Source of the DNA: Fibrobacteria bacterium
GTDB lineage: Bacteria > Fibrobacterota > Fibrobacteria > UBA11236
DNA length: 64,000 bases
Direction of reading: 5' to 3'
NCBI GenBank assembly: GCA_041746255.1
Contig: JBGTHM010000019.1
Coordinates: forward strand, 32,001-96,000
The notes beneath the pieces were generated by a model that was given only the letters and a program-made list of their open reading frames with translations, made no database searches and was not told where the DNA came from. The position numbers were made by a program, and so were the translations under genes. Positions 1-64,000 of the stretch are shown here, piece after piece (position 1 is the stretch's first letter; the number at the start of each line of letters is the position of its first letter).

Positions 1-198
1 CGGACCTATGGCGATCAAAGTTTCAAGAAATCCGAACAGGACAGCGAATTGGGTGATGAATTGGCGGACGTGTTATTTGTGCTAATCTGTCTGGCCAATC
101 AGACGGGTGTCGACCTGACCGAAGCTTTTCGTAACAACCTGGAAAAGAAAACGCGGCGGGACGCCGACCGCCACAAAAACAACCCCAAGCTGGCTTAA
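1..198 (+). CDS. MazG-like nucleotide pyrophosphohydrolase (YpjD-like), 5' truncated by window edge
   Basis: Frame 1 reads [58 protein letters not shown]...KLA*; ELADVLF is the MazG-family motif; not in the ORF track because the start lies upstream. Confidence 0.85.
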
Positions 199-215
199 AC
201 CCGAAGGAGACCGAA

Positions 216-1307
216 GTGTCCAGTATTTACGGCCGGTTGTTCCGCATCTCAACCTGGGGCGAAAGCCATGGCCTGGGAGTCGGAGTCGTGATAGACGGCT
301 GCCCGGCTGGGCTTGACCTTACAGAGGCCGACATCCAAGCCGATCTCGACCGTCGCCGTCCCGGGCAGAATAAGCTGACCACTCCTCGGAAGGAAGCCGA
401 CGCGGTGGAAATCTGGTCCGGGCATTTCGAAGGAAAAACCACCGGCACGCCCTTGTCTTTGTTGGTGCGCAACGCCGACCAACGCTCCCATGATTATGCG
501 GATATGCAAACGCTTTATCGTCCCTCGCATGCGGATTTCACCTATGACGCCAAATACGGCTTCCGCGACTTCCGCGGTGGCGGCCGTTCTTCCGCCCGCG
601 AAACGGTAGGGCGTGTGGCCGCGGGCGCCGTGGCCCGAAAGCTTCTCCGTCAGGCCTACGGTATCGAAGTCACGGCTTATGTCGACCGCATTGGAACGGT
701 GGAAGCGTCTCTCGATCCCCTTTTGGTTACGTTGGACCAGGTGGAAAAAAGCCTGGTCCGCTGTCCTGATCCCAAGGCCTCCGCCGCTATGGAAAAAGCC
801 GTGGCCGAGGCCAAAAAAGCCCGCGACTCCCTGGGCGGAACCATCCAATTGGTGGTGAAAAACTGTCCCGCGGGCTTAGGCGAGCCGGTATTTCACCGCG
901 TGGAGGCAGAATTGGCGCACGCTTTCTTATCCTTGCCGGCAACCAAGGGTTTTGAGGTCGGCAGCGGTTTTGCCGGTACTTTGCTGAAAGGCAGCGAACA
1001 CAACGATGCTTTCGTCAACAAAGAGGGACGCATCGGAACCGAAACCAATCGCTCGGGCGGCGTGCAAGGGGGAATAACCAATGGTGAGCCCATACTTTGC
1101 CGCATCGCCTTCAAGCCTACCGCGACCATCTCAATGCCCCAGCGGACGGTCAACCAGGCGGGAGAAGATAAGATTCTGGAAGCCAAAGGCCGGCACGACC
1201 CCTGCGTATTGCCGCGCGCCGTGGTCATCGTAGAAGCCATGGCGGCGCTTACCCTGATAGACCTGGTTCTGGAGCATCGCGCGCGTTACGGATTCCTTTC
1301 CGCTTGA
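216..1307 (+). CDS. aroC: Chorismate synthase
   Basis: [36 protein letters not shown] signature motifs; GGAG RBS before GTG. Confidence 0.98.
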
Positions 1308-2044
1308 AACTTCCCCTCGACGTGCTGGGTGAGCTGCAAACCCTCTCGCGGCTTCCTTATGAAAATCTCAGTAAAATCGCCTTGCTGCACCGGCGTGGAT
1401 CGGTAGAAGACGCCCTCCTTCAGGAGGAAATACGCGCATTCCGGGGGGGCACCTGTTTTGCGCTGACCTATTCCTTGCACATGCGACTCAAGGCATTGGG
1501 GTATACGACAGGCTTTCTGATGGCCGATAAGCTTCGCTATGCGAATGTGCATTGCGGTTTATTATGGGAATGGGAAGGGGCCCGTTATCTGCTGGATCCC
1601 GGTTATCTCATTTATGCGGCCCTCCCGCTTCCCGAAAGCGGACTCAGCCATTGCCAATGGATACCACCGAATGAAGTGGTCTTGACCCACATTCCGGACC
1701 AAGAGGTGTGGCGGCTTTCCAGCGGGAAAAAAGGTTCTCCCGTTCACCGTTTCGATTTTCGCCGTATGCCGGTTTCCGAAGCGGAATTTATGCGGCATTG
1801 GCAGGACAGTTATTTCTTGGAAATGATGGATTACCCTGTGCTCAACAAGGCCGAAAAGGGGGTGCAATATTACTTGCAGAAGCGCAATTTGATTATCCGC
1901 ACCGAGATTGGAAGCGAAATGAGGCGTCTCGATCGCGCGGGAGTGGAGCGGGCGGCAGTGGAAATTTTTGGATTGAACCGGGAAATGACGGAGGCGGCGT
2001 TAAATGTTTTATCCGATCGGAACCAGAATCTGTTTAAGGATTGA
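1304..2044 (+). CDS. Arylamine N-acetyltransferase family protein
   Basis: [14 protein letters not shown] (Cys), NVHCGL (His), YLLDPG (Asp) catalytic triad; TTGA overlap with aroC stop. Confidence 0.85.
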
Positions 2045-2518
2045 GGATTTAGCAGACCCCGGGTTTTCCGGTTTCTTGTTTTCGGCCAGCCAGAGGTTGG
2101 AAATGGCGGCGGCCGCCCTTTCCCTTTGCTCCACCGTAGTTGCGGGGTGTATCATGAATTTAAGCAGGCTCTTTAAAACCACTTTATGCAGTTGGACGAG
2201 AAAATCCAGTTTTGCGAATCCTTCGTTTTTCATGAAAGCGGAAAAGTGCTGATCTTGAAAATCCAGGATTCCCCCTTCTCCGAGGGTCAGCAAAAGGCCG
2301 TTCTTGAAACGCACTAAAAGAACGGAACCTAAATCGGAGTTTCCCGAGAAGGAGATTTCTTCGATTAACGGTTTTCCGGAAAAGAGGCGGGCACTGACCT
2401 TGCGGTAGTGAAAGGGCTGGCGTAGCTTGTCCAGCAGGGATTCAATAATACGGTAACCTCGCATGCGCACTCCTTTGCTGTCCATACTTTCCAGTGACGG
2501 AAATCGTGGCGTAGACAT
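2009..2518 (-). CDS. Hypothetical protein
   Basis: 169-aa ORF filling the gap between NAT and rpe; no recognised motif; start uncertain. Confidence 0.5.
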   Translation of the reverse strand: MSTPRFPSLESMDSKGVRMRGYRIIESLLDKLRQPFHYRKVSARLFSGKPLIEEISFSGNSDLGSVLLVRFKNGLLLTLGEGGILDFQDQHFSAFMKNEGFAKLDFLVQLHKVVLKSLLKFMIHPATTVEQRERAAAAISNLWLAENKKPENPGSAKSSILKQILVPIG

Positions 2519-2679
2519 TAATATAAGGTTTAACCGAATTCATACCATGCAAAAATTCTTCCGTTTCGGCTCTTGCCGGTGGTTCGCGATATTTCCGCCC
2601 AAAACCCCGATGGGTAAGGTATTTTTGAGCATTGTATCCCGGTTTTGGCAAAACCCCCTCAGACAAGGAAGCACCGATC

Positions 2680-3342
2680 ATGGCCTATCGCAATAAATTG
2701 GCGCCCAGCGTCCTGAATGCGGATCTATCCCGCCTACGCGAAGAATTGGGCGCCATTTCCCAGGGGGGCGCCGATTGGGTGCATTTGGACATTATGGATG
2801 GCCATTTCGTTCCCAACCTCACCTTCGGCCCGGTATTTGTGGAAGCGGTAAAGCGTTCCACGGCCTTGCCCCTCGACTGCCACCTCATGATCTCAGACCC
2901 TGCGGCTTATTTGGAGGATTTCTGCCGGGCCGGGGCGACCTCACTCACCGTTCATCAGGAAGCCGGGGTTCACTTGGATTCGCTGGTGCGAAAAATTCGG
3001 GAATTGGGTTGCCGGGTCGGAGTCAGCCTGAATCCCGCCACGCCGCTGGAAACCCTGGATTGGATTCTCCCCGAGATCGACATGGTCTTACTCATGTCGG
3101 TGAATCCCGGTTTCGGAGGCCAGAAATTCATTCCCTATACCTTGGAGAAAATCGCGGCCTTGCGACGTACTGCCGAAGAAAAAAGCCTGAAGCTCAATAT
3201 CCAAGTCGACGGGGGAATCGGGCCTGACAACGTCAAGGCGGTTATTGATGCCGGCGCTGATGTCATTGTCTGTGGCTCGGCGATTTTCACCAACCCGGAT
3301 GTTATCGCTACCACCCGCCGCATGAAGGAATTGATGGGGTAG
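2680..3342 (+). CDS. rpe: Ribulose-phosphate 3-epimerase
   Basis: APSVL, HLDIMDGHFVPNLTFG, MSVNPGFGGQKF, VDGGI; ATG at 2680 after AAGGAAG. Confidence 0.98.
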   Translation: MAYRNKLAPSVLNADLSRLREELGAISQGGADWVHLDIMDGHFVPNLTFGPVFVEAVKRSTALPLDCHLMISDPAAYLEDFCRAGATSLTVHQEAGVHLDSLVRKIRELGCRVGVSLNPATPLETLDWILPEIDMVLLMSVNPGFGGQKFIPYTLEKIAALRRTAEEKSLKLNIQVDGGIGPDNVKAVIDAGADVIVCGSAIFTNPDVIATTRRMKELMG

Positions 3343-3436
3343 GGGCGGAGATCACGCGGCTGGAATCTCCGGTTTATCTACCTTTGCGGACCGCTATTCC
3401 TGCATGAGCCCTTCAACTTTGTAAGTATTGGATAAG

Positions 3437-4918
3437 ATGATGTTCGACTTGAATTACCTCCTGATAGTGGGATCCATTTTGATCCTTCTCAGCGTGGTAA
3501 TCGCGCGGCTTTCGCAAAACTTGGGAGTACCCACCTTTCTCCTGTTTATCGGGTTGGGCATGCTGGCGGGTTCCGAGGGGATAGGCCAAATCCACTTTTC
3601 CGATCCCGCACTTGCGCAGACCATCGGGATAATCGCCCTGATTTTCATTCTCTTTTCCGGCGGTTTGGATACGAGTTGGGGAAGCGTACGTAAAGTCTGG
3701 GGTTCCGGCGCCAGCTTGGCCACCCTGGGCGTCTTTCTTACCTGCGGAGTTATCGGATTATTCGCTCATGTGGCGCTGGGCTTCCCATTATTGCAATCCT
3801 TGTTGATAGGGGCCATCATTTCTTCTACCGATGCCGCCGCCGTTTTTTCCGTGCTGCGGGGACGGAATCTGCATTTGCATCCGCGCGTCCGGTCGGTGCT
3901 CGAATTGGAATCGGGCAGCAACGACCCCATGGCGATATTCCTCACGCTCGCCGTCATCGCTGCCATCCTCACGCCGGACGGACCTTGGTGGATGATGGGG
4001 AGGATGTTCGTTCAACAAATCGGACTGGGTGGGCTCATTGGACTGGCTCTGGGCAAAGGCATGATCCTCTTTTTGAACCGGATACGTTTTTCCTATGACG
4101 GCATGTATCCCGTCTTCGCGCTGGCTTTCGCCGGTTTGGTTTACTCGCTGACCGATGTATTGGGAGGCAGCGGTTTTCTGGCGGTCTATTTCGCCGGTTT
4201 GGTGGTTGGTAACGGAACCGTAGCCCATAAACGGGCTATCCAGCGGTTCTTCGACGGCTTGGCCTGGTTGGGCCAGATCGGAATGTTCCTCATCCTGGGT
4301 TTGCTGGTATTTCCCTCACAACTTTTTGGCGTGTTGGGCGCCGGCTTATGGATTTCGGCGGCTCTGATTCTTATCGCCCGTCCTTTGGGGGTGTTCCTCA
4401 GCCTGTATTTTTCCAAATGGACCCTGCGTGAAAAAGGCTTTATCTCCTGGGTGGGTTTGCGGGGAGCGGTCCCTATTATTCTCGCAACCTTCCCGCTTTT
4501 GGCCGGGTTGCCGGAGGCGGATTTGGTATTCAACATCGTATTTTTCATCGTGTTGACATCCACCCTTATTCAAGGTTGGAGCATCGCGCCGGTAGCCCGA
4601 TGGTTCGGGGTCACGATTCCACCGGGAAGAGATTCGGATAGCACCCTTGAATTCAACGCACCTGAGGGCGCGCAAATGGAAATCATGGAGTTCATTTTGC
4701 CTTTCGGCGCCGAAGCGGCGGGCAAATCCGTGCTGGAATTGGGACTTCCCGACGACCTGCTTATCGTGCTGGTGTGCCGGGGGGAAAAGTTCATAGTCCC
4801 CAGCGGGCGCACCTATTTGGAAGAGGGGGACATCATTCAGGTTTTGGCGAACAAGGATAATTTGCAGCCGGTGGTGCAGGCTTTCCAACGCCAAAAAGCG
4901 GCGCCTCCCGCAAACTAG
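3437..4918 (+). CDS. cvrA: K+/H+ antiporter (CPA1, NhaP2/CvrA type) with C-terminal TrkA-C domain
   Basis: SSTDAAAVF, ELESGSNDPMA, WVGLRGAVPI; many TM segments; RCK-C-like tail (FIVPSGRTYLEEGD). Confidence 0.92.
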   Translation: MMFDLNYLLIVGSILILLSVVIARLSQNLGVPTFLLFIGLGMLAGSEGIGQIHFSDPALAQTIGIIALIFILFSGGLDTSWGSVRKVWGSGASLATLGVFLTCGVIGLFAHVALGFPLLQSLLIGAIISSTDAAAVFSVLRGRNLHLHPRVRSVLELESGSNDPMAIFLTLAVIAAILTPDGPWWMMGRMFVQQIGLGGLIGLALGKGMILFLNRIRFSYDGMYPVFALAFAGLVYSLTDVLGGSGFLAVYFAGLVVGNGTVAHKRAIQRFFDGLAWLGQIGMFLILGLLVFPSQLFGVLGAGLWISAALILIARPLGVFLSLYFSKWTLREKGFISWVGLRGAVPIILATFPLLAGLPEADLVFNIVFFIVLTSTLIQGWSIAPVARWFGVTIPPGRDSDSTLEFNAPEGAQMEIMEFILPFGAEAAGKSVLELGLPDDLLIVLVCRGEKFIVPSGRTYLEEGDIIQVLANKDNLQPVVQAFQRQKAAPPAN

Positions 4919-5946
4919 CCGTTAAAGGTATCGTTCAAGTTACCGACTCCCGCAAGCCGCAAAGCCAAATCCAGGGCCGATACCATAGGGTCGGGATCGG
5001 CTTGGTTGCTTCCGGCGATATCATAAGCGGTACCATGGTCGGGCGAGGTGCGCACGAAAGGCAGCCCCAGGGTGCAATTGACTCCGGCTTTGAAATCGAG
5101 GGTTTTCATGGGACCGAAGCCCTGATCGTGATACATCGCCAGTACACCATCGAAACGGCCCAATAGGGCTTCCCGGAAAACCGTGTCGCCCGCCAAAGGC
5201 CCGAAGGTGGGGAATCCCTCCCGCTCCAGTTCCTGCATGGCGGGAATGAGAATGTCCAATTCTTCGCGGCCGAACAAACCGTTTTCGCCGGCATGGGGAT
5301 TGACTCCGGCCAAAGCGATGCGAGGGGACCGGATCCCGTTTTTTAGCAAGGCGTTCCATGTGAGCTTCACCACGGTTTTCAGGCGCGGCACCGTGACCGC
5401 ATCCAGCGCCTGCCGGAGACTCATGTGATCCGTGACATGGCTGACCATGACTTTGGGATGCACCAATGCCATCACGACGCCGTCCGCGCCCGTCCGTTTT
5501 TCCAGGATGTCGGTATGGCCCACGAAGGGATGTCCCGCCAATTGCAGGCCCTCTTTGCTGATGGGCGCGGTCACGATGGCATCGGCTTCGCCCGCCAGAC
5601 AAACGTCGATGGCATGGATGAAATAGCGATAAGCCGCGTCGCCGCAGGGGGCGGATGGCTGTCTAAGGGCAAACCCGCCGGGGCGCAACAGGCCGAAGCT
5701 TTTTACGGGAAAGCTTCCCTTTACTTGACTGGCTTCATCGCAAAACAGATGGCTGAACCCAAGCGACTCCGCGGTGCTTTGCAGGATATCCAACTCACCC
5801 AGGATGAGAAAATCCGCAGGAGCGTTTTCCGGGCGACCGGCTTTTTTCTGGGCCAGGGCCTTAATCAGAACTTCGGGACCGATTCCGGCGGCATCCCCCA
5901 AGGTAAGGAGAATTCGGGGTTTTGAGCGAGAAGAATTTGCGGTCAT
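4915..5946 (-). CDS. pdxA: 4-hydroxythreonine-4-phosphate dehydrogenase (PdxA family)
   Basis: GDAAGIGPE, TAPISKE, GHTD, NPHAGENG, AMYHDQG, RTSPDHGTAYDIAG. Confidence 0.93.
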   Translation of the reverse strand: MTANSSRSKPRILLTLGDAAGIGPEVLIKALAQKKAGRPENAPADFLILGELDILQSTAESLGFSHLFCDEASQVKGSFPVKSFGLLRPGGFALRQPSAPCGDAAYRYFIHAIDVCLAGEADAIVTAPISKEGLQLAGHPFVGHTDILEKRTGADGVVMALVHPKVMVSHVTDHMSLRQALDAVTVPRLKTVVKLTWNALLKNGIRSPRIALAGVNPHAGENGLFGREELDILIPAMQELEREGFPTFGPLAGDTVFREALLGRFDGVLAMYHDQGFGPMKTLDFKAGVNCTLGLPFVRTSPDHGTAYDIAGSNQADPDPMVSALDLALRLAGVGNLNDTFNG

Positions 5947-5976
5947 ATACCCTGAAAATAGTTAAGGCTGGCCTTA

Positions 5977-6057
5977 GAGTGTCTAACAGAATGGGGTTCT
6001 ACTACGGCCGGCTACGAAAGTCCAGGGCGTCGTAGAACCCCATTCTGTTAGGCACTC
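5977..6057. mobile_element. 81-bp MITE-like element with 30-bp terminal inverted repeats and TTA direct repeats
   Basis: GAGTGTCTAACAGAATGGGGTTCTACTACG (5977-6006) vs reverse complement of 6028-6057: 28/30 identical; flanked by TTA at 5974-5976 and 6058-6060. Confidence 0.7.
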
Positions 6058-6120
6058 TTAAAAAGGCGTCGGAGGACTCCATCACGTACAATAGTATATC
6101 AAGGGAAGGGGAGGGTAGAC

Positions 6121-7545
6121 GTGCCGGAAGCCGTCAGCGTCTTCGATATCTTCAAGGTCGGCGTGGGTCCATCCAGTTCCCATGCCATGGGTCCTTGGCG
6201 AGCCGCCCAGCGTTTTACCCGAGGCTGCCTGGAGGCCGGACTGCTCCCATGTGTTGTCCGGGTACGGGTTGATCTCTACGGATCGTTGGCGAAAACCGGC
6301 AAGGGGCATGGTACGGACGTGGCCGTGATGATGGGGCTGATGGACGAAGATCCCGAGGTGGTGGATACCCGCGGAATTCCTGCGACCATCGCAACTCTTC
6401 GTAAAACCCGGACCTTGCTTCTGCGCGGCGCTAAAAGCATCCGATTCGATCCCCTGGACGACATCGTATTCCATCCCCGGGAATCCCTTGCCTTTCACCC
6501 CAACGGCCTGCGATTCACCGCCGAACTGGAAAACGGGGGTAACTGTCAAGAGACGTATTTTTCCATCGGCGGAGGCTTCATCGTGAAGGAGGGCGAAGTA
6601 GGGGTTGAAACCTCTATGGTAGCCTTGCCGTTTCCCATCGAAAAGGCGTCCGACTTGCTCCGGTATTGCCGGGAGCAGGGCCTTGAGGCGCCGGACGTGG
6701 TAAGACGGAACGAAGCCGCGTGGCGGGGAGAGGCCGAGTCGACTGCCCGCTTGGAGCAAATCTGGAAGGTGATGCGCGATTCCGTCTTCCGTGGTTGTCA
6801 TGCGGAAGGGATATTGCCCGGCGGCCTGAACCTGGTGCGACGGGCCGCGGGTATGCATCGGCTGCTCCTGGAGGGCCCTGCCGTTTATCGGGATACCGAG
6901 GAATGGATGGAGGCCATCGTCCGGAAGCGCGGAAGTTTCTCGGACATCTTAAAGTGGGTGAGCTGCTTCGCCATTGCGGTGAACGAGGAAAACGCGGCTT
7001 TCGGAAGGGTAGTTACCGCGCCGACGAACGGCGCAGCCGGAGTGATACCGGCCGTCCTCATGTACTATGCCTGTTTCTGCCAACCGAAGGAAGGCGCCAT
7101 AGCGGATTTTCTGCTTACGGCGGGGGAGATCGGAAGCCTGTTCAAAAAAGGCGCCACGCTGTCGGCGGCCATGGGCGGGTGTCAGGCGGAAATCGGAGTC
7201 TCCAGCGCCATGGCCGCCGCAGGGCTCACCCAGGTACAGGGAGGTACAATCGAGAAGGTGATGATGGCGGCTGAAATCGCTATGGAGCACCACCTGGGTT
7301 TGACTTGCGATCCGGTTGGCGGCTTGGTTCAGATTCCCTGCATCGAGCGCAATGCCATGGGAGCCATCAAGGCCATCGCGGCTTCCAATCTCGCCCTGGC
7401 CGGTGAACCCTCCAATGCCAAAGTGTCGTTGGATGCGGTGATTGAGTCGATGTGGGAAACGGCCAAAGACATGAGTACCAAATACAAGGAGACGGCTGAA
7501 GGCGGCCTTGCGGCCAGGCTACCTGTGAACCTGGCCGAATGTTGA
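6121..7545 (+). CDS. sdaA: L-serine ammonia-lyase, Fe-S dependent, single chain
   Basis: [57 protein letters not shown]. Confidence 0.97.
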
Positions 7546-7554
7546 TGGGGAAAG

Positions 7555-7580
7555 GGCGCGCTCCCGATTAAGAGCGCGCC
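7555..7580. terminator. Stem-loop between convergent genes, possible terminator
   Basis: GGCGCGCTC-N8-GAGCGCGCC perfect 9-bp stem; no long U-tract on + strand. Confidence 0.5.
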
Positions 7581-7604
7581 AATTCGCTGTCCGTCGAATT
7601 CCCT

Positions 7605-9014
7605 CTAGGGGCGCAGACCTTTGAGCAATACCGGCGCTCGTCCCGGGACGGTTACCCGAATCCCATATAAACCCGGCTGTATCCCCTGGGGCCATTCCAG
7701 CGCCAGGGTATTTGCTTCTGCCGCTACGCGGGTGCGACCCAACGACTCTCCCGAGAGAGAGAGGAATTCCAACTCCGCATGTTTGACGGCTTCGCCCGGA
7801 AGGGAAATAAGGGCTCGGCCTCCCTGACGCAGCATGCGGGGAGATTGGCTCTCAGGTGAAAGGGCGACTGAACCGTCCCCCACTACCAAGGAATCGAAAG
7901 GCCTATCCGCTATTTTGGAGGAAGCGCAGGGAATTTGCGTCCAATTCAACATACAGGGATCATTTTCACGAGCCATAATGTGGTATACACCCTTTTTCAA
8001 ACTCGGGATACGGAATGTCGTGTTGTATGGTTTCACCACGGCGGGACACATCATTTTTGTTTGCCCATAGCTGAAAGTGAGATGGATGTTATTCCCTTGA
8101 ATAGCGACTTGTTTATCGCTGAACTGTGAATTGCAGTTGAAACCATTGCTCCAAAGTTCCAATTCGAAAGCTTTGCCTTCCGCCACCTTTTTCGGTTCCA
8201 CCCAGGTTTGCGGCCACTCTACTTGGCCATTGAAGATTTCCAGTACCCCGACTTTTTCCGTAGAAAAGGCGGGCAACTGAATGGGTGCATCGGGATCGCT
8301 CAATAGCTGCATGGCAATTACGGGGTAACGTCCGGCCTTGAGTCCCGGCAATTTGAATTCCGGTCCGAAGGGCCTTTGATCCCAAACGCATACGCGTTCC
8401 GGATGGGTTTGCATAAAGTAGGTGAGCCAAAGTTCACCGTCCTTGAGCGTGGCGGAGGTGTGACTGAATTCGGTTTGGCAATTCCCATAATTTTGGCTGA
8501 GCAATTGGAGTTGAAAGGGGATGTCCGCTTGGGCGGATGGGGGTTGCAATTTCCAGTTGTGGGTTACAGGATTTTTTCCAACCGTGAGCGTCCCCGCCGG
8601 CTCGGGAATCACAGCGATTTTACACATGGGATTCTCGACCATACAGGGAACGAGGGGAACGGCGAACACGGAGTAAGTACCGGCCTTCAACCCCTTTAAA
8701 TCGAAGGTGGGTCCATAGGGTTTATAAATCATCGGGCATACGGAAATAGGCTCTTTACTGTGATCGGGTAGAAATCGCAAATAGATCTTCGTGCCGTCGA
8801 CCGAATAGGAAAGGTGGGAATAGGTTACCGCGCAAGAATAGCGATGACTGAGCAGCTCCAATTTAAAAGGAGCTCCATCGGAAACCTGGTTGGGAGAAAT
8901 GATAAAGGGTGGAGTCTTCTGTATCTCATCCGGTACTTTAGAGAAACCGGAGAGCAAGGTGATAAGAATCAGGCTGGCGAAGACCGAGGAAGAGCGAAAA
9001 AAAGATGTGTACAT
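7605..9014 (-). CDS. Secreted protein with three tandem Cys-paired domains and a T9SS-like C-terminal domain
   Basis: Signal peptide; three ~110-aa repeats (F.L.L.S....C...(F/Y)S......C.....P(Y/F)...F.(L/I)..LK.G.Y); tail LEFLSLSGE...W...PGLYGIRV. Confidence 0.75.
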   Translation of the reverse strand: MYTSFFRSSSVFASLILITLLSGFSKVPDEIQKTPPFIISPNQVSDGAPFKLELLSHRYSCAVTYSHLSYSVDGTKIYLRFLPDHSKEPISVCPMIYKPYGPTFDLKGLKAGTYSVFAVPLVPCMVENPMCKIAVIPEPAGTLTVGKNPVTHNWKLQPPSAQADIPFQLQLLSQNYGNCQTEFSHTSATLKDGELWLTYFMQTHPERVCVWDQRPFGPEFKLPGLKAGRYPVIAMQLLSDPDAPIQLPAFSTEKVGVLEIFNGQVEWPQTWVEPKKVAEGKAFELELWSNGFNCNSQFSDKQVAIQGNNIHLTFSYGQTKMMCPAVVKPYNTTFRIPSLKKGVYHIMARENDPCMLNWTQIPCASSKIADRPFDSLVVGDGSVALSPESQSPRMLRQGGRALISLPGEAVKHAELEFLSLSGESLGRTRVAAEANTLALEWPQGIQPGLYGIRVTVPGRAPVLLKGLRP

Positions 9015-9281
9015 GGACAACCCCCCGTAGTGCAAAAAAATATAGAAATAAAATTAATTTATCATAAATGCTTATTTAATGTCTAATTAATAACTAAAAT
9101 GTAGTGTAAAAGCAAGACATTTTTGGGAAAAAAATAACTTTCTCCCCCGACTTCATACCTAGGCGACCCGTTCAAGACGCTGTGTTTAGCCTATGGAACA
9201 AGCTCTTTTTGGGAAAATTGGCGAAATAATCCAAAAATCCGGGCCCCATTTTCAGGATGGTGAACCCTCAAGGAAGCGAAT

Positions 9282-10961
9282 ATGGCAGAAAAATTCGTGT
9301 ATTACATGCACAAGCTGAATAAAGTCTACCCCCCCAACCGGGAGGTCCTAAAGAACATCTCCCTCTCCTTTTATTATGGCGCCAAAATCGGCATTATCGG
9401 CACCAACGGTTCGGGAAAAAGTACGCTCATGCGCATCATGGCGGGCATGGATAAGGATTTTCAAGGTGAGGCCTGGGTGGAATCGGGCCGCAAAGTGGGG
9501 TATTTGCCCCAGGAGCCCCACTTGGATGAATCCCTGGATGTGCGGGGCAATGTGGAATTGGGCCTAAAGGATGTCAAAGCCGTATTGGACGAATTCAATG
9601 CCGTGTCCATGCGCTTCGCCGAGGAAATGACCGACGACGAAATGCAAAAGTTGCTGGATAAGCAGGCCGTGCTTCAGGACAAAATCGACGCCAACGATGG
9701 CTGGAGCCTGGACCGTACGGTGGAAATTGCCATGGACGCCTTGCGCTGTCCCCCTCCCGATGCGGAAGTGTCGCGGCTTTCGGGCGGTGAAAAACGCCGG
9801 GTGGCGCTCTGCCGGCTTTTGCTGGAAAAACCCGATCTACTGCTGTTGGACGAACCGACCAACCATTTGGACGCCGAATCGGTGGCTTGGCTGGAGCGCA
9901 CTTTGCGCGACTATACCGGTTCCGTGATTCTAGTCACGCATGATCGCTATTTTCTCGATAATGTGGTGGGTTGGATTTTGGAACTCGACCGGGGCAAGGG
10001 CATTCCCTGGGAGGGCAATTACAGTTCCTGGCTGGAGCAAAAGGGTAATCGCCTGGCGCAGGAAGAGAAGGAAGAATCGCGCCGCCAGAAGCAGCTCAAA
10101 CAGGAGTTGGAATGGGTGCGCATGTCGGCCAAAGCGCGTCAGGCCAAAGGCAAGGCCCGTCTTAACGCCTATGAGCAGCTGCGGGAACAGGCCGGCGCCG
10201 AAAAGGCGGGAGCGGCTTCCATCACCATTCCCCACGGTCCCCGCCTGGGAGACGTGGTCATCCAAGCGGAAAACCTCACCAAAGGATATGGTGATAGGCT
10301 GCTTTTCGAAAATTTGACTTTCAGCCTGCCGCGCGCGGGCATCGTAGGCGTTATCGGTCCCAACGGAGCGGGAAAAACCACCTTGTTTCGCCTCATCACC
10401 GGGCAGGAACAGCCGGACGGCGGCACACTGCGCGTAGGCGATACGGTACAGTTAAGCTATGTCGATCAATCCCGCGACAGCCTGGACGGGTCCAAATCGG
10501 TATTCGAGGAAATCACCGGCGGAGTGGACGTGCTTAAATTGGGTAACATCGAAGTCAACTCACGCAGCTACGTGGGCAAGTTCAATTTCTCCGGCACGGA
10601 TCAGCAGAAAAAAGTGCAGGACCTGTCGGGCGGCGAGCGCAATCGCGTCCATTTGGCCAAGCTGCTGCAAACCGGCGGCAACGTGCTGCTTTTGGATGAG
10701 CCCACCAACGATCTCGACGTGGAAACCCTGCAATCGCTGGAACAGGCCATTCTGGAGTTTTCCGGCTGCGTTATCGTGATTTCCCATGATCGCTGGTTTC
10801 TGGATCGCGTCGCCACGCATATGCTGTCCTTCGAGGGCGACAGCCAAGTTGTCTGGTACGAAGGAAATTACGCACAATATGAAGAGGCGCGTCGCAAGCG
10901 TTTGGGCATTGACGCGGACCAGCCGCAGCGGCTCAAGTACAAGCCGCTGGTGCGGCAGTGA
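9282..10961 (+). CDS. ettA: Energy-dependent translational throttle ABC-F ATPase
   Basis: Two ABC domains ([23 protein letters not shown]); EttA-typical [12 protein letters not shown] and [17 protein letters not shown] linker. Confidence 0.96.
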
Positions 10962-10983
10962 GAAGGGTTATCGCGCTGAAAAT

Positions 10984-11337
10984 TTATTGCCAGCTGGTAT
11001 AAGAGGTGCCGGGCAGGCGATACTGTTCGTAAGCCTGCAGCTCGGGAGCCTTGGTGGAAGCGCCGGCAGATTGCAGAATCTTCATGGCTTCGATATGCCC
11101 GTTCGAGGAAGCCGCGAGGTAGGGAGTCCAACCCTGCTTATCCCTGGCATTGATGTCGGCGCCGGAGGCGATGAGTTCCTGAACTTTTTTCGTTTCGCCT
11201 TTTTCTGCGGCACGGATGAGTTGCAGGTTTTTGTTTCCCGATGAAGCGCAGCCGATTAACACAAAAGCCGCGGCTCCAAAGAGGAGGGAGCTTCCGAGGT
11301 TTTTCTTTTTCGGAGTTTTGCTTTTATCCTGGCTCAT
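10984..11337 (-). CDS. Ankyrin-repeat lipoprotein
   Basis: Lipobox-like FVLIGC; ankyrin motifs LIRAAEKG...GADINARDKQGWTPYLAASSNGH. Confidence 0.85.
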   Translation of the reverse strand: MSQDKSKTPKKKNLGSSLLFGAAAFVLIGCASSGNKNLQLIRAAEKGETKKVQELIASGADINARDKQGWTPYLAASSNGHIEAMKILQSAGASTKAPELQAYEQYRLPGTSYTSWQ

Positions 11338-11514
11338 CTTGCTCTCCTGCGACTGTGGGAACCGTCCCTACTTTTATTCTCCCACATCGCACACCTCTTT
11401 GCCAACATCATTTTACGCTCACTTGGCAAAGGGCGCATACGGTTTTTAAGGAACCACCGAATTTTGCTAAGTTTAAGGTTTGGCTTTCCCTCTCTCCCTT
11501 CAGAAAAGGCTTAA

Positions 11515-12336
11515 ATGGCGACTTTGCCGGAAAAAATTCAAGAAGCGAAAATTTATTTGCAAAAAAAAGTGGAGGGTCACTTCGATATTGCCGTTATTCT
11601 CGGAACGGGCCTGGGATCTTTCGCCAACTCGCTGGAAATCACTGCTCAGATAGCCTTCGAGGAAATTCCCCATTTCGCCAAGACTACAGCCGACCACCAC
11701 GCCGGCCAATTGGTGTTCGGAACCTTGGGCGGAAAAAAAGTGGCGGTCATGCAAGGCCGCTACCATTTTTATGAAGGGTTTACCCTGGAACAAATCGCTT
11801 TTCCAGTGCGGGTTTTAAAAGCCATGGGTGCGGAAACCTTGGTTGTTTCCAATATCGCGGGAGGCGTCAATCCCCAATTCCGTATCGGCGACTTAATGCT
11901 GATTACCGACCATATCAATCTGTTGGGTACCAATCCCCTTATCGGCCCCAATTTCGAGGAGCTTGGCCCGCGTTTTCCCGACATGTCGGAACCCTATAAA
12001 CGCACTCATATTAATCGCATGCAGGAAATCGCCCTCGAAGCGAAATTGCCTTTGCAAAAAGGGGTGTATGCCTGCATGAGCGGGCCTGCTTTGGAAACAG
12101 CCGCCGAATACCGTATGCTGCGTACTCTCGGCGCGGATGCCGTGGGCATGTCCACCGTGCCCGAAGTCATAACGGCCGTGCATGCGGGCATGCAGGTGCT
12201 GGGCCTCTCGCTCATCACCGACGTTTGCCTTCCCGATAATCTGCAACCCATCAATGTGCCCGAAATCCTCGCGACCGCGGCCAAAGCCGAGCCCCAAATC
12301 GCGCAACTCATCCGGGGTTTCGTCGCCTCGCTTTAG
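11515..12336 (+). CDS. punA: Purine nucleoside phosphorylase I (trimeric)
   Basis: ILGTGLG, QGRYHFYEG, GPRFPDMS, GPALETAAE, GMSTVPE. Confidence 0.95.
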   Translation: MATLPEKIQEAKIYLQKKVEGHFDIAVILGTGLGSFANSLEITAQIAFEEIPHFAKTTADHHAGQLVFGTLGGKKVAVMQGRYHFYEGFTLEQIAFPVRVLKAMGAETLVVSNIAGGVNPQFRIGDLMLITDHINLLGTNPLIGPNFEELGPRFPDMSEPYKRTHINRMQEIALEAKLPLQKGVYACMSGPALETAAEYRMLRTLGADAVGMSTVPEVITAVHAGMQVLGLSLITDVCLPDNLQPINVPEILATAAKAEPQIAQLIRGFVASL

Positions 12337-12372
12337 GCGGCATCCCTTAAAGGCTCCGAAGGAATTCTGAAC

Positions 12373-15300
12373 ATGTTTCGCGAAATCGATAAATCCCAGG
12401 CTTTCCCCGAAATGGAAAAGCGCATCCTGAAACTCTGGGAAGACGAACACGCCTTTCAGAAAAGCATTGAACTGCGTTCGCGGGACAAGGCTTTCGTCTT
12501 CAATGACGGCCCGCCTTTCGCCACCGGTCTTCCGCATTACGGCCACCTGCTCGCGGGCACCATCAAGGATATCATTCCCCGCTACTGGACCATGAAAGGT
12601 TATCGCGTCGAACGGCGTTTCGGTTGGGATTGCCATGGGCTGCCCATCGAAAGCCTTATCCAGGACAGATTGAACCTGACTACCGTCAAGGATATCCGCG
12701 AACACGGCGTGGACAAATTCAACGAAGCCTGCCGCGCGGGCGTGTTGCAATATACGCGTGAGTGGCGTGACACCGTGCGCAAAATGGGACGCTGGGTCGA
12801 TTTCGAAAACGAATACAAAACCATGGATCGCCCTTTCATGGAATCGGTGTGGTGGGTATTCAAACAGTGTTTCGACAAAGGCCTGATTTACCAAGGCTAT
12901 CGTATCCAGCCTTACAGCCCCGCCTTGGCGACGTCGCTCTCCAATTTCGAAGTGAACCAAGGCTATCGCGATCGACAGGATCCTTCCGTCACGCTGACCT
13001 TTCCTTTGGAGGGAGAGGACGCGAGTCTATTGGTGTGGACGACTACACCTTGGACCTTGCCGAGCAATCTCGCCGTAGCCGTGCATCCCGAACTGGAATA
13101 CGCGCTGGTTAAGTCCGAAGGCAAAAAATACTGGATTGCCGAAGCGCGTCGCTCCGCCTATTTCGGTGAAGGCTGCCAGGTGTTGGAGAAAAAATCCGGC
13201 GCCGCGCTTGTGGGACGCAAATACCAGCCCTTGTTCCCATACGCGCCGATTCTGTCGCCCAAGCAATACACCCTGCTGGCGGCCGATTTCGTCAGCGCTG
13301 AAGACGGTACCGGCGCCGTGCATATCGCGCCTTCTTTCGGCGAAGAGGATTTTCAACTGGGAAGCCAGGAAGGACTGGGTCTTTTCGACCCCCTGGATGC
13401 CGACGGTAAATTCACGGATGTTACTCCCCCTTGGCAGGGCAAAGGCGCGAAAGACGCGGACAAGGATATCTTGCATGCCTTAAAAGCCGAAGGGCGAGTC
13501 TTCAAGCATGAAACCCTGGTGCATAGCTATCCCCATTGCTGGCGCACCGACGTGCCCTTGCTTTATCGCGCCTTGAAAACCTGGTTTCTCGATTTGGGCC
13601 GGGAAATCACCGATGCCGAGGGCGAAACCAAAACCCTGAAAGAATGGATGATATCCTGCAATCAGGAAATCAATTGGGTGCCGGAGCATATCAAAAACGG
13701 GCGCTTCGGCAAATGGCTGGAAGGCGCGCGTGATTGGAATCTCTCGCGGAACCGCTTCTGGGGCACCTGCCTCCCGGTTTGGATAGCCGAAGATGGCGAC
13801 ATGCTGTGCCTGGGAAGCGTGGCCGAACTGGAGGCCCTAACCGGCCAAAAGGTGGATGACCTGCATATGCATATCGTGGATGCCTTGGAAGTCAGAACCA
13901 GCGACAAAAAGGTATTCGATCCGGATGGGAAGGTTTACCGACGTACTCCCGAAGTACTCGACTGCTGGTTCGAATCGGGGGCCATGCCCTATGCCCAACC
14001 GCATTATCCTTTCGAGAACAAGGAAAAATTCGAGCATAACTTTCCCGCCGATTTTATCGCCGAAGGTCTCGACCAGACCCGGGGATGGTTTTACACGCTG
14101 ACGGTTTTGGGAGCGGCGCTTTTTCAAAAGCCCGCTTTTACAAATGTCATCGTAAACGGCATTATCCTCGCCGAAGACGGCCAGAAAATGTCGAAGCGCC
14201 TGAAAAACTATCCCGACCCCAATCACCTCATCGAGCTGACCTCCGCCGATGCCATCCGGCTTTTCATGATCGATTCGGCGGCGGTTAAAGGCGAGGAACT
14301 CCGCTTCAGCGAAGTGGGCGTGAGGAATATCGTCCGCAGCGTGCTTTTGCCGCTGTGGAATAGCCTGGCCTTGATGGTGACTTATGCCAATGCCGACAAG
14401 GCCAAGGGGCAATTGACCTGGCGTCCCGGCGACTCCGTGGCTGCTACCCATGAGCTGGACCAGTGGATCCTGTCCGATTTACAACAGCTGTTGGGTCGTG
14501 TACGCACCGAAATGGACGCCTATCGCCTGTATAATGTGGTTCCGGCGGTATTGGAATTTATCGACGATTTGACCAATTGGTATATCCGTCGCTCCAGGCG
14601 TCGCTTTTGGAAATCCGAAAACGATCAGGATAAGAATTCCGCTTATGCGACGCTGTACCGGGTCCTGGTGGATTTTTCCAAAGTGCTGGCTCCCTTCCTT
14701 CCCTTTCTCGCGGAGGAAATCTACCAGATTCTGGTGCGGGAATCCGAAGGCGGTCTTGAGGCGCCGGCTTCGGTGCACCACTGCCTGCTCCCGGAAGTGG
14801 ACGGCGATTTGCTGAAGCCATCGCTCAACGCCAAGATGCAGTTGGTAAGGGGTGCAGTGATGTCGGGTCGGGCGTTACGCGCTCACCACAACTTGAAAAA
14901 CCGGCAGCCCTTGGCGAATTTCACCATAGTGGTTCGCAACGCCGAACAAAAGCGGGCGATGGAATCGATGGAAGAGCTTATCCGGGACGAGCTCAACGTG
15001 AAGCAGGTGGAGGTTTCTCTCGACGAATCGGCTTTTGTGACCTATTCAGCCAAAGCCAACTTCAAAAACCTGGGCGCTCGTCTGGGAAAAAGGATGAAGG
15101 AAGCGGCTCAAGGAATTTCTGCCTTGACCCATGCCCAAATTCGAGAGATTTTGGGGGGGACGACTTTCTCCCTGAAATTGGAAGGTGGCGCGGTGGAAAT
15201 AGGTGTGGATGATTTGCAGGTGGTTCGGGAAGTCAAGGGTGGGTTGGTGGTGGAAGCCAATGCCGAGACCACGGTGGCTTTGGATACGACCCTGACGCAG

Positions 15301-15573
15301 GAGCTGCGGCTGGAGATGGTGGCGCGGGAATGCGTCAGCCGAATTCAGAACCTGCGCAAGGAAACCGGCTTAGACGTCATCGATCGCATTGATTTAGAGG
15401 TAAAAACCGACTCGGAGCTGATACGGGCGGCCATGGAGGCCCATAAGACGTATATTTCCAGCGAAGTTTTGGCGGATAAATTGACTTTCTCTCCCCTAAA
15501 ATCGGACAATGACGCAAATATTACGCTGATTGAAGGGGAAAAAGCGCTTTTTTCGGTGAGCAAAAAAGTCTAG
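12373..15573 (+). CDS. ileS: Isoleucine--tRNA ligase (type 2, IleRS2)
   Basis: DGPPFATGLPHYGH, GWDCHGLP, WTTTPWTLPSN, EGLDQTRGWFY, KMSKR; 1066 aa. Confidence 0.98.
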   Translation: MFREIDKSQAFPEMEKRILKLWEDEHAFQKSIELRSRDKAFVFNDGPPFATGLPHYGHLLAGTIKDIIPRYWTMKGYRVERRFGWDCHGLPIESLIQDRLNLTTVKDIREHGVDKFNEACRAGVLQYTREWRDTVRKMGRWVDFENEYKTMDRPFMESVWWVFKQCFDKGLIYQGYRIQPYSPALATSLSNFEVNQGYRDRQDPSVTLTFPLEGEDASLLVWTTTPWTLPSNLAVAVHPELEYALVKSEGKKYWIAEARRSAYFGEGCQVLEKKSGAALVGRKYQPLFPYAPILSPKQYTLLAADFVSAEDGTGAVHIAPSFGEEDFQLGSQEGLGLFDPLDADGKFTDVTPPWQGKGAKDADKDILHALKAEGRVFKHETLVHSYPHCWRTDVPLLYRALKTWFLDLGREITDAEGETKTLKEWMISCNQEINWVPEHIKNGRFGKWLEGARDWNLSRNRFWGTCLPVWIAEDGDMLCLGSVAELEALTGQKVDDLHMHIVDALEVRTSDKKVFDPDGKVYRRTPEVLDCWFESGAMPYAQPHYPFENKEKFEHNFPADFIAEGLDQTRGWFYTLTVLGAALFQKPAFTNVIVNGIILAEDGQKMSKRLKNYPDPNHLIELTSADAIRLFMIDSAAVKGEELRFSEVGVRNIVRSVLLPLWNSLALMVTYANADKAKGQLTWRPGDSVAATHELDQWILSDLQQLLGRVRTEMDAYRLYNVVPAVLEFIDDLTNWYIRRSRRRFWKSENDQDKNSAYATLYRVLVDFSKVLAPFLPFLAEEIYQILVRESEGGLEAPASVHHCLLPEVDGDLLKPSLNAKMQLVRGAVMSGRALRAHHNLKNRQPLANFTIVVRNAEQKRAMESMEELIRDELNVKQVEVSLDESAFVTYSAKANFKNLGARLGKRMKEAAQGISALTHAQIREILGGTTFSLKLEGGAVEIGVDDLQVVREVKGGLVVEANAETTVALDTTLTQELRLEMVARECVSRIQNLRKETGLDVIDRIDLEVKTDSELIRAAMEAHKTYISSEVLADKLTFSPLKSDNDANITLIEGEKALFSVSKKV

Positions 15574-15578
15574 TTTAT

Positions 15579-16088
15579 GTGCCGTTTGGCGACCCTGAAA
15601 GGATGTTTTGGATGAAAAAGAATGAGCAAGAAAAAGGTAAGGAGAACGCAAAATCCGCCTGCATCGCCAAACGAAAAGCCGGGGATCCCAACAGCTGGAC
15701 CAAAAAGGATTTGGCCAATTTCGAGAAACTGCTCAATGAGAAAAAAGAAGAGCTGATTCAGGAATTGGGCTATCTGGAAGCCAATTCCATGCGCCTCAAC
15801 AGCCGGGAAGGGGCCGGCGATTTGTCCAGCCATGCCTATCATTTGGCCGACCATGCTACCGAAACTCAGGACCGGGAACAGGCCTTTTACATGGCCAGCC
15901 GCGAAGGCAAATTCCTGTATTATATCGAAGAGGCGCTTGACCGCATCCGCAACGGCAAGTTCGGTCTATGCAAAGGCTGCGGTTTGGGCATTCCTCGCGC
16001 CCGCCTGGAAGCCGTGCCTACGGCTACCATGTGCGTGGAATACAAGCAGTTGCTCGAAAAGGAGAAACTGAACAGCGAAAAGGCGTGA
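15579..16088 (+). CDS. DksA/TraR family protein (start may be ATG 15612)
   Basis: Coiled coil with HLADHA tip; EEALDRI..G.FGLCKGCGLGIPRARLEAVPTATMCVEY. Confidence 0.9.
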   Translation: MPFGDPERMFWMKKNEQEKGKENAKSACIAKRKAGDPNSWTKKDLANFEKLLNEKKEELIQELGYLEANSMRLNSREGAGDLSSHAYHLADHATETQDREQAFYMASREGKFLYYIEEALDRIRNGKFGLCKGCGLGIPRARLEAVPTATMCVEYKQLLEKEKLNSEKA

Positions 16089-16182
16089 TTTTTTCGCTTA
16101 AACCCTCCAATCCCGGTTCTTGGTAAAAAGAACGTGCCTTCAGCAGCTTCCGAAGGCTATCATAGGGCATTAAGGAGGGGAT

Positions 16183-16524
16183 ATGCGCGCCGAGCACCGA
16201 TCAACACCTCGATGGCCCTCCGAGGCGGGGGCGCGAGTAACCTTGCATAATCAGGTTTATTACTCCAATATCCTTAATGTGAATCTGGGAGGGTGTTTTT
16301 TCGAAGGCGCCTTCCCGGCCCGCGTATCCGACATCATACAGATATCCAGCGACCATAATCAGAACATTAACGGATTGCGCGCCCAGGTGGTGTGGGTTTT
16401 GAACGAACCGGATATCCAGGGAATCGGCGTGAAGTTCGAACCTATCGACGAACAGCAACAATTCGAGCTCATCAAATGGTTCAACGCCATGGTGCCGGCG
16501 CCGAATCAGATTCCCCCGCAATAA
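16183..16524 (+). CDS. Stand-alone PilZ domain protein
   Basis: EHRSTPR (RxxxR), NVNLGG (D/NxSxxG variant), AQVVW, GIGVKF; AAGGAGG RBS. Confidence 0.85.
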   Translation: MRAEHRSTPRWPSEAGARVTLHNQVYYSNILNVNLGGCFFEGAFPARVSDIIQISSDHNQNINGLRAQVVWVLNEPDIQGIGVKFEPIDEQQQFELIKWFNAMVPAPNQIPPQ

Positions 16525-16571
16525 AGAATACGTTAAAGGGGGCCGGCACCTCTCGGCATAAGCCTCTCCCG

Positions 16572-19511
16572 TTATTCCAGGAAGTAATCTCCCTCACCCG
16601 CCATCAAAGTTATTTCTTCGCCGGTTTTGGCATCGACCCAAATGATGCGGCCGCCTGACTCCTCTTTCAGGGTCACCAGAAAACCGGCTTTCCCCTCCCG
16701 GATTTTCGGAATGACCTGATCTTCGCTGCGCCAGCTCATGCGCTTGCGGTGCGTGACCTTGCGATGAAGCTCTCCTTTGAGGGTGAACTCCTGGACATCC
16801 CGCACATTGACGCCGGAGGTATATAACAGAGTTTTTCCCGAGGGATGGAAACGGAAAAAATGCGTCCGGCTTTTTTCGGTAACAGCTTGTTTCCGCCCCG
16901 AAGCCAGATCCACTTTTTGTACTTCGAAGCGGGAGTCATCGAGTGCTTGGGCCTGGTAGACCAGGCTGCGCCCATCGGGAGCCCATTCAACCGGGCCGCC
17001 AAATGCAGCTTCCTCGGCCAGGGGAACGAAATTGACCGCGCGATTATCCCCCACCCAGATACGGGCGCGGCCCTCCTCTTCTCCTTGGAGAGCCAATTGC
17101 CTGCCGTTCCCATCGAGAGCGAATCCGGAGAGTTTTTCGAAGCGTCCTTGGGTAAGATTGGTGAGTTCGCGGCCTTCCGGGTCGGTAAGAAAAAGATCGA
17201 CCTCCCCATTTTTCCGATACAGGAAGTAAAGCCTATCTTCATGCCACTGGATATGTTCCACCGTTCCGCCGTCCCGGGTCAAGGGGCGCGGCAGCGAGTC
17301 GGCGTGAAAGCGCGCCAGAAAGAGCTCCCCGGTTCCGTTTTGCGCTTCTCCCGCGAATGCGATAAGGCCGCGCCCATGGTTTAGGCGGGGAAGGCGCGGC
17401 TTGAGGCCCGGTGTGGCCAAGCGCCGGGACGAGCCTCGCAGGAGGTTGTATAAGTGCAGTCCGGGCTCTTCACCGGATTCGAGGGAGAGATAGGTGAAAA
17501 ACGGAGAGGAATAGGGATTTTTATCCGGGGGGATTTCCCAATCCTGAAAGGTGAGGACGGCGCTATGCACCAGGGCGGCCACCGTGGGATCGCTTTCTAC
17601 CGATTCATCCAGCGGAATGCGGCGATAGAGATGGGAGGCAAAACGTCCCTCCCCATCGATAAGTAAACTGACATGCCCGATATGGGAGTGTTCGGCCGGA
17701 ACGATGAGGGTACGACCCACTTCGACGGGGCTGGTGAAGATATCCGGACCGGAAAGGATGATAAGGACCAGATTGGGATTGAAGGCCACGATATCCCTGG
17801 CGTTTTGCAAAGTCCCGTTCAGCATCAGGACCCGCGGCGGCGGCTCGCCTTGTGTTCGCTCTTGCGTGCGCTGCTGGATGGCGGTGTTCGCTTCCGTCAG
17901 GTTCCAGTTCCTGACGGTTTCCGGATCCAATCCCTCCGTGTTCAGCGCGCCCCAGGCTTGCAGACGAAGTCCGCTTTTAAAGGTGAAGGTTTTCTCATGA
18001 AGGGGAATCCATTCCTTCTCGACCTCGAAAATCTGTGAATTGAGGAAAGGAAGTTTCGCCCCTTGGAGCGCGGTTTTACCTTGCGCCACTTCGGCAAACC
18101 CCGTATTGAGGGCAGCATAGGGCATTTCCGCATAAGCGGAGTAAATCACTTGCGCCAGTTGGGGACTGGAATGGCGTCCGGTCATCTCGCCCGCGTCCAA
18201 GGCTACGGCGTTGGGATAGAAACTCAGTAGTTCGCGCAATTTGGAAGCGCGTCGCGCCAAACCGCCCTGGGTATGCCCGGAGACCGAATGGGGAAGGAGA
18301 CGACCGGCGGTATTTCCGGTAAAGAAAATGGATATGGAGCGTTGGTTGAGGCGTTCGATTTCGGAGCGGCTTTGTTGGGCCAAGGCATGGGCTTTCCAAT
18401 TGGATGGGTTGAGGGCCAAGGCCTTGCGCGCCGCATGCATGGCTTTGGCGTAATCGCCAGCGCGGAATTCGCGCTCAGCTTTTTCCACCAAGCGCTCGTC
18501 TTCGGGTCGACGCTCGGAACGATGCGAATAGTTCAGGGTGAAAAGATGTTGCCTTCCCAGGGGCCCCAACGCTCTTACACCATAATCGAGAGAGAATTGC
18601 CGGTACATCAATCCAAAACCGGCGCCGAATCCAGCCAATGGACCCAGCTCGGGATCAGCGGTATTGCGGCCATAGCCGGTGCGGATCAGGAGATAAGATC
18701 CCAGGCGTCTTTCCACCCCGCCGTAAAAATGCAGCAAGCCTTCGTTCCCATGGGAGAATCCCGCCGAATAGGACCAATTGGATTCTTCCAGGGTTTTGCC
18801 GACTTCCAGGAAAAGGGTTGCGGGCAGCGGTTCGAGCGGGCCGCTTTCGCGGAAACGGATTCCATGCGAAAGGTTTTGTAGGGAAAGAGCCAGGCGGAGA
18901 TCATAGGCCAGGAAAAACAAGGCGCTGGCGCTGACGGCGTAACCATAAGCCTGCACGTCGGTGATGGCGCTTCTCAGCAGGTCGAGGCGGAGGCCGAAAC
19001 TCATTCTATCGTTTAGAACGCTGCGTCCGTAAGCCAATCCCAGGGCGATGTCGTCGGCGGAAATATCGGTGACGGGCCTTTCGTCGATATCGCGCGCGAA
19101 TTCGAATTCGGTGGCGATTAAGGCGGTGGTGCTTAAGCCCAGGTATCCTTGGCTGCCTAAGGGAGTGGCCAGGGAGAGGTTTTCATGGCGGAATTCACCC
19201 AATAATTCCGCATGGGAGAAGCTGTAATAATATCCCTGGGTGAGCGGCAGGGCGGCAGGGAAGGTGGCGACCAGGGAGGCTTCGCGTTCGGTGGTCAGTG
19301 AACGGCCTCCCATGGAAAGGCCGCGCGCACCCACAGGGAGCTTTAAAAAAGAAAGCGCAGTGGTTCCCGCCCGTTCTCCATCAAAGCCAAGAAATCCGTC
19401 GTATTGTAGCGGCGGCCCGGCCTGAGCGGGCAAGGCGATAAGGTACAGCGCCAGAAATAAGGCTGCGCTGGGGAAGGGTTGCCCACGGCATCTTTTTGTC
19501 AGTGTTGCCAC
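16572..19511 (-). CDS. Fusion protein: PorV/PorQ-like beta-barrel + TPR + degenerate 5'-nucleotidase-like domain + TolB-like propeller
   Basis: Signal peptide ending AQA; GTTALSFLKLPVGARGLSMG (PorV/PorQ N-motif); LDYGV..LG.LG..HLFTLNY barrel end; TPR AEREFRAGDY...ALALNPSN; GGLARR and LDAGE; WAPDGRSL repeats; GTG start at 19511 inferred. Confidence 0.75.
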   Translation of the reverse strand: MATLTKRCRGQPFPSAALFLALYLIALPAQAGPPLQYDGFLGFDGERAGTTALSFLKLPVGARGLSMGGRSLTTEREASLVATFPAALPLTQGYYYSFSHAELLGEFRHENLSLATPLGSQGYLGLSTTALIATEFEFARDIDERPVTDISADDIALGLAYGRSVLNDRMSFGLRLDLLRSAITDVQAYGYAVSASALFFLAYDLRLALSLQNLSHGIRFRESGPLEPLPATLFLEVGKTLEESNWSYSAGFSHGNEGLLHFYGGVERRLGSYLLIRTGYGRNTADPELGPLAGFGAGFGLMYRQFSLDYGVRALGPLGRQHLFTLNYSHRSERRPEDERLVEKAEREFRAGDYAKAMHAARKALALNPSNWKAHALAQQSRSEIERLNQRSISIFFTGNTAGRLLPHSVSGHTQGGLARRASKLRELLSFYPNAVALDAGEMTGRHSSPQLAQVIYSAYAEMPYAALNTGFAEVAQGKTALQGAKLPFLNSQIFEVEKEWIPLHEKTFTFKSGLRLQAWGALNTEGLDPETVRNWNLTEANTAIQQRTQERTQGEPPPRVLMLNGTLQNARDIVAFNPNLVLIILSGPDIFTSPVEVGRTLIVPAEHSHIGHVSLLIDGEGRFASHLYRRIPLDESVESDPTVAALVHSAVLTFQDWEIPPDKNPYSSPFFTYLSLESGEEPGLHLYNLLRGSSRRLATPGLKPRLPRLNHGRGLIAFAGEAQNGTGELFLARFHADSLPRPLTRDGGTVEHIQWHEDRLYFLYRKNGEVDLFLTDPEGRELTNLTQGRFEKLSGFALDGNGRQLALQGEEEGRARIWVGDNRAVNFVPLAEEAAFGGPVEWAPDGRSLVYQAQALDDSRFEVQKVDLASGRKQAVTEKSRTHFFRFHPSGKTLLYTSGVNVRDVQEFTLKGELHRKVTHRKRMSWRSEDQVIPKIREGKAGFLVTLKEESGGRIIWVDAKTGEEITLMAGEGDYFLE

Positions 19512-20470
19512 AAATCGGCATCTTCCCGCCGGCTCCAGAGATCCTTGGCTTCGACCAGCCATTTTTCCGCCGCCGCGAGGGGGACATCGGGTTCGGATTC
19601 GGCCTTGGTTTTCAAGTCGCTTAAAGCCTTGTCCATGAGGCTTAAATGGGATTGGCAACTTTCGGTTTCTCCCAGCCGGAGGTACAAGGCCACGATGAGA
19701 TACAGCAATTGGAATTCGGTGGCGGCGTTTTTCAATTCGCTGGTGCTGTAGCTTTTCAAACAGTATTTCACCGCCTCGCGCAGGGCTTCTTCATCGTCCT
19801 TGCCGATATCGCGCTGCAGGCGGGCGATTTTCAGGTAATACATGCCGGCTTTATACCAGGCGCTGGGCGTTTCCAGGCCCGCCTCAATAACCGCGCGCTG
19901 CGCTGCGAGCTTATAGCTGACCGTCGCCGCCGCAACACCGCGGGGTATTTGGAAAAGTTCGGCCGGATTTTTCAATTCACTCAGTAACTCGCGGCATTTT
20001 GCTTCCTTTTCTTTCAACTCTTTGACCACCCATTGGCTGAGTTGTGACTTGTTTTCAATGCGGGCCTGGATTTGCATGGTGATAAAGTCGCGTTTATCCG
20101 GAGAGGCCAGTAAACAGGTGGGGCATACCGTTACTGCGTAGAGACTGAAGTCCAGGGTTTTGAATCCTTTCAATCCCTGATAGCGGGGCACGAGAAATTT
20201 GTCCAGGGTCATCAGCATCGATTTGGATTTTAATTCATAGCAGGGGATATCGGCCTGTCCGCAAACCGGGCATTTGACGTTGATCCGGTATAAGGGATCG
20301 TCGGCGCTTCCGGCTTGAACTCCGACGGGGCGGGTAGCCTTGTCTTTGATGGTCTGCACCCATTTCATGTCCAACTTGGGACCATAGGCCTTAAGGTAGG
20401 CAACGACCAGGGCCTCATCGCGCAAGAGCACTTCCAGTTTCTTGCGTACCAGTTTATCGTCCAATGCCAT
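19499..20470 (-). CDS. DUF2225-like zinc-binding/TPR-like protein
   Basis: CPVC...Y.VTVCPTC..AS...DF, SYKLA and YLIVALYLRLG helical tail; ATG 20470 after AAGGA. Confidence 0.75.
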   Translation of the reverse strand: MALDDKLVRKKLEVLLRDEALVVAYLKAYGPKLDMKWVQTIKDKATRPVGVQAGSADDPLYRINVKCPVCGQADIPCYELKSKSMLMTLDKFLVPRYQGLKGFKTLDFSLYAVTVCPTCLLASPDKRDFITMQIQARIENKSQLSQWVVKELKEKEAKCRELLSELKNPAELFQIPRGVAAATVSYKLAAQRAVIEAGLETPSAWYKAGMYYLKIARLQRDIGKDDEEALREAVKYCLKSYSTSELKNAATEFQLLYLIVALYLRLGETESCQSHLSLMDKALSDLKTKAESEPDVPLAAAEKWLVEAKDLWSRREDADLWQH

Positions 20471-20560
20471 GTCAGTCCTTTTCGGCCTCATTACCGGAGG
20501 GTGCGATGTCGCTTCCCTCACCGGCAAGTCGGGCGGTTGGTTTAAGTATTTTTCCAGTCC

Positions 20561-21625
20561 ATGCGAGCGAGCGCGCCCCATCATTATCCCACTTGGCCCA
20601 AGGTTTTTTCAATTTTTTGCAGGTCTTTCGCTTTCCCGCTAAATGCGCTGTATTTCGTCTTTTCCGGCCTTAACCGGCAATTCTTGCGAATGGGAAGCCA
20701 AGGCGCCTTGCCGATGAATCCACCGATGATTGTGGTGGGAGCCCTGCGGACGGGCGGTTCCGGAAAAACCAGCGTAGCCATGGCCCTGGGCCGGCATTTT
20801 CAGGCGCAAGGAATGCGGGTGGCCATTTTGGCTTATTGGATGAAAGAGCCGCGCTTGCGGGGGCTTGTTCCGGGTTCCTCAATCTTGAGCTCACCTTTGT
20901 TTGAATTAAAGGATGGAATGGTTTGGCGGGAAGCTTCCGACGAAGCCCTATTGATACAGCGCAAGATTGGAGCGCCGGTTTTTCTCACGCGGAATCGATG
21001 GGCGGCCTGGAAGGAGTTGGAAAAATGCGGTACTGGGTCGGGGGATGGGCCAGGTGGTATGGACTTCGATGTGGTGGTTTCGGACGATGGCTTCCAGGAT
21101 GTGCGGCTAAAAGGAGCTTTCCACCTGCTTTTACGAAAACCCGGGGAGAAGGTTCGCTACCGGGATTTGTTGCCCGCCGGGAATTTCCGCGAGGGAGAGA
21201 GCGCGGCCGGCCGCGCACATTGCGTGGCCTGGGAGTGGGAAGAAGAAGAGTTCAACGAGGAGGGCTACGGTTTTTGCCGGGAGCTGAGCTTTCCCGACGG
21301 CGTGGTTGGGAAGGTGGGAGTAATCTGCGGGCTTCCCCAACCCGATATTTTCGTGGAGGCGCTGGAGAAAAAAGGATTAAGGGTGGAGGCGTTGTTGCGG
21401 GGGCAGAACCATTGCGCTTTCGAACCCAAGAGGCTGGAGCGATTCTTGAACCAGTGGGGGCATTTACCGCTTTTATGCAGTGAGAAAGATTGGGAGAAAC
21501 TGCCTGCTTACGCCAAACCACAGGTAAGTTCCGTGACGCAGGAGATTCGTCTCAGCCGGGCTTTGCTGAGGCTTGTGGATGAGGCCGTCGTGGCAAGTCC
21601 GCTCCGGCGATGTTTGGTACATTAG
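20561..21625 (+). CDS. lpxK: Tetraacyldisaccharide 4'-kinase
   Basis: IVVGALRTGGSGKT, SDEALLI, DDGFQ, LLPAGNFRE, CSEKDWEK; start uncertain. Confidence 0.88.
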   Translation: MRASAPHHYPTWPKVFSIFCRSFAFPLNALYFVFSGLNRQFLRMGSQGALPMNPPMIVVGALRTGGSGKTSVAMALGRHFQAQGMRVAILAYWMKEPRLRGLVPGSSILSSPLFELKDGMVWREASDEALLIQRKIGAPVFLTRNRWAAWKELEKCGTGSGDGPGGMDFDVVVSDDGFQDVRLKGAFHLLLRKPGEKVRYRDLLPAGNFREGESAAGRAHCVAWEWEEEEFNEEGYGFCRELSFPDGVVGKVGVICGLPQPDIFVEALEKKGLRVEALLRGQNHCAFEPKRLERFLNQWGHLPLLCSEKDWEKLPAYAKPQVSSVTQEIRLSRALLRLVDEAVVASPLRRCLVH

Positions 21626-21635
21626 AACCCGGTTT

Positions 21636-23885
21636 ATGAAGAAGCTGCAAAAATTCGGTTTTTGGCTGGTTTTGGCGACGCTGTATTCGACCGCTTATCC
21701 CTATGTGGGAAAGTGGCGCAGCTATACCAACCTAAGCCCAGTCACTGTCCTTATGGAATACCAGGGACAGGTCTACGCCGGTACGCCCGGCGGCATTCGC
21801 CGCATCAATCCGGTCGATTTGACGGAAAAAACCTACGACAATCTGGACGGCCTGTTGGACGTGAACATCGAGGGGCTGGCCGTAACCGAGGATGGCCAAT
21901 TGTGGGCGGCGTCACGTGATGGTTACCTGGCGAGGCTCGAGGGAGAACGGTGGCGTACCTACGGGCGCAGCTATGCCGCCGCCAATTGGAAGATCAGCCG
22001 TCAGGCCTTCCTGGCGGCCGGCCGGTATCTGGTGCTGGGCAGCGACAAGGGGCTGAGTTTTTTTGATATCGAGAACCTACGCGCCGAAGTGAATGTCGAC
22101 CGTTTCGGAGCTTTGGGACAGGGTCCGGTTCATTCGCTATTGCGCAAGGGCGATACGCTTTTCGTGGGAAAAGAGAACGGCGTGGTAAAGGCGGCGGTGG
22201 ATTTTTCCGCTATTTTGTCGGATCGTTTTACCAGCGTTTTTGATCCGGGTATCTGGACGGAAACGCAGGTGGTATCCATCCCGGTGGTCTCTCCGGTACC
22301 GGTTGATACTCTGGATCCGGATACAGGCGATGGTGGCGGAGAAGTGGTTGCCGACACTTTGAAACCGCTGTATCGCCACCTTTATTTCGAGCAGGGTAAA
22401 TTGCATGCGGGTGATTTGGGAGCTACCCTGCAGGCTCCTGTTTACGTTCGGGCGGTTAGGGGACTGCCGTTGGTGGTGGGGGATACGGCATTATCGGAAT
22501 TTGACGTGTTCAGTTCGGCGGCAATTGCTGGAAATCGGCTCTTCCTGGGGGTGCCTTGGGGAGTCTTCGTTCTAAATGAATGGTCGAAGGTCGAAAGGAC
22601 GAATCTTTTTGGACTCAAGAATCCTTCGGAGTTCCCCTCCGATACTTTGGGGGGGGTGGCCGTAAACGGGTCACGGGTTATGGCAGTGGGAAAGTGGGGG
22701 TTGTATAGTTTGGAAGGTAAGGATTGGGTCAGGCAGCAGGAGAGTTTCATTCAATTTCCGTTTATTGATATGTTTGCTCGGAACCTGAAAAGCCTAGCAC
22801 AGGACAGAGATGGAAACACATTCGTTGGCTCATGGGGGTTCGGGCTGGGCCAGTTTAATGGGGGAACGGAAGAAAAATATTGGCATTCGACAAACTCATG
22901 TTTGGAGGGTGTACCCGGCGTTGAAGAGGGGAGATACACCGTTATCAGCTCCGTGAGCAATATACGCGGGGAGAATCTTTGGATGGTAAATATGCAGGCA
23001 GAGTTGTCTGAAAGCCATTCCCTGGTGAATCTGAATATCAAAACAGGTAACATCAATTGTTTTTCGGGGCTGGGTGTCGATGGCCATGTCCGCGCCATAC
23101 GTATCCTCTCAGACACGCTTTTTGCTGAAGCCACACGCGATAACGGTGTTTTCGTGTATAGTTTCGATCCCGATTATCCAGCTACCGCACCCAACCTTAT
23201 TAAGAAGGTGTCGGCTCCCGAAGGAGCCAATAGCGCTTGGGACGTGTCTGCCGATAGGTTTCAACGGCTATGGTTTTTAATGGATGATCGACTGGCTTAT
23301 ATAGATGATCTAACCACGCTTAGTAGCAGCACTGAATTGGATATTAAAAATGACGAGACATTCGGTGGCCGTGATTGCAAAATTATGGAGCCAGACGCAC
23401 TGGGAAATTTTTGGATTGGCTGCGCAAATGGACTTTTTCATTTCAAGCCTTCGGATAAGGGTAGTAAGCCCATCAGTAGGAGATATACTCAGGACGATGG
23501 CTTATTGGACAACGCGATTCGTACCCTCGCCGTCAACCAATCGAATGGAGAAGTTTGGATTGGGACGGATAAAGGTATCAGTGTGTTTCATAGCCCGGGC
23601 CGTGCTCCAGAGGCTGACCTAAAAAGGACCAAGGTCTACCCGAATCCTTTTCGTCCACAGCATTCCCAAGTCATTTTTGATCAGCTTGCGGCGGGATCCA
23701 CCCTGCAGATTCTGACCCAGGCGGGCTATGTGGTACGTCATTTTTCTGCGAGTGAAATTCTCGGTAACCAATTTCAATGGGACGGTACCAATCAGTCCGG
23801 AAAGCGCGTTACGCCGGGAATCTACCTTTACAACATAGAAGCGAATGGCAAGGTCAGTCGAGGCAAACTCATTATTGCGCGCTGA
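21636..23885 (+). CDS. PorZ-like beta-propeller protein with C-terminal T9SS/FlgD-like Ig domain
   Basis: Signal peptide then VGKWRSY; GEVWIGTDKGI; KVYPNPFRP...WDGTNQSGKRVTPGIYLY...GKLIIAR. Confidence 0.8.
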   Translation: MKKLQKFGFWLVLATLYSTAYPYVGKWRSYTNLSPVTVLMEYQGQVYAGTPGGIRRINPVDLTEKTYDNLDGLLDVNIEGLAVTEDGQLWAASRDGYLARLEGERWRTYGRSYAAANWKISRQAFLAAGRYLVLGSDKGLSFFDIENLRAEVNVDRFGALGQGPVHSLLRKGDTLFVGKENGVVKAAVDFSAILSDRFTSVFDPGIWTETQVVSIPVVSPVPVDTLDPDTGDGGGEVVADTLKPLYRHLYFEQGKLHAGDLGATLQAPVYVRAVRGLPLVVGDTALSEFDVFSSAAIAGNRLFLGVPWGVFVLNEWSKVERTNLFGLKNPSEFPSDTLGGVAVNGSRVMAVGKWGLYSLEGKDWVRQQESFIQFPFIDMFARNLKSLAQDRDGNTFVGSWGFGLGQFNGGTEEKYWHSTNSCLEGVPGVEEGRYTVISSVSNIRGENLWMVNMQAELSESHSLVNLNIKTGNINCFSGLGVDGHVRAIRILSDTLFAEATRDNGVFVYSFDPDYPATAPNLIKKVSAPEGANSAWDVSADRFQRLWFLMDDRLAYIDDLTTLSSSTELDIKNDETFGGRDCKIMEPDALGNFWIGCANGLFHFKPSDKGSKPISRRYTQDDGLLDNAIRTLAVNQSNGEVWIGTDKGISVFHSPGRAPEADLKRTKVYPNPFRPQHSQVIFDQLAAGSTLQILTQAGYVVRHFSASEILGNQFQWDGTNQSGKRVTPGIYLYNIEANGKVSRGKLIIAR

Positions 23886-24608
23886 CTTTTTAGGTCGTTA
23901 AGAGTTAGTGGAGGGTGATAGACCGAATGGGTTTTGAAGAAGGTCACCGTTTCCCCTTAAAGATTTGTCAATGGGGCTTTCTTCGCTTCTGTAACTTCAA
24001 ACGATTTTATTAGAAACCAGAATGATGAACAGAGAGATTTGGAGGTCGATTCTTTTCCCTCTACGCTTTCATGGACTTATACAGCAGAATATTCGTGACC
24101 CCTTCAGTAGAGATACGGGAGGGCGATCTTTTAGCCAATACAATTGAAAGATGGATTTCCGATCCCTCGTGATAGACAGTTCATTCGGATTATGGGAGTA
24201 CGATAAAACACGCGGAATTTATGAAAATGTTGACGCAACCTAAGAGAGCCGAGACACGAAGCAGTCAGCATGGCAGCGATAAAATGCATTTATAAAAAGT
24301 ATATTCACAACCTTTAAAAGCCGCATGACCTACCCGGAAAGCATTGGTAAAGGTCCGTGGGTAACATGCAAGCCGCTTGGGAAACCGAAAGTAACCATTT
24401 ATAATCCCAGGTCCGGTAAAGTTGCGCTGGGGGTTTAAAAAAAAATTAAAGTATGATTGTATACCCGATTTTTCGCTTGAGACCCTCAGCCCCTCCAAAA
24501 TTCTTTCGCCTTCCGCCCCGTCCCATCAGCCAGGAATCGGGATTGGACGACGCTTTCGACTTTTTGTGCGTCGCAGCGCCCAGCCCTTTCCGCAAAATGC
24601 GCCCAGGC

Positions 24609-25901
24609 TTATTGGAGGAGGATGGGGGTCACCACGATTGGCACCACATTGGGAGTGAGGTGCAGCACGTGCAGGCCGGTCGCCATGTCTGAAACCAAGA
24701 TTCGATCGTTCCCTAGAAATGGATCCACGCCCCAATATCCCCGATAGGGCGCCAATGAACTATTCGAAAGAATTGGGTTTTTATACACATCATGGCTGCC
24801 AACCTTCACTGGCACGCGCGGATTCGTGATGTCGAAAACCTGCAGCCCCTCCGTGTACCAAGACACGTAAAGGTGATTGCCCATGACGACCGGGTTATGA
24901 GGGACAACCCGTGGATCCGTGATGCCCGCGGCGGCCGGGGTGATTTCCCCTACCTTGGTCGGCGCAGCCTTGCCGTTGAGCTTCAGGATCTGCACCCCGG
25001 CGCCTTCCGTCTCCCTGGTGACGTAAACGTGTATGCCGTCGTCGGCAATCCAATTGGTATGTGTCTTGGAACCCGTCTCCAGACCCCCCAGAAAAAGGGG
25101 ATTCGAGGCGGAGGCACCTGAAATGTGGCCGCGGCCTACATCGTATACCAGCGTCGCTCCTGAGGCCGGCAGGCTACCCGGATATGGGTCTGAGCAGGAA
25201 AGGACCATGATGCCACCCTTGACGGAGAGATCGTGGACTCCGAACTGCTTCGACCCCAGGCTAGCTACAATGGTCCGTACATAAGTGGGCTTTTCCGGCA
25301 CACCCTTGGTGGCCCAACGGAAAACCCGCAGCTTGGGAGTAGTCCAATGCATGAGATACACGAAATCACCGTTCATCCACACGTTATGGACGGCGCCATC
25401 GCATTCCAAACCTGGGGTCGCATTACAATTCATCCCAGGATAGATGCGATGCAAGGTAATCGGGTTCGATGGTGCACGGAAATCGACGATGAAGACTCCG
25501 CCGCCGTTATCGCTGGATATGGCACCGTAACCAGCGGCATTGACCTGCACATCTGCGAGATCAGTGGCAGCTGGGCCTCCTCCTCCCCAATACCAACGAC
25601 CGGCACGTATTGGCTTTGCAGGATCAGTCACATCAATCACGTCCACCCCAACCGAAATAACGCCATTGTTCTGCCCCAGCAAGGCGTAGTACTTGCCATT
25701 GCGACGCATCGACCAGACGTCGGCATAGTAGACATCATTAACTTTGAGGGGATCCAACCAGCTACCCTTGCGCCAAACCCGTCCTTTCGATTCATCGATG
25801 CGGATATAATCTAACTTGGCGAATTCCGGTTCTATGTGGGCACCTACGGCGACGGCCATGACAGTCAGGAATGCCGCTCCCCGGGCAAAGTATTTGATCA
25901 T
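24609..25901 (-). CDS. Secreted LVIVD-repeat beta-propeller protein (choice-of-anchor B-like)
   Basis: Signal peptide; VIDVTDPAKP, IVDFRAPSNP, HTNW, HNPVVMGNHLYVSWYTEGLQVFDITNP, WGVDPF, VSDMATGL. Confidence 0.85.
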   Translation of the reverse strand: MIKYFARGAAFLTVMAVAVGAHIEPEFAKLDYIRIDESKGRVWRKGSWLDPLKVNDVYYADVWSMRRNGKYYALLGQNNGVISVGVDVIDVTDPAKPIRAGRWYWGGGGPAATDLADVQVNAAGYGAISSDNGGGVFIVDFRAPSNPITLHRIYPGMNCNATPGLECDGAVHNVWMNGDFVYLMHWTTPKLRVFRWATKGVPEKPTYVRTIVASLGSKQFGVHDLSVKGGIMVLSCSDPYPGSLPASGATLVYDVGRGHISGASASNPLFLGGLETGSKTHTNWIADDGIHVYVTRETEGAGVQILKLNGKAAPTKVGEITPAAAGITDPRVVPHNPVVMGNHLYVSWYTEGLQVFDITNPRVPVKVGSHDVYKNPILSNSSLAPYRGYWGVDPFLGNDRILVSDMATGLHVLHLTPNVVPIVVTPILLQ

Positions 25902-25934
25902 TTTGGTTCCTCGCAGTTGTATTGGCGGTTTCGA

Positions 25935-26291
25935 TCAGGGAGCGATATCGACGCTATTGATATTCCAATGCTTATAGCGGCAGCCGGAAGTGGATTCCCC
26001 GCGCTTGGTAGTAACATAGACATTCACGGGTTTGCCTGAAGCCTTGGCAGATAGTAGGACCGAAAATGCGTTTTTGCCTCTAAGCGTCGTTGCATCGAAA
26101 AAAAATGAGTCGTCACCGCTGCATCCGCCGTGCACCCGCTCGTTCCCCAGGCTGAACGCCACTAGGTTGTCATTGAGATAGGTGCGGATCTCGTTCACGG
26201 TGCCTGTTTGATAAGTGTTAGGATTGACTGTAGTGGCCTGGGCTTCAAATAGGGCAGATCCAAAGAGTATGAGAGTCAGGAGTTTCTTCAT
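25935..26291 (-). CDS. Small secreted two-Cys hypothetical protein
   Basis: MKK signal peptide ending AQA; GC...KNAFSVLLSAKASGKPVNV...GC; AAGG RBS. Confidence 0.8.
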   Translation of the reverse strand: MKKLLTLILFGSALFEAQATTVNPNTYQTGTVNEIRTYLNDNLVAFSLGNERVHGGCSGDDSFFFDATTLRGKNAFSVLLSAKASGKPVNVYVTTKRGESTSGCRYKHWNINSVDIAP

Positions 26292-26866
26292 GGCGATATA
26301 CCTTCAGTTTGGGTGTCGTGTGGAAACAGAATTGGGCGCAGCGGGAAATATATTCACTAATTTTCTTTTCCGCAATGGGTTTTACAAATCCGGCCTCGAG
26401 CCAAGGCTATTATGGCAGGAACTGTCTTATCTCCGCTGAAAATGGTGACTGCGGAGGCGTTTTCATGCCTTGATAACGAGCATTAGTAAATCGAAGCCCT
26501 TTTAATCACCCAAGCGAAGCAGCTGTGTACAGGGCTTTCCGCGCCCTTAGGAGGGAGGGTGGGGGGTCGAGACTTGGGAAATTGATGGGTTTCTTTCGCG
26601 TCGTGTATGATACTCCGTTACCCAGGATGTAAGTCCAACTGATTGAAGACCTGGAATACGTGGCCTCTCAAAAGCACTGTCCTGGATGGCTTTTCAACCC
26701 CGTTGTCGACGGTAACACAACCGGGAAATTTAATTGTCGTTAATCGGGGGGTATTGGATTTGGAAAGGGGAATCGAGTTAACCAGGCAACAATCCAAAAA
26801 TAGGCTGCATAATTTTATTTATCGTTTGTAAAATGATGCGTTCCAACTAATTAACAATTCGGTTTT

Positions 26867-28003
26867 TCAAATGCAGGAAGCGTACAAGGATTCGACATTA
26901 TCGATTTCCCGGGTTACGTCATGGGACGCTAGAATATGCTCTCTGCCCGCTCTTCCCATATCGGGCCACTTGCTGCTGTGACTCAATAGCCTTTCCAGGT
27001 TTTGACTATAGGCTTGGAGGTCTCCTTCAGGTGATAGAAAACCGGCCTTCCCATCGGGCACAACATAAGGGATATCGTCGTGTAGGGTGGAGAGAATGGG
27101 AATCCCGCAGGCCTGAGCCTCCAACAGTACCGTGGGTGCGCCACCTTCGCTATCTCCGTCAATCGCCGTGCGTGAGGGTTGCAGCAGAATATCGTGCTTA
27201 TCAAGCACGTCGATTAAATCCGCAGGCGGCACATAACCAGCCCATTGGATTTTGTCCGTGAGTCCAGCTTCATCGGCTTGCCGCTCCAAAGCGGGCCGCA
27301 GCGGGCCGTCACCGATAATGGTTAAGGTGAAAGGAGCTGATCCAATCTTGCCCTTCAAAGCGCCCAGTGCGGCTAGGGCGTGATCCAAGCCCTTTTTTTC
27401 CACAAGGCGGCCCACAAAGAGAAATCGTACCGGGCGGATTCCGTCCCAGGTGCGCTCCCGAAACGGATAAATCTTGGGATCGATGGCGATGCGCTTGATG
27501 TGGATCTTGTGGGAAGGACAGCCGAGTGCGAGAAGCCGCTTCTGCATGCGGGGTCCTTCCACGAAAAATCCCGCGCCGATACGGAATAATTCGGCATAGC
27601 CGCTGCGGCTGCGTTGCAAGAAGGAATTATGAGAGAGATCGTAACCATAAAAATTGGTAAAAACCGGTAGTTTCAGTCTACGGAAAAGCGAGAGTGAGAC
27701 AACGGCGCGGTAGCCAAAATGGGCATGTATAAGAGCGGGACGGTGATGGGAGATTTCCGAAAGGCAATCGGCATAGGAGACCTGGGGATAGCGACCGATT
27801 AGTCTGGCAATGAAAGATGCCGGCAAACTTTTTTTCACGGTGCAGCGGATGAATGGGTCACCGGCAAGCGGGAAACGATCGACATTCCGCCAATCCTGTG
27901 CCAAAATCAACGGAGGAAATTTTTTGGCTACACGCAAATATTGCCAAATGAAGGATTCCGTTATGGGAAGGTAGGAATTTAGAAGGTGGAGGCAAGTCGG
28001 CAT
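26867..28003 (-). CDS. Glycosyltransferase family 4 (WcaL-like)
   Basis: IHAHFG, FVGRLVEKKG, GDSEGGAPTVLLEAQACG. Confidence 0.92.
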   Translation of the reverse strand: MPTCLHLLNSYLPITESFIWQYLRVAKKFPPLILAQDWRNVDRFPLAGDPFIRCTVKKSLPASFIARLIGRYPQVSYADCLSEISHHRPALIHAHFGYRAVVSLSLFRRLKLPVFTNFYGYDLSHNSFLQRSRSGYAELFRIGAGFFVEGPRMQKRLLALGCPSHKIHIKRIAIDPKIYPFRERTWDGIRPVRFLFVGRLVEKKGLDHALAALGALKGKIGSAPFTLTIIGDGPLRPALERQADEAGLTDKIQWAGYVPPADLIDVLDKHDILLQPSRTAIDGDSEGGAPTVLLEAQACGIPILSTLHDDIPYVVPDGKAGFLSPEGDLQAYSQNLERLLSHSSKWPDMGRAGREHILASHDVTREIDNVESLYASCI

Positions 28004-28091
28004 GGGAATTCCGTGTGCTGAAATTTACTATACATTGCTATGTTGCGACCCTTGTGCAGGTAAGGTAGCTTTTACATAATCTCGTACCAAA

Positions 28092-29066
28092 TTGGGCATC
28101 AAATTGAAAGTTACTCTCTGTTCGGAATCAATGTGGCGTCAACTAGCGAGTAGGGATGCATCGTGCACATTTTTCCAGACACCTGATTGGTTGAAAGTGA
28201 CCGCCGAGTTTGAACACGCTCATATCCACCCCCTACTTTTCGAATGGTCTGAAGTGCGTGCGGTACTTCCATTGCTTCGACGTCGAAGGATTTTATGGAA
28301 TCGATATTTCAGCCCTTTCGGAACATATTCCGGTTTAATAGCTTCGGGTGTTCTGAGAGCGGAACAGCTTACGGAGGTGGCCGAATACCTCTCGGGGTTT
28401 AGCGTTTTGCTGGTGAACAATCCCTTCTCGCAGAACAAGATCATGCTTCAAGAGTCACTGGCCGATTTCACCAGCGTCGTATTCCTCGAAGGACGGGATG
28501 AGAAGTCAGTAATGGCAGATTGGGAGCGCGATGCAAGGAGGATGGCGCGGCTGGGTGATAAGAACGGAGTACAGATCCGCTTGGCCACAGTGGAGAGCGA
28601 TATAGCAGCCTATGACAATGTCTATCGCCAAACCCTTAATCGGTGGACAGGAAAGGTCCGTTCGGCTTATCCCCTTGCTTTATTCCACAAACTTTGGACC
28701 GAAGTGGGAACGACTTCTTCCCTGCGCCTGTGGGTAGCCGAAAGAAAGGGTGTAGTTGAAGGCGGCTGTTTCGTCTTTTACCATAACCGCCACGCGGTGC
28801 TCTGGCATGGGGCGACATTGCCCGAGAGCTATGCTTTGGGAGTGACCCAGCTCTTGTATCGAGAAATAGTACTCGACGCTTTGCGGCGAGAATTCGCCCT
28901 CTGTGACTTCAATCCCAGCTCGGGCCTGACGGGGGTGCGCGCTTTCAAGAAAAGCCTGGGTACCTGGGAGGTAGACTTGTCGGTGCAAATCGCCCGCAGC
29001 CCCTTATCCCAGGTGATGCAAAAGGTAAAGGCGGTATTGCCTTCAAGGGCCAAAGAACAAAGTTGA
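28092..29066 (+). CDS. GNAT family (FemAB/BcsL-like) acyltransferase
   Basis: TFFQTPDW, PFGTYSG, DFNPSSGLTGVRAFKKSLG C-terminal motif. Confidence 0.8.
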   Translation: MGIKLKVTLCSESMWRQLASRDASCTFFQTPDWLKVTAEFEHAHIHPLLFEWSEVRAVLPLLRRRRILWNRYFSPFGTYSGLIASGVLRAEQLTEVAEYLSGFSVLLVNNPFSQNKIMLQESLADFTSVVFLEGRDEKSVMADWERDARRMARLGDKNGVQIRLATVESDIAAYDNVYRQTLNRWTGKVRSAYPLALFHKLWTEVGTTSSLRLWVAERKGVVEGGCFVFYHNRHAVLWHGATLPESYALGVTQLLYREIVLDALRREFALCDFNPSSGLTGVRAFKKSLGTWEVDLSVQIARSPLSQVMQKVKAVLPSRAKEQS

Positions 29067-29123
29067 AGCCTCAGACCGCGCCATCATTGGCAGAATGGGT
29101 GCCCCAATCCGCGACGATGCCTC

Positions 29124-30827
29124 TCAGCGGGTGAGACCATCCACGGAAAAGATCTTCCAACGTATAGGCTGAGATGGACCCAAAGCCAGCGTTCTTTCCC
29201 GTAATACTCCGGTAACGAAGCGGCGTTCCTCCGGCAGCGTATCAAAGAGGCTGAGCCCATGTCTTGTGACTATCTCGGAGGGGTCAAATCCCATCAAATC
29301 AAGCAGGGTCGGGGTAATGGCGAAATGGCTGGCGCGATTGAAGTTGAGCTCGGCGGCCTCTTTTAGTCGGGAGCGTAAAGAGGGGATATCCGTGAAAGCC
29401 AGCAAGGGCACCAGTCCCTCATGGCTATGGGCATTCTCCACAACGCAATGTGTGAAGAGCAGGCCGTTGTCCAATAGATTTTGACCATGGTCCGAGGTAT
29501 ATATGATCACGGCATTTTCGAATACGGCGTTCTGCAAAAACTCCGAGAACCAGGCGTCGATAGACCAGCGCACCAGGTTCATATAAGCGTTGGTTAAGGC
29601 TTCCCGTCGCTTTTCGAGGGGGTCCGGCGAGTTATTCCCCTGATGGGGATGAAAGTGGAGGGCCGTATCCGGCACCCGGTGGTCAAATGGAAAATGTACT
29701 CCGGCTTTTATCACGAAAATGAATCTCGGTATCGTATCTTGAATGTGCATCTTTATCAGGCGCGCAGCATCGAGATCGCGATCCTTCTCGCTCGACCCTT
29801 CCGCATAGATAAATTGATCGATGAGCCGGGTTTCCGTGTGGGATAGCCTATTATTGAGAGTCCCTCTTTCCGCTTGGGCCTCGATGTAGACGGTGGCGTA
29901 TCCGGCAGCCTTTGCATATTGCCATAAAGAGGGATTGCGATCCAGACTTGCATTAAAATCCATCGGGTCTATTCCATAACGCAATATGAGATTACTGGTG
30001 GAGCTGCAATTTCCGCCCGCCGAGGCGTATCCGAAATTTACGGGGCGATCCCGAAACCGATGTAATCCGGGAGTGACGCCGCGATCCTGGTTGAGGTCCA
30101 AGAAATCCGCTCGCACACTTTCGTCGACAACCAGAACAATATGCCGTGGGGAGGATCTTGTCGGGCGAATGTCCACGGGATCCCTCTCCACCTTTCCCGT
30201 AATTGCTGCATCCATGGCTAACAAAACCAATAAACTCGGGATTTTATAGGTATCCGGCAGGCCCAGGGTTCCATAGCCGCCCCGCAAAAGACCTAGGAAA
30301 AAGATAACGGCTACCGGGACAAAGGGTGCGATAAGGAGAATCGGCTTCCAAAAGCCAGGGGCGAAGCAAAAACCGGAGAGAGCGGGTGGTGGAGCCAGGA
30401 ATAAAAGAAAGCCGAGTGCCAAGACCATTAATGGAGCGGCCAAGGTGGGTCCTAAGAATGTCGCGGCCTCATCTGCAAAGGCTCGGTTTTCCCATAAACC
30501 TGCCAAAGCGGGAAAGTCCAAATCGGCCCCGGTGGAGTTCCTATACGCCAACCCCAGCGCTGCGGCGGGACACAGGATAAAGGCCGCTGAAAACCTTATC
30601 CGTATGGAAGGGTGGAGCATGCCGACGGCTAAACCGAATAGGCAAAGAGCCCACACCAGCAAAAAGCCGATGGGGCCGATATAAGCGGGATAAAAAAGCC
30701 GCAATTCCGCGACTCTTTCAATAAAACCGGCTTGTGTGAGTATTACAAAAGGTAGGCCTGTTGAAAGTTTGGTTGCTCCGAATATCCAAGGGGAAAGGGG
30801 TAGGCGGCGAGTTGGCGGTTTGTTCAT
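29124..30827 (-). CDS. Membrane-anchored sulfatase-fold transferase (EptA/LtaS-like)
   Basis: About five N-terminal TMs; VLVVDESVRAD, NCSSTS, GVHFP, YTSDHGQ, VPLL. Confidence 0.8.
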   Translation of the reverse strand: MNKPPTRRLPLSPWIFGATKLSTGLPFVILTQAGFIERVAELRLFYPAYIGPIGFLLVWALCLFGLAVGMLHPSIRIRFSAAFILCPAAALGLAYRNSTGADLDFPALAGLWENRAFADEAATFLGPTLAAPLMVLALGFLLFLAPPPALSGFCFAPGFWKPILLIAPFVPVAVIFFLGLLRGGYGTLGLPDTYKIPSLLVLLAMDAAITGKVERDPVDIRPTRSSPRHIVLVVDESVRADFLDLNQDRGVTPGLHRFRDRPVNFGYASAGGNCSSTSNLILRYGIDPMDFNASLDRNPSLWQYAKAAGYATVYIEAQAERGTLNNRLSHTETRLIDQFIYAEGSSEKDRDLDAARLIKMHIQDTIPRFIFVIKAGVHFPFDHRVPDTALHFHPHQGNNSPDPLEKRREALTNAYMNLVRWSIDAWFSEFLQNAVFENAVIIYTSDHGQNLLDNGLLFTHCVVENAHSHEGLVPLLAFTDIPSLRSRLKEAAELNFNRASHFAITPTLLDLMGFDPSEIVTRHGLSLFDTLPEERRFVTGVLRERTLALGPSQPIRWKIFSVDGLTR

Positions 30828-30828
30828 A

Positions 30829-31518
30829 TCAGGCAGGTTTTTCCACCGCGATAAGATAAGCCCAGGTCCACTTCTCGTTGGGATCGAGACGGTTCAGGAT
30901 ATAGCCTATGCCTTGAAATACTAAGCCCAAAATCGGTATCACGGGAATATATCGCAGCGGCCCCCTATTGAAAGCGAAAAGTTTATAAACCAGCAATTGT
31001 AAAAAGGTGACCCAAAAACCGGATAGAGCGTTGAGCTCCAGAATGCGAAAGCCTTTTTTTTCGAAGAGATAGCGTAGGCCGTATTTTGTGAAGCGGTAAA
31101 AGTCACGGGGCTCCTCATGCAAATGCCAGATGAAGGGCACGGTGTAAATCGCCCTGCCACCCGGCTTCAAGACCCGGAATGCCTCCCCGATGGCGGTTTC
31201 AGGCTCTTCCAAGTGCTCAAGCACGGCCGTGCACAGAACGGAATCGACGGAGCTTTCAGCTAAGGGTATCGCGAATGCCGATGCAAAAACGTCCACCGCA
31301 TGGGTATCATGCTGGCTACCGGGGTGGTCCAAGGCGATATGCTTTTGGACATGCCCTCCTGCCATGCTTGCCAGGGGTTTTTCCCCGCAGCCTATATCGA
31401 GCAGGGTGCCGAATAAATATTTTGGAATGGCCGCGTTGAGTGCCCTGCCTCCCAGGGAGCGTATAAGCAGGTTTTTGCTGTTCTCCATGGCCGACAGCCA
31501 TATCCGTTTGGAGTTCAA
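30829..31518 (-). CDS. Class I SAM-dependent methyltransferase
   Basis: LDIGCGEKP, VLEHL, RVLKPGG, HEEPRDFYRFT. Confidence 0.9.
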   Translation of the reverse strand: MNSKRIWLSAMENSKNLLIRSLGGRALNAAIPKYLFGTLLDIGCGEKPLASMAGGHVQKHIALDHPGSQHDTHAVDVFASAFAIPLAESSVDSVLCTAVLEHLEEPETAIGEAFRVLKPGGRAIYTVPFIWHLHEEPRDFYRFTKYGLRYLFEKKGFRILELNALSGFWVTFLQLLVYKLFAFNRGPLRYIPVIPILGLVFQGIGYILNRLDPNEKWTWAYLIAVEKPA

Positions 31519-32801
31519 GCCGAAACATCTCCAGCGGGGATTATTCCGTCATTCTTCGCTGCGAGCATCACCTTGGTAAAGGCATGGATAACATCTTCAA
31601 TGTCTTTTTCCCGGAGCGCGGCGCTCAAAGGCAGGCTGAGGGTACGATTACCGATGGTCGCGGCATGAGGATAATCCTCGCTACGCCACCCGAAGCGATT
31701 TCGATAATAAGGGTGATCGCAAAGTGACCGGTAATGTACTCCCACGCCGATATTTTCGGACGTCATGGCCTCAAGCACCCAATCACGTCCTTTTCCATTT
31801 TGCGCTGCCAATTCCGGTCCCGAATCACCTCCCTTTCCCACCTGCACGGTATAGAGATGGTAAGCATGTTTTTCTGAAGCAGCGGGCTCTGTCGGTAGAA
31901 TGCAGGGTAAACCCGCGAATGCGGCTTGATAGCGATTCCATACTAAGCGACGCTTCTCCCAATTGGCGTCGAGTCGGCGTAGTTGGTGCAGACCCAACGC
32001 CGCCTGTACATCCGTCATATTGTATTTATAGCCGAGGTCCACCACATCGTAATGCACGTATCCCGAATCAGAAAAGCGCCGCCAGGCATCCTGAGTCATG
32101 CCATGCAATGCCAGTCGTTTGATTTTATCGGCTAGCTCGGGATCGGCGGTACATATCATGCCGCCTTCGCCCGTGGTCAGATTCTTGGTGGCGTAGAAGC
32201 TGAAACATCCGATATCGCCGAAGGTGCCTGCACCTTGTCCGTTTCCGGTGGTTTCGATGGCATGGGCGCAATCTTCGATGACGCGAAGCCGGTGTTGCCT
32301 TGCCAGGGCCATGATGCCTTCCATATCGCAAAGACGTCCTGCGAAGTGAACCGGTATAATGGCCCTGGTGCGGGGTGTAATTTTCCCCATCACCGCCCGG
32401 GGTGATAGGTTCAGTGTTTCTGGGTCACAATCGGCCAGCACAGGGACGGCTCCGGCATGAAGTATGGCATTCACGGTTGCGCAAAAGGTCATGGGTGTGG
32501 TAATGACTTCATCACCGGGCCCGATTCCCAATGCCAGAATGGAAAGGTGAAGGGCGGCCGTGCAGGAATTGACGGCTACGGCATGAGGCATATGCTTATA
32601 TTGCGCGAAATCGTTTTCAAAGCGCTTCACCTTGGGACCGGTGCCTAGCCAGCGGCGACGGAGCGAATCAATTACCTCCTCAATATCTTCTTCTTCGATT
32701 TGCGGCGCCCCGAAAACCAGAAAACCCTCCCGATTGCGTGTGGGTTTACCCCCCAACAAAGCCGGGATGGAGTTTCTGCTGTCTTTTTTCTTGGAGGCCA
32801 T
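31515..32801 (-). CDS. DegT/DnrJ/ArnB family sugar aminotransferase
   Basis: NSCTAALHL, IIPVHFAG, IEDCAHA, FSFYATKNLTTGEGG; probable start MASKKK at 32801. Confidence 0.94.
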   Translation of the reverse strand: MASKKKDSRNSIPALLGGKPTRNREGFLVFGAPQIEEEDIEEVIDSLRRRWLGTGPKVKRFENDFAQYKHMPHAVAVNSCTAALHLSILALGIGPGDEVITTPMTFCATVNAILHAGAVPVLADCDPETLNLSPRAVMGKITPRTRAIIPVHFAGRLCDMEGIMALARQHRLRVIEDCAHAIETTGNGQGAGTFGDIGCFSFYATKNLTTGEGGMICTADPELADKIKRLALHGMTQDAWRRFSDSGYVHYDVVDLGYKYNMTDVQAALGLHQLRRLDANWEKRRLVWNRYQAAFAGLPCILPTEPAASEKHAYHLYTVQVGKGGDSGPELAAQNGKGRDWVLEAMTSENIGVGVHYRSLCDHPYYRNRFGWRSEDYPHAATIGNRTLSLPLSAALREKDIEDVIHAFTKVMLAAKNDGIIPAGDVSA

Positions 32802-32865
32802 CAGCTGCAATAATTGTACATAGGGATGGCGGGCGTGACTATGTCGGAATGGATTCTTTATAAAC

Positions 32866-34503
32866 ATGAGTGATTTTGCGGGATTTATCGGAATCGGGAC
32901 CCGGCCTTTGGATTCTGAGGTTACGCTCCGTTCCCTGCTCGAGCTTCTGAGCTGTGCTCCGGAGTCGCCTCCTTTTCTGCACGTGGAAGGGGATTCGGCG
33001 GTCGGCTATCGGTTGGGGAATGTTCCCATTTGCCAAATCGAACAGGAAGGCCTTCGCGTCTGGGCGATTGGGACTGCAAACCAGGAAGCACCTGACCTGC
33101 CCTTACGGATTCTACTTATTGCCAAGCAGGAAAATTGGTCGGTACTGGCAAATTTGCGCGGAACTTTTATGGCCGTGGTAGAAGATGCACCGAGGCGGAA
33201 ATGGCATCTAATCAGCGATTCCTTCGGTCTGCGCTTCCTGTATTATGCCCGGCACGGCAAGGGGCTGGTTTTTGCCAGCGAGGTAAAGGCGTTTCTTGGG
33301 ATGAAGGGATTCGCCGCAAAAGTCCATTCCGATGCCTTGCCCCATTTCCTACAACACGGCTTTCACAATGATGACGCCACTTGGCTTGAAGGAGTGCGCT
33401 TGTTGGAGGCGGCTACGGTGCTGACTTTCGATTTGGTAATTGGGTCCCTAAATACCCAAAAATATTGGGAATGGGATGAGGTGCCGCAATCATCGGAAAG
33501 CTTTGAGGAATGCTCACGGGAATTGGGCAGGATTTTCCGGCAAGCTGTTTCCCATAGCTGTTCGTTCGGAAAACGTCCAGGATTGACCTTGAGTGGCGGT
33601 CTTGATTCGCGCGCCCTGCTTGCCGCCATGCCCGAAGGAGACATCGCTACGGTGACTTTTGGAAAACACGAATGCGCGGATATTCGATTGGCCCGCGCGG
33701 CAGCTCGCCTTAAGGGCGCGTCTCATCATGTAATGGAGATTGGGCCCCAAAACTGGCTTACACCTCGTATGGAAGCTGTTTGGAGATCGGACGGGCATAT
33801 TACACTTCGGGATTTACACGGTGTGGAGTCGCTTCCCCTGGTGGCCAATGAAATGGATGTCTGTCTCAATGGATTTTTAGGGGATGCTATACTCGGAGGC
33901 ACTTATCTGAACTCCCGATCCGGAAGCCAGGAGGAGCTTTTTAAGCAACGCGGTCGTCGATTTATTCTACAGGCTGTTCGGCTCACCGAAAGGCATTGCC
34001 AGGTGGAGCTGCCTTTTTTTGACTATGACCTTATCCGTTTCACCTTGTCTTTGCCAGTAGAATGGCGAGCTGAATCATGCATCTATCGTGATATGCTCTT
34101 ACGCGAATTCCCGCTATTTTTCCGGACCCTGCCATGGCAGAAAACCGGCCTTCCCATAAGCACGCCCCGCGCAGTGGAGAAGGCCCACTCCTTCATGAGG
34201 CGCGGCTGGGGGAAAGCCCTACGCGGTACCAGACGGATTTTTCCGAGTGTGGATGGAAATCCCGACTTTACGGACTACGCGCTATGGCTGCGAAGCGAAC
34301 CGACAATAATTCTGCTCCCGAAACTCCTATTGGATAAAAGCAGCTTGTTGGGGGACTTGATGGATATGCATCCGGTGCGTCAGGAGTGGGAGAGACATCT
34401 GGCAGGAGAGGACTTTGCAGGTAGGCTTTGCGCCTTGATGACAGCGGAGCTATGGTTGCAACAGGCATTTACGGGGAAATTTCGTTCAGGCTTTTCCAGC
34501 TGA
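32866..34503 (+). CDS. Asparagine synthetase-like amidoligase (lacks N-terminal catalytic Cys)
   Basis: DSFGLRFLYY, FASEVKA, LSGGLDSR PP-loop, PFFDYDL; begins MSDFAG rather than MCGI. Confidence 0.88.
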   Translation: MSDFAGFIGIGTRPLDSEVTLRSLLELLSCAPESPPFLHVEGDSAVGYRLGNVPICQIEQEGLRVWAIGTANQEAPDLPLRILLIAKQENWSVLANLRGTFMAVVEDAPRRKWHLISDSFGLRFLYYARHGKGLVFASEVKAFLGMKGFAAKVHSDALPHFLQHGFHNDDATWLEGVRLLEAATVLTFDLVIGSLNTQKYWEWDEVPQSSESFEECSRELGRIFRQAVSHSCSFGKRPGLTLSGGLDSRALLAAMPEGDIATVTFGKHECADIRLARAAARLKGASHHVMEIGPQNWLTPRMEAVWRSDGHITLRDLHGVESLPLVANEMDVCLNGFLGDAILGGTYLNSRSGSQEELFKQRGRRFILQAVRLTERHCQVELPFFDYDLIRFTLSLPVEWRAESCIYRDMLLREFPLFFRTLPWQKTGLPISTPRAVEKAHSFMRRGWGKALRGTRRIFPSVDGNPDFTDYALWLRSEPTIILLPKLLLDKSSLLGDLMDMHPVRQEWERHLAGEDFAGRLCALMTAELWLQQAFTGKFRSGFSS

Positions 34504-34515
34504 ATCAATTCCGTC

Positions 34516-36000
34516 TTAATCCTTTTTCACGATACCGCCGGATCGAGCCAATTGCCACATTTTGCCCAACATGGCCGGAAAAAAAAGCCGCATGCCACCG
34601 GCATAAATGAGGAATCCTAAACCCGTCATCGATACCAAGCGGACAAGCGGCTTATCCGGAATAAAACTCGTTGCTAAAGTGATGGACGCGGCCATGATCC
34701 CCGCCACCAAGAAAGCGGGAGTAATTTTAATGAAAAATTCTCCAGGAAGCATGCCAATCAAGCGAAAGCGTACCCAGAAATCCAACGGCCAAAGTAGGGT
34801 TACGCAGGCGATTACCAGTCCCCAGGCCACGCCAATAAGGCCCCAATTTTTGCCGATGACCACGGCGCCGGAATAGACCACCAACGCTAAAATATTGAAT
34901 AGAAAAGCCCAGTCCACCCTACCCTTGGCCAAAAGTAGTGAACCAATGGGATTGCCAATGCCAATAATCATTCCGAGCAAACACAGTACTTGCAAGGGAA
35001 CGATTGCTTCGTTCCAGCCGGGACCAAGAAAGAGCGGGATCAAAAACGGAGCGGTGGCGATAAGGCCGAAGTAAAGTGGAGTGGTTATAAATGCAATGGC
35101 TTCGATGGCTTCCAAATAGCCTCGGCGAATGCGCTCATCGTCTTGCTGGATGCGTGAGAATACGGGAAAGGCGACACGTGTGATAATCGGGTTAAGGAGC
35201 ATAATCGGGCGTAAAACGATTTGATAGGCGATATTGTAATGGCCCAGCATTTGGACTCCCAGGAGCTTGCCAATTAGCAATTTATCGGTCTGTCCGCGCA
35301 GAAATCCGATACCTCGCTCGCCCAACTGATAAGAAACGAAGCCCAAATAGGGTTTGACATGAGACCATTGCCAGCCAAAGCCCGGAACCCAATGGGTAAG
35401 GCCTGTTACTATCCATATTGCGGAACGGATGGTGGTCAAAGCCAAAAGTCCCATAACTAAGGAGAATGTACCCTGTCCGGAAAAGCCAGCACCGATGGCA
35501 ACACATGTCCCAACAACTGCACCCAGCGATTCACCCCAGGCTATGGGCGCGAAGCGCAGGGCCTGCTGGTGCAAAGCGAAAAAGGGCTGCCCAAGCGCGG
35601 TGAGCGGGAAGAGTAACGCTCCCCAGCGAATAATTGGCTTCAACTCTTCGGCATTGAAAAACTCTGCTACTGGGTTGGCCAAAGCATAAGAGAGAAGCCC
35701 CAGCAGCGCGGAGGCCAAAATCGCCGTCCAATAAATGGATGTGAGTTCTTGCGCATCTTTTGTTTGGCGATGGACGAGTGCATTGGAAAGACCCAAATCG
35801 GCCAGGGTCTGGGCCAAACCCAAAACCAGCATGGCCATGGCCGCGAGGCCGAATTGCGCAGGAGAGAGTAGGCGCGCCAGAAAGGCCAGTTGGACCAATT
35901 GCAGAAGGAAGGTCAGGCCGGTAGCGATGGCGCTCCAACGCGCCGCCGAGTAGGCTTGAGACCGAAGTGGACCTGGTGTCACGGTATCGGAAGGCAGCAT
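34516..36000 (-). CDS. wzx: Wzx/MOP polysaccharide flippase (WzxC-like)
   Basis: LARLLSPAQFG, DLGLSNAL, DKLLIGKLLG...LGHYNIAY, VAFPVFS; many TMs. Confidence 0.92.
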   Translation of the reverse strand: MLPSDTVTPGPLRSQAYSAARWSAIATGLTFLLQLVQLAFLARLLSPAQFGLAAMAMLVLGLAQTLADLGLSNALVHRQTKDAQELTSIYWTAILASALLGLLSYALANPVAEFFNAEELKPIIRWGALLFPLTALGQPFFALHQQALRFAPIAWGESLGAVVGTCVAIGAGFSGQGTFSLVMGLLALTTIRSAIWIVTGLTHWVPGFGWQWSHVKPYLGFVSYQLGERGIGFLRGQTDKLLIGKLLGVQMLGHYNIAYQIVLRPIMLLNPIITRVAFPVFSRIQQDDERIRRGYLEAIEAIAFITTPLYFGLIATAPFLIPLFLGPGWNEAIVPLQVLCLLGMIIGIGNPIGSLLLAKGRVDWAFLFNILALVVYSGAVVIGKNWGLIGVAWGLVIACVTLLWPLDFWVRFRLIGMLPGEFFIKITPAFLVAGIMAASITLATSFIPDKPLVRLVSMTGLGFLIYAGGMRLFFPAMLGKMWQLARSGGIVKKD

Positions 36001-36131
36001 AGGCTATCGGGTAGTTTGGATTGCCGAGAAGGGATAAAGCCTCGAATAAACTAGAAAATTAGGCCAACTTCGTATTTTGTGTCTGGAACGCATGAAGCCA
36101 GAAGCATGCCTGCCCGATCCCGATATTAACT

Positions 36132-38759
36132 TTGATAGGAATGGATACCGATAATGCTCAAGCCACATCCGGGTGGGTGGTTTTAGGGCCTGTAAGCCTG
36201 GGGTTCAGCTTTTCTTTATTTCTCAGTCAGTCCCTTTCGAGGGGTGACTTTTCGGGAATTGCCCATACCCCTTTTTTAATCCAGGTGCTTTTAGGAACGA
36301 CATTGATGTTTTGGGGATTGCATCTCCTTCGTTCCGCCGCTATCCGATACGCTTCCGGATTGCTCGGGAAAAAGGCATTTGTGCGTTACCAAAGATGCGA
36401 GATCTATACTTACCTGGTATTCTCTTTGCCATTACTCGGTTACATCGGGGTGCTTCCATCCATTTTACTTTTCTGGGTAACGACTGCTTTCTATCTGATT
36501 CTGCAATTGGCTTTGATCGCCTTTTCCTCGAAAAGTACCGGAAGCACTGCGGTCACTCCCAGTGGAAAATTCGCCTTGCTCTTTCTCATCTCAGGCGCTT
36601 CCTCACTGATGTATCAAATCGTCTGGCAACGTGTCCTTTTCGCCGCCTATGGCATCAACATCGAAACGGTAACCTTGATAGTTTCGGTATTCATGTTCGG
36701 ATTGGGAATCGGCGCTCTATTGGGGGGTTACCTCTCTCAAAAATTCGAAAGGAAACTTGTTCTTCTTTTCATCCTATGCGAAGTATCCATCGGGCTCTTT
36801 GGTATTATCAGTATTCCCCTCCTCAAAACCGTGGCGGCCGGAACCGTGCACTATTCCCTCGTGCAAACCATTCCGGCGCTTTTCTTCCTTCTATGCGTCC
36901 CAACCATTTTCATGGGCGCCACCCTGCCTATTTTGACCGCTCATTTCCATGGCTATTTCAAAAACGTCGGCAAGTCGGTGGGAGTCCTTTATTTCTGCAA
37001 TACGCTGGGTGCCGCGACGGCATGTATCCTTACCGTGGACATCTTCTTTTTATTTTTCGGACAGAATCAAACCATACTTATCGCGGTGATTTTGAATTTA
37101 ATGATAGCAGTGCTTGCCTGGCTTTGGGGAGGAAGCCAAAAAGCCGGTACCAGTCCAGAACACGTTAAAGTCTCACAAATGGTACCGGTTCGCCCGCTTT
37201 CTTATGCGCTGATCCTAGCTTTATCCATGACCGCAGGGTTCATCTCCCTTAGCCAGGAAATCTTGTGGGTGCGCTTCGTTTCCTATATGTCGCAATCCCG
37301 GCCCCACGTTTTCGCGCATGTGCTGGGGTTTTTCTTATTGGGCATCAGTATGGGCGCCAAGTATGCGGAAAGGCTTTCGATTCAGAGCGCACTCCGCCCC
37401 ATAGTCCACATTGGTAAAATCTATGCGGTCAACGGCCTGCTTTTCCCCATCGGTTTTTTCGTCATCGGAGAAGCTGCCCAGTTTGATAAAACCTATGCGA
37501 TGGGCTTGGCTTATACTTTTATTTTCATAAACGCTTTTTTGACGGGACAAATTTTTCCGTTGTTGTGTCACTTTGGAATCAATAGGGAGATCCACGTAGG
37601 CGCTCCCGTCTCGCGGATTTATTTGGCAAATATCATCGGTTCCACCATAGGCCCATTGCTTATGGGATTTTTCCTCCTGCAATATTTTTCCTTAAAGATG
37701 AACATTCTACTCATGGGTTGGTTAGGCTTGCTGCTTAGCGGATCCTTGATGCTCCATGCCCCAGGTTTAAAGGGGCGGATATGGAGAATGGGCGGTGTCG
37801 CGGTACTTTCCGGGTTATGCTTGGTCGCGGTTGGAGAGGGAATGCGAAATGTGCTCGAAAAGGTGCATTTCGGTTCGGACTTTTCACTCAAGGGCCCTTA
37901 CAAGTATCTTCATGAGAACCGCAGCGGAATAATTGCCGTGAATTCGAACGAGAGCGGAGACATAATTTATGGCGGGGGAGCGTATGACGGGCACTTCGCC
38001 AACTCCATCCGAGAAGATTCGAATGGGATTGCCCGCACCTATATGGTGGCGGCAATTCATCCGGATCCCAAAAAAGTTTTGGTGATGGGATTGGCCAGCG
38101 GATCTTGGGTATGGGTATTGAGCCAATACGAAAAAATTGAAAGACTCACAGTAGTGGAAATCAACCCTGGGTATGCGGGAATTGTTTCCCGATATCCACC
38201 GTATAACGAGATATTGAACCATCCCAAGGTGCACCTCCACTTTACCGATATCCGTCGTTGGCTTTTGCGCCATCCCGACGAAAAATTCGATCTAATCGTC
38301 GCCAATGTAACCCACAACTGGAGAAGTAACACCACATCTCTTTTGTCCGCCGAGTTTTTACGTGTATCCAAAGATCATTTGAACCCGGGTGGCGTTCTTT
38401 ATTATAACTCCACAGGCTCAGAGCATGTACCTCACACGGCGGCTCGAAATTTTAAGCACGTGACAACCTACTCGAATTTTGTGGCCGCCAGCGACCACCC
38501 CTTCAGCCTGTCTGAAGAGCATAAGAGGAAGAATCTGAGCTTGTTTACTCGTGACGAACAACCTCTATTGGATACCACTGATACCGCTATAGCGTCCATC
38601 GTCCAGGCGATGGCTAGCCACCCGCTTGACGACCAGGTTAAGGAGTGGCTGCTGCGAACCGATCTACGCGAGATCACCGATGCCAATATGTTGACTGAAT
38701 TCAGGATGACCCGGTTGAGTTGGTTCAATCGCCGTTTGGCGTGGAGGCGGGGTTGGTAA
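36132..38759 (+). CDS. Multi-TM protein fused to a spermidine-synthase-like SAM-binding domain
   Basis: Duplicated TM unit (SGASSLMYQIVW.R / GFISLSQEILWVR; LYFCNTLGA / IYLANIIGS); VLVMGLASG, VEINP, FDLIV, LNPGG. Confidence 0.88.
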   Translation: MIGMDTDNAQATSGWVVLGPVSLGFSFSLFLSQSLSRGDFSGIAHTPFLIQVLLGTTLMFWGLHLLRSAAIRYASGLLGKKAFVRYQRCEIYTYLVFSLPLLGYIGVLPSILLFWVTTAFYLILQLALIAFSSKSTGSTAVTPSGKFALLFLISGASSLMYQIVWQRVLFAAYGINIETVTLIVSVFMFGLGIGALLGGYLSQKFERKLVLLFILCEVSIGLFGIISIPLLKTVAAGTVHYSLVQTIPALFFLLCVPTIFMGATLPILTAHFHGYFKNVGKSVGVLYFCNTLGAATACILTVDIFFLFFGQNQTILIAVILNLMIAVLAWLWGGSQKAGTSPEHVKVSQMVPVRPLSYALILALSMTAGFISLSQEILWVRFVSYMSQSRPHVFAHVLGFFLLGISMGAKYAERLSIQSALRPIVHIGKIYAVNGLLFPIGFFVIGEAAQFDKTYAMGLAYTFIFINAFLTGQIFPLLCHFGINREIHVGAPVSRIYLANIIGSTIGPLLMGFFLLQYFSLKMNILLMGWLGLLLSGSLMLHAPGLKGRIWRMGGVAVLSGLCLVAVGEGMRNVLEKVHFGSDFSLKGPYKYLHENRSGIIAVNSNESGDIIYGGGAYDGHFANSIREDSNGIARTYMVAAIHPDPKKVLVMGLASGSWVWVLSQYEKIERLTVVEINPGYAGIVSRYPPYNEILNHPKVHLHFTDIRRWLLRHPDEKFDLIVANVTHNWRSNTTSLLSAEFLRVSKDHLNPGGVLYYNSTGSEHVPHTAARNFKHVTTYSNFVAASDHPFSLSEEHKRKNLSLFTRDEQPLLDTTDTAIASIVQAMASHPLDDQVKEWLLRTDLREITDANMLTEFRMTRLSWFNRRLAWRRGW

Positions 38760-39177
38760 TGCCAAGGAATTGAAATAAACCTGAGTTCAGAGGTCCTGGA
38801 CGAAAAGTGAATGGATGGAGAATACCCAAACTGAAATTCGGTCCATTACGACGGGTGTATCGATTCTTGAAAAAGGTGTCACAAAGTCAGAGTAGATGCT
38901 CGTTTTAAACCTATGCATATGGGTCCAAATGCTACTTGGCGCATGGATTTATTTGAGGACGACCTGAGCATTGAAACCATTGCAGGAAAGCATGGTTCTC
39001 GGAGCGATGGAAAAGAATTTACAGCTAGTAGCGGCCCCAACGTCTTCTAAGTGATAGATCACTTGCCAGGGCCTGTTCGCTTAACCATAATATAGGATGA
39101 ATTTCTAATTTAAATTTGAAACGAAAATGTCCCCACTCAGTGTTTAATCAACTTTTAAGGCAGATAAATAGATACGT

Positions 39178-40329
39178 ATGAATAAAAAACCAGAAGTATT
39201 ATTGCCAGTCCTCACCAATCTGGCAACTGATTATCGGGTATACAAAATGTCCAAGTCCCTTTCGAATCTTGGATACCAGCCTATTGTTCTATGTGATAAG
39301 CCCAAAAATAAACTGGGGGAAGATTGGCAAGACATCCAGATTAAATTCGTGGTAAATGAATCCCACATGGATGGTTTTTTCAAGATATGGGTAAAATTCA
39401 TAATAAAATTATTCCCTATTTTTTTGCGCACTAAAAGCAAATTGTGGATTGTGGAAGACTGTCCAGCCCTCATGTTAGCTGCATTGATAGGTAGACTCAG
39501 AGGTGTTCAGGTAATTTACGATTCCCATGAAATTTTTCTGGAGACTCCAGAGGTGAAGCGGTCGCCTTTAAAACGGATTTTTTGGAAATTTTGGCACGAT
39601 GGAGGTCTTAAATGGGTCAAAAAAATGATCGTAGTAAGCCCCGATTCAAAAGAATTTTTTGAGAACCAATTTAAACACATTCACTTTTTAATCATGCCGA
39701 ATGTTCCTTTCAGTCCAAATCCTGTGAGTGAACCAAGAATCCCGGGTTCATTTGATAAACATGCAGTGGTATTGATTTTTCAAGGTTATCTCAGAGCCGA
39801 AAACAATTTCAAATCTCTGATAATGGTATTGCAAAAGCATAAAGGGTATCAGCTATTAATAGTTGGAGATGGACATGAAAAAGGAAATATTCAAAATTAT
39901 ATAAATGAAGCTGGGGTTCAAAATCAAGTAAAAATGCCCGGTATATTACCCTTTGGAGACCTTAAAGCCTGGACCGGTCAAGCTAATATTGGAATTCACC
40001 TTGTACGTCCTTGGTCATTGAATATCGATAGAACCTGGCACAATAAAATATTCGATTATATCCATGCGGGTCTTCCCGTATTAATGGGTGACACGGTTGC
40101 TTTGCGAACTCTACTAACAAAGCATAGGGTGGGTATTATTGTAAACCCTGATGATGAAAAAGACATCGAGCGCGGTATTAATGAATTGATTGAAAACTAT
40201 TCGTTTTATCAAGAAAACTGTAGACGGGCAGCTTTGGAATGGAATTGGGATTTCTTTGAAATTTTGTTGGGTGAATTTATTCGCGAAGGCGATGCCTCCA
40301 TTAATGAAATGCGAGTTTCTCCCGAATAG
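39178..40329 (+). CDS. Glycosyltransferase family 4 (low GC)
   Basis: DYRVYK, IYDSHE, IFQG, VGDG, NKIFDYIHAGLPV. Confidence 0.9.
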   Translation: MNKKPEVLLPVLTNLATDYRVYKMSKSLSNLGYQPIVLCDKPKNKLGEDWQDIQIKFVVNESHMDGFFKIWVKFIIKLFPIFLRTKSKLWIVEDCPALMLAALIGRLRGVQVIYDSHEIFLETPEVKRSPLKRIFWKFWHDGGLKWVKKMIVVSPDSKEFFENQFKHIHFLIMPNVPFSPNPVSEPRIPGSFDKHAVVLIFQGYLRAENNFKSLIMVLQKHKGYQLLIVGDGHEKGNIQNYINEAGVQNQVKMPGILPFGDLKAWTGQANIGIHLVRPWSLNIDRTWHNKIFDYIHAGLPVLMGDTVALRTLLTKHRVGIIVNPDDEKDIERGINELIENYSFYQENCRRAALEWNWDFFEILLGEFIREGDASINEMRVSPE

Positions 40330-40384
40330 GCTGAATTGCAAAGGTATGCGGAAAGTAGTAGATTAGCAGAATGAGGCGAGGCTG

Positions 40385-41164
40385 ATGGATCGAAATCAAC
40401 ATTCTTCCAAACTTGAACGAGAAAAAGAATGGTATAAAAGTAATGGCCGCCTCTCCGACCATCCCCTTAACTCGTCACTTTTTTATTCTTCCGCCCGTAA
40501 CAATTTCAATTATATCTTTCCAAAGAATATCATGGCCAAGTCACTGAACATGGCCCTAAGTGACAAACCTGAATCGAAAATTCTTTTGGCCCCGTTGGGG
40601 AGCGGGGATGACCTTTCCTACTTGAAGGGAAAAGGTCGGAAATTGACCGGTATTGACATATCGCCGGATGCGTTAGGAGAAGTATCTGACCGCGACGTGG
40701 ATAAGCTTGAGGGTGATATGTCGAATATGAACATGTTTCCAGAGGGTAGCTTTGATGTCGTAGTGACGCCATTATTTTTCCATCATTATATTCTCCATGG
40801 CTTCGACCCATTTTCTCATGAGTTGTTCCGTGTACTTAAGCCGGGGGGGACTTTCATTTCATTGGAGCCCAGTCTTTTTAATCCCATTAGCCTATTTGCC
40901 AGAACTGGTAAACGTATATTCGGGAATATAACCGGCCAAGTTGAAGATGAAGGGCCATTCATTCCTCAAAAGTTGGTGAATTCCTTGCGACGTGCAGGAT
41001 TTGTAAAACCCAAAGTATTGGGCGCCGGATTTTGCCATAACAGAATCCCCATCCCATTGGCGCGAGTGTGTAATTCTATTTCAAAACCATTCCTCAACAT
41101 CTTTCCTTTTAACATAATGTGCTGGATGTGTGTTTTCACGGCACGGAAACCATTCAACAACTAG
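40385..41164 (+). CDS. Class I SAM-dependent methyltransferase
   Basis: LLAPLGSG, GIDIS, FDVV, FFHH, RVLKPGG..ISLEP. Confidence 0.88.
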   Translation: MDRNQHSSKLEREKEWYKSNGRLSDHPLNSSLFYSSARNNFNYIFPKNIMAKSLNMALSDKPESKILLAPLGSGDDLSYLKGKGRKLTGIDISPDALGEVSDRDVDKLEGDMSNMNMFPEGSFDVVVTPLFFHHYILHGFDPFSHELFRVLKPGGTFISLEPSLFNPISLFARTGKRIFGNITGQVEDEGPFIPQKLVNSLRRAGFVKPKVLGAGFCHNRIPIPLARVCNSISKPFLNIFPFNIMCWMCVFTARKPFNN

Positions 41165-41374
41165 GCTGCTTACCATCCCAGTACAACTCATTGGTATATT
41201 TCGTCGCTAAGCTTCGTGCGGGAAGCTCACCCCGTAAATTCCTTTCGGGGATAGTTGAAAGAGTTCGTTTGCGACCTTTGGATCAGGCTTAACGAGGTCA
41301 TTCATGGACGCTACCGGTGCTTCTTTCCTCGCAAGGCGGTAACCACAACCCACTCGGGGCCTTTTCCCTTGGCA

Positions 41375-42457
41375 TCAAGCGAGAGCCGTACGATAAGATT
41401 CGGCAGTAAGACGTGCCGCTTCGGCCCAAGTATAGCGGCCCCAGAACTCTTCGGGAGGCGGAGGCAAGGGCTTCTCCACCGCATGGACCAAGGCGGACTG
41501 TAACGATTGGATATCGCCCGGTTTGCTATAGTGCGCATGGCGGCCAAGGTATTCGCGGACGAAGCCGCCCTCGGTGGCGACGACTTGCGCGCCTGCCTTA
41601 AGGGCTTCTAAAGCGGAAAGCCCCGTGGTTTCGAAAAAACTCGGTTGTGCGACCACGGCCGCTTCCGAAAACAATTCTATCGCGCGCTCATGGGAAACCA
41701 TTCCCCCGTATTGAATTCGGTCACCGTCCATTAAACCAAAAAATTCGCGTTTATAGGACCGGCCGCCATGCTCAGCGCTTCCAATGAAAATCAGGGAGTA
41801 GTCTTTAATTTTTTCCGCCTCGGCTTGAAAAGCTTTGGCTAGGGCAACTTGGTTTTTATTCGGTTCAATGCGGCCTGCGCAAACGATCAATTTCCGCCGT
41901 TGCTTGGGGGAAATGGGGCCGGTTTCATCCACGCCATTGGGGATTACCGCGAAGGGAGGGCGCACCCAGAGGCCCAGGTCCCGATCCATGGCATCCATTT
42001 CCATCTGGGAGTTGGGCAAAAGGACATCCACTCCCGTTACGACCTCGCGTGCTGCTGCGGTAAAATTCAACGTGCAACGCAAGCTAAAGGCCCTACCACC
42101 AAAAAGGGAATAGTAGACATCGCGAGCAGCGAAATACCGCTCCAGGGGAAAATTTCGAAGTCCAAACCGCCTGGAATAGAGAAGGCGTAAATCCGGGTAA
42201 GGATGCCAAATGGAAGACAGGACGATTTTTTTCCCCGCCTGCTTGGCGCGTTTGAACGTCACATAGGTGTCGGCGAGGTGGTTGAGATTAAAAAGGTGAA
42301 TGATATCGAAGCGGGCTAGCGGGGTGGAGCGGTCCGTCACTTCTACGTGAAAGCCAAGGGCCTCCAGCCCCGAACGGGTTTTCTCCAATTGAACCCAATC
42401 ACCATGGGCTTTACGATTTCGTACCGGGTGATTGAACATTAAGATATTTGCGGCCAT
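41375..42457 (-). CDS. Glycosyltransferase family 4
   Basis: GD.VQLEKT, LLPNS..E, GRIEPNKNQ, PSFFETTGLSALEA. Confidence 0.92.
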   Translation of the reverse strand: MAANILMFNHPVRNRKAHGDWVQLEKTRSGLEALGFHVEVTDRSTPLARFDIIHLFNLNHLADTYVTFKRAKQAGKKIVLSSIWHPYPDLRLLYSRRFGLRNFPLERYFAARDVYYSLFGGRAFSLRCTLNFTAAAREVVTGVDVLLPNSQMEMDAMDRDLGLWVRPPFAVIPNGVDETGPISPKQRRKLIVCAGRIEPNKNQVALAKAFQAEAEKIKDYSLIFIGSAEHGGRSYKREFFGLMDGDRIQYGGMVSHERAIELFSEAAVVAQPSFFETTGLSALEALKAGAQVVATEGGFVREYLGRHAHYSKPGDIQSLQSALVHAVEKPLPPPPEEFWGRYTWAEAARLTAESYRTALA

Positions 42458-42645
42458 GTGACGAGTAATTTAGAATACCACGGTGAATTAGGCCGGAAAA
42501 AGAAGTCCCAATTATTTTGGATTTATGGTTATTTAAAGAGCTGGAGACGGGAATTCGAATAAAAGAGTTCTTATCTTGGGTTCGTGCAGTTTCAACTAAA
42601 CTATTTCTGAATGCTTTTTAAAAATAAATACAATGGTTCAAGAGC

Positions 42646-43470
42646 ATGATTATATCGGAACATTCCATTCAGGATTTCTCCACCCAAATCGCCGCTCGAT
42701 TTAGCAGGGAGGCAAAGGCCTTAAGTGAATTTTGGAATAATTCTAAGCCGGTGCGTCATCTGGTTATCGATGACCTTCTGCCGATAGAATGGGCGAAAAA
42801 AATTGCTGCGAGCTTTCCGAAAATGGACCAACTCCGGCGCTATGAGAGTCGGAAGGAATATAAAGGCGTTGGAGTGGCGATGGATGAATATGCGCCTATC
42901 TTGAAAGCGATCACTTTTGCCTTTCAGGATCCGAAGGTCCTTGATGCGGTTATGGAGGTTACACAAATCGGTCGTTTACAGGCGGATGCCAATCTCTATA
43001 GCAGTGGGCTTAGCGCCATGGGGGAGGGCGATTTTCTTAATCCACATATTGACAACTCAGGCAACCCTTTGTTGCAACAATATCGCCGGATAAACGCGCT
43101 TTATTATGTAACGCCTGAGTGGAATCCCGATTGGGGAGGAAGTTTGGAGCTTTGGGATGCGAATCGTTCCAATCCAATCGTACTTCCAGCCCGATTCAAT
43201 CGACTCATTCTCATGAATACCAACCGTACATCGTTCCATTCCGTGAGCGCCATTAGGAGTTGCCAGGGTAAGACCCGGAATTGTGTCTCAAATTATTATT
43301 TCTCGCCGGAGTCGCCCGAAGGATACGAGTATTTCCATGTAACCTCGTTCCGTGGCCGACCGGAGCAACCGCTTCTCGATTCATGGCTTAGGATGGATGC
43401 AAGTGTACGGGGATTATATCGGCGCTTTTTCCCTCGTAAAGCGGAAGCTATCAAGCATAAATACCAATAA
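42646..43470 (+). CDS. 2OG-Fe(II) oxygenase (prolyl-hydroxylase-like)
   Basis: HIDN (HxD), WGGSLELWD, FNRL, SFHSV (His), distal Arg (TRNC). Confidence 0.88.
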   Translation: MIISEHSIQDFSTQIAARFSREAKALSEFWNNSKPVRHLVIDDLLPIEWAKKIAASFPKMDQLRRYESRKEYKGVGVAMDEYAPILKAITFAFQDPKVLDAVMEVTQIGRLQADANLYSSGLSAMGEGDFLNPHIDNSGNPLLQQYRRINALYYVTPEWNPDWGGSLELWDANRSNPIVLPARFNRLILMNTNRTSFHSVSAIRSCQGKTRNCVSNYYFSPESPEGYEYFHVTSFRGRPEQPLLDSWLRMDASVRGLYRRFFPRKAEAIKHKYQ

Positions 43471-43555
43471 CCGCCAATTTGTATTCAAAATACGTCCTTT
43501 ATTTATCCCGATTGAAAAGTTGTCTTCGGAAGCGACGACACTGATCCGGATGGGA

Positions 43556-45196
43556 TTATTCCACCGGACTTTTGAATCGTCCCAAGGCATCCATAAACCT
43601 TTGGCCGAAATCGGAATTCGGGTTTTGGAAATGCGGCGAGGCAAAGTGCCCATGGGAGCGGGGAGAGAGAACAGCGGACATGGGGCCTCGAAGCGAGGCA
43701 GGGGGCGACGGCGCCGGTATGGATGTCCATTCTCCGGATGCCCATTTGAGAAGGCGGTTGTCGCGCGTGCCGAACCAATAGTTTCCTATTGCGTCGCGCG
43801 TTACGGATGTTATGGAGCCTTCCGGTGAGGAAAAAGTCTGCCAGTCGTCTTTCCCATCGAAGCGAACCAGACCTTTGTCCGTGGCTATCCAGAACAGCTT
43901 TTCGGCAGCATCGAAATACACACTCCAAATTTTATTGCTGGGCAGCGGCGAATTTGCATGATGGTAGGACTGTACATGGCTTAACGAGCTATCCCGACGC
44001 ATTAGCGTCAGCCCTTGCCTGGAGAAAATCTCCTCGCATTCGTAATAAATTCCAAACTCCATGCCAAAGGAGCCCGCCAGAACCGTGCCGTCCATGCCGA
44101 ATGCCAGCCCGCTAACCGAACCCAGGTTGAGTTGATCCACGGGGAAAAAATGCCATTGGTTTTGGAAATAGTAACCGAAGTTACTAAGGGATCCCACCCA
44201 TAGGGCTCCATCCGGTGCGGCCTCCAGAAAAATCGGCAGCGTCCAATCCGGTTTTGGGTCGCCGAGAGGGTGCGCGATGGCGGAATCACCGAAGCCCTCG
44301 ACCAGCCCGCTTTCATGCGAAAAAGTCCAGATTTCCCCATTGGCGTCCGTAGTGAATAATTCGGTGGAAGGGAGCGGCGATGTGAACCCACTATTCGCCG
44401 AATACACCTTTCTCTGGACTTCGACCCAGGTGTTATCATGGGAAAACCCGATGCGGGTGGCACGTTTATCACCATTCCATGTGAGTAGCTGGGGGTGGAC
44501 TTTCCAATTCCCCTTGTCGAGCTGCGCCAGTCCGCCATGAAAGGAGCCTATCCAAATATTTCCGGCGGGATCAGCTGCTACGGTCCGGATATCCTTGAAA
44601 GCATCAGACCGCCAGTCGGGATTTTTCTCCGGACAGTATGCTGGCTGTATCATCGCGCACTCGTCCAGGGTCAGGCCGTATTGGTTCGCCCAGGCGGAAA
44701 GCTCCGGCCAATCGATTTCAGGAATGTAGGCCAAGTTGTTCCAGTCTCGAATGGCCATGGCCAAATCCCTCCGGCCGGAGCGGATGAGCAGGTAGCCCAC
44801 GGCACAGGGAATGTCTTGAGCATCCATGAAAATAGGCCCGGTGTTTTTGCGCTGGCCGATGTTGCGCGGGAACTGCCCTTGCTCTCGGTATTCATCGAGC
44901 CACTGCAGGATTTGCGCACGGTTCGCCTGTTGCGATGCAGTCAGGGATTTATTCCCGCCGACCGACAGTGTTTCCTGAACCTGTGCCAAATGCTTGCGTA
45001 TCCGCAATTTCTCGGGAAGCGTAAAGTCGGCCTCCCTTTCATAAAGACTTCGGGTGACTGTTGGTTGGCAAGCGCAGGCTTGGGAAGGGATCCCTGATCC
45101 CGAAGTAAAAGCGGCGGATAGGGGTTGGGCCACAAAGCCCAGGATACCCATGAAACACAGACGAGGAATCCAGTATTCCCATTGGCCTACAGACAT
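43556..45196 (-). CDS. Secreted protein: uncharacterised N-terminal domain + regulator-type propeller + short DALGR tail
   Basis: Signal peptide; FPRN...PIFMD...CAVGYL...IQPAY; GNIWIG, GALWVG, NSPLPSN, WIATDKGL; ends DALGRFKSPVE; GGAGG RBS. Confidence 0.8.
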   Translation of the reverse strand: MSVGQWEYWIPRLCFMGILGFVAQPLSAAFTSGSGIPSQACACQPTVTRSLYEREADFTLPEKLRIRKHLAQVQETLSVGGNKSLTASQQANRAQILQWLDEYREQGQFPRNIGQRKNTGPIFMDAQDIPCAVGYLLIRSGRRDLAMAIRDWNNLAYIPEIDWPELSAWANQYGLTLDECAMIQPAYCPEKNPDWRSDAFKDIRTVAADPAGNIWIGSFHGGLAQLDKGNWKVHPQLLTWNGDKRATRIGFSHDNTWVEVQRKVYSANSGFTSPLPSTELFTTDANGEIWTFSHESGLVEGFGDSAIAHPLGDPKPDWTLPIFLEAAPDGALWVGSLSNFGYYFQNQWHFFPVDQLNLGSVSGLAFGMDGTVLAGSFGMEFGIYYECEEIFSRQGLTLMRRDSSLSHVQSYHHANSPLPSNKIWSVYFDAAEKLFWIATDKGLVRFDGKDDWQTFSSPEGSITSVTRDAIGNYWFGTRDNRLLKWASGEWTSIPAPSPPASLRGPMSAVLSPRSHGHFASPHFQNPNSDFGQRFMDALGRFKSPVE

Positions 45197-45326
45197 AGTT
45201 CCTCCTCCGCTATGATTGATTATGCGGCTCGGGCAGTAGAGACTCCATTAATAGTAGGTAAAGATTCCAATTTGTGCTGGAAGTAATGTATCGCCCGAGA
45301 ATGGAGCGAAATCCGGAAAAAATCCG

Positions 45327-45641
45327 TCAGGGTATCGGCAGGGAAGCGGTTTTCAACGACTCCAGAGAGCTGTACACCTTCATCCAGGCATGGTTATCCA
45401 TATCGCTCACATACAGGCTCATCACCGCGCCCAGCAACATCATATAAACCAGGCGCTTATTCCTATTTATGGAAGTTCTCAACACGGGCACTGGCCGACT
45501 CCCGCCCCTCTCTACGAAAATGGTTTGGGGCATTTTGCGCACCACCCGGCCCCGGCTTTGGTTGCGGGCCAATTTCCGGGACATTTTGCGCAGCTTGGCG
45601 ATGCGCATGGCGTTTTCTTCACTGTTTTCGTGTAGGTACAT
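45327..45641 (-). CDS. Small basic hypothetical membrane protein
   Basis: Arg/Lys-rich N-half followed by one hydrophobic segment (LVYMMLLGAVMSLYV). Confidence 0.5.
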   Translation of the reverse strand: MYLHENSEENAMRIAKLRKMSRKLARNQSRGRVVRKMPQTIFVERGGSRPVPVLRTSINRNKRLVYMMLLGAVMSLYVSDMDNHAWMKVYSSLESLKTASLPIP

Positions 45642-45763
45642 GGTGTTTTGGCTTTGGGGTGAATTGGCTACATTTCTCCGATGAATTGATTCTAGCGCCG
45701 AGGGAAGGTGAAGTCAATGTCGGGAAAACCTTGAGGCGCTTGAGAAATGACTCAAAAAAGGGG

Positions 45764-45800
45764 TTGAGACACCCCTAAACATACCGTATAAGTAGGATTA
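45764..45800 (+). promoter_or_regulatory. Sigma70-like promoter overlapped by an Rrf2-type operator (site 1)
   Basis: TTGAGA (45764-69)-N17-TATAAG (45787-92); AAACATAC-N7-GTAGGATTA at 45777-45800. Confidence 0.55.
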
Positions 45801-45896
45801 ACTGGGGAGGTTAAAGGGTCCCCAAAGCGTTGTTTCCCCTGTTTAAATAGCGGTAAGTTGTTATCTTCCTGAATCTGTCTGCGAATAAAAGGTTTG

Positions 45897-45920
45897 TAAC
45901 CTACAAGGATAATAGGATTA
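45897..45920 (+). promoter_or_regulatory. Rrf2-type operator (site 2) over the RBS/start of the reductase
   Basis: TAACCTAC-N7-ATAGGATTA, same dyad as site 1, 120 bp downstream. Confidence 0.55.
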
Positions 45921-48235
45921 TGGAGCAGCTCGACATCGTGACTTCCGAAAGCGCCCGTCTGTGGAAAAGCCGTCTGACGGGGAAAATGCCTGCGGATTGG
46001 GAAAAGGATATCGATAATTTCGAAACCGACATCCTGCTCAAAAAGAAGGGCAAGATGGAGGACAAGCTTTTCGCCGAAACGCGGCTGCGCATGGGAGCGT
46101 ATGGCCAGCGTTACGACAATGCCCGTCGTCACGATGGAAAAACCGATAGGGCCATTCCCTTCAATGCCATGACCAAGGGCCCGGGTACCTCTTGGGATGC
46201 TCCGGGCATGGAGCGCATCAAGCTGCCCTGGGGCGGCTTTACCACCGAGCAGCTCGAAGTCATGGCCGACCTGGCGGAAGAATACAGCGACAGTATCTTG
46301 CATGTTACTACCCGTCAAGACATCCAGTTGCATTATGTGCATATCGAAAACACGCCCTCCATGTTCCGTCGCCTCGCCGCCGTGGGAATCACCACCCGCG
46401 AAGCTTGCGGCAATTCCGTCCGTAACGTCACCGCCTGCCCTCTGACCGGGGTATGCCGCGACCAGGCTTTCGACGTCACCCCCTATGCCGACGCCGTGTT
46501 CCGCTTCTTGCTGGGACATCCCGACGTGCAGGATTTCGGACGCAAATTCAAAATCGCCCTGTCCGGTTGTAAAACCAACCCCTGCGGTTTGACCAATATC
46601 CACGACCTAGGCCTTATCGCGGCCACGCGCGTTGAGAACGGCCAAGTGCGCCGCGGATTCGAGTTCTACGTGGGCGGTGGATTGGGCGCCGTGACCTATA
46701 GCGCCAAATTGTTCAGCGATTTCGTTCCCGAAGAAGAAGTACTTCCCTTGTCGCAGGCGGTTTGCCGCGTTTACGCGCGCCTGGGCGAAAAGAAAAAGCG
46801 TCACCGTTCCCGCATCAAGTTTCTGGTGGCCGATATGGGCATCGAGAAATTCCGGGAGGCGGTTTTGGAAGAGCGGGCCAAGCTCCCTTCCGATCCGCGC
46901 TGGACGGAATTTTTGGCGACCCTGGATAAATTCGAAGAAGCGCCTTTGAAACCGGAGGGGAAAACCGTTTCTCCGGTCGCCGACGAAGCTTTCGATTTCT
47001 GGAAAAAGACCAACGTTTATCAACAAAGGCAGCCGGGTTACGTAGTCGTTACCGTAACCTGCCCGCTCGGAGATATCACTTCCAACCAGGCGCGCGGCCT
47101 AGCCGACATCGCCCGCAAATACGTGAAAGATACCCTGCGCACCACCGTGGAACAGAATTTGGTTCTCCGTTGGGTTAGCGAAGCCGATTTATACAACCTT
47201 TATCTCGACTTGAAAAAAGTCAATCTCGCGGAACCCGGCGCCGAGTCGATTCTCGACGTGACGGCTTGCCCCGGCACCGACACTTGCAAGCTGGGCATCT
47301 CCTCTTCGCGCGGTTTGGCCGGAGTGCTGCGGAACCGTTTGGCGGAAAAAGCCTATAGCATGGACGAGGCCGTACGTAACTTGCGTATCAAAGTTTCGGG
47401 ATGCTTCAACTCTTGCAGCCAACAGCATGTAGCGGACATCGGATTTTACGGCATCAGCCGTAACGTGGGCGGATATGTCGTTCCCCATTTTCAGATGGTG
47501 TTGGGCGGACAGTTCGCCAACAACGGCGCCAATTACGGCATCGCCGTGGGCGGCCTTCCCTCCAAGTCGATACCCGACGCGGTGGACAGGCTGACGGGGG
47601 TTTATTTGAAAGAACGCCAGAACGGCGAGAACTTCCGGAGCTATGTCGAGCGCGTGGGCAAATCCACATTGATGACCATGGTCAAGGATTTGACGACGGT
47701 TCCTCCTTATGAATCGGACAAATCCTTCTATGTGGATTGGGGCGATGTGCGCGAGTATTCCGTGCGTGATAAAGGCATCGGTGAATGCGCGGGCGAATTG
47801 GTGAGCCTCACCGAATTCGGCCTCAAAGCCGCCGACCGCGAAATTTTCGAAGCCCAGGTAATGCTGGATAAGGGTGAACCCGTGCAGGCCGCCGATTTGG
47901 CCTACCGGGCCATGGTGCTGGCCGCCCAGGGCTTAATCAAGTCTTACAATATCGATGCTACGGATGAACCCGAATGGGTGCAAAAGGAGTTTCGGGAAAA
48001 GTTCTACGATACCGAACTCTTCCATGATCCTTTCGCAGGCCCCAAATTCGCACAGTATTATTTTCACGCCCATGAAAAAAGGGGAGCGAAAGTCGACAGT
48101 GAAGAGGCGGATAGACGGGTACAGGAGGCGGGCCTTTTCATCGAAGCCGCGCATAGCTGCTATTTGCGCATGGAAAAAGCCAAAGGCCAGAAGGACAACC
48201 TGCTTTCAAAGGCCCCCGAAGGGGAGAAAGCCTAG
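45920..48235 (+). CDS. Siroheme-[4Fe-4S] sulfite/nitrite reductase with extra C-terminal domain
   Basis: HVTTRQDIQLH, EACGNSVRNV, RKFKIA, ACPGTDTC...SGCFNSC cluster-binding motif; about 140-aa helical extension after GIGECAG. Confidence 0.92.
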   Translation: MEQLDIVTSESARLWKSRLTGKMPADWEKDIDNFETDILLKKKGKMEDKLFAETRLRMGAYGQRYDNARRHDGKTDRAIPFNAMTKGPGTSWDAPGMERIKLPWGGFTTEQLEVMADLAEEYSDSILHVTTRQDIQLHYVHIENTPSMFRRLAAVGITTREACGNSVRNVTACPLTGVCRDQAFDVTPYADAVFRFLLGHPDVQDFGRKFKIALSGCKTNPCGLTNIHDLGLIAATRVENGQVRRGFEFYVGGGLGAVTYSAKLFSDFVPEEEVLPLSQAVCRVYARLGEKKKRHRSRIKFLVADMGIEKFREAVLEERAKLPSDPRWTEFLATLDKFEEAPLKPEGKTVSPVADEAFDFWKKTNVYQQRQPGYVVVTVTCPLGDITSNQARGLADIARKYVKDTLRTTVEQNLVLRWVSEADLYNLYLDLKKVNLAEPGAESILDVTACPGTDTCKLGISSSRGLAGVLRNRLAEKAYSMDEAVRNLRIKVSGCFNSCSQQHVADIGFYGISRNVGGYVVPHFQMVLGGQFANNGANYGIAVGGLPSKSIPDAVDRLTGVYLKERQNGENFRSYVERVGKSTLMTMVKDLTTVPPYESDKSFYVDWGDVREYSVRDKGIGECAGELVSLTEFGLKAADREIFEAQVMLDKGEPVQAADLAYRAMVLAAQGLIKSYNIDATDEPEWVQKEFREKFYDTELFHDPFAGPKFAQYYFHAHEKRGAKVDSEEADRRVQEAGLFIEAAHSCYLRMEKAKGQKDNLLSKAPEGEKA

Positions 48236-48278
48236 CATTTTACCGGGGGATGTTCTCCGGTACAAGGGATAGAGAAAA

Positions 48279-48872
48279 ATGGTGGACATGCTCATCGAAA
48301 ACATCAATTGGAAAATCTTCCTGGAAAACCCGAAAGCCGCGAGCCCCGAGCATTTGTTCCGGGTATTCAATGGCTGGATCCCCGACAGCCCGGAAATCTT
48401 TATCGACGTGGCCGATTACCAGCATGTCGGCGACGGCCCCCTGGTGTTGCTTTCCGGCCATTATGTGAATTATGTGCTGGATTCCATGGAAGGCGACTTG
48501 GGACTGCTTTACGATAGACGCCAACCTTATGAGGCGTCCTTGAATACCGTCGAGCGGCTTAGGGATTCGTTGCGGGATACGCTGTTGGCCGCCAAGCGCT
48601 TGGCGGACGACGCATCCTTCCAGGAAAAGCTACGGTTTTCCACCGGTACACTTCGTCTGATTCTGAACAACCGCGCCCTTACGCCCAATACTCCGGAAAC
48701 ATTCGCGGCTTTACAGCCGCATCTGAATCAGGCGCTGGAAACCGTATTTGGGCCGGGTGGGTTTTCCCTCGAGTACAGTCAGGGAGATGCGCGTCGCCGT
48801 CTTACCGTCACGGTTAAATCCAAAAGCGCCCCCTCGCTGGAAAAGGCCATAGCCGCACTTCCGGCAAAATAG
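48279..48872 (+). CDS. Uncharacterised protein downstream of the reductase
   Basis: 197-aa ORF with host-like codon usage; IDVADYQHV..GP...L.GH...LGLLY.R. Confidence 0.8.
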   Translation: MVDMLIENINWKIFLENPKAASPEHLFRVFNGWIPDSPEIFIDVADYQHVGDGPLVLLSGHYVNYVLDSMEGDLGLLYDRRQPYEASLNTVERLRDSLRDTLLAAKRLADDASFQEKLRFSTGTLRLILNNRALTPNTPETFAALQPHLNQALETVFGPGGFSLEYSQGDARRRLTVTVKSKSAPSLEKAIAALPAK

Positions 48873-49015
48873 CGTCACGGTTAAACCGACAATTAAAGAA
48901 ATTCAAGATTCTTCTTTTTCCGGAATATATATTTAGACCGGTCCAGCCTGAGACTTTTCCAAACGGCTATCCTGCCTTTAGGAAACAGGAAGACATTCGT
49001 GAAAAAGGAAGTTTT

Positions 49016-49339
49016 ATGAATATCTATGTCAGCAATCTCCCCTACCAAACCACCGATGATGAATTGATGCGGACTTTCCAGTCCTTTGGTGAAGTCAATT
49101 CGGCCCGGGTAATCAAGGATAAGATATCCGGCCGATCGCGTGGCTTCGGGTTCGTCGAAATGGCGAATGAAAGCGAAGCGCAAGCAGCGCTCGACAGCGT
49201 CAATGAAATGGAATTGGATGGTCGCAAATTAAACGCCCGCGAGGCGAGACCCCGTTCCGAAGAAGCGGGTTTTCGCAACGACTCTTCTCCCAAAAGAGAA
49301 GGTCGACCTTCGCGGGACGCCATCCGCTCGAATTACTAA
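49016..49339 (+). CDS. RRM RNA-binding protein
   Basis: RNP2 IYVSNL, RNP1 RGFGFVEM. Confidence 0.96.
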   Translation: MNIYVSNLPYQTTDDELMRTFQSFGEVNSARVIKDKISGRSRGFGFVEMANESEAQAALDSVNEMELDGRKLNAREARPRSEEAGFRNDSSPKREGRPSRDAIRSNY

Positions 49340-49422
49340 AGCGAATGGGTTGATTACGGGCTTTGGGGTTCGGTCGCATTGGCCGGAGAGCTCATTTCAT
49401 TTACCTTTGAGGGCAATTCACC

Positions 49423-50583
49423 ATGCCCGATAATTCCAATAATGCCGCATTTTTCGTCTCCTGTCCTCGCAATTTGGAGACAATGCTGGTGGAGGAGTTC
49501 CATGAGCTGGGGCTGCCTAAACCCGAATTGCGCCGACTGGGAGTCGCCGCTCGTCTGACCCAGGAACAGGTGTACCGGCTGGTCTATGGTTCGCGCCTGG
49601 CTTCGCGCGTTTTGCGCCCCATGGCCAGCTTTCCCTGCCGCACCCCAGAGGAGCTCTATGAGCGGGCGGTGGCATTGGAATGGCAGAAAATCATTCGACC
49701 GGATCTCACCTTTATGATCACGGCATCCGTTTCCGATTCCCACATCAGTCATAGCCAATATGCGGGGCTGAAACTCAAGGATGCCATCGTGGACGCGATG
49801 CGCGCGAAGATGGGGCGGCGCTCTTCGGTAAACCGCGACAACCCCGATGTGCGCATCGATTTAATGGTGAACGCCAATCGCGCCACCATTTCACTTTATT
49901 ATTCGGATGGCGTTATGCACAGGCGGGGTTATCGCAAACAGGCGGCCCCGGCGACGCTGAAAGAAAATTTGGCCGCAGCCGTAATTCGCTTCGCCGGTTG
50001 GAAAGGACAAGCGCCTTTATACGACCCTTTTTGCGGAAGCGGTACGATTCTCCTGGAAGCGGCCATGGTGTATACCCGCACTCCCGCGGGATTTTTCCGG
50101 GACAAACAGGGATTCGAAACCCTGCTCGATTTTTCGCCGGAACTTTGGGAGCAGGTTAAAAAAGCCAGGGACGCCGGTATTCGCCCCTTGCCGGAAGGCT
50201 TATTACATGGGTTCGATTTGGATGCCAAAGCCGTATCCGCCGCCACCACCAACTTGACCCTTACCCCGTATTTCAATTCGGTGCGAATATTGCAATCCGA
50301 CTATCGGGCGATTACGGGAGTTTTACCGGAAAGTTTTATTATCAGCAACCCTCCCTATGGCGAACGCATGGGACCGAAGGAAGAGAGTCAAAAAGCCTGG
50401 TTCTTTGAATCGTTAGGCCGGTTTATAAAAGAAAAAGCGCCGGCATCGCGAAGCGTCTTTCTCTTACCCGAAGAGAGATGGGCGAAAACCATGGGATTGC
50501 AAACAGGGAAAAAACTGATAATCGACAACGGACCACTTGAAATTTGTGTGCAGGAATTTTTGCCGTCACATAAGGAATCTTAA
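49423..50583 (+). CDS. THUMP-domain rRNA m2G methyltransferase (RlmL/YpsC-like)
   Basis: SRLASRVL, HRRGYR, LKENLAAA, DPFCGSGT, SNPPYGER. Confidence 0.9.
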   Translation: MPDNSNNAAFFVSCPRNLETMLVEEFHELGLPKPELRRLGVAARLTQEQVYRLVYGSRLASRVLRPMASFPCRTPEELYERAVALEWQKIIRPDLTFMITASVSDSHISHSQYAGLKLKDAIVDAMRAKMGRRSSVNRDNPDVRIDLMVNANRATISLYYSDGVMHRRGYRKQAAPATLKENLAAAVIRFAGWKGQAPLYDPFCGSGTILLEAAMVYTRTPAGFFRDKQGFETLLDFSPELWEQVKKARDAGIRPLPEGLLHGFDLDAKAVSAATTNLTLTPYFNSVRILQSDYRAITGVLPESFIISNPPYGERMGPKEESQKAWFFESLGRFIKEKAPASRSVFLLPEERWAKTMGLQTGKKLIIDNGPLEICVQEFLPSHKES

Positions 50584-50585
50584 AC

Positions 50586-51494
50586 ATGCATGTCCTTATT
50601 GCCGGAGGTACAGGCTTTATCGGTGCCCGGTTGGTCAAAGGCCTCTTGGAGGCCGGGCATGAAGTCTCGCTGGTGTCCCGCAGCGGCAAATCACGTTTTG
50701 ACGGGGTGAAGGTCCATAATTGGAATCCCACAGAGGGGAAAATGGATGCTTCGGCCCTGGACGGGGTCGACGCGGTGATAAACCTGGCGGGTGATAGTAT
50801 TGCGGGTGGTCCGTGGACCAGGGATAAGAAACGCTCCATCCGGGATTCGCGCGTCTTATCCACACGTTTATTGGTGGATGCCATCGCCCGGATCGAGAAG
50901 CGACCCCAAGTTTTTGTTTCCGCTTCGGGGGCAGGTTATTATGGCCATACCGGCGAGGTCTGGGTGGACGAGGAAAAGCCGCCGGGAAAGGATTTCTTAA
51001 GCGGGGTTTGCGCGGAGTGGGAGAACGAAGCGCGCCGCGCGGAAGCGCTCGGGTTACGCACGGTGCGTGTCCGTACCGGGCTGACTCTGGGCCAGGGGGG
51101 ATTTTTGTCTCCCCTGAAATGGCCATTTCGCATGGGATTGGGCGCAGTGTTGGGCAATGGCCGGCAATACATGAGCTGGATTCACATTGAGGACTTGGTC
51201 AACCTCTACCTGCATGTTCTCACCCACGAAACGCTAAGTGAAGCGGTGAACGCGGGAGCGCCCAATCCGGTCACCAATGCGGTTTTCAGTCGCACCCTGG
51301 CATCGACCCTGGGTAGACCCCTGTTTTTGCGGGTTCCCTCGCCCGCCATTCTAATCCTGGGGCGTAGCTTCGGGCGGGAATTACTGTTGACGGGCCAACG
51401 CATGAAGGTCGATAAAATCCTATCCACCGGCTTCACTTTCCATTATGATTATTTGGAAGACGCCCTTCGTGAAATTTTCACGTCCTCACTTTAG
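50586..51494 (+). CDS. TIGR01777 family NAD-dependent epimerase-like protein
   Basis: GGTGFIG, VINLAG, SRV.ST, G.GRQYMSWIH. Confidence 0.93.
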   Translation: MHVLIAGGTGFIGARLVKGLLEAGHEVSLVSRSGKSRFDGVKVHNWNPTEGKMDASALDGVDAVINLAGDSIAGGPWTRDKKRSIRDSRVLSTRLLVDAIARIEKRPQVFVSASGAGYYGHTGEVWVDEEKPPGKDFLSGVCAEWENEARRAEALGLRTVRVRTGLTLGQGGFLSPLKWPFRMGLGAVLGNGRQYMSWIHIEDLVNLYLHVLTHETLSEAVNAGAPNPVTNAVFSRTLASTLGRPLFLRVPSPAILILGRSFGRELLLTGQRMKVDKILSTGFTFHYDYLEDALREIFTSSL

Positions 51495-52407
51495 CCAGGC
51501 GCCGGTCACGGGTTGAATCGTCGCGCGGATCGAGATGGATATTAATCACCCAACGAGCGCTGCGTAATTTCCGAATCCGCATCTCGATTTCATCGGCAAC
51601 GCCATGGGCCTCTCCCAAGGTGATGTTCTCGTCGAAAACCAGATGGAATTCTACGAAATGGGTGTCGCCGGCCCGGCGGGTTTTGAGTTCATGCATGCCG
51701 GATATCAACGGACTGTGCGTCGAAGCGATGTCCCGGATTTTTTCGACCAATTCATTTTCCAATGACCGGTCCATGAGCATTTGTGTGCCTTTATGCACCA
51801 GCTTGGAGGCGGAGAATAGGATATACCCGGCAATCCCCAATGCTACCAAGGGATCCAGTAGCGTCCAGCCGGTAAAATAAATCAGAACCAGGGCAATCAG
51901 GATGCCGGCGTTGCTCAAAAGGTCGGTAGTGTAATGCAATGCGTCAGCTTCGATAATGAGACTTCCCGTTCGGGATTGAACGCTACGGAGATAAGTGACG
52001 AGCGCCAGCGTCACTAATACCGAAATCGCCATCACCGCCATGGCCCAGAATAAGGGAAATGCGGCGGGCTCGGGATGTAAAAATTTGTTGAACGCCTGGT
52101 AGCAGATGAAGAGAGCGGAGGCGATAATGAGGAGTCCCTCCAACGTGGAGGCGATTCCCTCGATTTTTCCCCGACCGTAATTGTATGCGTCGTCATTGGG
52201 TTTCGCGGCACTGATAATGGCAATCAGGTTGAACCCGGAGACCAGGAAGTCCAACATGGAATCCACAGCCGATGCCAACACGGAAACGGTTCCCGTCAGC
52301 CAGCCTACTGTCAACTTGATGGAAATCAGGAATAACGAGGTGCCGGCCGCCACCAGAATGGCCCGCCGTTTAAGGGCATGGTGCTGGGTGGTGGTCAATT
52401 CGCTCAT
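51478..52407 (-). CDS. fieF: Cation diffusion facilitator (FieF-like)
   Basis: SAVDSMLD, YGRGKIE, ADALHYTTD, HELKTR, IHLDP. Confidence 0.9.
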   Translation of the reverse strand: MSELTTTQHHALKRRAILVAAGTSLFLISIKLTVGWLTGTVSVLASAVDSMLDFLVSGFNLIAIISAAKPNDDAYNYGRGKIEGIASTLEGLLIIASALFICYQAFNKFLHPEPAAFPLFWAMAVMAISVLVTLALVTYLRSVQSRTGSLIIEADALHYTTDLLSNAGILIALVLIYFTGWTLLDPLVALGIAGYILFSASKLVHKGTQMLMDRSLENELVEKIRDIASTHSPLISGMHELKTRRAGDTHFVEFHLVFDENITLGEAHGVADEIEMRIRKLRSARWVINIHLDPRDDSTRDRRLAKVRT

Positions 52408-52576
52408 GATAAAGTTCGGCGTTCCCGTGAAGGCGCCGGAAGGGGTAAAAATAGTTCCTCGACGGAGTCAGCGAGAGGATTTTTCGTGCCCAATATAGCT
52501 TTAGAAGGCTATCATGAAAGGACTTTGAATTCCTCCCAACCGAAGCACCGGGTTAACCCTCGCGGAATCTTTTCGA

Positions 52577-53713
52577 ATGAAGGATAAGCCCCTGCTGGTG
52601 CTTTCACACGAGTTCCCTCCGGCGGGTGGGGGCGCGGGTCGTAACTTAGCGTTGCTTTGCGAAGAGCTATACCGTAGGAATATTCCCCTGGAAGTTTGGA
52701 CTACGGGGCTAAAGGAGGAGGATGCGGGATTTCCCTTCCGGGTCCGCCGATTATCAAAGGGGCGGAAACACCGGTTCGAAACGAATTTTCCAAAAATGGC
52801 CCAATTTCTCATCCGGACGTTGGCGCAAGCAACGCTATCCTCCCGTCCTCGCGCGATTTTTTCGAATATGGCTTTGCCTGCGGGTTTGGTGGGCGGTTTG
52901 CTGGCCAGTTATTGGCAAGTGCCGCACATTATATGGCATCACGGAAGTGACGTTCATGCGGGGATGCCCAAGGGAGCGGGTATAATCCAGCGGGTTTTGT
53001 TACGCTTGGTGTGGCGAGGCTCGGAGCATGCCTTTTTCGTTTCGGAAAGCCTGATGCAAATGGCGGCGGGCTATGGTGAAATTCCGTCAGCGTCTATCTT
53101 GCCCTCCTTTCCCGATCCTCGATATGCACAAACAGCCGCAAGAATGAAAAGTGAAAAAACCGATTCGCATGGACGGAAATACTTTTTGTTCGCCGGGCGC
53201 TTTGAACCGGTGAAAAACCCCATGCTGATCTTGGAGGCGGCGGCGCTGTGGAAGTCCGGCGGCGAAGAACTCAGGCCGATAAGGCTGGTGGGACAGGGAA
53301 GCTTGAGTGGGGAGCTTCGGAAAAAGGTGAAGGATTTGGGATTGGAGCCTTTCGTTTCCATCGAAGATCCGGTATCGCCCGAGGCCATGTCGGATTTGTT
53401 CCTGGGCGCCTATGCCCTCTTGGCGCCTTCGAGGGCCGAAGGACTCTATACCACGATTTTGGAAGCGGCGGCTTTCGGCGTTCCGGTAATCGGATCCCGA
53501 ACCGTAGGAATTCAGGACGCCATTGAAAGTGGAATAACCGGTGCGCACTTTCAGGAAAACAGTCCGGAAGAATTGGCGAAAGCGATGATACGGTTATCCA
53601 GCGACGAAAATGTCCGAAAAGAAATGGGAGAAGCGGCTGCCCGGAAAAATACCGGGCTCACTCCGGCTCAAGCGGCGGATGTGTTTCTGGCATCGCTGGA
53701 TTTCCTCCGGTAA
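52577..53713 (+). CDS. Glycosyltransferase family 4
   Basis: EFPPAGGGAG, HGSDV, GRFEPVKN, EGLYTTILEA. Confidence 0.92.
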   Translation: MKDKPLLVLSHEFPPAGGGAGRNLALLCEELYRRNIPLEVWTTGLKEEDAGFPFRVRRLSKGRKHRFETNFPKMAQFLIRTLAQATLSSRPRAIFSNMALPAGLVGGLLASYWQVPHIIWHHGSDVHAGMPKGAGIIQRVLLRLVWRGSEHAFFVSESLMQMAAGYGEIPSASILPSFPDPRYAQTAARMKSEKTDSHGRKYFLFAGRFEPVKNPMLILEAAALWKSGGEELRPIRLVGQGSLSGELRKKVKDLGLEPFVSIEDPVSPEAMSDLFLGAYALLAPSRAEGLYTTILEAAAFGVPVIGSRTVGIQDAIESGITGAHFQENSPEELAKAMIRLSSDENVRKEMGEAAARKNTGLTPAQAADVFLASLDFLR

Positions 53714-54923
53714 GGCCCGTGCTTTCCAGAAATTCCGCCATCAATTCCGCAGCCCGTGCTTGTCCCCTGGAATTCCAATGGTCGTTGCCATATCGGAAAA
53801 AGTAGGAGCAGGCGTCTTCCCCGCTCCAGGCGTCGAAGAGGTTGAGAACCGGAAGTCCGTGGCGGCGGGATAGATCCGTCAAGATAGCCGTCAAGCGTTT
53901 GGAATCGTATTCGGGATAGGCTTGCCTATCGATAGGAATATCATAGTCCGGACAAATATCGGAGGGATGGGCGATTACGAGAATTGCCATGGGCAAGTTG
54001 TACTGCGTGGCCAGGGCTTTAAATTCCCCGAGCACGTGGTTCATTAATTCGATTTTGTAAAGTGAAGATGCGGATTGGGGATAAAAGGCGACATCCGCGT
54101 CATAGCTGTCATTCAGTAAATTATGCACTGTGTCGTTTCCATCCCGTACGAAACTATGGTATTGCTGCTCCGCGGCAAGCAAGGCCCGCTCCAAAGACCC
54201 GGTTAAATAATTTCGAATGGATTCTGCGTCGAGATAATCCCTTTCCTGCCTTTTTTTCCAATGGCGCCAGATCTGCAATCTTGAACGTCCCCGGGGAAAG
54301 GCGGCAAGGTTCAAGGTCGATTCCAATTCCGGGCTGAGGGAATAATTATTCCGAATAACTAAGCCTTCGGAGATTGCACGAAAAATTTTATTGCGTAATA
54401 AGTCACCGTAGTCATTTCCGGAATAAATGGAAACGATGACCACATCCGGGGAGAAGCGAGGGATGTCTTCTTCGAGCCGCAGGAGAATCTGATCCGGACC
54501 ATATCCGACTACGCCCGCATTCAAGACTTCCCAATCCGGGAGCTTGCGATCCAGATAGCGAACGAAGGTGCTTTCGATGGGGGAATATTCCGCGGCGATA
54601 TAGGAGTCGCCATATACCATCATCCTTTTTCCCTCCGACTTGGAATAGAATTCCCGCTCGCGAAACCCCAGACTGTTGATCCGAACGGGAATGCCGTCTG
54701 GGGTGTTGTCGGGATGGTCGATGAAAACCTTTCCCCCATGGGGAACATGTTTGTGTAGCACCCTATCGTCAGGTTGGTAAATGGAGGAATGTATGGGAGC
54801 AAACACTCGAAGGCCGACCTCAATCAAGAATACGCCGATAATAAGGGACCCGATTAGAAGGGCACTATTGAGAAAGGCATTCCGGAGGCGACGGCTATTC
54901 ATGAATCCGATAAAACCCCCCAT
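53658..54923 (-). CDS. Membrane-anchored SGNH/GDSL family protein
   Basis: N-terminal TM ending EVGLR; INSLGFR, GDSY (Ser), NAGVVGYG, GNDYGD, NDHWNSRG; TGATG overlap with carbamoyltransferase stop. Confidence 0.85.
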   Translation of the reverse strand: MGGFIGFMNSRRLRNAFLNSALLIGSLIIGVFLIEVGLRVFAPIHSSIYQPDDRVLHKHVPHGGKVFIDHPDNTPDGIPVRINSLGFREREFYSKSEGKRMMVYGDSYIAAEYSPIESTFVRYLDRKLPDWEVLNAGVVGYGPDQILLRLEEDIPRFSPDVVIVSIYSGNDYGDLLRNKIFRAISEGLVIRNNYSLSPELESTLNLAAFPRGRSRLQIWRHWKKRQERDYLDAESIRNYLTGSLERALLAAEQQYHSFVRDGNDTVHNLLNDSYDADVAFYPQSASSLYKIELMNHVLGEFKALATQYNLPMAILVIAHPSDICPDYDIPIDRQAYPEYDSKRLTAILTDLSRRHGLPVLNLFDAWSGEDACSYFFRYGNDHWNSRGQARAAELMAEFLESTGLTGGNPAMPETHPPLEPE

Positions 54924-56791
54924 CAATCGGGATCCGGAAGTTTATCTCCCTCGGCATCGCGCCAAAGAGGCTGTTCCGATTTGCGGAAAATGAAGTCTTC
55001 CATTACCAGGTAGTCCATATCGGTGCGCATAAAGCAGCGATAGGCTTGTTCCGGGTTGAGTACGATGGGTTCGCCGCGGACATTGAAGCTGGTATTGACC
55101 AGCATCCCCATGCCGGCTCTCCGCTTGAAGGCTTCGAGTAACAGACGGAAGGGCGGATTGGTGGTCCGGTTGACGGTTTGCACTCGGGCGGAATAATCCA
55201 CATGGGTAACCGCGGGAAAGGCGGAGCGTTTATGGTAGAGCCTCTCTAACAGGGTGGAGTTTCCGGAGTCCTCCAGCCAGGGAGAGCGCAACTCTTCCCG
55301 AACCGGAGCGACCACCAGCATATAGGGTGAATCATCTAACATATCGAAATATAGGGGGGCATCCTCCTCCAGTACAGCCGGGGCGAAGGGCCGGAACCCT
55401 TCCCGGAATTTTATTTTGAGATTGAGCTTCCTTTGCATATCCTCTCTCCGAGGATCGCCCAGAATACTACGGTTGCCCAGAGAGCGTGGCCCCCATTCCA
55501 TGCGCCCCTGAAACCAACCCACTACCGCGCCCTCGGCGAGATAACCGGAAACCTCTTCGCAAAGAGCCGCTAGCGATTCGGGGCGGTGAAAAACAGCGTT
55601 ATGGCGCCGGGCGGTGCGGGTAATTTCATCTGCACCGAAGCGAGGACCCAGATAGGATCCCCGCATGGCGTCGCTTTCGCGTACGGCTGGGCGTGCACCC
55701 CCCATACCGATATGGTAAGCGGCATAGGCTGCGCCCAAAGCGCCTCCCGCATCTCCCGCCGCCGGTTGAATCCAGATGCGTTGGAAAATATTTTCACGCA
55801 GCAGTTTTCCGTTGGCGGTGCAATTCAGGGCCACGCCTCCCGCCAAGACCAGGTTTTCACTTCCGGTAAGTTTACGCGCGGTATGCGCCAGACGTAGCAT
55901 GATTTCTTCCGTCACTTCTTGAGCCGCCAATGCGAGATTCATGTCGGCTTGCGTCAACGGGGTTTCGGCTAAGCGACGGGGCCTGCCGAAAAGCGCCGCC
56001 CATTTTTCATCGCGGCACATGCGTAATCCCACGGGAAAATCGAAATAGTCCAGGTTCAGAAGAAGTGAACCATCGTCACGGACATCCACTAGTTCCGCCA
56101 GGATACGCTCTTTGTAAGTCGAGACGGCGGCGCTACCGGCGGAACCGTAAGGCGCCAATCCCATCAATTTGTATTCGCCGGAATTCACTTTGAATCCCAG
56201 AAAGTAGGTGAAGGCGCTATAGAGCAATCCCAAGGAATGGGGGAAGGCCAGCTCGCGGAGTACGCGTATATCGCGCCCGCTACCCAATGCGATGGATGTG
56301 GTGGTCCATTCGCCGACTCCATCGACCGTCAATATGGCGGCTTCATTAAAAGGTGAAGGATAAAATGCGCTGGCTCCATGGGACAGGTGATGCTCGGGGA
56401 AAAATAATTCAGGGCGACGCTTGAGAGGCCTGGCCGCGGCTGCTTCCAAGCCCTGCCACAAGGCGCGTTTCAAAAACAGTTTTTGTTGAATCCATATCGG
56501 CATGGCTTGCCAAAAACTAAGCAATCCCCTCGGGGCGAAAGCATGGTAGGTTTCCAATAGGCGTTCGAATTTGAGAAAAGGTTTGTCATAAAAAGCGATG
56601 GCATCCAGCTCATCGACATCCACGCCCGCCTCCTCGAGTACGTAGCGCACGGAGTTGAGTGGGAAAGATTCGTCATGACGCTTGCGTGTGAAGCGTTCTT
56701 CATGCGCGGCGGCCAGGATTTCCCCATCGCATAAGAGCGCGGCGGCGCTGTCATGGTAAAAACCGGAAATTCCGAGGATCCGTAGGGGCAT
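54923..56791 (-). CDS. O-carbamoyltransferase (NodU/CmcH/SxtI family)
   Basis: ILGISGFYHDSAA, EHHLSHGAS, GEYKLMGLAPYG, AGGVALNC, EWGPRSLGNRS, FREGFRPFAP, NTSFNVRGEP; start MPLRIL at 56791. Confidence 0.96.
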   Translation of the reverse strand: MPLRILGISGFYHDSAAALLCDGEILAAAHEERFTRKRHDESFPLNSVRYVLEEAGVDVDELDAIAFYDKPFLKFERLLETYHAFAPRGLLSFWQAMPIWIQQKLFLKRALWQGLEAAAARPLKRRPELFFPEHHLSHGASAFYPSPFNEAAILTVDGVGEWTTTSIALGSGRDIRVLRELAFPHSLGLLYSAFTYFLGFKVNSGEYKLMGLAPYGSAGSAAVSTYKERILAELVDVRDDGSLLLNLDYFDFPVGLRMCRDEKWAALFGRPRRLAETPLTQADMNLALAAQEVTEEIMLRLAHTARKLTGSENLVLAGGVALNCTANGKLLRENIFQRIWIQPAAGDAGGALGAAYAAYHIGMGGARPAVRESDAMRGSYLGPRFGADEITRTARRHNAVFHRPESLAALCEEVSGYLAEGAVVGWFQGRMEWGPRSLGNRSILGDPRREDMQRKLNLKIKFREGFRPFAPAVLEEDAPLYFDMLDDSPYMLVVAPVREELRSPWLEDSGNSTLLERLYHKRSAFPAVTHVDYSARVQTVNRTTNPPFRLLLEAFKRRAGMGMLVNTSFNVRGEPIVLNPEQAYRCFMRTDMDYLVMEDFIFRKSEQPLWRDAEGDKLPDPD

Positions 56792-56799
56792 GACCGGCT

Positions 56800-56949
56800 T
56801 TAAAACAAGGTGTATATGAAAGGGGCTATGGAGGACCCGCTGGAAAGCACTATCAAGGCGCCGAAAAGCAGCATGATGAGGATGATGGGAAGTAGCCAGA
56901 ATTTTTTGCGGTGCCTCATAAAGCCCCATAGGTCCTTGAATAAATCCAT
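56800..56949 (-). CDS. Small membrane protein, SxtK/DUF5989-like
   Basis: MDLFKDLWGFMRHRKKFWLLPIILIMLLFGALIVLSSGSSIAPFIYTLF. Confidence 0.9.
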   Translation of the reverse strand: MDLFKDLWGFMRHRKKFWLLPIILIMLLFGALIVLSSGSSIAPFIYTLF

Positions 56950-56974
56950 CTCGATTATCCTATTTGAGGGGTGT

Positions 56975-57358
56975 TCAGTAAGGCGCCTGCAAGTCTTTTT
57001 TGGTGAAGGCATGATCCCGGTCGACGAAAACGGAGCATCCGTCTTTTTTCCATTCGCGTAGGCGCATGGGGTCCGCGCCGAACATGCGCCGAATCAGGCC
57101 GACGGGAGTGGCGACGAAAAAATAGACCAAGGTTAAAATCACCTTCGACATGACCGTTCCGAGTTTTTCGGAGAAGCCGAACCAGGGCGCTGCCAAGGGA
57201 CGGAACAAGAGGGGCGCCGTCATGGCCAATACCAACACTACCAATGCGCCTGCGGTCCACAACCCTCCATCGCGGAATTGATGGATGATAAGCAGGACCA
57301 GCACCAGGGCCAATCCCGTATCTCTCGCCCTATCCTTTTGTAAATCGGGTTTGATCAT
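56975..57358 (-). CDS. SxtJ-like membrane protein
   Basis: RDTGL..., P.LFRPL...W..F...LG.VMSKVILTLVYFFVATPVGL..R.FG.DPM...DL..PY; ATGA overlap with upstream GT-C gene. Confidence 0.88.
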   Translation of the reverse strand: MIKPDLQKDRARDTGLALVLVLLIIHQFRDGGLWTAGALVVLVLAMTAPLLFRPLAAPWFGFSEKLGTVMSKVILTLVYFFVATPVGLIRRMFGADPMRLREWKKDGCSVFVDRDHAFTKKDLQAPY

Positions 57359-58941
57359 TGCCTGTCCAGCGCACGGATTCGGAAGTAAACCGCCAATTTC
57401 CCTGTCGTCAAAGTGTCCAGCTTAAGGCCGTCCGCCTCCATCCGGGCTATTGCCTGTTGCATTTCGTCGTCTTGGATTTCCGTATGGGTAAGCATAACAT
57501 ACTGAGGATTGAATTGCTTTCGACTTCGTTCTACCCACAGCGAGTCGCGAAACTCGTTCAAGCCGATACAATGGGCCTGGGTCAGAAAATTGACCTGGCA
57601 CAGTTGTCGGGCATAGTAGGTTTCCCGGGGATGCAAGAGAGCTTTTTGGATAGTCAAATGTTCCTGAATCTCAGATCGCCAGGATGAGGAATCGCTGTAA
57701 AATTTTTGGAAAAACCGATGGGGATGGTAAAACGAAAACGCCAAAGCCAATAGAACGAAGAGGGCGGCCGCATGCCCTACTCTTTTCGCATGTAGGCGTA
57801 ACTGTGGGGTCGCCATCGCCCACCGAATTCCCCGAAAGGTTTCGCCCAGACCATAAGCAAACAACAGGGGAAGGAAAGAACTGAAATACCGGGCTCCGGC
57901 CCAAGATCCGTAGGAAACGTAAACGCAGGCCAAAAAGGTCAGCAGAAAGCCGGCGGCCGCAAAGGGACTGTAAAAGGGGCGGCGGAAAAATAAAGCGCCG
58001 GCCACGGTCAGCAAGGGTAGGATCTGGCGGCCATGTTCATAAAAATCCAGGGCTTTCCAAAATCCTCCGATTCCCTGTACCATGCGCTGCAGCGGAAAAA
58101 GAATTCCGTGGCGGGTTAAAAATTCCAGCATGGACAAGGTGGTGGACTCGTCATTGGAGGCCCGCAACAGGCCTGCGTTTCCGGCGAAGTGAAAGGGGTT
58201 TCCAAAATGCAACGCGGTACGCATAAGCCAAGGAGACATGACAACCGCCATGGCCAGAAAAGCGAAGCTCAGGTGGGAAAGCGGCAGGGAATGCGATTTT
58301 CGTCGGCGGAAAAAATGCCAGGCGATGGCAGGAGCGAATAGCAGGGCGTTAGGTCGCACCAGATAAAGCAGACCGACTCCGGCTCCAAGCAGCATCCACC
58401 AAACGCGCCGGCTTTCGCCGCCGTTTATCGAATGCGCAATCACCGCAACCAAAACCAGTCCGAATAGGCCTTCGGAATAAATTCGGGTATTCCAATGCAA
58501 TTGATGCAGCGAAAATAATATGAGCAGCAATGAACCCCAAGCGGCATAGCGGCCATAGAGGCGCCGAGTCAGAAAAAACACCGATAAAGCAAAACCATAA
58601 TAGAGTAGGGTTATAACCCCGAATGCCACGCCAAGCGAGGGACCGGCCGGCCAAAAAGCCCAGGCCAACAGCAGGGTGAGCCCCGGATAGCGGAAATCGT
58701 CGGGGCGGGGCAATTGGTAGGGTGTTAACCAATGGTTTTCCAGCCACCGGGTCGTAAAGCCGTTGCCCTGTGCCAGTTCCGCTGCTACGGCTAGCCAGGA
58801 CCCTTCGTCTCCCTGGGGAAGCCCATAATGGTTGAGCCGCAGCAGTATAAAATGGAGTCCAAGTCCTAAAAGCAATAGGACTCCGGTAATTTCCGCGCCC
58901 TGCTTTAGGTGATAGGCGAAGCGATGGCTTAGGGTGTGCAT
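57355..58941 (-). CDS. GT-C fold glycosyltransferase (ArnT/PMT-like)
   Basis: First TM followed by GDE loop motif; YPG, YSEGLF, YLVRPN, PWLMR, RYF..FLP; many TMs. Confidence 0.82.
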   Translation of the reverse strand: MHTLSHRFAYHLKQGAEITGVLLLLGLGLHFILLRLNHYGLPQGDEGSWLAVAAELAQGNGFTTRWLENHWLTPYQLPRPDDFRYPGLTLLLAWAFWPAGPSLGVAFGVITLLYYGFALSVFFLTRRLYGRYAAWGSLLLILFSLHQLHWNTRIYSEGLFGLVLVAVIAHSINGGESRRVWWMLLGAGVGLLYLVRPNALLFAPAIAWHFFRRRKSHSLPLSHLSFAFLAMAVVMSPWLMRTALHFGNPFHFAGNAGLLRASNDESTTLSMLEFLTRHGILFPLQRMVQGIGGFWKALDFYEHGRQILPLLTVAGALFFRRPFYSPFAAAGFLLTFLACVYVSYGSWAGARYFSSFLPLLFAYGLGETFRGIRWAMATPQLRLHAKRVGHAAALFVLLALAFSFYHPHRFFQKFYSDSSSWRSEIQEHLTIQKALLHPRETYYARQLCQVNFLTQAHCIGLNEFRDSLWVERSRKQFNPQYVMLTHTEIQDDEMQQAIARMEADGLKLDTLTTGKLAVYFRIRALDRQ

Positions 58942-58954
58942 TCCGTTTTCTTTT

Positions 58955-59812
58955 TCAGACGCTCACCGGCTTGCGGGCAAGAAGAGCGACCATGGTTACG
59001 GACATATCCTTCTCGGAATACGCTTTAAAATCAGGATGCAACTTGGGTTTGACTCGAGCATAAGCCTCCGAATCCCTACCCAACGGTTTTAGGACTATGG
59101 ATTCGAATCCCACTTTGCGGCAAAGTTCTTCATAGTCCAAAATACGCAGACGGTTATGGTATCCGCGCCCTCCTTTCAGGGAGGTCAGGTATTTTTCCCA
59201 AACCCGTCGCGAAAAAGTGAGCATCTCGAAGGGATAGCGGAAATAATGATCACGCAAGTCGATGATATGCAGCATATAACCGCCTTCGCGTAACACCCGC
59301 CGACACTCATCGAAAACCTCAGACATATTCGGAACGAATTGCAAAACCAGCGAAGACAGCACCAAATTCTGAGAGGAATCCGGGCAGGGAAGCTTGTCGG
59401 CCATACCGGCATACAGATGGACTTTTTCCGGTTTAAAACCGTCGTCCCCGATAATCTCCTCCAAATCCGGTGCATTCGGAATGGCTTCCGGTCCGTGGTC
59501 CCAAAAATATTGCATGCGCTGCTTCAGCTTAAGGGGCTGCAAATCACGCACGAAAGGTTCTTGCAAGTGGACTTTCCGGACTCCTAACTTGAACAGTAGC
59601 GCCGAAAATGGATTGTAAGTGCCCGGGCCGATTTCCAAAACTTTAGCGCCAGTTAAAGGGATGTCCTGCTCCTGTAATATCCGCGCGTAAAGCCAGGCAT
59701 CGTCCCCGATTGTTTCCGGCGTGGTCTTATCGCGCGATGCCAAGGCATAAGTCAGTCCCGGAGGAACCCACCGACGGAGAAAACGATAGGCGATATAGCG
59801 CAAATTGGCCAA
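58955..59812 (-). CDS. Class I SAM-dependent methyltransferase
   Basis: VLEIGPG, RVLREGG, H.IDLRDH, NRLR. Confidence 0.88.
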   Translation of the reverse strand: MANLRYIAYRFLRRWVPPGLTYALASRDKTTPETIGDDAWLYARILQEQDIPLTGAKVLEIGPGTYNPFSALLFKLGVRKVHLQEPFVRDLQPLKLKQRMQYFWDHGPEAIPNAPDLEEIIGDDGFKPEKVHLYAGMADKLPCPDSSQNLVLSSLVLQFVPNMSEVFDECRRVLREGGYMLHIIDLRDHYFRYPFEMLTFSRRVWEKYLTSLKGGRGYHNRLRILDYEELCRKVGFESIVLKPLGRDSEAYARVKPKLHPDFKAYSEKDMSVTMVALLARKPVSV

Positions 59813-59955
59813 TGATTGACCTTTCAGACCCCGGGAAAGAGCCGGGAATCCGTATGGCTACCATACCATTTCGGGACAGGTCGTGGCCAGAAGGAATACT
59901 CCACCAGAGGGATTGGCAATTCAGACCCAAAGTGTGAAATAATGGAAGCAACTTC

Positions 59956-60900
59956 ATGCGAAAATCCACCGATATAACTACGGGACCTTCCGAATCGTTA
60001 CCCGATACCGTGAGAAGACCGCAATTAGATGCAGAACGGGTCGAAAAGGTCCTCAATCGAGTGCCGGGCTCTTTGACAATCGTTATACCGGTGTTCAACG
60101 AAGCCGAAGCCCTCCCGGACTTTGATCGAAGTTTACGCTCCGCCCTCAATGAAGCCGGTTTCGATTGCCGGGTGCTTTATGTCGATGACGGATCCACGGA
60201 TGCTTCCAGTCGAATATTAGCGGGCCTAGGAGCGGAATCACTTCGTCTCGAACGGAATCGCGGATACGGAGCCGCCATCAAAATCGGAATCCGTAAATCC
60301 GAAAGCGACTATGTCGCGATAATTGACGCGGACAGTACTTACAATCCTCGCGATTTGACCCGTCTCTTTTTGCAAATGGATGGTTGTGATATGATCATCG
60401 GTCTGCGTCCCCCCGAAAAAGGGCTGCGTCGCCTGGCCAAGGGTTTTCTGCAGTCCATCGCTTCCTATGCCGTCGAATACCCGATACCCGACATTAACTC
60501 CGGACTTCGGATATTCCGCCGGAGCCTGGCCCTGGATTTATACCGCCTTCTCCCCAACGGTTTTTCATTGACCAGCACCATCACGCTCGGGGCGCTTTAT
60601 GTCCCTTACATCGTGCGCTACGTTCCTATTGAGTACCTTCCCCGCGTCGGCAATTCGAAAATCCGTAAGGTAAAAGCCCTGATGAATTTTACCATGCTCA
60701 TTCTGCGTACCATGGTGCTTTTCAACCCTCTAAAATTCTTCCTCCCCACCAGCGCCGGATTTTTTATGGTGGGAACAGTTTTCCTCGTGCGCGACATTCT
60801 CGCTTATAATATCGCCCAAACTTCCATATTACTGATTACCAACTCCTTTATTTTGTTCGCCATCGGGTTATTGGCCGAAGCCATTCGTTGCCGGGAGTGA
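59956..60900 (+). CDS. Glycosyltransferase family 2 (polyprenyl-phosphate GT-like)
   Basis: VIPVFNE, VDDGSTD, NRGYGAA, IDADSTY, DINSGLR; two C-terminal TMs. Confidence 0.92.
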   Translation: MRKSTDITTGPSESLPDTVRRPQLDAERVEKVLNRVPGSLTIVIPVFNEAEALPDFDRSLRSALNEAGFDCRVLYVDDGSTDASSRILAGLGAESLRLERNRGYGAAIKIGIRKSESDYVAIIDADSTYNPRDLTRLFLQMDGCDMIIGLRPPEKGLRRLAKGFLQSIASYAVEYPIPDINSGLRIFRRSLALDLYRLLPNGFSLTSTITLGALYVPYIVRYVPIEYLPRVGNSKIRKVKALMNFTMLILRTMVLFNPLKFFLPTSAGFFMVGTVFLVRDILAYNIAQTSILLITNSFILFAIGLLAEAIRCRE

Positions 60901-60904
60901 GGAT

Positions 60905-61930
60905 ATGGTGGCTCTTGGCGATGCCGTTCCGAAATTCTCCCCCAAATCCCTGCTACTAACCATCGATACCGAAGCCGATAATCCCGAATGGGGCCGTGCC
61001 GGTGCTGCAAATACCAGCCATGTCAATCTGAAGGCCTTGCCCCGGTTTTTCCAAACCGTGAAGGAATTGGGTATACGACCCACCTTTTTCGTCACCCATT
61101 CCGTGCTGGAAGAGAAGGATTTCGCCTCTCGCATCGACCCCTTTCTGCAAGTGGGAGCCGAAATAGGCGCGCATTTACATGTCGAGGAAACTCCGCCATT
61201 CGGTCCTTGGGACGCCAAAGCGGAGGGAAGTCCCTTGCCGCTTAGCGATGAAATTCTGGAGGAAAAATTCTTCGCTCTCCATAACGCCATCACCGAAAAT
61301 TTCGGCTCACCCCTTTCATTCCGATCGGGTCGGTGGATTTTGGATGGCCGCTTGGTGAAGTTGCTGGAAAAATACCATTACCGTGTTGACTCCTCGGTTA
61401 CTCCGGGGATCTCTTGGCGTTTACTGGGGCGTCCCGATTACCTTACCTGCCCTTTGGGCGCCTATCGACTAAAGGGAGGGGGGGCCCCTCTAGACGTCGA
61501 CTCCTCGCTTTGGGAGGTCCCGGTCACCATTTGGCAGCCCCATCGTTTCAATTCTTTTCCGGGAGGTCTTTTACTAGGGCAGTTTTTAAGCATGCCCCTG
61601 CATTCCCGTACTTCCCTGACCGCAAGCATTCTGCGCACGCTTAGGCCGCGGGCCATAACCCCCCTTTGGCTTCGCCCGGCCTTTGTTTCTTCCGAGGATA
61701 TGCGGGAGGCGGCTCTGGGAGCATCCGCGCACTCGGACTACGCCCATATCATGCTGCATTCCAGCGAATTATTTCCGGGAACTTCGCCTTACGCTTCCAC
61801 TTCCGGCGAGGTGGACCGGGTTTTCCATCGTTTGGAAAAAATCTGCCGCGATCTACTTGAACGTGGATACCAACCGCGTACCCTAGGCGATTATGCCTCC
61901 CGCCTTTTTACTTCCCCCGTTACCTTGTAA
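60905..61930 (+). CDS. Polysaccharide deacetylase family (WalW-like)
   Basis: LTIDTEAD, EIGAHLH, SFRSGRW, VDSSVTP, EVPVT, HSSE. Confidence 0.85.
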   Translation: MVALGDAVPKFSPKSLLLTIDTEADNPEWGRAGAANTSHVNLKALPRFFQTVKELGIRPTFFVTHSVLEEKDFASRIDPFLQVGAEIGAHLHVEETPPFGPWDAKAEGSPLPLSDEILEEKFFALHNAITENFGSPLSFRSGRWILDGRLVKLLEKYHYRVDSSVTPGISWRLLGRPDYLTCPLGAYRLKGGGAPLDVDSSLWEVPVTIWQPHRFNSFPGGLLLGQFLSMPLHSRTSLTASILRTLRPRAITPLWLRPAFVSSEDMREAALGASAHSDYAHIMLHSSELFPGTSPYASTSGEVDRVFHRLEKICRDLLERGYQPRTLGDYASRLFTSPVTL

Positions 61931-61985
61931 AGGTTTTATTAAGGGATAGGGGCTCGATTTTGAGCTTAATCCACGAGGTGGGAAA

Positions 61986-62435
61986 ATGGAAATCTACGAA
62001 TACCTGCATAAGGACCACGAAAAGGTAAAAGCCCTGTTTCAGGAATTATCGGAAACCACGGATCGTCAGGTAAGACGGCGGCAGGACCTATTCGAAACGT
62101 TGAAGCTTGAACTGGATGCGCATTCGAAAGGAGAAGAGAAATTTTTCTACAAGCGTTTGAAGGATTCCGAGGAAGCCGGTGACCAGGTTCTGGAATCCAT
62201 TGAAGAGCATCATGTCATAGACAAACTGTTGAAAGAATTGGACAAAATGGAGAAATCACACGAATCCTGGTTGGCTAAACTCAAGGTTTTGCAGGAAAAT
62301 GTGGAACATCACGTTGAGGAAGAAGAGGGTGAGCTTTTTCCCCAGGCGAAAAAGGTGATTGATTCGAAAGAGGGCGACGAAATCCTGGAGAAAATCGAGT
62401 CCTTCAAAGAATCTCAAATAGCTTTCCGAAAATAG
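61986..62435 (+). CDS. Hemerythrin/HHE cation-binding domain protein
   Basis: DHEKV, HSKGEEKFFY, EEHH, HHVEEEE..LFP; GAGG RBS. Confidence 0.92.
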   Translation: MEIYEYLHKDHEKVKALFQELSETTDRQVRRRQDLFETLKLELDAHSKGEEKFFYKRLKDSEEAGDQVLESIEEHHVIDKLLKELDKMEKSHESWLAKLKVLQENVEHHVEEEEGELFPQAKKVIDSKEGDEILEKIESFKESQIAFRK

Positions 62436-62504
62436 GGAAAAAGGTGAGCGCAAAGCGGAGTCGCCATAGCGTCGGTACCCGTGAACTCTGGGGATTTGCT
62501 TGGG

Positions 62505-64000
62505 TCAATCCTCCCGGGTGGGGACGGAGAAATAAATAGTGGCGCCTTTATCCACCGCGCCCTCCGCCCATATTCGGCCCCCGTGTTTGTGGATAATCCG
62601 TTGGGCCGTGGCAAGCCCGATTCCCGTTCCCGGAAACTCGCTGTCATGGTGCAGCCTTTGGAATGCGCCGAACAGTCTATAAGAGTATTCCATGTCGAAT
62701 CCAGCCCCATTGTCGCGGAGATAAAAGGTCGGGCGTCCTTCCACTACCGTGCTACCCAGTTCGATTTCGGCCGGGTCCCTTCCACGCGTGAACTTCCATG
62801 CGTTTTCCAAAAGGTTGCGCAATACTTCTTCCAGCAGCCGTACGTCGCCTTCGATGGATAAGCCCGGTTCAATATGTGTCTGAACGGGCTTATCGGGGTC
62901 TTCCCGCCGCATTTCCTCGAGAATGTTCTCCGCGGCCTTACTTAAATCCATGCGATCGCGGCTGAGCTCGGCCCGTGTAAGCCGAGAGAGGTTGAGTAGT
63001 GCGTTTATCAAGGACCCCATTCTCTCGGCCGCGGCGCGAATTCGGCGCAAATAATCCTGGCCTTGGGCGTCCATCACCCGTTCATAGCGCGAAGTGAGTA
63101 CCTGACTGAATCCCTCGATACTGCGCAAGGGAGCGCGCAGGTCATGGGATACCGAATAGCTAAAGGCCTCGAGTTCATTATTGGTAAGTTTGAGCAGGCG
63201 GCTTTGTTCCTCGATTTCCGCATTCATGATCTGGGTTACGGCAAGCCTTCGTGACGCCACCCGGCCTAGATATACCGCTAATGTGAGCAAAAACCCCATT
63301 AGCAAGCCCGCGATAAGTACGACTGTGGGCAGGGGAGAGGTAATGGACTGAATCGCGCTTCTCCGGGGCCAAACCGTTATGCTCCATATGTTTCCGCCCA
63401 GCGAATAATTGCCCCTGGCGGCATACCTGCTTTTCCCCTCCTGTGGAAGGGCGCTGGCAAAAAGCAAGCCTCTTTCGGCGCCGATGGCTACTTGGTAGTC
63501 GAGGTTGAAAATATTCTTGAAAACGGAGCCGAAAAATTCATCGGCATTAAGATTCGCAAAATAAAAGCCGGCGGGGGCTCCCTCTCCACCGATAGGTGTC
63601 AGCAAATGAAATTGGGAGGAGGCGCCGGCAACGAAAGTAGAGCCTCCGAGACTGGTTTTCCCCTTCGATAAAGCTTCCCGGCGAAGTTCGTCGGGAATGA
63701 GAGAGCTTGCGAATCCGGAAGAAACCGAGGCGTCTTCGGATTCGAAAGCGGATATGGTTTTAGTAATAACACCGTTGGTTTCGGCCCGATGGATAAATAG
63801 AAATTCGGGAAAGTCTTGGACATAAAGTCGGGCGTCACCTTCCCAACCTGTAGGCGAAATGTCTTCCGAATTCGAAATGTTGGAAGCAACTCCATTCCGA
63901 GGTAACCAACGAGCTGCCATGCGTTCCATGGCGGAGGTGCGTGCGCTGAGGGCCGAGTGCAATTCGACCGTCACGGCGTTTAGCATGGTTCGACTCAGTC
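62505..64000 (-). CDS. Membrane sensor histidine kinase, 5' truncated by window edge
   Basis: H-box FSYSVSHDLRAPLR, NLLENAWKF, DNGAGFD, GTGIGLA; preceding TM and periplasmic sensor region. Confidence 0.93.
   Translation of the reverse strand, partial: LSRTMLNAVTVELHSALSARTSAMERMAARWLPRNGVASNISNSEDISPTGWEGDARLYVQDFPEFLFIHRAETNGVITKTISAFESEDASVSSGFASSLIPDELRREALSKGKTSLGGSTFVAGASSQFHLLTPIGGEGAPAGFYFANLNADEFFGSVFKNIFNLDYQVAIGAERGLLFASALPQEGKSRYAARGNYSLGGNIWSITVWPRRSAIQSITSPLPTVVLIAGLLMGFLLTLAVYLGRVASRRLAVTQIMNAEIEEQSRLLKLTNNELEAFSYSVSHDLRAPLRSIEGFSQVLTSRYERVMDAQGQDYLRRIRAAAERMGSLINALLNLSRLTRAELSRDRMDLSKAAENILEEMRREDPDKPVQTHIEPGLSIEGDVRLLEEVLRNLLENAWKFTRGRDPAEIELGSTVVEGRPTFYLRDNGAGFDMEYSYRLFGAFQRLHHDSEFPGTGIGLATAQRIIHKHGGRIWAEGAVDKGATIYFSVPTRED

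Follow-up and report, generated by a model that had tools for sequence, protein, structure and literature searches.

A conserved microprotein tail beside a carbamoyltransferase in a Fibrobacteria operon: a possible carbamoyl-tyrosine relay

Described acyl shuttles and the sxt gene row

The Dlt, PatAB, and Alg systems share an acyl-tyrosine shuttle principle and use an MBOAT acyltransferase. In DltX and PatA, the motif FXYXXF has been proven to act as the acyl-Tyr shuttle; it reads FIYANF in the PatA of Neisseria gonorrhoeae, and the bare hexapeptide suffices as an acetyl donor for PatB, according to excerpted text of PMC12148441. In the sxt cluster, the genes sxtI, which encodes a carbamoyltransferase (CT), sxtJ, sxtK, and sxtL, which encodes a GDSL lipase, are listed consecutively (PMC2684587, excerpt), and the excerpted part of another source goes no further than calling SxtI, SxtJ, and SxtK "hypothesised to work in conjunction" (10.64898/2026.06.11.731795). 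We found the same four genes, encoding a CT, an SxtJ-family protein, an SxtK-like peptide, and an SGNH protein, in a Fibrobacteria bacterium (GCA_041746255.1, contig JBGTHM010000019.1), within the window, i.e., the whole stretch of 64,000 nucleotides that was analyzed.

Organization of the operon

The operon runs on the minus strand in the order methyltransferase, GT-C glycosyltransferase, SxtJ, DUF5989/SxtK peptide, CT, and TM-anchored SGNH protein (Table 1). The five genes that the initial annotation had assigned to it were all found where it had placed them, but not its choice of the GT-C gene as the first one, since the methyltransferase gene, whose stop lies 13 nt upstream of the GT-C start, most likely starts the operon. 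A 143-bp divergent gap separates the methyltransferase gene from the GT2 gene. The genes downstream are closely coupled: the GT-C and SxtJ genes share an ATGA overlap, a 25-nt spacer with AGGA 9 nt upstream of the ATG precedes the peptide gene, 8 nt separate the latter from the CT gene, and the CT and SGNH genes share a TGATG overlap. The SGNH gene has an alternative TTG start at 54926, and its 3' end is overlapped by the GT4 gene by 56 nt.

Table 1 Features of the operon and its neighbors, in window coordinates
Feature	Coordinates	Strand	Basis
GT4 glycosyltransferase, convergent	52577..53713	+	Glycos_transf_1, E 8e-28
N-terminally TM-anchored AlgX/AlgJ-related SGNH protein, 421 aa from ATG	53658..54923	-	Lipase_GDSL_2, 37.4 bits
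NodU/CmcH/TobZ-type (class III) O-carbamoyltransferase, 622 aa	54923..56791	-	PF02543, PF16861
DUF5989/SxtK microprotein, 49 aa	56800..56949	-	PF19451, 93.3 bits over the full 49-position profile
Terminal hexapeptide codons F44-I-Y46-T-L-F49	56803..56820	-	sequence read
Tyr46 codon	56812-56814	-	sequence read
SxtJ-family small membrane protein, 127 aa	56975..57358	-	PF19588, 38.9 bits
GT-C-type (PMT_2/ArnT-like) polytopic glycosyltransferase, 528 aa	57355..58941	-	PF13231, PMT_2, 26.4 bits (borderline)
Class I SAM methyltransferase, 285 aa	58955..59812	-	Methyltransf_11, E 8e-10
GT2 glycosyltransferase, divergent from operon	59956..60900	+	Glycos_transf_2, E 6e-24

The CT matched both Pfam domains of its class strongly (Carbam_trans_N, 301 bits, E 1e-89; Carbam_trans_C, 232 bits, E 3e-69), neither a signal peptide nor a TM segment was visible in its sequence, and its orthologues adjoining the peptide share 52-64% identity across phyla. 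The Pfam assignment of the GT-C protein is borderline because its score stands just above the PMT_2 cut-off of 26.1 bits, and phmmer found no match to it in 80 related loci, among which it is not conserved. The GT2 translation has C-terminal hydrophobic helices, and it is possible that this enzyme is a polyprenyl-phosphate sugar synthase supplying the GT-C protein with its donor.

The microprotein tail and the SGNH protein

The microprotein reads MDLFKDLWGFMRHRKKFWLLPIILIMLLFGALIVLSSGSSIAPFIYTLF before its stop codon, and is made up of an amphipathic N-terminus, the basic stretch RHRKK, one TM helix, an SSGSSI linker, and the C-terminal APFIYTLF. The charge is +4 before the helix and none follows it, so that the tail is predicted by the positive-inside rule to lie outside, as the initial annotation had supposed. 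Also in keeping with that annotation, the tyrosine and the terminal phenylalanine are conserved: R14, K15, K16, W18, P21, V34, P43, F44, I45, Y46, T47, and F49 show no variation among 22 sequences. Tyr46 is the candidate carbamoyl-carrying tyrosine. The homologues form 2489 clusters at 90% identity and 3339 at 50% identity. Among the matches listed, a tail F[IV]Y..F directly before the stop codon was retained in 120/120 close homologues (90%-identity cluster representatives) and closed the sequence of 115 of the 150 representatives at 50% identity; it also occurs in 80/80 genome loci, a count affected by the fact that these were collected in part with a search pattern containing the tail.

The acyl-shuttle motif FxYxxF, with which the peptide had been said to end, is otherwise confined in this genome to MBOATs. 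Among the 23,590 ORFs of at least 40 aa in the whole genome, only four end in F[ILVM]Y..F, namely, the peptide and three MBOAT acyltransferases (QEFIYFQF, APFLYFQF, and APFIYFQF), and relaxing the pattern to [FYW][ILVM]Y..[FYW] added no further ORF. The peptide and the MBOAT tails likewise share a layout in which a linker of 6 residues separates a single hydrophobic helix from the motif at the free C-terminus. The last 10 residues of the peptide profile align end-to-end with one MBOAT tail (60% identity, E 7e-4), with a likeness that spans about 8 residues and an hhalign probability of only 27%. No DltX model matched the peptide at E up to 10, and it is therefore not a DltX at the sequence-family level; nor did it match any solved chain.

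The SGNH protein carries the GDSY motif reported for it, in the form VYGDSY with Ser108 (422-aa numbering), and the conservation of G106, S108, H383, and G388 extends over 45 sequences of its family. An N-terminal hydrophobic segment is present in 42/45 of them, 31 of which are more basic on its N-terminal side, and the SGNH domain is therefore predicted by the positive-inside rule to lie outside. The AF2 model (pLDDT 75) shows a helix at residues 10-41 followed by the SGNH fold. The family is homologous to the protein encoded right after one of the MBOATs of this genome (hhalign probability 98.5%, E 3e-15, 267 columns), which exceeds the ALGX cut-off; the SGNH protein itself scores 18.3 bits against ALGX, under the cut-off, and the family profile matches AlgX (2.9e-13), AlgJ (2e-12), and PatB1 (6e-4).

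The CT, SxtJ, peptide, and SGNH genes keep company far beyond this genome. In 80 loci from many phyla, the peptide is accompanied by a CT in 72, by SxtJ in 75, and by the SGNH family in 48, the last being found in 32 of the 48 loci that are flanked by 5 kb or more on either side. For the SGNH family, chance would give about 2%, as estimated from 6 matches in 4.59 Mb, so that SGNH genes of the MBOAT-partner type are roughly 30-fold enriched beside the peptide. A CT is encoded elsewhere in 5/5 genomes whose peptide locus has none, and the best whole-genome SGNH match lies no more than about 20 kb from the peptide in 5/5 genomes without an adjacent SGNH gene. No MBOAT was found among 88 flanking genes.

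A candidate carbamoyl relay and its alternatives

The operon may encode a four-part carbamoyl relay on the same acyl-tyrosine shuttle principle as Dlt, PatAB, and Alg, with the CT loading where those systems use an MBOAT and the peptide serving as a carbamoyl-tyrosine carrier, a reading to which we give an even chance. We infer its covalent steps, its topology, and its acceptor. The cytoplasmic CT would form carbamoyl-AMP from carbamoyl phosphate and ATP, which is the established chemistry of its family. Tyr46 in the FIYTLF tail would then receive the carbamoyl group while the peptide is held in the membrane with SxtJ and bound to the CT, the docking perhaps being made through the N-terminal helix and RKK of the peptide and the basic tail of SxtJ. 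The outward-facing SGNH protein would take the group on Ser108, with His383, and transfer it to an envelope glycan at one of its hydroxyls; in this operon, the glycan is probably the one handled by the neighboring GT-C, GT2, and GT4 enzymes. For Tyr46 to meet the CT, SxtJ might form a pore or funnel into which the tail dips, the peptide might swing from a hairpin to a TM state, or the tail might be loaded before membrane insertion. We found no paper on such a tyrosine-tailed relay; if true, it would be an undescribed means of carbamoylating envelope sugars and would give a role to the unexplained sxtJ and sxtK genes.

The relay is well motivated and only partly supported. The tail motif, the predicted outward topology, the SGNH kinship, the co-occurrence, and the matching row of sxt genes speak for it. 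No support was found for the part in which SxtJ had been thought to replace the MBOAT and carry the group across. In SxtJ, three hydrophobic segments are accompanied by a C-terminal tail that is basic, with 5-10 Lys/Arg, and closes with an aromatic residue. W59 and P85 are the only positions to reach 85% conservation, its alignment contains no conserved His, Ser, Cys, or Tyr nor any other conserved polar or catalytic residue, and the analysis revealed no way for the carbamoyl group to cross the membrane. A precedent for the relay is the CT relative HypF, which uses carbamoyl-AMP to carbamoylate HypE at its C-terminal Cys (PMC9633730, excerpt). In GdmN, a solved relative, the Kae1-like domain encloses the acceptor, with no access to bulk solvent (PMC9633730, excerpt). 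A GdmN-type acceptor site on the cytoplasmic side, as opposed to a tail predicted outside, counts against the relay. So does the usually slow turnover of carbamoyl-serine enzymes, as with carbamate inhibitors. Periplasmic carbamoylation also fits the saxitoxin pathway less well than cytoplasmic carbamoylation because the carbamoylated product there is a small molecule that is further N-sulfonated by PAPS enzymes.

The leading alternative, which we hold to be rather unlikely, is that the peptide and SxtJ are non-catalytic subunits tethering, and perhaps activating, the CT at the inner membrane face, where a lipid-linked sugar or other membrane-proximal substrate would be carbamoylated in the cytoplasm; the tail would then serve as a plug or a binding epitope instead of a covalent carrier, and the SGNH protein would have a separate function in the periplasm. 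It accords with the published wording on SxtI, SxtJ, and SxtK cited above, with SxtJ being devoid of catalytic residues, with the conservation of both the basic SxtJ tail and the peptide's cytoplasmic portion (LWGFxRxRKKFW), and with the CT-SxtJ-peptide trio forming the invariant core (72 and 75 of 80), whereas an SGNH-family gene is absent within 8 kb in 32/80 loci. It also accords with phage loci (L087-L091) where the CT is accompanied by no more than a mini-SxtJ, in which a single TM helix precedes the SxtJ tail. Other phage contigs count against the relay: a TM-less basic peptide of 36-40 aa, whose end DPF[TN]YKN[FLH] is of the same PFxYxxF type, directly follows the CT, which ends at most 51 nt upstream in 28/37 loci and is present somewhere in 31/37, with SGNH or SxtJ matches in 0/37; the tail motif therefore tracks the CT, not the SGNH protein, and can work without a membrane. 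This suggests loading of the tail by direct contact with the CT in the cytoplasm, a picture that sits uneasily with a tail kept permanently in the periplasm. However, tethering leaves unexplained why an uncharged P-F-I-Y-T-x-F end, predicted to be extracytoplasmic, is invariant across phyla, why this ending is otherwise confined to the MBOATs of the genome, and why MBOAT-partner-type SGNH genes are so enriched next to it.

The relay would also fail in its last steps if the SGNH protein were a hydrolase, i.e., a decarbamoylase or esterase trimming or editing the modification, rather than a transferase receiving the group from the peptide. Such a role has been suggested for SxtL, and most SGNH proteins are hydrolases. 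Among solved structures, the nearest is CgnD (Z 23.2, 241 residues aligned), which behaved in assays as a slow hydrolase and belongs to a pathway that likewise includes a CT (PMC10070186, excerpt); the other fold matches are esterases and thioesterases (Z 15-17), and the SGNH esterase Ape1 accompanies PatAB (PMC12148441, excerpt). Yet the sequence kin of the protein, AlgX, AlgJ, PatB1, and the MBOAT partner, are transferases, and the 3 to about 10 tandem SGNH paralogues adjoining SxtJ and the peptide in cyanobacteria are easier to understand as serving different acceptors than as one esterase with an editing task, so we think a purely hydrolytic role improbable.

That the tail resembles the acyl-shuttle motif by coincidence, being an aromatic hydrophobic membrane or interface anchor of a tiny protein with an unrelated function, would suit the shortness of the shared motif, the low hhalign probability, and the lack of profile similarity of the 49-aa peptide to the phage peptides or to any DltX model, but we disfavor it as very improbable given that the ending occurs in four ORFs that are all the peptide or an MBOAT, that it is near-invariant among the homologues listed, and that MBOAT-partner-type SGNH genes are independently enriched beside the peptide.

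Operon organization and glycan gene context

Pfam searches recovered the gene set on the strand that the initial annotation had assigned to it, with the genes for the GT-C glycosyltransferase, SxtJ, the DUF5989/SxtK peptide, the NodU/CmcH-type carbamoyltransferase (CT), and the SGNH protein all in their expected places. The operon probably opens with a methyltransferase gene. The GT-C and sxtJ genes overlap by ATGA and the CT and SGNH genes by TGATG, and the peptide gene is flanked by spacers of 25 nt and 8 nt. The peptide (MDLFKDLWGFMRHRKKFWLLPIILIMLLFGALIVLSSGSSIAPFIYTLF) represents the single copy of PF19451 in this genome. The CT scored 130 bits against the NodU equivalog model, far below the cut-off of 1000, so this class III carbamoyltransferase is not NodU itself.

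Coordinates of the operon genes and of the other features discussed
Feature	Sequence	Coordinates	Strand	Match or remark
Methyltransferase	window	58955-59812	-	end 13 nt before GT-C
GT-C glycosyltransferase	window	57355-58941	-	PMT_2 (PF13231), 26.4 bits vs gathering score 26.1, borderline
SxtJ	window	56975-57358	-	PF19588, 38.9 bits vs cut-off 24.4
DUF5989 peptide, 49 residues	window	56800-56949	-	PF19451, 93.3 bits vs cut-off 27; positions 1-49 of 49
CT	window	54923-56791	-	PF02543 (E 1.4e-89) and PF16861 (E 2.8e-69); Kae1-like N-terminal and YrdC-like C-terminal domains
SGNH protein	window	53658-54923	-	Lipase_GDSL_2; ALGX below cut-off
Overlap of SGNH (-) and GT4 (+) 3′ ends	window	53658-53713		56 nt, convergent
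341-aa ORF	window	60905-61930		4-nt gap to GT2 gene
Wzx-type polysaccharide cluster	window	29124-43470		
MBOAT gene	L002, own genome	1048-3453		tail FIYFQF
MBOAT gene	L003, own genome	3-2529	-	tail FLYFQF
MBOAT gene	L004, own genome	1045-3537		tail FIYFQF
SGNH paralogue	L135 / L136, own genome	4687-6826 / 3-947		E 3e-37 and 1e-36
SGNH paralogue array	L037, Trichodesmium erythraeum IMS101 (G001)	about 2.546-2.565 Mb		
SGNH-peptide-AT3-GT4	L052, Pyrinomonadaceae	50-3635		
sxtJ and peptide gene	L068, Nitrospira	4014-10540		
CT and phage peptide	L092, viral contig	4992-10589		also L093-L095, L098-L134
Mini-SxtJ ORFs, 48-61 aa	L087-L089, L091, phage contigs	4839-4988		
Mini-SxtJ ORF, same size range	L090, phage contig	6782-6964		TM-anchored SGNH gene next

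In addition to the GT-C and methyltransferase genes of the operon, the nearby glycan genes comprise a divergent GT2 gene, whose product has C-terminal helices, and a convergent GT4 gene. In the window, the likely acceptor is a glycan that is assembled or decorated on the outside of the cytoplasm. The GT-C was ruled out as a member of the conserved module formed by the CT, SxtJ, the peptide, and the SGNH protein, as phmmer found a homologue in 0 of the 80 loci examined.

The GT4 gene overlaps the SGNH gene at its 3′ end, and the 341-aa ORF, which has no Pfam or NCBIfam match, is translationally coupled to the GT2 gene. Elsewhere in the window, the polysaccharide cluster encodes a Wzx-type flippase, two GT4 enzymes, a 2OG oxygenase, a sulfatase-family membrane enzyme, methyltransferases, a DegT aminotransferase, and an Asn-synthase-like protein, together with an 875-aa protein giving weak MFS_1 (below the cut-off) and spermine-synthase-like matches. 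The GC content goes down to 43-49% at 36-44 kb of the window.

The acyl-shuttle motif at the end of the peptide

The peptide is laid out as a TM helix, a six-residue linker, and APFIYxxF at the C-terminus, with the stop codon following the tail, and its C-terminus is predicted from charge bias to lie outside. FXYXXF is described as the "acyl shuttle" motif in the parts of PMC12148441 that deal with it. There, the tyrosine is the carrier of D-Ala in DltX and of acetyl in PatA, an acetylated FIYANF hexapeptide alone suffices as the acetyl donor for PatB, and PatA-type MBOATs have the motif at the periplasmic face, attached to their last TM helix.

When we scanned the genome of the window, an F[ILVM]Y..F ending was present in exactly 4 of the 23,590 ORFs of at least 40 aa, i.e., three MBOATs and the peptide, and a relaxed tail pattern added no ORF to these. 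The MBOATs end in ...NPQEFIYFQF, ...HAPFLYFQF, and ...YQAPFIYFQF, and each of their genes is directly followed by one whose product, 320-351 aa long, is anchored at its N-terminus. All three lie on contigs other than that of the window. No MBOAT was found in the operon or among the 88 heterogeneous genes that flank the modules in the 80 loci, which agrees with the original view of an MBOAT-free module.

The peptide had first been described as ending in a DltX-type motif shared with MBOATs. The likeness to MBOATs stood, in that the last ten residues of the peptide profile aligned end-to-end with one MBOAT tail (60% identity, E 7e-4), albeit with an hhalign probability of only 27%. At the level of sequence families, the peptide gave no DltX match: Pfam searches at E up to 10, where the HMMER filters remove most matches above about 0.1, gave only DUF5989 and DUF5976. 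Likewise, the peptide profile found only chance-level matches among the PDB sequences at E up to 10 (2m3f and a YkoE segment, the latter GSSVASFIYDLF) and no DltX-like chain.

The tail itself is highly conserved. A word-indexed search returned 2489 clusters at 90% identity, and F[IV]YT[LVI]F was the tail of all 120 cluster representatives listed (100 FIYTLF, 12 FIYTVF, 6 FIYTIF, and 2 FVYTLF). An exhaustive HMMER search returned 3339 representatives at 50% identity; among the best 150 of them, the motif formed the very C-terminal end in 115, and the remaining 35 appeared to be garbled or to be ORF calls overrunning the motif, one of which runs into the CT N-terminus. R14, K15, K16, W18, P21, V34, P43, F44, I45, Y46, T47, and F49 were invariant in an alignment of 22 peptide sequences, indicating that the N-terminal, cytoplasmic part is under strong constraint, as is the tail. 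Conservation of the tyrosine and the terminal phenylalanine, on which the original proposal depended, was borne out among these homologues.

DUF5989 was also contained in 26 longer proteins, 0 of which had an MBOAT Pfam domain, and the five that were inspected (P0293, P0288, P0278, P0285, and P0207) were read-through, frameshifted calls, or single records. An ESM Atlas cluster of 79 proteins of approximately 185 aa, 11% of them with DUF5989 (score, 0.75), is a lead for SxtJ-peptide fusions only.

Distribution of the module and properties of its partner proteins

The peptide is encoded in at least 585 species genomes. We examined the best 80 loci of these, from many phyla, that had been found through two peptide patterns. 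All 80 loci had F[IV]Y..F followed by a stop, a figure that is partly by construction because one of the two patterns was the tail. A search with phmmer and locally iterated HMMs found the CT in 72, SxtJ in 75, and the SGNH family in 48 of the 80 loci, with the SGNH-family gene at most 500 bp from the peptide gene in 26 loci and at most 3 kb in 40. An SGNH-family gene was present in 32 of the 48 loci having at least 5 kb on both sides, compared with approximately 2% of 16-kb stretches expected by chance, as the genome of the window has 6 such genes in 4.59 Mb.

The module was present in Pseudomonadota (including Pelagibacteraceae), Nitrospira, cyanobacteria, Bacteroidota, Acidobacteriota, and others. 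Its gene order is variable (CT-J-K, J-K-CT, CT-K-J, or K-CT-J, with J for SxtJ and K for the peptide), mostly on one strand, with exceptions at loci L029 and L050. In five genomes seemingly without an SGNH gene at the locus, the best whole-genome SGNH match was never farther than about 20 kb from the peptide gene, and in five genomes without a CT at the peptide locus, a CT was found elsewhere in the genome in every case.

Several loci have unusual compositions. In Trichodesmium, sxtJ and the peptide gene adjoin an array of about ten SGNH paralogues, of which one contains an internal TAA, and the sole CT of T. erythraeum IMS101 is about 22 kb from the peptide locus. The 3.6-kb Pyrinomonadaceae contig encodes an SGNH protein of 318 aa, the peptide, an AT3 acyltransferase (PF01757), and a GT4 enzyme in this order, and neither a CT nor SxtJ was found on it, although that genome has a CT on another contig; the DUF5989 peptide may also serve an AT3 system. 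At the Nitrospira locus, sxtJ and the peptide gene lie among FemAB/GNAT-like, DegT aminotransferase, polysaccharide deacetylase, and ATP-grasp genes, and the only CT match is a fragment at the upstream edge, about 8 kb away.

The SGNH protein carries the signature of its superfamily, with GDS at 106-108 (block I), GND at 170-172 (block III, GxND), and H383 (block V), and G106, S108, H383, and G388 are conserved across 45 relatives whose genes lie near that of the peptide. Of these relatives, 42 have a hydrophobic segment at the N-terminus, with the N-side of the segment being the more basic one in 31, as basic as the other side in 5, and the less basic one in 6, and from this charge bias, the catalytic domain is predicted to lie outside the cytoplasm. 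Many larger relatives are SGNH-TPR fusions. With the PDB sequences, the family profile matched AlgX (2.9e-13), AlgJ (2e-12), CgnD (3.4e-10), and Bacillus cereus PatB1 (6e-4), in addition to generic GDSL esterases, with the AlgX and AlgJ matches covering the C-terminal half only. The protein of the window scored 18.3 bits with PF16822 (ALGX) against a cut-off of 26.5, and a relative at locus L084 scored 42.4 bits. The same profile matched the product of the gene that directly follows the MBOAT gene on contig C126 of this genome over 267 columns (hhalign probability, 98.5%; E 3.2e-15). The L004 protein is the only MBOAT partner clearly homologous to the SGNH family and passes the ALGX gathering score; of the other two, one matched weakly (E 6e-5) and one not at all, and the L002 partner matched no Pfam family.

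In the AF2 model of the SGNH protein (pLDDT 75.4), a long N-terminal helix (10-41) is joined by a small beta part and by the SGNH core, where an insertion is poorly modelled. Its closest solved structure is CgnD (PDB 8a2n; VIA Z 23.2, rmsd 3.1, 241 residues), with an alignment that spans the N-terminal beta part and the SGNH core. Many SGNH structures matched at Z 15-23, ordinary SGNH esterases at about Z 17. The Foldseek/VIA matches listed included CgnD and generic esterases instead of DltD, PatB, AlgX, or AlgJ, but this absence does not count against the kinship indicated by the sequence profiles. The genome also encodes two further SGNH paralogues (L135/L136), one beside fatty-acid-desaturase-like and flagellin genes and a second beside two GSDH-like genes; these neighbors were uninformative, and the genome-wide tail scan found no tyrosine-tailed ORF near them.

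SxtJ typically shows three hydrophobic segments, and its strongly basic C-terminal tail, with 5-10 Lys/Arg, terminates in an aromatic residue. Conservation of 85% or more is limited to W59 and P85, with no His, Ser, Cys, or Tyr being conserved. This poor conservation and the lack of a conserved catalytic residue speak against the original suggestion that SxtJ replaces an MBOAT; from its sequence, SxtJ looks like a scaffold docking the CT rather than a substitute for a catalytic MBOAT. The C-termini in a 46-sequence alignment follow the pattern acidic/polar - x - [KRNH] - [PQ] - [FYW] (e.g., EKPF, ENPY, and KNQF), a second conserved aromatic C-terminus in the module. A complex prediction for the SGNH protein and SxtJ with the peptide as the partner, run without controls, scored 0.00, a value that speaks neither for nor against such a complex.

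Possible routes of carbamoyl transfer

We give about even odds to Tyr46 being the covalent carrier of a carbamoyl group to the SGNH protein. In this proposal, the CT would activate the carbamoyl group, Tyr46 would carry it, Ser108/His383 of the SGNH protein would take it over, and the SGNH protein would finally place it on a glycan. Since serine hydrolases readily accept carbamoyl groups from aryl carbamates, the transfer from Tyr46 to the SGNH protein would be chemically plausible. In the portion of PMC9633730 on GdmN, a CT relative of solved structure, the acceptor is enclosed in the Kae1-like domain without bulk-solvent access. A CT acceptor site in this domain and a tail predicted to be on the opposite side of the membrane count against a simple relay. 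The CT and Tyr46 might meet in one of the following ways: the 11-residue stretch that separates Tyr46 from the TM helix could dip into a cavity of an SxtJ oligomer, as the DltX tail does into DltB; the uncharged C-terminal half of the peptide (with conserved P21 and G30, then SSGSS) could alternate between a full span and a cytoplasmic hairpin, in which both peptide ends would be in the cytoplasm; or the peptide could be loaded before its membrane insertion and be used once.

The module resembles DltX/DltB/DltD and PatA/PatB in motif, microprotein carrier, and SGNH acceptor. As in DltX-DltB-DltD, PatA-PatB, and AlgI-AlgJ-AlgX, there is a C-terminal FxYxxF tail on a TM helix, in the module at its predicted outer end, a membrane-anchored SGNH partner with Ser and His, in the module predicted to be extracytoplasmic and related in sequence to AlgX, AlgJ, and an MBOAT partner, and a neighborhood related to envelope glycans; as with DltX, the putative carrier is a microprotein of its own, about 50 aa long. 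However, the module is not a member of these systems, since it has no MBOAT, its peptide has no sequence-family link to DltX, and its donor chemistry is different. The donor is a soluble ATP-dependent carbamoyltransferase and the group is proposed to be carbamoyl rather than acyl, there is no AT3 pore protein either, and SxtJ, as the third component in the membrane, is a small protein that lacks conserved catalytic residues.

The loading step that we propose resembles that of HypF and HypE, a textbook precedent. According to the relevant part of PMC9633730, HypF combines a YrdC-like with a Kae1-like module and, by way of carbamoyl-AMP, transfers the carbamoyl group to the Cys at the C-terminus of HypE. 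In both cases, a carbamoyl group, proposed for the module, goes onto a residue of the partner's flexible C-terminal tail. In HypE, however, the acceptor is the Cys thiol of a 35-kDa soluble protein and not the Tyr of a membrane microprotein, and the carbamoyl group is dehydrated to cyanide instead of being passed to a glycan, with neither an SGNH protein nor a membrane involved.

The same four gene families are found in the saxitoxin cluster, as judged by its gene table and the Pfam names (SxtJ family; DUF5989 as the SxtK family). The gene table of PMC2684587 lists sxtI (O-carbamoyltransferase), sxtJ and sxtK (small hypotheticals), and sxtL (GDSL lipase) under consecutive accession numbers, suggesting that the four-gene module entered the cluster as a block. 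The cyanobacterial loci L061, L065, L071, L073, and L083 likewise read CT-SxtJ-peptide-SGNH x3. On the other hand, the sxt module belongs to a small-molecule pathway, whereas that of the window and most of the 80 loci stand alone or beside glycan genes. In the sxt literature, as far as covered here, the roles of sxtJ and sxtK are still uncharacterized, and a passage of a 2026 preprint has SxtI/J/K "hypothesised to work in conjunction."

The pathway of CgnD, the closest solved structure to the SGNH protein, also has a carbamoyltransferase. As described in the relevant part of PMC10070186, the crocagin pathway holds the carbamoyltransferase CgnI, and CgnD, which behaved in assays as a slow leader peptidase, works close to the IYW sequence that forms the aromatic C-terminus of a peptide; that part has no mention of an SxtJ or SxtK homologue. 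Unlike the SGNH protein, CgnD is soluble.

We found no literature on "DUF5989" and none linking SxtJ/SxtK or carbamoyltransferases with the acyl-shuttle motif. If true, the proposed transfer would be a third route, beside MBOAT and AT3 proteins, by which activated groups reach extracytoplasmic polymers, and would extend the acyl-tyrosine shuttle to carbamoyl chemistry. It would also predict a widespread, so far unnoticed O-carbamoylation of envelope glycans, and give sxtJ and sxtK a concrete, testable role along with a reason why the GDSL lipase gene sxtL comes after them.

Tyrosine-tailed peptides beside CTs were also found in phages. A search of viral contigs gave no match with a single CT sequence and 13 loci with the CT alignment. 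Viral CTs that are 35-38% identical to that of the window are followed by a basic peptide of 36-40 aa ending DPF[TN]YKN[FLH]. This peptide is tiny, like that of the module, comes right after the CT, and ends in PFxYxx[FLH]. Unlike the peptide of the module, it has no hydrophobic segment or TM helix (maximum 17-aa hydropathy, 0.25), and no SGNH or SxtJ gene was present within 6 kb of it in any of the 37 loci collected. The set comprises 25 distinct peptides, and a word-indexed protein search with a 40-aa phage peptide as the query returned 7 clusters. The tail was PFxYxxX in 35 and PFxYxxF in 29 of the 37 loci, a conservation that is partly by construction because the collecting pattern includes DPF[NT]YKN. 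The CT ended at most 51 nt upstream of the peptide in 28 loci and was present somewhere in 31. We do not claim homology of DUF5989 and the phage peptides, since hhalign found no similarity between them.

As phage CTs carry a PFxY-tailed peptide without SGNH or SxtJ, the tail motif tracks the CT, which suggests that the CT loads the tyrosine directly. The SGNH partner was seen only with the membrane form, which fits an SGNH protein unloading a tail that ends up outside. One could go further and regard PFxY(xxF)-tailed micropeptides as a general class of carbamoyl carriers for one NodU/CmcH CT branch, although we hold this to be improbable. Here, the CT would load the tail tyrosine in the way HypF loads the C-terminal Cys of HypE, and the carrier would be a soluble basic helix in phages and the membrane peptide DUF5989/SxtK in bacteria. 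The uncharged half of the latter (P21, G30, and SSGSS-IAPFIYTLF) would swing between the cytoplasmic and outer faces with the help of SxtJ, and the carbamoyl-Tyr would be delivered to AlgX-like SGNH transferases. If true, an activated group would cross the membrane without either an MBOAT or an AT3 protein.

On the viral contig L092, a basic peptide of 38 aa that has no TM helix and ends in DPFTYKNF comes after the CT, and the ORFs just downstream appear by eye to be 7-deazaguanine/queuosine-precursor-like (QueD-, QueE-, and GTP cyclohydrolase I-like). This reading of the neighbors hints that the soluble phage CT-peptide pair targets nucleic acid. Further phage contigs encode a CT with a mini-SxtJ, a CT with a mini-SxtJ and an SGNH protein, or the peptide with a CT. 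The mini-SxtJ ORFs have only the last SxtJ TM helix and the basic tail, and are immediate neighbors of a CT with 48-52% identity to that of the window.
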